From positions 1-22,710 of the forward strand of contig CAXXVK010000065.1 in assembly GCA_963676915.2 (NCBI GenBank): a stretch of DNA of 22,710 nucleotides, given 5' to 3'. The stretch comes from Myxococcota bacterium. GTDB taxonomy: Bacteria; Myxococcota_A; SURF-8; G963663525. Each line of letters opens with the position of its first letter. Position 1 is the first letter of the stretch. The position numbers and the translations under genes were made by a program. The notes under the pieces are model-generated. The model had not been told where the DNA came from. It saw nothing but the letters and a program-made list of their open reading frames with translations, and made no database searches. Below, in pieces: positions 1 through 22,710 of this stretch.

Positions 1-468
1 GTCCCCGGAAACGCGATTGAATCCAGGAGGCGTCTTCCGAAAAATCCTGCCAACGCCACCATTTCACGAAGCGTCAAGGTCAGATCGTCGTTGAGGTAAT
101 CGAAGCGGTCCAACTCCAGCCGGTGAACGTCCAGAAAGCTGGATTTCCCGCCGCAGTCGGGCGAGAATCTCCTGCTTTCGTTCGTCGTTGCGGGCTTTGG
201 CGAAACGGACGAGTTCGACGAAGAAATCAGCTTCACGGGTGTTGAGTTTCAACACCTTGGCCAGTTTCCGAGCCAATTCCTCGGACAAATGCCGGTCGCC
301 ATCCACCACCATTTTCAAATGGCTTTTGGAAGACAGCCCCAAACGATTGGCCAGGGACCGATAGGAGTACCTGCCGTTGCCGTCACCGTTTTTCAACTCC
401 TCCAGCCGGTCTTTCAAAAAGGCCCGGTAGTCGGTGTATTCAAACAGGTTGTATTTTGTGGGCTTCAT
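1..468 (-). CDS. TIGR02147/DUF4423-like HTH protein; two apparent +1 frameshifts, runs off the window start
   Basis: N-terminus LFEYTDYRAFLKD...YSYRSLANRLGLSSKSHLKMVVDGDRHLS...EADFFVELVRF is typical of the family. Removing one base at CCC (147-149) and one at AAAAA (40-44) gives RRKSSFLDVHRLELDRFDYLNDDLTLTLREMVALAGFSEDASWIQSRFRG, which resembles the family's LRE.v.l..F.ed..WI segment. Confidence 0.75.
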
Positions 469-577
469 GTTTCAACCCTTCTTTCGCCCTTGTTTTTTAT
501 GGACGATGTTCATGTTTCGAGTGTGAGGGAAGGCGGGAACCAAAGCAAGGGAAAAACAAAGCGGAAACGCACAAAGT

Positions 578-594
578 GTTCACAACTTGTGAAC
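578..594. promoter_or_regulatory. Palindromic candidate operator GTTCACAA-C-TTGTGAAC
   Basis: Perfect 8-1-8 inverted repeat about 110 bp upstream of the TIGR02147-like start, next to an AT-rich tract. GTGAACGTTT occurs at 589-598 and again at 687-696. Confidence 0.4.
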
Positions 595-703
595 GTTTAA
601 AAATATATAAAGTTTATATCTTATTGAATTTAATGGATTTTAAGCTATTTTGCTTTATGAATAATTGCTTCGTACGAGATTGTTTAGTGAACGTTTGAAG
701 TGC

Positions 704-910
704 GCAGGTCAGGCAAATTTCTTGTCTGTGAGATGGAGCAGGATTGCATCCTGTTTTTCATGTTTTGAATTGCTCACATGCTGCTATACTTACTCTGACT
801 ACCCATTTCCTGATAAGGTGCTGAAGTCATGAATGTTTGGACCAGGATACAATCCTGCTCCATCGTTGGGTCAGAGACTTTTCGTAGGTCGGACAAAAAT
901 TTAACCCGAG
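704..910. repeat. Cluster of degenerate REP-like palindromes, including a 22-bp inverted pair
   Basis: 704-728 GCAGGTCAGGCAAATTTCTTGTCTG and 884-910 GTAGGTCGGACAAAAATTTAACCCGAG resemble the REP at 12673. GATGGAGCAGGATTGCATCCTG (732-753) and CAGGATACAATCCTGCTCCATC (843-864) are inverted copies with 1 mismatch. Confidence 0.6.
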
Positions 911-940
911 GATTTTTCTCGGACAATGAACGTTCATAAC

Positions 941-974
941 AAAAAAATCCCGGCAATTTCTGCCGGGATTTTTT
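941..974. terminator. Intrinsic terminator, bidirectional-type
   Basis: AAAAAAATCCCGGCA-ATTTC-TGCCGGGATTTTTT hairpin with A/T tails, about 30 bp downstream of the stop of the minus-strand operon. Confidence 0.8.
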
Positions 975-1003
975 ACTATATTGGATGTTATCCGAGTAAT
1001 ACC

Positions 1004-3661
1004 TCAAGTGGTGAGTGAACTGAAATCCAGGTGGTGGTCGGCCTTGCCCATGATCGTCACGACTTTACGAAAAACTTCTTTGGACCACTTCAGCACGCCA
1101 TCGACCATCAGCAGATCGTGGCGGATGGAGATACCGAAAAGTTCCTCATTGAGACGAAGATAGGGCCGGATGACGTTCCAGTCCTCCTGCTTGAAACGCA
1201 TGAACGTCGCTCCGTTAAGCTGCGAAGGATGAATCGTATTATACGGGTCGTTGAGATAGCAGGCACCGCCGGAAGCCAGCGAAAACAGGTTGTTTCCGGG
1301 ATATTTGGCTTCCATGCCGATCACCTCGCCCCGCTCGTCGAAGTCCAGTCCGTTGATCACCACGAAACCGCCGCCGACCTCGTTGCCTGCCATGAAACTC
1401 TCGGCGCAGTAGTCCAGGCAGGTGCCGTTGATGACGGCCCGGATGTCGCCTACGGCGTTGATCAGCGGACGCCCGGCCGCATTGCCCATAATGAAGGCTT
1501 CGCCACCCTTGGCTCCGTACAAAAACGTCTGGCCGACACCACCGAAAACAACGATACGTCCGGCTTTCAGAATCTGTCCGACCTGGTCCTGGGCATCGCC
1601 GTGCACGTAGATTTTCGCGCCATCCATGCCGGAACCCAGATAATCTCCGCTCGAACCGTAGACATCGATCCGTACGTCCGCCGAGTCCGGTCCCAGACCT
1701 ACACCTAAAAAGCGATCGCCCTGGGTACGGTACACGATAAAGTGACGATACCCATCTTTTCGATAGGCTTCGACGATCCGCCGCGCCACCGAATGGTTGC
1801 CTTCGGGCGGAAAACCTCGGGCGTCGAGCACGAGGCTGCAATCCTTGTCTTCCGCTGTGGGAAGGGTTTCGTTCCATGCGTGTTCGTAATCGAGGCGAAT
1901 GGCCTTGAACCCTGGTTTCTGTTCCATAAGAGGAATATCGTCGAGCAGTTGCGCGATATTACGATCCAGATCAGCCAGAACCATCGAACGCCTCCGCTCG
2001 CCGGTATTCCAGCGGCGATCCCGGAGAAACGTTAGTATTTCCAGTGCGTTATCCCAGTGTTCCAGATTTGCTCCGGCCAGGTCGCGAACGGCGGTGGAAA
2101 TGGTTTCCCTATCGCCGGATACAAGTTTGGCCGCCAAATCACGCACGGCTTTTCCACGATCCTTGAAAAACGGCGGTATGAAACGGTCGGACAGTCGCGA
2201 AGGATGATCCGGGTCCGCGCTCTTTGCGCTTTCGTCTTTTTTCCAGGCGTGTTGCAGTACGCTCGCCGTATTTTTCGAATCGGCTTTGGAACGTTTGCGG
2301 GTGACTTCGATAGCTTGGCCGAATTTGTCACGAACATCGAGGAACCTGCCGTCCTCGCCTGTCTTCACGGTGAAACTGAAGGCTCCGCCGTCGGTGCAAC
2401 TACCGCCGCGTGCGTTCCAATAACGGTCCGCCACGGGAGAAACGCGGGGATCTTCGTCGGAAAGCTCTTCGAAAAAGGCGTCGATGGCCTGTTTTTCCGA
2501 AGCGATGGCGCCTACGTGGGTTTCGCCGCACTGAAGCGCGAAAACCTGGGGTCGTAGCATGGAAACGTCGGTAATTCCGATAAGTTGCGGTTCTCCCGTT
2601 TTCGGGTTCGCCCGAGCCACGATAAAGAACCACGGGCCGTCCGGGGAACCGTGAATGTGCGCGGCCTGAATGGCGCGGTAAATGCGCTGGCGGCGCTTGG
2701 TCAGTCGTTCGAAATCGCCTTCCGGTGTCGGAGCCAGTGCTTCGATGACGTATTCCAGCGGATAGTTGAGCACGCGGGAATAGAGGTCGAACATCAGTAC
2801 CGAAACCTCGGTATCGGTCACGAACAGCGGTACTCGCCCTTGTTGCCGCAAATATTCGCTGGAGGCATGGTAGTTGGCGAAGTCGCCGTTATGCACCAGC
2901 GCTTCATGCAATCCGGCGAAGGGATGCGCCCCGCCCGGATGCCAGACGCGTCCTCGGGTGGGATAGCGCTGGTGGCCGATCCAGACGTTGGCTTTTTGCT
3001 CTTCCAGCCGGTAGTAGCGAGCGATCTGCTCGGCGTAGCCTACCGCCTTGAGAATCATCAGGTTGTGTCCGTGGGAAAGCACGAAAGCAGAAGGTTTGGG
3101 CGTGTCGGCGTAATACTTCAGGTTGAGCCGAAAACTGTTCTGATATACGCAATCGTCTTCGGCGGCCTGACGGTCCTCGATCCCGGTTTCCTTCATGAAC
3201 TTGTCGAGAACCTTCTTTTTGACACGTACGAAGTAGCGTTTGACGGTCGGGGGCAGGATCTCCAACCCAACGGCGCGATGGTCGTCGATGGTCGGTAATT
3301 GCTCTTCGTGGGCGATGTCGAACACGGGTCGAACGAATTCGTCCTCTACCGCTTTCACGACTGCTTCGTCCAGATAGGCCATATGAAGGGCGTAGTGCTC
3401 TTTGAAATCGGGAAACAATCCCACTGCCGCCACGCCGCCACCCTTGCCGTTACCCCGGTTCTGCATCTGTTCGCAGGAACGGATGATCAACCGACCGGCC
3501 AGCGGGTCCGAACCGACGATGCCGATAACGCCGCAACCGCCTTCCATCGCCCGCTTGGGTTTGAGTTCCAACCCGCGAACCATGTCCCGGTGGGAACGGA
3601 TAATCGCCCGCGCATCGCTTTCGCGGGAGGAAGTACGGGAAGAATTCGTGTTTTCAGCCAT
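1004..3661 (-). CDS. Glutamate synthase-like subunit: class II glutamine amidotransferase fused to the C-terminal GXGXG beta-helix domain
   Basis: EGGCGVIG (Ntn Cys43 after a propeptide), NRGNGKGGG, IGHQRYPT, AHPF, LVHNGDFANY, TDTEV; C-terminal GDRFLGVG, GDYLGSGMDG, GQTFLYGAKGG, GNAAGR repeats. The start codon is uncertain because the RBS is weak. Confidence 0.88.
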   Translation of the reverse strand: MAENTNSSRTSSRESDARAIIRSHRDMVRGLELKPKRAMEGGCGVIGIVGSDPLAGRLIIRSCEQMQNRGNGKGGGVAAVGLFPDFKEHYALHMAYLDEAVVKAVEDEFVRPVFDIAHEEQLPTIDDHRAVGLEILPPTVKRYFVRVKKKVLDKFMKETGIEDRQAAEDDCVYQNSFRLNLKYYADTPKPSAFVLSHGHNLMILKAVGYAEQIARYYRLEEQKANVWIGHQRYPTRGRVWHPGGAHPFAGLHEALVHNGDFANYHASSEYLRQQGRVPLFVTDTEVSVLMFDLYSRVLNYPLEYVIEALAPTPEGDFERLTKRRQRIYRAIQAAHIHGSPDGPWFFIVARANPKTGEPQLIGITDVSMLRPQVFALQCGETHVGAIASEKQAIDAFFEELSDEDPRVSPVADRYWNARGGSCTDGGAFSFTVKTGEDGRFLDVRDKFGQAIEVTRKRSKADSKNTASVLQHAWKKDESAKSADPDHPSRLSDRFIPPFFKDRGKAVRDLAAKLVSGDRETISTAVRDLAGANLEHWDNALEILTFLRDRRWNTGERRRSMVLADLDRNIAQLLDDIPLMEQKPGFKAIRLDYEHAWNETLPTAEDKDCSLVLDARGFPPEGNHSVARRIVEAYRKDGYRHFIVYRTQGDRFLGVGLGPDSADVRIDVYGSSGDYLGSGMDGAKIYVHGDAQDQVGQILKAGRIVVFGGVGQTFLYGAKGGEAFIMGNAAGRPLINAVGDIRAVINGTCLDYCAESFMAGNEVGGGFVVINGLDFDERGEVIGMEAKYPGNNLFSLASGGACYLNDPYNTIHPSQLNGATFMRFKQEDWNVIRPYLRLNEELFGISIRHDLLMVDGVLKWSKEVFRKVVTIMGKADHHLDFSSLTT

Positions 3662-3721
3662 GTTCGTGTCTCGTTGTCAACGGCCAGTGGAAAAGTCTCC
3701 GGCCTCGTTCGAAATCTTTAC

Positions 3722-6613
3722 TTATTTCACAGCCTTAAGCAGGTCTCGCCTTCCACGCAGGTGAGCCACCGAAGGAAGGTTCAGCGCCCGCAGGCGTTTT
3801 TCCATGTATTTCGCCCAGCTCTGGTACATGTTGACGATACGGTCCCGTACCCACTCGGATTCGAGTTGAGGCGCAAGATCGTGGTCGGTGGTGGCGATGC
3901 CGATCGGACAACCCCGGTCACGCTCGCAGTTTTTGCAGCGCACGCAGTTGATTGCTATCAACTCGGCGGTACCGATGACCACACCGTCCGCGCCCAGTGC
4001 AATGGCTTTGAGCACGTCCTCGGGCGACCGCACGCCGCCGGAAGCGATCAGCACCACCCGATCGCGGATGCCTTCCTTGCTCAGAAAGTCGTGGGCCTGG
4101 GAAACGCCGTATTCGATAGGCTGGGCAATGTTTTTCTTGGCGATATCCGGGGCTGCGCCTGTACCACCGTAGGCACCATCGAGATGCACGACATTCGCCC
4201 CGGCATAATAGCTACCCACCGCCACCATATCCACATCGCCCGGCGTCGAAACTTTCACGGAAATGATGATGTCGGGGTTGATCGTGCGAATCCAGTCCAG
4301 GTGTTTTTTGTGGTCCTCGACGGAATACACGCTGTGGAAGGGGAACGGCGAAAACAGGCTTGTTGCGGGAACCGCCTCGCGCATGGCCGCCACTTCCGGG
4401 GTGTTTTTCTCGCCCAGCAGGTGGCCGCCCAGTCCGGGTTTCGCTCCTTGCGCGTACTTGAATTCCATCATCCGACCGCATTGCAGGGTTTCTTCCCGCA
4501 CACCGAACAATCCGGTAGCGACCTGCGTAATGACGTGGTCGGAATAGTCGAACAATTCCGGTGGGTAACCGCCTTCACCCGTGCTGGTGAACGTCCCGAT
4601 TTCGCTGGCCGCCATGGCGCGTCCGCGCATGACTTGCAGGGAAATCGAGCCGTAGGACATTCCGCCGCCATACATCGGTAAGGGAATGCGCACCTGCTGG
4701 CCTTCTTCGCGCCGGTTCAGGGGAATCGAAAGATCCACGTCACCTTCCCAACATGTGCCGTCGGGCGATTTTTTAGCCAACTCCAGCAGATCGAATCCGC
4801 CTCCGCTGGCTCCGGTCTGGCACTCGGGACGATCGCTGGCGATATCGCCGGTTTTCGCCTGCCGCCAGGTTTCGGAAATCAGCCGCGCCGTCCAGCGTTT
4901 GTCGCCAAGGACGTTGCCGACCGAGCTTTCACGAATTGAAATTGCCTGCCAGGGACAGATTTTCGTGCAACACCAGTCGTTTTCCTCTTCGCAGATCGGT
5001 CCGAGGCATCGGGCATGAATCGGTTCTTCGAGTGCCGCCTTACCTTCGGTGCGTCGGTGGACGCCGGGACGGCAGCTTTCGACACAAAGACCACAATCGG
5101 TGCAGCGGCTGCGGTCGATCTCCACCCGCCAGCTTCCCAGGCTCGTGGGGAAGCGGTCTTTGGTCAACGGGGCGCTTCGTTCGAGCAACGCTTTCGTTGC
5201 TTCGGCATTGGATTCTACCGGCTCGGGCACGGTACCCAACGGTCCGGCGTCGAGGCGTTCGAGGAAATCTTTGCGTGCCCGGTCAGCGAACACCGCCCGG
5301 CCTTTCTCGCCACGCAGCCTTCGTACGTCGCGAATTCCCATCGCTCCCAGTACTTCCAGAAGCTGGTCGCGCCAGCAGAGCATCAGGTTGACCAGCCGTG
5401 TGGCGCCCCAGTCGTCTTTAACAGTGCCCAAGTCCCTGTGGCAATTCTCCATGCCCTTGCATTCGTCGCAAACCGTGCAACCCAAAGCAATCAGAAGAGG
5501 CATATCGACGAACACGCCGTCCGCGCCGGTAAGGATCGTTTTCGGTACGTGCTCGGCCCGTGCAACTCCGCCGCTGGCCAGTAAGGTGATACGGTCGCGC
5601 AGTCCTTCTTCGACGAGCCGTTCGTGGGTTTCGGCAAGAATATCGAGCAGTTCCACACCGTCGCGGCCCTTGCCGAACTCGTCGCAATACAAATGAATCG
5701 TTTCCCCTCCGCACCGCGCCAGCTCCAACACCGTGTCGGCAACGCCTTTGCGGGCCTGTACGGCCAGAATGGTCAGCAAGTGGGGATTGATCTCACGGGC
5801 TTTCTGAAACGCGCCGACCTGATCGCCGTCCTCGGTGATCTCGATAATGGTGGCCCATTGCAGGATATCGGTGCCCTGAGCGATCACTTGCGGATCGAGC
5901 CGTACGAGCAGATGATTGATGAACTCCGCGTAATCCGAGAAGTTTTCGGTATGATCCACGGTAACGTAGGTGTTCAGGCGGCTGGCTGCACGAGCCATGG
6001 AAAGTTTTACGTTTTTCCCCACGGGAAACGGCGATGTCCCAAACAGCATCGGCAACGGAATTTCCCGGTTGGGTGGAATCAACGATTCGAGGTTGCCGTC
6101 TTCATCGAAACGCATTCCGCACAAATCGCCCACCATGCGTCCGAGGTGGATGGTCGTGGAAATATGTTCGCGTCCGTGGATGCCGTCTCGGGTGGGACGA
6201 ACGATTTCGGACATGTCGGTCCAGATGTTATCGAACCCTTTACCATCGAACGGCCCGTCATATCCTGCGCCGCTGACCGGGATTTTACCGCTGGTAGCCT
6301 GTTCCTGAATCGAAGAGATGACCATCGGCGGGTAGGTATCGTTGCCGGTGGACCAGTATTCCTCGTTGTCGTGCATGCTCAACGCGCCACGGGGGCATTT
6401 GAACACGCAGGCAAAGCAGTTACGACAGCAATTGATCTTGGGTTCTTCCATTTTGCGGGGGTCGTCGGCCTTGCGGTCGTGACAGTTGTAAATACAAGCG
6501 TCGATGCACTGCCCACAGTTGATGCAGCGGTCGGAACGGACGATTTTCCTCGGTTTCAAAATGGATTGGCGGGGCGGAGCCTCGATCGGAGCCAGTCGGT
6601 TGAATTCCTTCAT
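3722..6613 (-). CDS. Tandem [ferredoxin + glutamate synthase barrel] x2 protein; first barrel degenerate, second an FMN-binding synthase domain
   Basis: CINCGQCIDAC/CRNCFACVFKCP, then a barrel with ASGGV..AEHVPKTILTGADG and CTVCDEC; second ferredoxin CTDCGLCVESC...CCTKICP; then GGMSYGSIS, TGEGG, QVATGLFGV, KYAQGAKPGLGGHL, DGAYGGTGAAP, CVRCKNCERDRGCPIGIAT. GGAGG RBS; 4-bp ATGA overlap with the upstream gene. Confidence 0.88.
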   Translation of the reverse strand: MKEFNRLAPIEAPPRQSILKPRKIVRSDRCINCGQCIDACIYNCHDRKADDPRKMEEPKINCCRNCFACVFKCPRGALSMHDNEEYWSTGNDTYPPMVISSIQEQATSGKIPVSGAGYDGPFDGKGFDNIWTDMSEIVRPTRDGIHGREHISTTIHLGRMVGDLCGMRFDEDGNLESLIPPNREIPLPMLFGTSPFPVGKNVKLSMARAASRLNTYVTVDHTENFSDYAEFINHLLVRLDPQVIAQGTDILQWATIIEITEDGDQVGAFQKAREINPHLLTILAVQARKGVADTVLELARCGGETIHLYCDEFGKGRDGVELLDILAETHERLVEEGLRDRITLLASGGVARAEHVPKTILTGADGVFVDMPLLIALGCTVCDECKGMENCHRDLGTVKDDWGATRLVNLMLCWRDQLLEVLGAMGIRDVRRLRGEKGRAVFADRARKDFLERLDAGPLGTVPEPVESNAEATKALLERSAPLTKDRFPTSLGSWRVEIDRSRCTDCGLCVESCRPGVHRRTEGKAALEEPIHARCLGPICEEENDWCCTKICPWQAISIRESSVGNVLGDKRWTARLISETWRQAKTGDIASDRPECQTGASGGGFDLLELAKKSPDGTCWEGDVDLSIPLNRREEGQQVRIPLPMYGGGMSYGSISLQVMRGRAMAASEIGTFTSTGEGGYPPELFDYSDHVITQVATGLFGVREETLQCGRMMEFKYAQGAKPGLGGHLLGEKNTPEVAAMREAVPATSLFSPFPFHSVYSVEDHKKHLDWIRTINPDIIISVKVSTPGDVDMVAVGSYYAGANVVHLDGAYGGTGAAPDIAKKNIAQPIEYGVSQAHDFLSKEGIRDRVVLIASGGVRSPEDVLKAIALGADGVVIGTAELIAINCVRCKNCERDRGCPIGIATTDHDLAPQLESEWVRDRIVNMYQSWAKYMEKRLRALNLPSVAHLRGRRDLLKAVK

Positions 6614-8826
6614 CGCTCCCCTCCTTCCAGACGGGATACTTTCGGTATCGAACGGCGGGCCTCACCGGGTTTCCACTCGGGAAAATGCAGTCCGTACAGG
6701 GTCATGATCTCTTCACGGTGGTCGTCGAGTAGCCAGGTGAAACGCTCGATGGTGTCGTCCGGCGAACCGAAACGTCCACTGAGTTTCGCTTCCAGAATCA
6801 GGTAACAGTCGGTCAACGGCAAGCGGGTCTGACAGACTTCCTCGCACAGACCGCAACGCAGACATTGGAAGGGACTGAAGGCTTCGTCTTTGTCGGGAGC
6901 GTCTCCCTTCGAAAGTGCGGTAGCCATGCGCAGTTTGGCGCGGCCCGTAACCCGTTCGTCCTTTGTCAGGCGATACGCCGGACAGACCGAGACGCAGTTT
7001 CCACAAGATGTGCAACGTTGCGCCGTTTCACGCAAAAGCGCTTCACCTTGCTCCATATCGACTTCGGGTACCTGCCAGGTTTTCGGTGAGGAACCGGAGG
7101 TCAGCCGACAGGCCAGACCGAGCACCGTACCAACGGCTGTCGCCAATCCCAAACTCAGATCGAAAACCACCGGATGGAAAAACAATCCCGGAAGGTTGTA
7201 GATCCGTGTCTTCAAAGCGAAGAATTTCATTGGGTTGAGGCGGGTGGCGGGGTCGATCTTTTTCTTGATCCCCCGCAGGTGTTCGAGTCGTTTTTTACCG
7301 ATGCGTTTTTGCACGAACGGCGTGTTCCACACGCCGATTCCGTAAGGTTTTCCACCGGCATGCACCGCCACACGGGTCAACAACTGCACGAGCAGAAGTT
7401 TCAGCATGTAGTTGATGGTTTTGCCGGCGTTGCAGGTAAATGTGGCGATTACCACGCAGTCCGAGTTGTCTCCCTCGTTCGTGACCAGGGTTTCCACCGC
7501 CGGATGCACCCCGAAACGCGCCGCCAATCGCTTCATGCGCCGCAGGTAGGTTGGAATCGAAAGCCGTGGCATCAGTACTTCGGCGGCCAGCAGGCTCGGC
7601 CCCAGGCGTTGACCCTTGAGAGGGAAGAAGCGCTCGGACCACAAAAAGCGGGCTTCGACCCGGTTCGCTTCGGCGTCGATGTCCTGGGTTTTCAGCCAGG
7701 CCGCGAAATCAGTGTCTTGGGATTCGTCGTCGAAGTGGAGCAACACGGCCGGATGTTCGCGAACGATCAGTTCCTTGAACCCCATCCGATCGCGGAACAG
7801 GCGGTTTTCCTCGTCCATGTAATGGGCATCGAAAACGGCGACATGCGACGGCTTGAATTTGCCTTCCACCAGTCGATCCACGAAATCGTATGCGGTCGGG
7901 TCGTCGTCGAAATATAATAGGTAAGGATGACTGAACGAAGAGAGCTTACGAACCTTCAGGGTTATTTCGGTAACGATACCCAATTGACCCTCGGTGCCGA
8001 TGAAATCTCCGATTTTACCGTTTTCCTTAGAAATTTCAATAACATCTCCTGTAGGAAGCACGGCGCGGGCATGCAACAGAGCATCGGAAAACGGCCCGTA
8101 GCCGAAGGCGTCCATCCCCCAACCACCGGTCGCCATCCACCCTCCGAGGGTGGAAAAACGGCTGGACGGCGTGGTGACCGGCGCGAGTCCCTGCTTTTTC
8201 AATTCTTCGGCGAAATCGGCCCAGCGCAACCCCGGTTGCACGGTCGCTTGCAGGGTTTCGGCATCGATGGAAACAATGCGGTCGAACGGGGAGAGATCGA
8301 TCACCAGCCCGTTGCGGGTCGGTTTGGCTCCACCGAAAGCGGACGAGGAAATCCCACGCGGAAACACGTGCACATTCTGCTCGCGGGCGAATCCGAAAGC
8401 CGCCTGGATGTCCTCTTCGTTTTGAGGTTGCAAAGCCAGATACGGTGTGGTGCGATGCAGAAAGCGTTCGAAAAACGAAGGCACCGTAGCCATGTCGAAA
8501 CTGTAGTTCCGTCGTTCGAACGATCCCTGACAAATCCGGGCCTCAGGGGATACTTTTTCCCTTAGTTTTTCGGCCAGCCGCTCGATTTCCACCCGGCGAT
8601 TCGGGGTGTCGCGGTCGCTTACATAGCGCCAGATCAAGCCGAACATGTCCCGAGGCGATCCGAAGAAGATGAAAAACAGCAGTTGCAGCGCCCCGAAAAT
8701 ACCCACTCGTTTCGGATCTCGCCGGATCAACGCATCGATCGGTCCCGGCGGTTCGAGTCCATAGGTTCGTTTCCGGCGCTTGGCCGCTGATCGTGCCTGT
8801 TCCTGTAAAAAGCGGAAACCGCCCAT
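6610..8826 (-). CDS. FAD-binding (GlcD/VAO-fold) oxidoreductase with C-terminal 2x[4Fe-4S] domain
   Basis: VFPRGISSS, LVIDLS, ATVQPG, STLGGWMATGG, FIGTEGQLGIVTEITLK, KKIDP.TRLNP; CTSCGNCVSVCP and CLRCGLCEEVC. AGGAG RBS upstream. Confidence 0.85.
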   Translation of the reverse strand: MGGFRFLQEQARSAAKRRKRTYGLEPPGPIDALIRRDPKRVGIFGALQLLFFIFFGSPRDMFGLIWRYVSDRDTPNRRVEIERLAEKLREKVSPEARICQGSFERRNYSFDMATVPSFFERFLHRTTPYLALQPQNEEDIQAAFGFAREQNVHVFPRGISSSAFGGAKPTRNGLVIDLSPFDRIVSIDAETLQATVQPGLRWADFAEELKKQGLAPVTTPSSRFSTLGGWMATGGWGMDAFGYGPFSDALLHARAVLPTGDVIEISKENGKIGDFIGTEGQLGIVTEITLKVRKLSSFSHPYLLYFDDDPTAYDFVDRLVEGKFKPSHVAVFDAHYMDEENRLFRDRMGFKELIVREHPAVLLHFDDESQDTDFAAWLKTQDIDAEANRVEARFLWSERFFPLKGQRLGPSLLAAEVLMPRLSIPTYLRRMKRLAARFGVHPAVETLVTNEGDNSDCVVIATFTCNAGKTINYMLKLLLVQLLTRVAVHAGGKPYGIGVWNTPFVQKRIGKKRLEHLRGIKKKIDPATRLNPMKFFALKTRIYNLPGLFFHPVVFDLSLGLATAVGTVLGLACRLTSGSSPKTWQVPEVDMEQGEALLRETAQRCTSCGNCVSVCPAYRLTKDERVTGRAKLRMATALSKGDAPDKDEAFSPFQCLRCGLCEEVCQTRLPLTDCYLILEAKLSGRFGSPDDTIERFTWLLDDHREEIMTLYGLHFPEWKPGEARRSIPKVSRLEGGER

Positions 8827-9170
8827 TGCATTCTACTCCTAGACGTTGACGGCAACACCAAAGCGAATTTCCAATCTCCCGTTCTCCATCCTTAATAAAG
8901 GAAAGAAACCGTGACCGGAAAGTCACCCACATCTTGCTGAAAGAAAACCTTTCGTCCTTCGGGAAGCGATCATCGAACCAGCTGTTTTCCCGCAGGAAAA
9001 GCCTACGAATACGCTTGAACGGGAACGAACGTCAAGAGAATACTATCAGCCGGCGGGGATTCAAAGGATTTTGCCCGGTTTGGCGTGAAAAAGAGTCGGA
9101 TAGAGTACTTTAACAAGTGAGGTTCTTGCATATTTCGGAACTTCAACCTGGCGACAAGGTAGACTCGCCG

Positions 9171-10334
9171 TCACCGTAAAGCATTCATGGCTTCTTCGAG
9201 ACCGTCGAGGCTTAGCGTATACATGGGGAACAGTTTTCGAATCATCTGAATCGACTGCCCCATCCAGAAACGTTCGGGCATCGGGTTGAGCCAGACCACT
9301 TTTCTAAAATGATGTACGAAGCGCTTGAGCCACCACAGGCCGGGTTGCTCGTTCCGGTGGTAATAGTAGATCGCTCCATATTTGGCCGCCAGTTCGTAGG
9401 GAGACATCGCGGCATCTCCTACGAAAATCACCCGCCAGTCGCTTTCGAGATCGCTCAACAGTTTGCCGGTGGCGGTGCGCTCGTCCAGTTCCATGTCGGT
9501 GAATACTTCCTCGTAGACACAGTTATGGAAGTAGTAGTAGCGGAACTGCTTGAAATGACTCATCTGGCTGGCGGCCGAGAACATGCGGGAGACGAGATCG
9601 GCGTAAGAGTCCATCGAACCACCGGCATCCATCAACAGCAACAGCTTGAAACGGTTTTTGCGCTCCGGTCGGAACACCAGGTCGATTTCTCCGCCGTCGC
9701 GGCAGGTTTTGTCGATGGAGGCATCCAGATCCAGTTCATCCGCTGCACCGACCCGTTCGAGCACTTTCAGCTTTTTCAACGCCATTTTCATCTGTCGCAG
9801 ATCGAGTACGCGGTCCGAACGGTAATTGGCGAAACGCCGCTTCGTGGCCACCTGAATCGCTGTCCGGTTACCGCCTTGACCACCTACGCGAATTCCCTGG
9901 GGATTGTACCCTCCATGGCCGAATGGTGAGGTTCCCCCGGTGCCGATCCAGCGATTACCGCCGTCGTGGCGCTCGGTCTGCTCTTGCAGGCGTTTCTCGA
10001 ATTCTTCCTGTAACTTATCGAAACCCCACTTTTCCAGCATCTCGCGTTCTTCGGGAGAAAGCTGAAGTGCGTCAATAGGTTGATTGAGCCACTCTTCCAG
10101 CTCTTCTTTGATGCTTGGAGCGAGTTCGACATCCTTGAAATAATGGGCGAACACGCGATCATAGGTATCGTAATGGGTGACATCCTTGACCAACAGGCTA
10201 CGGGCCAGCGTATAGAGACGGTCGAGGCTTTCATCGGCCAGACCTTTGCCCAGCGCCTCCATGAAAATCATCCACTCCGTCACGGTGACGGGGACACGGT
10301 TGGCACGCAAAAGATAGAAAAAATCGGTCAACAT
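9171..10334 (-). CDS. VWA-domain protein, CoxE-like (COG3825-type)
   Basis: ERHDGGNRWIGTGGTSPFGHGG signature, ELDLDASIDKT, MIDAS-like MDAGGSM, YYYFHNCVYE, VGDAAMSPYEL, VWLNP. Confidence 0.85.
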   Translation of the reverse strand: MLTDFFYLLRANRVPVTVTEWMIFMEALGKGLADESLDRLYTLARSLLVKDVTHYDTYDRVFAHYFKDVELAPSIKEELEEWLNQPIDALQLSPEEREMLEKWGFDKLQEEFEKRLQEQTERHDGGNRWIGTGGTSPFGHGGYNPQGIRVGGQGGNRTAIQVATKRRFANYRSDRVLDLRQMKMALKKLKVLERVGAADELDLDASIDKTCRDGGEIDLVFRPERKNRFKLLLLMDAGGSMDSYADLVSRMFSAASQMSHFKQFRYYYFHNCVYEEVFTDMELDERTATGKLLSDLESDWRVIFVGDAAMSPYELAAKYGAIYYYHRNEQPGLWWLKRFVHHFRKVVWLNPMPERFWMGQSIQMIRKLFPMYTLSLDGLEEAMNALR

Positions 10335-10513
10335 CGCTTATTTCCACAACCTTTCCAATTGGTTTCTCTTTATAACCGTAGGTCCGAAATATCCGAACGC
10401 CAACGTTTTTTCATATTTTTACCGGAATCGGTCTGTTGAGACGCTAGTGAGACAAAAATCCGTGCATCCGAAAGATATTTTTATCTTAAAGCTGAAAAAC
10501 CTGACATCCAACC

Positions 10514-10542
10514 TTCACCTGAACGGCAGGTTAAAGTATAAT
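10514..10542 (+). promoter_or_regulatory. Putative sigma70 promoter of the SelW-like gene
   Basis: TTCACC (10514-10519), 17-bp spacer, TATAAT (10537-10542); AGGAG RBS at 10575-10579. Confidence 0.5.
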
Positions 10543-10587
10543 CGATAGATGGAAGTGCACGAATGAAAACGGAAAGGAGCGCATTCG

Positions 10588-10812
10588 ATGAAGTGGAAGA
10601 TCACCTATTGCACGTCTTGAAACTACAAACCCCGAGCCGACCGGGCGTCGGCAGAAATTCTGGAACAATTTCCCGGAGATGAAGTGGAACTGATCCGTGG
10701 TCGAGGTGGGATTTTCGAAGTGGTTCGCGAAGGAGAAACCCTGTTTTCGAAAGCCGCCGTCCAACGTTTTCCACATCCGGGGGAGTTAACCGAAAAAGCG
10801 AAAAAAGGCTAA
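10588..10812 (+). CDS. SelW/SelT/SelH (Rdx) family selenoprotein, 74 aa, CxxU motif
   Basis: Not in the ORF track. Reading through TGA at 10618-10620 gives MKWKITYCTS-U-NYKPRADRASAEILEQFPGDEVELIRGRGGIFEVVREGETLFSKAAVQRFPHPGELTEKAKKG, with the Rdx motifs YCxxU, GG.FEV, LFSK and RFP. Strong RBS and a downstream hairpin. Confidence 0.92.
10636..10652 (+). promoter_or_regulatory. Bacterial SECIS-like hairpin
   Basis: GCCGAC-CGGGC-GTCGGC; 21 nt separate the UGA from the G-rich apical loop. Confidence 0.78.
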
Positions 10813-10850
10813 CGCAAACGGGAGGATGCATCCTCCCGTTTGCGTTAGCC
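10807..10850. repeat. Perfect 44-bp palindrome with no spacer between convergent genes; probable terminator
   Basis: GGCTAACGCAAACGGGAGGATG|CATCCTCCCGTTTGCGTTAGCC, 22-bp arms, overlapping the selenoprotein stop codon. Confidence 0.85.
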
Positions 10851-10894
10851 AATACAATTCGTACGTTGCATCATTCGACATTATCGATAAGCAT

Positions 10895-11125
10895 TCAAGG
10901 TTTGCGGACTTTTCGTTTCGTTCGCATCTGCCAATGGAGAATTTCCGAACGGTTGGCCACCCAACGTCCTCCCAGTTTCCAGATCAGGCGCCGCAATTCC
11001 TCGTCCTGGCCCATCCAACGCCGAAGACAATTGGGAGTCACCCCGATTTCCAAGGCGATGGCCTGCAACGACCAGATCAGTTCTTCATTGCTCGGTACTT
11101 TTGCGTCAAAAATCTCGTTCGACAT
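10895..11125 (-). CDS. Small HTH DNA-binding protein, excisionase/MerR-like, phage-type
   Basis: LQAIALEIGVTPNCLRRW (HTH) followed by KLGGRWVANRSEILHW (wing); AAAGGA RBS. Confidence 0.6.
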   Translation of the reverse strand: MSNEIFDAKVPSNEELIWSLQAIALEIGVTPNCLRRWMGQDEELRRLIWKLGGRWVANRSEILHWQMRTKRKVRKP

Positions 11126-11142
11126 GATATATCCTTTCTACA

Positions 11143-11517
11143 TCAAGGTTCGACGACCATCCCGCCGGTCTCTCCCTCCGATTCCCGGCTTACCATCTCT
11201 TCCAGTACGTGCGAATATTTGAGAAAACGGCTCGAACGGCCGTTTCGATAGGCTGCCAGGCTTTTGAACCCGAGTTCCCGATACGAATGTTTCGCGTCGA
11301 GAATTTTTCGATCCCTCTCGGAAAATCCTGCGACTTCCAACGTTCGCGAAATTTTCCAGTACAAAGCCAACGGTTCGCCCCAACGCAGATCCATATCGTT
11401 CGCAGGAGTTTTCACTATTCGTTCGTGGCTGGGAAAGCGGCTTTCCAACAAGCTTGCGCGTTCCGGTTTCCAGGATAAAAACCAATTCAGTAGGGCACGT
11501 CCTTGTCGATGTTTCAT
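11143..11517 (-). CDS. Hypothetical protein, possibly a phage-type regulator with a sigma-region-4-like or Q-like C-terminus
   Basis: GGAG RBS; 17 bp upstream of the HTH gene on the same strand; FSERDRKIL...SYRELG resembles a C-terminal HTH. The function is a guess. Confidence 0.5.
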   Translation of the reverse strand: MKHRQGRALLNWFLSWKPERASLLESRFPSHERIVKTPANDMDLRWGEPLALYWKISRTLEVAGFSERDRKILDAKHSYRELGFKSLAAYRNGRSSRFLKYSHVLEEMVSRESEGETGGMVVEP

Positions 11518-11746
11518 AATAATTCTCCGGTGTAGCTAATTTTTTACCCTTACATACCATGATATATCCTGTAACGATTGAAAAATTACATTGATACCGA
11601 AGATATTCCAATCGTAATGCTTTTAAGGGTACGATTATTTTGCTTATAAATGTACCTTTCTGACTAATACAGAGCATAAAAGATAAATTTTTGTCTGTCA
11701 AATCATTTTCCCGCCTGTTAGCACTTTGGAACATTTTGACGCGGAT

Positions 11747-11775
11747 TTGACGAAGTTTAAATATTTTGCTATTAC
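11747..11775 (+). promoter_or_regulatory. Candidate promoter for the repressor, possibly leaderless
   Basis: TTGACG (11747-11752), 17-bp spacer, TG-n-TATTAC (11770-11775); ATG begins at 11782 with no clear SD. The -10 lacks its final T. Confidence 0.35.
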
Positions 11776-11781
11776 TGGAAC

Positions 11782-12663
11782 ATGATGGAGAATCTTGATT
11801 TGAAAGTTTTGGGGGGACGCATACAAGGAATGCGGACGTCCAAGCGGGCCACACAAGAGGAAATGGCTGAAAAAACAGGGCTTTCCGTCAGTACCATTAA
11901 AAATATGGAGGCCGGGCGGGCTTCGTACAAGCTTTTGGATCTCGTGAAATTGGCTAAATATTTGGAGGTTCCGCTCGAAGAATTGATCGCTTCCAACGGA
12001 GATGAGGGAGAAGAAAATCCCCATCAACAGGATATATCCAAAAATTTCTACTATCTCGAAGATGCGGAACCCAGTCTGGAGCGGGTCATCCCCGTTTTGG
12101 CTTCGGATCCGTCGGTCGAGCTGTCGTCATCGACCCCCAAATACTTTGTACGCCCCCGTCCGGTACTTTCGCCGGAATCTTTCGGGCTCGAAGTGATCGA
12201 CGACGCCATGCTGCCCATGTACCGACCCGGTGACGTGGTGATCGTCGATCCTCGTGCCACGTTGCATTCCGGTTGTCATGCCGTGATTCGAATGAAAAAA
12301 GCCAAGCATCTATTACTAGGTATCTGGAATGAGATGGACGAGCAGATTTTCTTTACTGCGCTAAATCCCTCACGAGACCCGATGATGGTCCCGAGACGCC
12401 AAATTCAGCGGGTCTATCCCGTTGTCGCCTATATTTGGAAAAGCAATGTGGACCGCTTTGAAGAAGACGAAATCGCCGGAAAGCCGGTGGTGGAAGAATC
12501 TCGGGAGAACGATCTCCTTCCCGGAAAAATCCAGGAACTCTCTTCTCGACTCAATTCCGTAGAAGGTTCGATGGAAGGCGTAATCGGCAAGTTCTCGGAA
12601 ATGCTGGATTTTCTTGACAAAGTGCGGCAGATCGACCCGGACCGGCGTCCGAAGCATTCCTGA
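11782..12663 (+). CDS. XRE-family HTH + S24 peptidase-like (CI/LexA-type) regulator with C-terminal coiled-coil extension
   Basis: RIQGMR...TQEEMAEKTGLSVSTIKNMEAG...LAKYLEVPLEEL (XRE); FGLEVIDDAMLPMYRPGDVVIVDP and LNP (S24 fold); heptad-like tail KIQELSSRLNSVEGSMEGVIGKFSEML. Confidence 0.85.
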   Translation: MMENLDLKVLGGRIQGMRTSKRATQEEMAEKTGLSVSTIKNMEAGRASYKLLDLVKLAKYLEVPLEELIASNGDEGEENPHQQDISKNFYYLEDAEPSLERVIPVLASDPSVELSSSTPKYFVRPRPVLSPESFGLEVIDDAMLPMYRPGDVVIVDPRATLHSGCHAVIRMKKAKHLLLGIWNEMDEQIFFTALNPSRDPMMVPRRQIQRVYPVVAYIWKSNVDRFEEDEIAGKPVVEESRENDLLPGKIQELSSRLNSVEGSMEGVIGKFSEMLDFLDKVRQIDPDRRPKHS

Positions 12664-12672
12664 AAAACATCA

Positions 12673-12734
12673 GTAGGTCGGGCAAATTTCTTGCCCGACA
12701 AAACAAGAGTGTCGGGCTAGAAATTAGCCGCTAC
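12673..12734. repeat. GTAG-type REP doublet (REPIN-like)
   Basis: GTAG-GTCGGGCAA-ATTTC-TTGCCCGAC (12673-12699), 11-bp spacer, and an inverted degenerate copy (12711-12734; reverse complement GTAGCGGCTAATTTCTAGCCCGAC), starting 10 bp after the repressor stop. Confidence 0.7.
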
Positions 12735-12927
12735 TCTCCTGTGCAAACCATTGAAAGCACAGCCTTCCGCGCTCTACGCGTAAGGCTATGGCACTTCGAA
12801 GTTAATAAAAGCCCGGCGGGTGTCATGGCAAACCGCAGGTTGCCCATGAAAAACGTTCGACCACGGGCAAGCAGACGTTTCACGTCGCTTTGCCCGTGCC
12901 ACTCTCCCGAAAAAAATCCATGAAAAT

Positions 12928-15900
12928 TCAGTGCTTTTGCGGCTTTCGACGCCGTAAAAGCAACCCTGCAACCAACAGCAGCACCAGTACGATACCCGCC
13001 GGGTGATGCATCGAAGAACAGCGATTGTCGGGGAGAATCGGCACGATAGTATCCTCTCCCGTAATGCTGGCTTCTCCGAACATGGTATAGGTCTGTTTCA
13101 ATTTCCAGCCCACCGGTTTGAGGCGCATGTGATCCATCTGCAACACGCCCATGCTTTGGGTGCGTTGCTGGCTGGAAAACCAATCGAAAGCCCCCCACCA
13201 GACGGCGGAAAACACATACCCGTCTTCTTGGCGACGACCGGCATCGTCGGTCTGGAAATAGTCGATGGCGCCATCCCAGGTTTTTTCGAAGGCCAACCGC
13301 TGGCGGTCGCCTTCTTCGTCGGAAATATCCCAGACGTGGCCGAACTCGGTGATGACCAGAGGCTTGTTCGGCAAGGTTTCCTTGAAACTTTCGAGGAATT
13401 GCCGGGTCAGTTCCTCGGCATCTTCTCCGGCTCCACCTTCTCCCACATCGGATTCCACCAGATCGTAATCCAACTTGTAGCGTGTACCGAGATAACTGCT
13501 AACACCCGCCACATCGGCGGCACGCTCCAGCGCGTCATAGGCTGGGGCGCTGTCGTCACCCAACAACGTTTCGGCATCGAACGAGAGAGTCACAAGCGGT
13601 GGCGCACTGGAGAACGCTCCGAGATCCTCTTTCAATTCTTCAACGAATTCCACAAGTTGTCCGTCCGACCCCGGCTCGCTGTTCGAGGCGGCACCCAACA
13701 TCACCACGGCGGCGCGATTGGCTACCGTGCGGTTCAGTTCACGCCAGCCTTGCAACGCCATCGGTCGGTTTTTCTGCTCGGTGTAGTGGGCTTCGGTGAG
13801 GTTCCAAGCGGGGATTTCCGTCAATACGGCCAGTCCCAGGCGATCGGCCAACATGTAGGTATAAGGGTGGTTGGGCGTCTGACCCGTTCGCAGGAAACGT
13901 ACGCCCAAGGACTTGATTTGCTCCAGGTCGAATCGAATCGAGTCCCAATCCTGACTCCGACCGTCATAACCTTCTTCCTGACGACCGATACCAGGCCAGA
14001 ACGGATACTCGCCGTTGAAAACCACCAATCCGTCTTCCACGGAAATGTGGCGCAAACCGAATTGGAAATACAACACGTCGAACTGGTCGCCTTCGTTGCG
14101 GCCATCCGAAAAGTCCAGCACCTCGACTTCGAGCCCGAACAATCGCGGCGCGTCGGGCGACCACAAACTGTTTTGTTGAATCTGGAAATCGATGGCTACG
14201 GCCCGCCGACCACCGGCTTCGATCGTCGTTTCGGCCTCGGCCAGACCCGTAATGGAAACTTCCTGTGTCAGCAACGGTTTGATTTCGGGTGAGGAAAAGT
14301 AAGAGGTGGAGGTGTTGTCCAGTTCGTGGGCGTGAACCTTGACTTTGATCTGTCGCGGCAGCGTTCCCAATTCCTCCACGACTGCAACCAGCCGTACATC
14401 CCCATTTTCACTGGTAGATACCGCATCCGCCCGCACGATACTGACTTTTTTCTCCTGGGGAAGGTATTCGATGGCAATATCCTGTGTGATTCCGGCATAA
14501 TGCCACCAATCGGCCAGAATGACGGGAGGAAACATACCGGGACGCCATCCCGGCAGAGGATGATCCACGCGAATCAGCAGGTCCATTTGTTCGGCGTTGC
14601 GCATGGGAGAGGGAATTTCGAAGTATGCCGGCGTATAACCGCCCTCGTGCATCCCGATCCAGTAGTAGGACTCGGCTCCTTCCTCTTTGATCCAGACATC
14701 GGCGAGGGTCGCACAACCCGCCATTGCCAACCGCATTCGAGAGGTTCCGCCCGGTAGAGAAACCGTCGTGGTGTACCAGATTCCACCATAATAATGCTCG
14801 GGACTTCCGGTGTCGCCCAGTGCGCCCAAACCGTTTTCCACGGCGGGAAGGGTGATTTCTTCCCAGTCGTCGTTTTCGAAATAGTCTTCTCCACCGGTTC
14901 CGGCTTCGGTCAGCATTTGCTCGATGACCTCGGAATCTCTCGGAGCAAAGCTGAGATCGTGGTCCAACGCCTTGCGGATTTTACGCCACGGTCCCGAAAT
15001 CGTCAGGCGTTCCCAGTTGTTATCTCCATAGGAAGGATACACTTGACCGTTTTGAAACAGCACCGGCAGATCGTCGACGGTCACCACTTCGACGGTGGGT
15101 TGCACCAGGGTTTCGCCGCTTTCCCATAACGAAGGAACGGCACGGACTTCAAACGGTACGGCCAGTACCGCGTCTTCGATGGTTTTACGCGCCACTGCCC
15201 GGAAAATTCCGGTGGTTTCGGGAGTCCAGGAAATGAGACCATCGGAGTCCACACTCATTCCGGCGCTCTCGGCTTCGGCGTCGAGGCTCCAGGTCGCTTC
15301 GGTATGGGCGTTGTATCCGGCGTGATAGGTCCAGGGTTGTCCCAATCGCGCCTGTTTCAACGGTTTGGTTTCGATGGGCGAAAAGCCGGTTTCGCTGATC
15401 AGCCTTCCTTCGTAGCTATGATCGTAAGCGGCTTGAAACAGCGGTGAAAAAGCTTTGTCAGCGGCATCTTGGGAACGGACGAGTTCTTCGTCTCGAAGTT
15501 GCGTAAGTTCCTGTTCCAGCAACACAAATCGCCCATCTTGACCCCAGGCCAGCGCTTGAATTCTGTTGACTGCGAGCATTCCGGCTCTCGTCTGGGCGCT
15601 GAATTTGTCGAGCGCTACGGCCAACTCGTCACGCAGAAACCGATTGCACAACGAGGAACGAAACGTTGCCGGGAAGCGGTAATAGGGGGTCAAGGTATCG
15701 ATCAATGCGGAGGCCTCTATTCCCAACGTGGCGTTGTCCCAACTGGAAATCGTATCTAAAATGCGCTCGACCGCTTCGGAAATTTCCTCCAAGGCTACGT
15801 GTTTGGGTTTCAATTCGTCGTGACGAGCGAAAACCGTGCGCAGCCGTTCCCAGTCCTCGATCGCCACATCGGGGTCCATTTCGGCCACCGCTCGCTCGAT

Positions 15901-17568
15901 CCAGGGCGAGGTTTCCGGATCGTAACCCGCCGGATCTTTTACAAGTTCGGCGTAGGACGCTAGGGTAAAAGTTCCGGCCTCGACCTGAATCATCGGGTTG
16001 GCGACAACACCGACTGACGAAGCCAATAGCGTGGCGGAACGACCTTCCACCGGGAAAAAGTGCAGATTGCGTCCCGGCAGCACGTTACTGTCGTCGTTGA
16101 CGGCAAAATTGTCCCAGTAAAGCGGCGAACGCCCGATCAGGCTGGCGATAACCGCGAACTCGTCGTTTTCGACGCGGGTTGTAAAGCGCTCCGGTCCTTG
16201 CCAGGTAACGATCAAAGCCGGGTCGAGATCGTGAAGTTGCTTCAGGTATTCCCGATGGTCGTCGGACAGTCGTTCGGCCTCGCCGGTCTGAACGGCGGGA
16301 ACGAGAATCAACGTAGCCGCCGGATCGAAACCTTTGAGCCAAGGCAGCATCTGTCCGGCCAAAAAGGCGTGATCCTCTCCCATCAAGGCATCGGCACGAT
16401 CTTCCAAATTATCGAAAATCAAAGCGAAATTCGTAATTCCGGCATCGACCAGCGGTCGAAGCCGTTCTTGCAATGCAGAGACTTCGAGCGGATCGTCCGC
16501 GTCAATGGGCAGATCTCCCATCCCCGGATACAAGCCGTATACGAACTGCACCCCGAAAGCGTCGGCCCAAGTGTCGAGTTCGATCAACTCGTCAAGAGTT
16601 TCGCTATCCAAGGCATCGCGCCAGTCTTCGGTTCGTGTTGCGTCGCCGCGAGGAGCCTGTACATACAGATTGAGTCCCCAAACACCCAGCCGTTTGATCA
16701 ACCGCTTGCGAACCTCCTGGCTCCACCCTGTGAAATCCGCTCCTTCCACGGCTCCGCCAAAGGTCAATCCCGTTGCGGCAGGCGGTTGGTAGGCATCCAT
16801 CGTGAGATCGTCCGACCAGGACGAGGTCCGCCCGTCGAACCCCACGGCACGAACCCGCCAGCTTGTCGCGCCCGCTGCGGGGGGACGATCCCCTGTTTTC
16901 GTAAACGATGTGGTCCAGCGAACGGTGGTCGGGTCCAGCCCTGTGTCCCGCTCGACTTCGTAATGGTGGGCGTTGTCGGTGGCCTGCCAGCCGATTCCCA
17001 CGGTGGCTCCGGCAACCTCTCCAAAGGCGGCAACAGGACGGCCCGGCAATGGCGTTTCGGTGGCATAAAGTCCCAGTTCGGCAAGTTTGAGGGTTCCGGA
17101 GATGAAATCGATCCGCACGAAACGCAGGTCTTCGGGCGCTCCGGCTTGCGGTGTAAGCACGGTACTTGTTTCGTTGTCCAACTCCCCGACGGCCCAGGTT
17201 CGCAGAGTCAACGGATCGCTTCCGGCACTGACCCGCAATTGGGACGGAGGGCGTCCCACCCACTGAAATTCGATGCGTTCCAGCGCAACATTGACCTGGG
17301 AATCATCGGGAGAGAGATCGATTTCGATCCAGGTCTGCCAGGGCGAGCTATCCGACGGTGGCTTCCAGTACGTGGACGGGTCGTCGTCGCGTAGTTTGGC
17401 CTGTCCCCACTCCAAATGTTTGGGGTAGCCTTCGACGCCGTCGTCATCGATACCGCTTAACGTGATGCGTGCATCGCGGACGAGGTTGAGCGTAGCGGCG
17501 TGCAAAGTCGAAGCCGCCAGCCAAAAAACGAGCCCAAACGCAAAAATTGATACCATACGACGTTGCAC
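12928..17568 (-). CDS. Secreted, surface-anchored multidomain glycoside hydrolase-like protein: discoidin-like, FN3, GH84, Ig-like, GH2, MYXO-CTERM-like tail
   Basis: Signal peptide ending LHA-A; GH84 motifs GGAVEG, LNLYVQAPRGD, FALIFDN, VTWQGP, YWDNFAVND, NPM; GH2 motifs GMHEGGYTP, DWWHYAGITQDI, LWSPDAPRLF, FGLR, FLRTGQTP, ADRLGLAV, KPLVITEFG; C-terminus RCSS...GIVLVLLLVAGLLLRRRK. GTG start with AGGAG RBS. Confidence 0.82.
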   Translation of the reverse strand: MQRRMVSIFAFGLVFWLAASTLHAATLNLVRDARITLSGIDDDGVEGYPKHLEWGQAKLRDDDPSTYWKPPSDSSPWQTWIEIDLSPDDSQVNVALERIEFQWVGRPPSQLRVSAGSDPLTLRTWAVGELDNETSTVLTPQAGAPEDLRFVRIDFISGTLKLAELGLYATETPLPGRPVAAFGEVAGATVGIGWQATDNAHHYEVERDTGLDPTTVRWTTSFTKTGDRPPAAGATSWRVRAVGFDGRTSSWSDDLTMDAYQPPAATGLTFGGAVEGADFTGWSQEVRKRLIKRLGVWGLNLYVQAPRGDATRTEDWRDALDSETLDELIELDTWADAFGVQFVYGLYPGMGDLPIDADDPLEVSALQERLRPLVDAGITNFALIFDNLEDRADALMGEDHAFLAGQMLPWLKGFDPAATLILVPAVQTGEAERLSDDHREYLKQLHDLDPALIVTWQGPERFTTRVENDEFAVIASLIGRSPLYWDNFAVNDDSNVLPGRNLHFFPVEGRSATLLASSVGVVANPMIQVEAGTFTLASYAELVKDPAGYDPETSPWIERAVAEMDPDVAIEDWERLRTVFARHDELKPKHVALEEISEAVERILDTISSWDNATLGIEASALIDTLTPYYRFPATFRSSLCNRFLRDELAVALDKFSAQTRAGMLAVNRIQALAWGQDGRFVLLEQELTQLRDEELVRSQDAADKAFSPLFQAAYDHSYEGRLISETGFSPIETKPLKQARLGQPWTYHAGYNAHTEATWSLDAEAESAGMSVDSDGLISWTPETTGIFRAVARKTIEDAVLAVPFEVRAVPSLWESGETLVQPTVEVVTVDDLPVLFQNGQVYPSYGDNNWERLTISGPWRKIRKALDHDLSFAPRDSEVIEQMLTEAGTGGEDYFENDDWEEITLPAVENGLGALGDTGSPEHYYGGIWYTTTVSLPGGTSRMRLAMAGCATLADVWIKEEGAESYYWIGMHEGGYTPAYFEIPSPMRNAEQMDLLIRVDHPLPGWRPGMFPPVILADWWHYAGITQDIAIEYLPQEKKVSIVRADAVSTSENGDVRLVAVVEELGTLPRQIKVKVHAHELDNTSTSYFSSPEIKPLLTQEVSITGLAEAETTIEAGGRRAVAIDFQIQQNSLWSPDAPRLFGLEVEVLDFSDGRNEGDQFDVLYFQFGLRHISVEDGLVVFNGEYPFWPGIGRQEEGYDGRSQDWDSIRFDLEQIKSLGVRFLRTGQTPNHPYTYMLADRLGLAVLTEIPAWNLTEAHYTEQKNRPMALQGWRELNRTVANRAAVVMLGAASNSEPGSDGQLVEFVEELKEDLGAFSSAPPLVTLSFDAETLLGDDSAPAYDALERAADVAGVSSYLGTRYKLDYDLVESDVGEGGAGEDAEELTRQFLESFKETLPNKPLVITEFGHVWDISDEEGDRQRLAFEKTWDGAIDYFQTDDAGRRQEDGYVFSAVWWGAFDWFSSQQRTQSMGVLQMDHMRLKPVGWKLKQTYTMFGEASITGEDTIVPILPDNRCSSMHHPAGIVLVLLLVAGLLLRRRKPQKH

Positions 17569-17701
17569 GGTTCGACACTCCTGCCGTTGTCGATCGATCC
17601 GGACCGGTCTAGGGCCACGGACGGTCTAGGGATTCATACGGTAGATTGTAGCAGGATCGCCAAGGGATTGTCTATAATTAATATATTATGGGCGGAAATA
17701 G

Positions 17702-17903
17702 GGGTGCATCACAAAATATAGCGACTTTCGTAAAATCCTCTTTTTTCGTAGCGGCGAGGCGTAAGCCCGCCGTTTTTGCCTTTTGAAAGTTGCTTTTATG
17801 CTCCCAATCTCCCTTTTCGGCGGGCTTACGCTTCGCCGCTACAACCCAATGAATGAATGCTTCAATATTATTGGGCCAATTCGCACCATTTTGTGATGCA
17901 CCC
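17702..17903 (+). mobile_element. 202-bp MITE, copy 1, with internal REP doublet
   Basis: 16-bp TIRs GGGTGCATCACAAAAT; flanking direct repeats GCGGAAATAG (17692-17701) and GTGGAAATAG (17904-17913); internal inverted 25-mers at 17748-17772 and 17818-17842. Confidence 0.88.
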
Positions 17904-17989
17904 GTGGAAATAGGCGACGAATTTTTGTGCGCAATATTGTAGGTCGGTTGCTTTTCTCCCGATAATTTTCGAAACGTGCTTACGAAAAT

Positions 17990-20125
17990 CTACTGCGAAG
18001 CGCCGTTGCGGGTCAGAATCAGCGCATCGACCGCGACGAGGTTCCCTTTGTTGTCGAGGATCAGCGGGTTGATGTCCAACTCGACGATGTCGGGGCGTTC
18101 CAAAGCCAATTTTCCCACGCCGACGAGCGCTTTTTCCAGCAACTCGGGATTGACACCCTCCTGTCCGCGCAACGCGCCGAACAGACCGGAAGCTTTCAGA
18201 GAATCCGGCATGGAACGCGCTTCGTTAGGACTCAACGGCGCCAGGCGGAAGGTAATGTCGCGAATGGCTTCCGTGAACAATCCGCCGATTCCCAGCATGA
18301 CGGCGGGACCGAAGCCCGGCGTTCGTTTCATACCGATGACGATTTCCCGATTTCCCGGAATCATGGGTGAAATCAGTTTCATGCATCCGTTGCAGCGGTG
18401 GTCGATTTTCTGCCAGGCATCGGCCAACTCGGACTGGCTCTGAATCCCGGCAACGACCAGACCTTCATCGCTTTTGTGCAACACGCCTTCGACCAGTCCC
18501 TTGAGCACTACCGGAAAGCCCAGACTCGCCCCGGAACGCAACGTTTCCTTCAAGGTCTGCACCGTCCGGAATTTTACGACCGGCACGCCGTATTGTTCCA
18601 GCAGGCTGAACGCTTTGTCGTCGTCCATCACCTGCGTGTCACCGTCCGTCTCGCTTTCCGTCACGGTCACGGGAGAGGAATCCCAGTCGTTCTCTCTCTT
18701 TTGGATTTTTCCGAAACGATACAACGCAGCCATCGCCAGGGCGGCTTCCTCGGGGTGATCGTAGACCGGCACGCCGCCGTCCACCAACTGGTCGGTGGCG
18801 CCGTCTTCCCGTAAAAACGTGGACGCCGCCAGCGGTTTGCCGGATTCCTTCAAGGCCGTGAGAAACGGCGTGAAATCCTGTTTGGCTCGTTCGAGAAACA
18901 TCTCTTCGGGAAGTTTCAGAAAATCGCCGAGCACGACGTGGGCTTCTCGCGCCATCGACGTGTCCATCATACCGTGAAGCAATACGGCATCGACTTCTTC
19001 CGCTCCCAGGATGGTTTTCGGCAATCGACGGGCGAAGGCGTCGAAATCGAGGGAAAACGTAAGGTCGATGGGATTGCGGGTGGAACCCGTCGGGGGGATG
19101 TCCTCCCGAAGTTTTTCCTGTAATTCTTCACTTAATTCAGGCACTTGTAACCCGGAACGCTCGCAGGTATCGGCCATCGAAGTGGCGGGACCGCCCGAAT
19201 GAGTCAGAATCGCCACTTTCAGACCGCGAGGTGGCGGCATGGTGGCCAGTGCGTGTCCCCACCCGAACAATTCGGCCGTGGAACGCGCTCGCAAAATTCC
19301 AGCCTGTGCGAATACGCCGTCTACCAGAGCATCTTCTCCACCCATCGAGCCGGTATGCGACAGGCCCGAGCGAGCACCCGCCTCGGTGCCGCCGATGTAG
19401 AGTGCAACAATCGGTTTGTGTCGTGTGATCTCGCGGGCGACTTCCATGAAGCGACGCCCTCGTGGCAATCCTTCGATATACAGCGCGATGGCGCGGGTTT
19501 CGTCGTCTTTTTCGAGGTATTCAAGGCAGTCCACGAGATCGAGATTCGTGGAGTTGCCGACGCTCAACGACTTCGACATCCGAATACCGCGTCCCTGGAG
19601 ATACACCAGCGTCTGGGAAACGTACGTTCCGCTCTGGCTGACGAGACTCAGCCCGCCCGGTTTGTCCTTGTAAGGGAAAACCGTAAGATTTAAAGGAAGA
19701 TGCGTATTGATGACCCCGATGCAGTTGGGACCGACGAAACGCATGTCGTATTTTTTGGCGATGTCCTTCAGGCGATTTTCGCGTTCGAATCCCACGCCGC
19801 GTACTTCTCGAAATCCCGCCGTGGTGATGACGGCATGACGCACACCGTTCTTACCGAGATCTTCCAGAATATCCAGGGAAACATCGGTGGGTGTGGTGAT
19901 CAACGCCATGTCCGGTTTTTCGGGCAATTGCGCTACCTTCGGGGCAGCGGGACAGCCGAAGATTTGGGTTTCTTTCGGATGCAGGAACTGGATGGTTCCC
20001 GGAAAGCCTGCGTGCAGGGCGTTGGCAGCCTGCAACGATCCCATTTTCAATGGATTGCTGCTGGCTCCGGCGATGACGATGGATGTGGGGTGGAGAATCG
20101 ATTCGAGCGGATGAGGATTTTGCAT
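17990..20125 (-). CDS. Acetate/acyl-CoA ligase (ADP-forming), fused alpha-beta ACD family
   Basis: SIVIAGAS, ITTAGFRE, VGPNCIG, VSQSG, LYIEG, phospho-His motif SHTGS, SGGP, NPIDL; ATP-grasp FPVVLK, HKSD, FGPAVMLGIGG, ELDINPL, AVDAL. GGAG RBS. Confidence 0.92.
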   Translation of the reverse strand: MQNPHPLESILHPTSIVIAGASSNPLKMGSLQAANALHAGFPGTIQFLHPKETQIFGCPAAPKVAQLPEKPDMALITTPTDVSLDILEDLGKNGVRHAVITTAGFREVRGVGFERENRLKDIAKKYDMRFVGPNCIGVINTHLPLNLTVFPYKDKPGGLSLVSQSGTYVSQTLVYLQGRGIRMSKSLSVGNSTNLDLVDCLEYLEKDDETRAIALYIEGLPRGRRFMEVAREITRHKPIVALYIGGTEAGARSGLSHTGSMGGEDALVDGVFAQAGILRARSTAELFGWGHALATMPPPRGLKVAILTHSGGPATSMADTCERSGLQVPELSEELQEKLREDIPPTGSTRNPIDLTFSLDFDAFARRLPKTILGAEEVDAVLLHGMMDTSMAREAHVVLGDFLKLPEEMFLERAKQDFTPFLTALKESGKPLAASTFLREDGATDQLVDGGVPVYDHPEEAALAMAALYRFGKIQKRENDWDSSPVTVTESETDGDTQVMDDDKAFSLLEQYGVPVVKFRTVQTLKETLRSGASLGFPVVLKGLVEGVLHKSDEGLVVAGIQSQSELADAWQKIDHRCNGCMKLISPMIPGNREIVIGMKRTPGFGPAVMLGIGGLFTEAIRDITFRLAPLSPNEARSMPDSLKASGLFGALRGQEGVNPELLEKALVGVGKLALERPDIVELDINPLILDNKGNLVAVDALILTRNGASQ

Positions 20126-20346
20126 GGGGACTCCGGTGTACTTCCAACCATTCGAGACAGGAAAATATTCGAAATGTTTCGACTTCTACCGGCCATTTGC
20201 ATCGAAAACGGCCACAATCACCAAAAGAATAACGTCCGGCTGTTCAGAACGTTTTCTACCTTCAAGCCGTACCATTTACCCAAAACGTTGTCAATGTCGT
20301 GAAAAATTGGGAAAAATCTGTTTGAATCTCCCGTTTGGTAACGTTG

Positions 20347-20548
20347 GGGTGCATCACAAAATGGTGCGAATTGGCCCAACAATATTGAAGCATTCATTCA
20401 TTTGGTTGTAGCGGCGAGGCGTAAGCCCGCCGAAAAGGGAGATTGGGGGCATAAAAGCAACTTTCTAAAGGCAAAAACGGCGGGCTTACGCCTCGCCGCT
20501 ACGAAAAAAGAGGATTTTACGAAAGTCGCTATATTTTGTGATGCACCC
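20347..20548 (-). mobile_element. 202-bp MITE, copy 2, inverted relative to copy 1
   Basis: Reverse complement matches copy 1 with 5 substitutions by manual alignment; same TIRs; own direct repeats GTAACGTTG (20338-20346) and GTAACGCTG (20549-20557). Confidence 0.88.
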
Positions 20549-20565
20549 GTAACGCTGTTCTCTTA

Positions 20566-20594
20566 TTGACCTGTACGTCGGAAACCGTTAGTCT
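20566..20594 (+). promoter_or_regulatory. Putative sigma70 promoter of the aminotransferase
   Basis: TTGACC, 17-bp spacer, TAGTCT; GGAGG RBS before the ATG at 20657. Confidence 0.45.
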
Positions 20595-20656
20595 ACTTTG
20601 CATTGTTTTTTGCATAAATTCCCGTTGGTTGTTGACGCGTTTTCCTGGAGGCAGGC

Positions 20657-21848
20657 ATGAAGAAAATCACCCCGTCCAAGCGTACCGAAGGCGTTCGTTA
20701 CGCGATTCGCGACATCGCTGTTTTGGCCGGTAACGTTGCGAAAAGCGGTAAGAAAATGTACTGGCTCAACATCGGCGATCCTTCTCCTTACGGACACCGG
20801 ACGCCCGATTGGATCGTCTCCGCCGCTACGGCGTCGATGATCGAGCAGCGCAACGGCTACGCGCCGTCGTTCGGGTACGACGAAGCGGTAGATTCCATTC
20901 GCCGCCGCTGCGAGGACCAGGGATTTCAATCGATTCAGGAAATCATTTGCAGTACGGGAGCCAGCGAAGCGATCGAAATCGCTTTGACCGCCCTACTCGA
21001 TCCCGGTGACAACGTGTTGCTGCCCTACCCGGTATATCCGTTGTATACCGCCGTACTGGCGAAACTCGAATGCGAAGCCCGACCATATTATCTGCACGAA
21101 GAAAACGGCTGGCTACCGGATGTAGGCGAGATGGAAGCCGCCATCGACGAGCGCACCCGGGCCATGCTGATCTGTACGCCGAACAACCCCACCGGGGCGG
21201 TGTACCCGAAAGAATTGCTGGAAGAAGTTGCCGAATTCGCTCGGAGAGCCGGGATTCTGGTGATTGCCGACGAGATCTACGACCGCTTGACTTTTCGAAG
21301 AGGCCGAGCACCATTCCATCGCGACTCTAGCTCCCGATCTGCCGGTCGTGACTTGCAACGGGTTGTCGAAAAACTACCTTGTTCCGGGTTGGCGCTGTGG
21401 TTGGGGTATCTGGTCGGGCGATAAAGATATTATGGGCGATTACGTGGAAGCGGCGGGACGCTTGGCGCGTGCCCGACTGTGTTCCAACGTGACGGCCATG
21501 GCCGCGATTCCCGCCGCGCTGGATGGTCCTCAAACACACCTGCCGGAATTTTTAGCCGATGTGAAGCGTTCTCGCGATGCCGCCGTTCGGTGCGTCGAGC
21601 AGATCGACGAAATCAGCATGGTGACGCCGACCGGCTCGTTTTACGCCTTCCCGAGGCTGCATCTCGATGTGGACGACAACGAGTGGGTGAAAGGACTGAT
21701 CGCCGAGACGGGCGTGGTGGTGGTTCCTGGTGGCGGATTCGGTCAAAAGCCGGGTACGGCGCATTTCCGTATCGTCATCCTGCCCAACGAAACGATTATC
21801 GAAGAAGCCTTCGACAAAATCGCGGGATACATCAAGAAAACGAAGTAA
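20657..21848 (+). CDS. alaA: Class I/II PLP aminotransferase (AlaA/YfbQ-like alanine aminotransferase); one +1 frameshift at 21292-21295
   Basis: VRYAIRD, LNIGDP, GASEAI, PNNPTGAVY, ADEIYD. Deleting one T gives DRLTFEEAEHHSIATLAPDLPVVTCNGLSKNYLVPGWRCGW, including the PLP lysine, and continues to VVPGGGFG...HFRIVILP. Substrate specificity is inferred. Confidence 0.8.
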
Positions 21849-21870
21849 TAGAAAGAAACGGGGGAACGAA

Positions 21871-22419
21871 ATGATTTGGAAACACGGCTTGCGAATATGG
21901 GCAGTGATGGGCTGGCTATTGCTATCGGCAAGCTGCGCCTCCTCTGCGGAAAAAGCCGTTTCTTCCGAGCAATCACTGAAAGCTCAACCTTTTGAAATCA
22001 AAGATCAAAACGGCGTTTCGCACAGCCTTTCCGGTCTGACCGCCGATGGTCCGTTGGTACTCGTTTTCCTTCGGGGATTCGCCTGACCGTATTCCCGCAA
22101 GCATCTCGGGGAGATGCGCGACGACATCGAAAAATTCAAGCAACAAAACGCTACGATCGCGGTGGTGGTGCGCGACTCGGCCGAAAACGTCGCCGACTAC
22201 TGGAAAAAGGAAAAACTACCGTATCTCGGTCTGCCGGACCCGGATGGCAACCTGGGGGAATTGTACGGACAACAGTGGAAGCTGTTCAAGTTGGGCTTGA
22301 TGCCGGCCATGTTCATTGTTGCCAAGGACGGAACCGTCGTATTCAAGCATTTTAGCGGCAGTATGTCCGACATTCCGAAAAACACCAAAGTTTTGGAGGT
22401 GTTGCAAGGGTTGAAGTAA
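21871..22419 (+). CDS. AhpC/TSA (peroxiredoxin-like) selenoprotein, 182 aa, UxxS motif, probable lipoprotein or exported protein
   Basis: Track ORFs 21730..22086 and 22114..22419 are in frame across TGA 22084-22086: ...PFEIKDQNG...GPLVLVFLRGFA-U-PYSRKHL...LPYLGLPDPDG...PAMFIVAKDGTV. The UGA sits at the Cys position of the family's RGxxCPxC motif. N-terminal signal ends LLLSAS-C22. Confidence 0.88.
22096..22120 (+). promoter_or_regulatory. Bacterial SECIS-like hairpin
   Basis: CGC-AA-GCATCT-CGGGG-AGATGC-GCG; 20 nt separate the UGA from the loop, the same geometry as the hairpin at 10636. Confidence 0.78.
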
Positions 22420-22550
22420 CTTTTCGTCGGGTCTGATTCCATTAACGAAAAAAACTACTAGTTTGAAAGTTTTATGGGAGGGTTTCATAATTCCCGATTG
22501 TCGGGTATTATGACAAGTGGGCAAGTAATATTTCACTGGGAGGTTAAGTT

Positions 22551-22710
22551 ATGAAAAGAATCGCTTTGTTCCTGTCTACGTTGATCCTGCTTCTGGCTGT
22601 TTTCGTTATTCCGAGTTGCGGTGGCGACGACGATTCTTCTTCGAACGGCGGTACGGGCACGGTCAAAGTGACGCTCCAGGACGCGGCTGGGGAGATCGAG
22701 AAACTGATGA
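22551..22710 (+). CDS. Lipoprotein, 5' part only; possibly DUF4382-like
   Basis: GGAGG RBS; MKRIALFLSTLILLLAVFVIPS-CGGDDDSSSNGGTGTVKVTLQDAAG has a lipobox and acidic linker; open to the window edge. Confidence 0.7.
   Translation, partial: MKRIALFLSTLILLLAVFVIPSCGGDDDSSSNGGTGTVKVTLQDAAGEIEKLM

Follow-up and report, generated by a model that had tools for sequence, protein, structure and literature searches.

How is a glutamate synthase-like enzyme reduced when its operon encodes no GltD? Glutamate synthase is nitrogen's gateway into biomass, and its textbook reductants are NAD(P)H and ferredoxin. The operon considered here lies in a contig of 22,710 nucleotides, analysed in full and called the window below, and begins with a gene for an FAD/Fe-S flavoprotein. 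Judged from sequence, the operon probably encodes a GltD-independent glutamate synthase of three subunits that is fed from FAD through Fe-S clusters to FMN.

Three genes and their domains

ORF calling placed three genes on the minus strand between positions 8826 and 1004, in the order FAD, FMN barrel, GAT/GXGXG:

8827 to 9170, minus strand: non-coding region 5' of the operon (leader or promoter), 344 nt, from the sequence
6610 to 8826, minus strand: gene 1, FAD/Fe-S subunit, 738 aa, proposed to act as electron-input module
3722 to 6613, minus strand: gene 2, barrel subunit, 963 aa, with [Fer4 + TIM barrel] present twice in tandem
1004 to 3661, minus strand: gene 3, amidotransferase and GXGXG fusion (GAT subunit), 885 aa
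942 to 974, minus strand: intrinsic terminator at the operon end, a 14-bp hairpin then a U-run, 3' of the GAT stop

The FAD-gene stop and the FMN-gene start share ATGA, an overlap that indicates translational coupling of the two genes, and 60 nt separate the FMN and GAT genes. The terminator folds with a dG of -23.8 kcal/mol (z -4.67), and 0/200 shuffled sequences folded equally well. A simple terminator scan missed this element, which folding then confirmed. Rfam gave no matches across the entire window, including the 344-nt leader region, and a sigma-70 promoter scan found 3 sites against 3.5 expected, no more than chance. No GltD-type gene (Fer4_20 plus Pyr_redox_2) was found in the window, which is a complete 22.7-kb contig. 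A first-pass annotation had described the overlap, a closing terminator, an operon without gltD and a split of domains over three proteins. The overlap is there, with a GGAGG just 5' of it; the fold bears out the terminator; the lack of gltD holds across the contig; and Pfam HMM scans recover the split, with GATase plus GXGXG in one protein, barrels plus ferredoxins in another and FAD plus 2x[4Fe-4S] in the third.

The domains of the FAD subunit are as follows:

8029 to 8436, minus strand: FAD_binding_4 (PCMH-type) domain, residues 131-266 (Pfam E 7.7e-33)
7225 to 7917, minus strand: FAD-oxidase_C cap domain, residues 304-534 (Pfam E 2.1e-10)
6826 to 7023, minus strand: 2x[4Fe-4S] ferredoxin-like domain, residues 602-667 (Fer4_8, 8e-10; Fer4_7; Fer4_17)

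All eight predicted cluster ligands of this subunit (C605/608/611/615 and C655/658/661/665) are invariant in alignment A1. With an AF2 model of pLDDT 86, Foldseek returned D-lactate dehydrogenases, AGPS and LctD as top matches at a target-normalised TM of about 0.8, and an E of 1.9e-22 against D-LDH 9QIT. Aligned with LctD and D-LDH by sequence and by profile, the FAD family lacks the His/His/Glu-His signature of D-2-hydroxyacid dehydrogenases, in which the His...His and Glu-His (GEHGIG) positions serve as metal ligands and catalytic base. For this reason the fold does not imply a 2-hydroxyacid donor, and D-2-hydroxyglutarate and D-lactate were set aside as donors on the same ground.

Tyr495, within a GKPYGIG stretch that reads GxPYGIG in the family, is invariant in 31/31 family members, and Arg, Glu and Tyr residues of the cap domain are conserved as well. 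The invariant residues of the subunit include H328, R399, R407, E416, E445, Y473, Q481 and Y495. The flavin site of the subunit could be non-catalytic. In the FAD subunit itself, Pfam detected neither CCG nor any other domain for the acceptor side. In the AF2 model the 95-residue N-terminal extension is helical, and residues 553-575, a conserved linker with a single borderline hydrophobic stretch (Kyte-Doolittle 1.86) that was weighed as a possible membrane anchor, are modelled as two short helices, not one. A protein atlas search returned generic FAD/Fer4 clusters only.

The barrel subunit is 61-65% identical to its orthologues and carries four domains:

6374 to 6541, minus strand: N-terminal 2x[4Fe-4S] domain, residues 25-80 (Fer4_9, Fer4_21)
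5264 to 6316, minus strand: N-barrel, counterpart of the GltB central domain, about residues 100-450 (weak Glu_syn_central match, alignment A3)
4916 to 5131, minus strand: middle 2x[4Fe-4S] insert, residues 495-566 (Fer4 matches)
3800 to 4702, minus strand: GltB-type FMN (synthase) barrel, residues 638-938 (Glu_synthase PF01645, E 1.7e-103)

By internal BLASTP, the N-barrel can be recognised as a second copy of the Fer4+FMN-barrel unit (23% identity, E 2e-28). The Glu_syn_central match to the N-barrel (5e-4) is below cut-off; positions 5333-5659 of this region also match PF01645 (E 1.8e-13), and its C378/381/384/390 motif is kept by only part of the family. Invariant in alignment A3 are the predicted ligands of the N-terminal dicluster (C30/33/36/40 and C63/66/69/73) and Cys 504/507/510/514/536/541/548/549/553 of the middle insert. 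The FMN barrel aligns to residues 855-1171 of A. brasilense GltB (E 1.7e-51), and its AQGAKPGxGG, R745 and SPxPxH..YS.ED stretch, aligned to solved GltB, are invariant in 13/13 sequences. Also invariant is a C890/893/896/902 cluster motif that follows the barrel's GADG strand; with four Cys against three in solved GltB, this cluster may be [4Fe-4S] rather than [3Fe-4S].

The GAT subunit, 61-66% identical to its orthologues, divides into an extension and two domains:

3536 to 3661, minus strand: N-terminal extension, residues 1-42, propeptide-like (translation, alignment A2)
2372 to 3535, minus strand: class-II (Ntn) glutamine amidotransferase domain, about residues 43-430 (GATase_6, E 2.3e-6)
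1232 to 1684, minus strand: GXGXG beta-helix domain, residues 660-810 (PF01493, E 3.8e-13)

Residues 1-42 are conserved and precede an invariant EGG-C43-GVIG stretch. C43, R232, H257-N258-G259 and T282-D283-T284-E285-V286 are invariant in 13/13 sequences of alignment A2. A position for the amidotransferase Cys at residue 2 was rejected, as translation and alignment A2 place it at residue 43. A catalytic Cys so placed calls for N-terminal processing, and we infer from the sequence that residues 1-42 would be removed to expose Cys43. The HMM match of this domain is of GATase_6/PurF/GlmS type, not GATase_2, and it has NCBIfam matches to glmS and purF. A structure model of the subunit from 13 sequences reached a pLDDT of 54, too poor for a fold search, which was replaced by a profile search of PDB sequences; here the GXGXG region of the A2 profile matched Fd-GltS residues 1269-1407 and FwdC.

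Conservation of the triad and glutamate synthases of its carriers

FAD-family loci were found with an alignment query, and a single-protein query confirmed 0/101 pattern matches. The FMN gene lies directly 3' of the FAD gene in 21/22 related genome loci, the remaining one ending inside the FAD gene, and the GAT gene is present in 14/14 FAD-family loci that reach far enough. Gene order is identical in a second genus of the window's phylum. For the reverse test, 80 metagenome loci were anchored on GAT, and the 43 with at least 5.3 kb upstream were scored; 34/43 have the FAD gene and 9/43 are without it. The first-pass annotation had tied its proposal to conservation of the FAD gene beside the barrel and GAT subunits in other genomes, and in both surveys the triad recurs with its order kept.

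The presence of the FAD gene is matched by the architecture of the barrel subunit. A middle Fer4 insert was found in 34/34 loci with the FAD gene (33 at 40 bits or more, one at 35 bits) and was absent from 9/9 loci without it and from three further FAD-less operons (L092-L094). The insert and the FAD gene thus co-vary, which is the expectation of a wire from FAD through Fe-S to FMN and supports it. The FAD-less sister operons show that the GltB-like core is not strictly dependent on the FAD gene. L142 and L124 are further operons of this FAD-less form, and L124 has EtfBA downstream.

The triad is widespread across phyla, mostly in uncultured bacteria; the related loci come from MAGs, with no cultured host among them. 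The amidotransferase-GXGXG family is large: the GAT subunit has matches in at least 7645 protein clusters (90% identity), FAD-less sister forms included. In relatives, a GSIII, NtrC-like or AsnC-type gene adjoins the operon, and in loci L125 and L127 glnA lies between the FMN and GAT genes. Neither the window nor 13 related loci contain gmaS or mgd genes.

The three-gene form appears to be the sole GltB-like system in its carrier genomes. In its own genome the triad is the only PF01645 system besides one weak match. GATase_2 is absent from 4/4 triad genomes in the phylum sample and present in 123/197 non-triad genomes there; a GltB of about 1500 aa is absent from 5/5 further triad genomes, giving 0/9 triad genomes overall. 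Because 75/197 non-triad genomes of the phylum lack canonical GltB as well as the triad, absence of GltB alone forces no replacement. The window's own genome is 90.8% complete, so canonical gltBD could sit in the missing part; a genome of the same genus, G023, is 96% complete and is also without canonical gltBD. Both GS and GDH are encoded in the window's own genome, as are four GltD-like proteins of 573-1499 aa, each fused to extra Fer4 domains, which could serve in trans. The genome search for gltD and gltB suggested by the first-pass annotation thus gave no canonical GltB, and the GltD-like proteins that it gave count against the proposal.

A proposed electron path and its rivals

In the path that we propose, the GAT subunit, with its N-terminal extension removed, would hydrolyse glutamine via Cys43, and the fused GXGXG beta-helix would play the same structural role as in GltB. 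Ammonia would move to the barrel subunit, at whose C-terminal FMN barrel 2-oxoglutarate would be converted to 2-iminoglutarate and reduced to glutamate. Two electrons would enter at the FAD of the VAO/D-LDH-fold subunit and reach FMN singly, by way of that subunit's two [4Fe-4S] clusters, then the ferredoxin-like inserts of the barrel protein and lastly the barrel's own cluster. We infer complex formation, cluster order and the direction of electron flow; the path was already outlined in the first-pass annotation, and the co-variation with the ferredoxin insert (34/34 versus 0/9) speaks for it. A complex prediction with alignments for fragments of two subunits (barrel residues 1-600 and FAD-subunit residues 536-738), run without controls, scored 0.00 and counts neither way. 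In a full-text literature search outside subscription journals, no paper was found that connects a flavoprotein of VAO/GlcD type with glutamate synthase.

The FAD/Fe-S protein might instead be a co-regulated but separate enzyme, for example one that oxidises a substrate to yield 2-oxoglutarate or disposes of a by-product while its electrons go elsewhere, with the GltB-like core acting as a glutamate synthase dependent on ferredoxin or on a GltD in trans. The FAD-less sister operons, in which the core can work without the FAD gene, speak for this arrangement, as do the four GltD-like proteins elsewhere in the genome and the conserved Arg, Glu and Tyr of the cap domain, which suggest a real substrate pocket. 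We nevertheless consider it unlikely, given the perfect co-variation of the FAD gene with the middle Fer4 insert, the strict gene order with its ATGA overlap, and an FAD subunit whose Fer4 dicluster is not accompanied by a CCG or another domain for the acceptor side. It is similarly improbable that the operon aminates a different 2-oxoacid or carries out an amine transfer like that of N-methylglutamate synthase, rather than serving as a housekeeping glutamate synthase. Split GltB-like systems with other functions are known, MgsABC among them, the amidotransferase is nearer to the PurF/GlmS type than to GATase_2, and with GDH in the same genome GOGAT is not strictly essential. Against this, the motifs of the glutamine and 2-oxoglutarate sites are invariant, the latter aligned to solved GltB, and genes of glnA and AsnC type neighbour the operon in relatives, glnA even inside it. 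These features make less likely the amination or deamination of another substrate that the first-pass annotation had offered as its second option. Canonical GltB was not found in 9/9 triad genomes, and an electron-input module would be senseless for a redox-neutral transfer.

We regard as very unlikely a complex that runs mainly in reverse, as a glutamate-oxidising dehydrogenase in which electrons leave FMN via the clusters and the FAD subunit hands them to an acceptor. The FAD site has no recognisable donor signature, and the conserved hydrophobic linker (residues 553-575) may indicate contact with a membrane or quinone; yet the invariant glutamine-hydrolysing residues of the GAT subunit would be pointless in the oxidative direction, and GS and nitrogen regulators neighbour the operon in relatives.

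Returning to the FAD-fed glutamate synthase, a more specific version of it is possible, and we advance it tentatively: the remodelled VAO/D-LDH-type site may oxidise a donor other than NAD(P)H or free ferredoxin, such as an organic acid or another metabolite, wired through six to seven Fe-S clusters, in what may be the sole GOGAT of many uncultured Aminicenantes, Acidobacteriota, Planctomycetota-like and related bacteria. Were this so, it would constitute a third feeding mode, with nitrogen assimilation coupled directly to the oxidation of a carbon substrate. Should the VAO-type flavoprotein be the reductase, the way in which many uncultured bacteria of sediment and soil pay for nitrogen assimilation would be mis-assigned in metabolic models, and a new flavin-to-Fe-S-to-flavin wire would become available for study. 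The paired operon forms with and without the FAD gene are a natural experiment on the electron path.

Relation to known systems

The triad shares with GltB/GltD (1EA0, 2VDC, 6S6S, 7MFM) an FMN synthase barrel that is 35-40% alike and has all core motifs, with a cluster adjacent to FMN. Both also have a central-type barrel and a GXGXG beta-helix, and the amidotransferase of the triad is predicted to be of class II, as in GltB. Whereas GltB is a single GATase-central-FMN-GXGXG chain, the triad distributes these domains over two, Fer4-central-Fer4-FMN and GATase-GXGXG. It also differs in its two added ferredoxin dicluster inserts, in having four Cys rather than three at the barrel cluster, and in an amidotransferase of PurF/GlmS type with its Cys at residue 43; in the operon, the place of GltD is taken by a VAO-fold FAD protein. 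Fd-GltS (1LLW, 1OFD) resembles the triad in having the same synthase and GXGXG domains and no GltD partner, but it is a single chain using free ferredoxin, whereas the triad has built-in ferredoxin-like domains and a linked flavoprotein gene. Functionally, Fd-GltS may have its closer analogue in the sister operons that lack the FAD gene (L092-L094, L124 and others).

Among split enzymes, the archaeal-type GltS, compared by description, has an FMN-barrel subunit with a ferredoxin dicluster domain ahead of it, a unit that occurs in tandem duplicate in the triad, and has GATase and GXGXG as separate small proteins, which are fused in the triad. An alternative reductase module for split GltS has been predicted from gene context in a putative F420-dependent GltS (PMC3448663). 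This system is like the triad in having GltS domains in separate ORFs, a ferredoxin domain on the FMN-barrel unit and an alternative input subunit predicted from gene context (PMC3448663). Its input module is FrhB/FdhB-like (F420) (PMC3448663). The triad has a VAO/PCMH-fold FAD protein in this place, and further differs in its tandem duplication of the Fer4+barrel unit and its fusion of GATase to GXGXG.

The FAD subunit has the fold (Foldseek E 1e-22) and the FAD_binding_4 plus FAD-oxidase_C domains of D-2-hydroxyacid dehydrogenases (D-LDH 9QIT and 8JDE; LctD of LctBCD 7QH2; GlcD; D2HGDH), and, like YdiJ of the fused GlcD+GlcF type, a C-terminal Fe-S domain. It departs from the D-2-hydroxyacid dehydrogenases in Tyr495 and GxPYGIG in place of GEHGIG, in the lack of CCG and in its extra N-terminal extension. 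Where MgsABC is concerned, NCBIfam gave no synthase match other than GltB. This N-methylglutamate synthase is a split enzyme of GltB type whose subunits are GATase-like, GXGXG-like and an FMN barrel, and its reaction is redox-neutral and needs no reductase. The triad is set apart from MgsABC by its FAD/Fe-S input module, its Fer4 inserts and its seven or eight predicted clusters.

Operon layout and domain content

At 22,710 bp, the window spans one entire contig of a 5.18-Mb genome (90.8% complete), and it carries three adjacent minus-strand genes, hereafter the triad, closed by a hairpin.

Features of the triad operon (window coordinates)
8826-6610, minus strand: FAD subunit ORF, 738 aa
6613-3722, minus strand: barrel (FMN) subunit ORF, 963 aa
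3661-1004, minus strand: GAT (amidotransferase plus GXGXG) subunit ORF, 885 aa
974-942, minus strand: terminator-type hairpin 3' of the GAT gene, 14-bp GC-rich stem followed by a U-run

The FAD and barrel genes overlap by ATGA, with GGAGG immediately 5', and 60 nt separate the barrel and GAT genes. On folding, the hairpin has a dG of -23.8 kcal/mol (z -4.67; 0 of 200 shuffles as stable). Pfam assigned FAD_binding_4 (7.7e-33), FAD-oxidase_C (2.1e-10) and a ferredoxin dicluster domain to the FAD subunit; two ferredoxin domains (residues 25-80 and 495-566, the latter being the middle ferredoxin insert), the GltB FMN domain (residues 638-938, 1.7e-103) and a weak central-domain match to the barrel subunit; and the class-II amidotransferase domain GATase_6 (2.3e-6) plus GXGXG (3.8e-13) to GAT. 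NCBIfam was concordant (GlcD-like, GltB large-subunit-like, and GlmS/PurF plus FwdC/GltB-like, respectively), with all three proteins far under equivalog cut-offs. Pfam found no GltD-type gene anywhere in the 22,710-bp contig. The first-pass annotation had described a GltD-less, domain-permuted glutamate synthase-like operon of three genes with an ATGA overlap and a closing terminator; given the ORF layout, the Pfam and NCBIfam content, the folding and the lack of a GltD-type gene in the window, that observation was correct.

Directly upstream on the same strand, after a 344-nt gap, lies a gene for a VWA_CoxE-domain protein (9171-10334, minus), and a comparison of 13 related loci showed that it is not a conserved neighbour of the triad. 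The stretch 10000-12700 is low in GC (0.45-0.48 versus about 0.56-0.60 elsewhere) and may be a mobile-element remnant; besides ORFs that match nothing in Pfam, it encodes an HTH_3 plus Peptidase_S24 (LexA/CI-like) repressor (11782-12663). Further along are a 1546-aa protein with a GH84 beta-N-acetylglucosaminidase domain and GH2 domains (12928-17568, minus) and a 711-aa ADP-forming acetyl-CoA synthetase-type protein (17990-20125, minus; CoA_binding_2, Succ_CoA_lig, ATP-grasp_5). A class I/II aminotransferase (20657-21848, plus) is split over two frames, 20657-21424 covering profile positions 2-194 and 21348-21848 positions 213-358; this frameshift reflects either a pseudogene or an assembly error.

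Linkage of the three genes and co-variation of the ferredoxin insert

The FAD protein belongs to a large family whose members vary little in length (about 739 aa) and which gave 234 hits when 8000 candidates were scored; MAGs named as Planctomycetota, Acidobacteriota, Aminicenantes, Riflebacteria and Deltaproteobacteria are among its sources. A forward profile scan using one genome per species yielded 22 loci with full or partial FAD-protein orthologues. The barrel gene lay immediately 3' of the FAD gene in 21 of these, the 22nd contig ending within the FAD gene, and GAT came next in all 14 loci whose DNA extends far enough; otherwise, no conserved flanking genes surrounded the triad in related loci. 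For the reverse test, we scanned metagenomes using the GAT subunit as anchor and obtained 80 loci, of which 37 with less than 5.3 kb upstream were dropped. The FAD gene was present in 34 of the 43 retained loci and absent from nine. Both directions of this survey uphold the grouping of the three genes on which the first-pass reading depended.

The middle ferredoxin insert occurred in every one of the 34 loci with the FAD gene (at least 40 bits in 33 of them, 35 bits in the other) and in none of the nine without it, seven of which have the N-terminal ferredoxin domain and two no ferredoxin domain. Three further FAD-less operons, from genomes (L092-L094), have likewise lost the insert. Because the FAD gene and the middle insert co-vary, the ferredoxin inserts would seem to be there as the electrical link between FAD subunit and FMN site, and this is the strongest computational argument for such a connection.

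The FAD-less sister loci (L092-L094, L124, L138, L141, L142, L152, L156, L160, L167, L174), which also lack the middle insert, encode the barrels as two separate genes or as a single fused gene of about 820-840 aa. Among their neighbours are a divergent AsnC-type regulator, a GS gene directly upstream (L160), a gene for glutamine-dependent NAD synthetase, NadE (L138, L152), and EtfB/EtfA directly downstream (L124), where EtfBA could be an alternative electron-input solution. Two metagenome loci with the FAD gene have the order FAD-FMN-glnA-GAT, with glnA (Pfam E about 1e-120) between the barrel and GAT genes (L125:6700-8022 and L127:6568-7890).

Subunit active sites and the proposed electron path

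Among 13 aligned GAT orthologues (61-66% identity), EGG-C43-GVIG is invariant, as are R232 (within GHQRYPTRG), H257-N258-G259 and T282-D283-T284-E285-V286. We take C43 to be the nucleophile, R232 the glutamine-binding Arg and Asn-Gly the oxyanion element, together with the Asp, as in the Ntn amidotransferases PurF and GlmS, families to which the HMM searches also assigned GAT. Ahead of Cys43 lie 25 to 40 residues of moderate conservation, which by analogy would have to be removed to give an active GAT; propeptide-bearing forms of PurF are known. The C-terminal portion of GAT has matches to the Fd-GltS beta-helix (residues 1269-1407) and to FwdC. The AF2 model of GAT was poor (pLDDT 54) and was left out of the analysis.

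The two halves of the barrel subunit are homologous (23% identity, E 2e-28), each comprising a TIM barrel behind a ferredoxin domain that has a full and invariant Cys set. Aligned to the solved GltB of A. brasilense (residues 855-1171, E 1.7e-51), the C-terminal barrel retains AQGAKPGxGG, the following Arg (R745), the SPxPxH..YS.ED stretch and the GGTGA and ASGG/GADG motifs, but has four cluster cysteines (C890, C893, C896, C902) where GltB has three. The N-terminal barrel, which scores on PF01645 itself (E 1.8e-13), replaces the GltB central domain in position. Its CxxCxxC...C motif (window 5444-5482, residues 378-390), a predicted optional extra cluster, is present here and shared by 4 of 12 orthologues; the remaining eight, which are Aminicenantes-type, have a Cys-free stretch at the site.

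The FAD subunit gave a confident AF2 model (pLDDT 86, pTM 0.86). Foldseek matched the core of this model to D-lactate dehydrogenases, alkyl-DHAP synthase and LctD, with E values of roughly 1e-22 to 1e-19 and a target-normalised TM near 0.8. Three elements lie outside this core: an N-terminal helical extension of 95 residues, a linker of hydrophobic character, and a helical 2x[4Fe-4S] domain whose eight Cys are all invariant among 31 family members. The conserved linker (residues 553-575, window 7102-7170; Kyte-Doolittle 1.86) joins the VAO core to the Fe-S domain, has comparable hydrophobic peaks in many family members and may touch a membrane or another subunit. In D-LDH and LctD, a His...His pair and GEHGIG provide the metal ligands and the catalytic base, whereas the FAD-subunit family lacks the His pair and has an invariant GxPY495GIG instead; the subunit is thus a D-2-hydroxyacid dehydrogenase relative with a rebuilt active site. 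Because several polar residues of the cap domain are invariant (H328, R399, R407, E416, E445, Y473, Q481, Y495), a genuine ligand pocket is suggested there.

In the mechanism that we propose, Cys43 of processed GAT would hydrolyse glutamine, and ammonia would pass to the C-terminal barrel, where 2-oxoglutarate would be aminated and then reduced by FMNH2. Electrons to restore FMNH2 would come from a donor that passes a hydride or electron pair to the FAD-subunit flavin, and would travel through both clusters of that subunit, the ferredoxin inserts and the cluster next to FMN. NAD(P)H may be that donor; PCMH-fold flavoproteins such as MurB use NAD(P)H. A D-2-hydroxyacid donor is unsupported, the family being without the His pair/GEHGIG signature of D-LDH and LctD. 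We infer triad assembly, cluster order and the direction of electron flow from comparative genomics, that is, from the observed domains, motifs, linkage, co-variation and genomic complementarity. The first-pass annotation had postulated a three-subunit complex with an FAD to Fe-S to FMN path fed by a non-NADPH donor, or a related amination or deamination on another substrate; conserved linkage, co-variation and the absence of canonical GltB support this interpretation in part, and complex, donor and activity stand as predictions.

Probable role in glutamate synthesis and relation to known systems

The only strong PF01645 matches in the window's own genome are both barrels of the triad; a different contig holds one additional, weak match (E 4.3e-5, 24 bits). 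GATase_2 was not found in this 90.8% complete genome, which encodes one glutamine synthetase and GDH. Of 201 genomes sampled from the phylum, four carry the triad; they come from two genera (G000, the window's own, and G023; G126 and G141), none has GATase_2, and a GltB of about 1500 aa occurs in 123 of the 197 others. No PF01645 protein of about 1500 aa was found in five triad genomes from other phyla. Canonical GltB is therefore absent from all nine triad genomes, which are relatives and hence not independent. Two of the five (G001 and G005) have extra separate archaeal-type PF01645 units of 470-500 aa, so some organisms keep two GltB-like systems, and since, among the 197 non-triad genomes, 75 lack canonical GltB as well, some lineages do without GOGAT.

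Neighbours in relatives point the same way, towards a probable glutamate synthase role: besides the glnA and GS genes, L029 has a divergent type III GS gene upstream, L020 has an NtrC-type regulator directly upstream, and an Lrp/AsnC-type regulator adjoins the operon in 14 of 106 loci. Four GltD-like proteins (Fer4_20 plus Pyr_redox_2; 573, 617, 710 and 1499 aa) are encoded on other contigs of the window's genome (C8, C73, C19 and C64; L088-L091), none close to the triad. Each has extra ferredoxin domains, and the 1499-aa protein also has a second flavin-binding region. Proteins of this kind occur in other complexes of Fe-S flavoenzymes; these four may be trans-acting partners of the triad.

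Public names ('glutamate synthase domain-containing protein 1/3', 'GltB/FmdC/FwdC-like GXGXG domain-containing protein', 'FAD-binding oxidoreductase') indicate that these genes have been named piecemeal and the system itself left undescribed. We found no VAO/GlcD-type partner of glutamate synthase in the full texts available outside subscription journals. A 2021 review, where it treats the subject, goes no further than noting archaeal ORFs that encode individual GltS domains (PMC8097209), and a putative F420-dependent glutamate synthase was inferred from the position of an FrhB/FdhB-like gene next to the gene for a GltS subunit (PMC3448663). These split archaeal and F420-dependent forms are the nearest precedent in concept. 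The triad is, on our reading, a probable glutamate synthase in which both the subunit plan and the candidate electron-input module are new; the system is widespread and coherent and lends itself to direct testing. Its predicted synthase chemistry is that of GltS, whereas its architecture differs from both GltBD and Fd-GltS.
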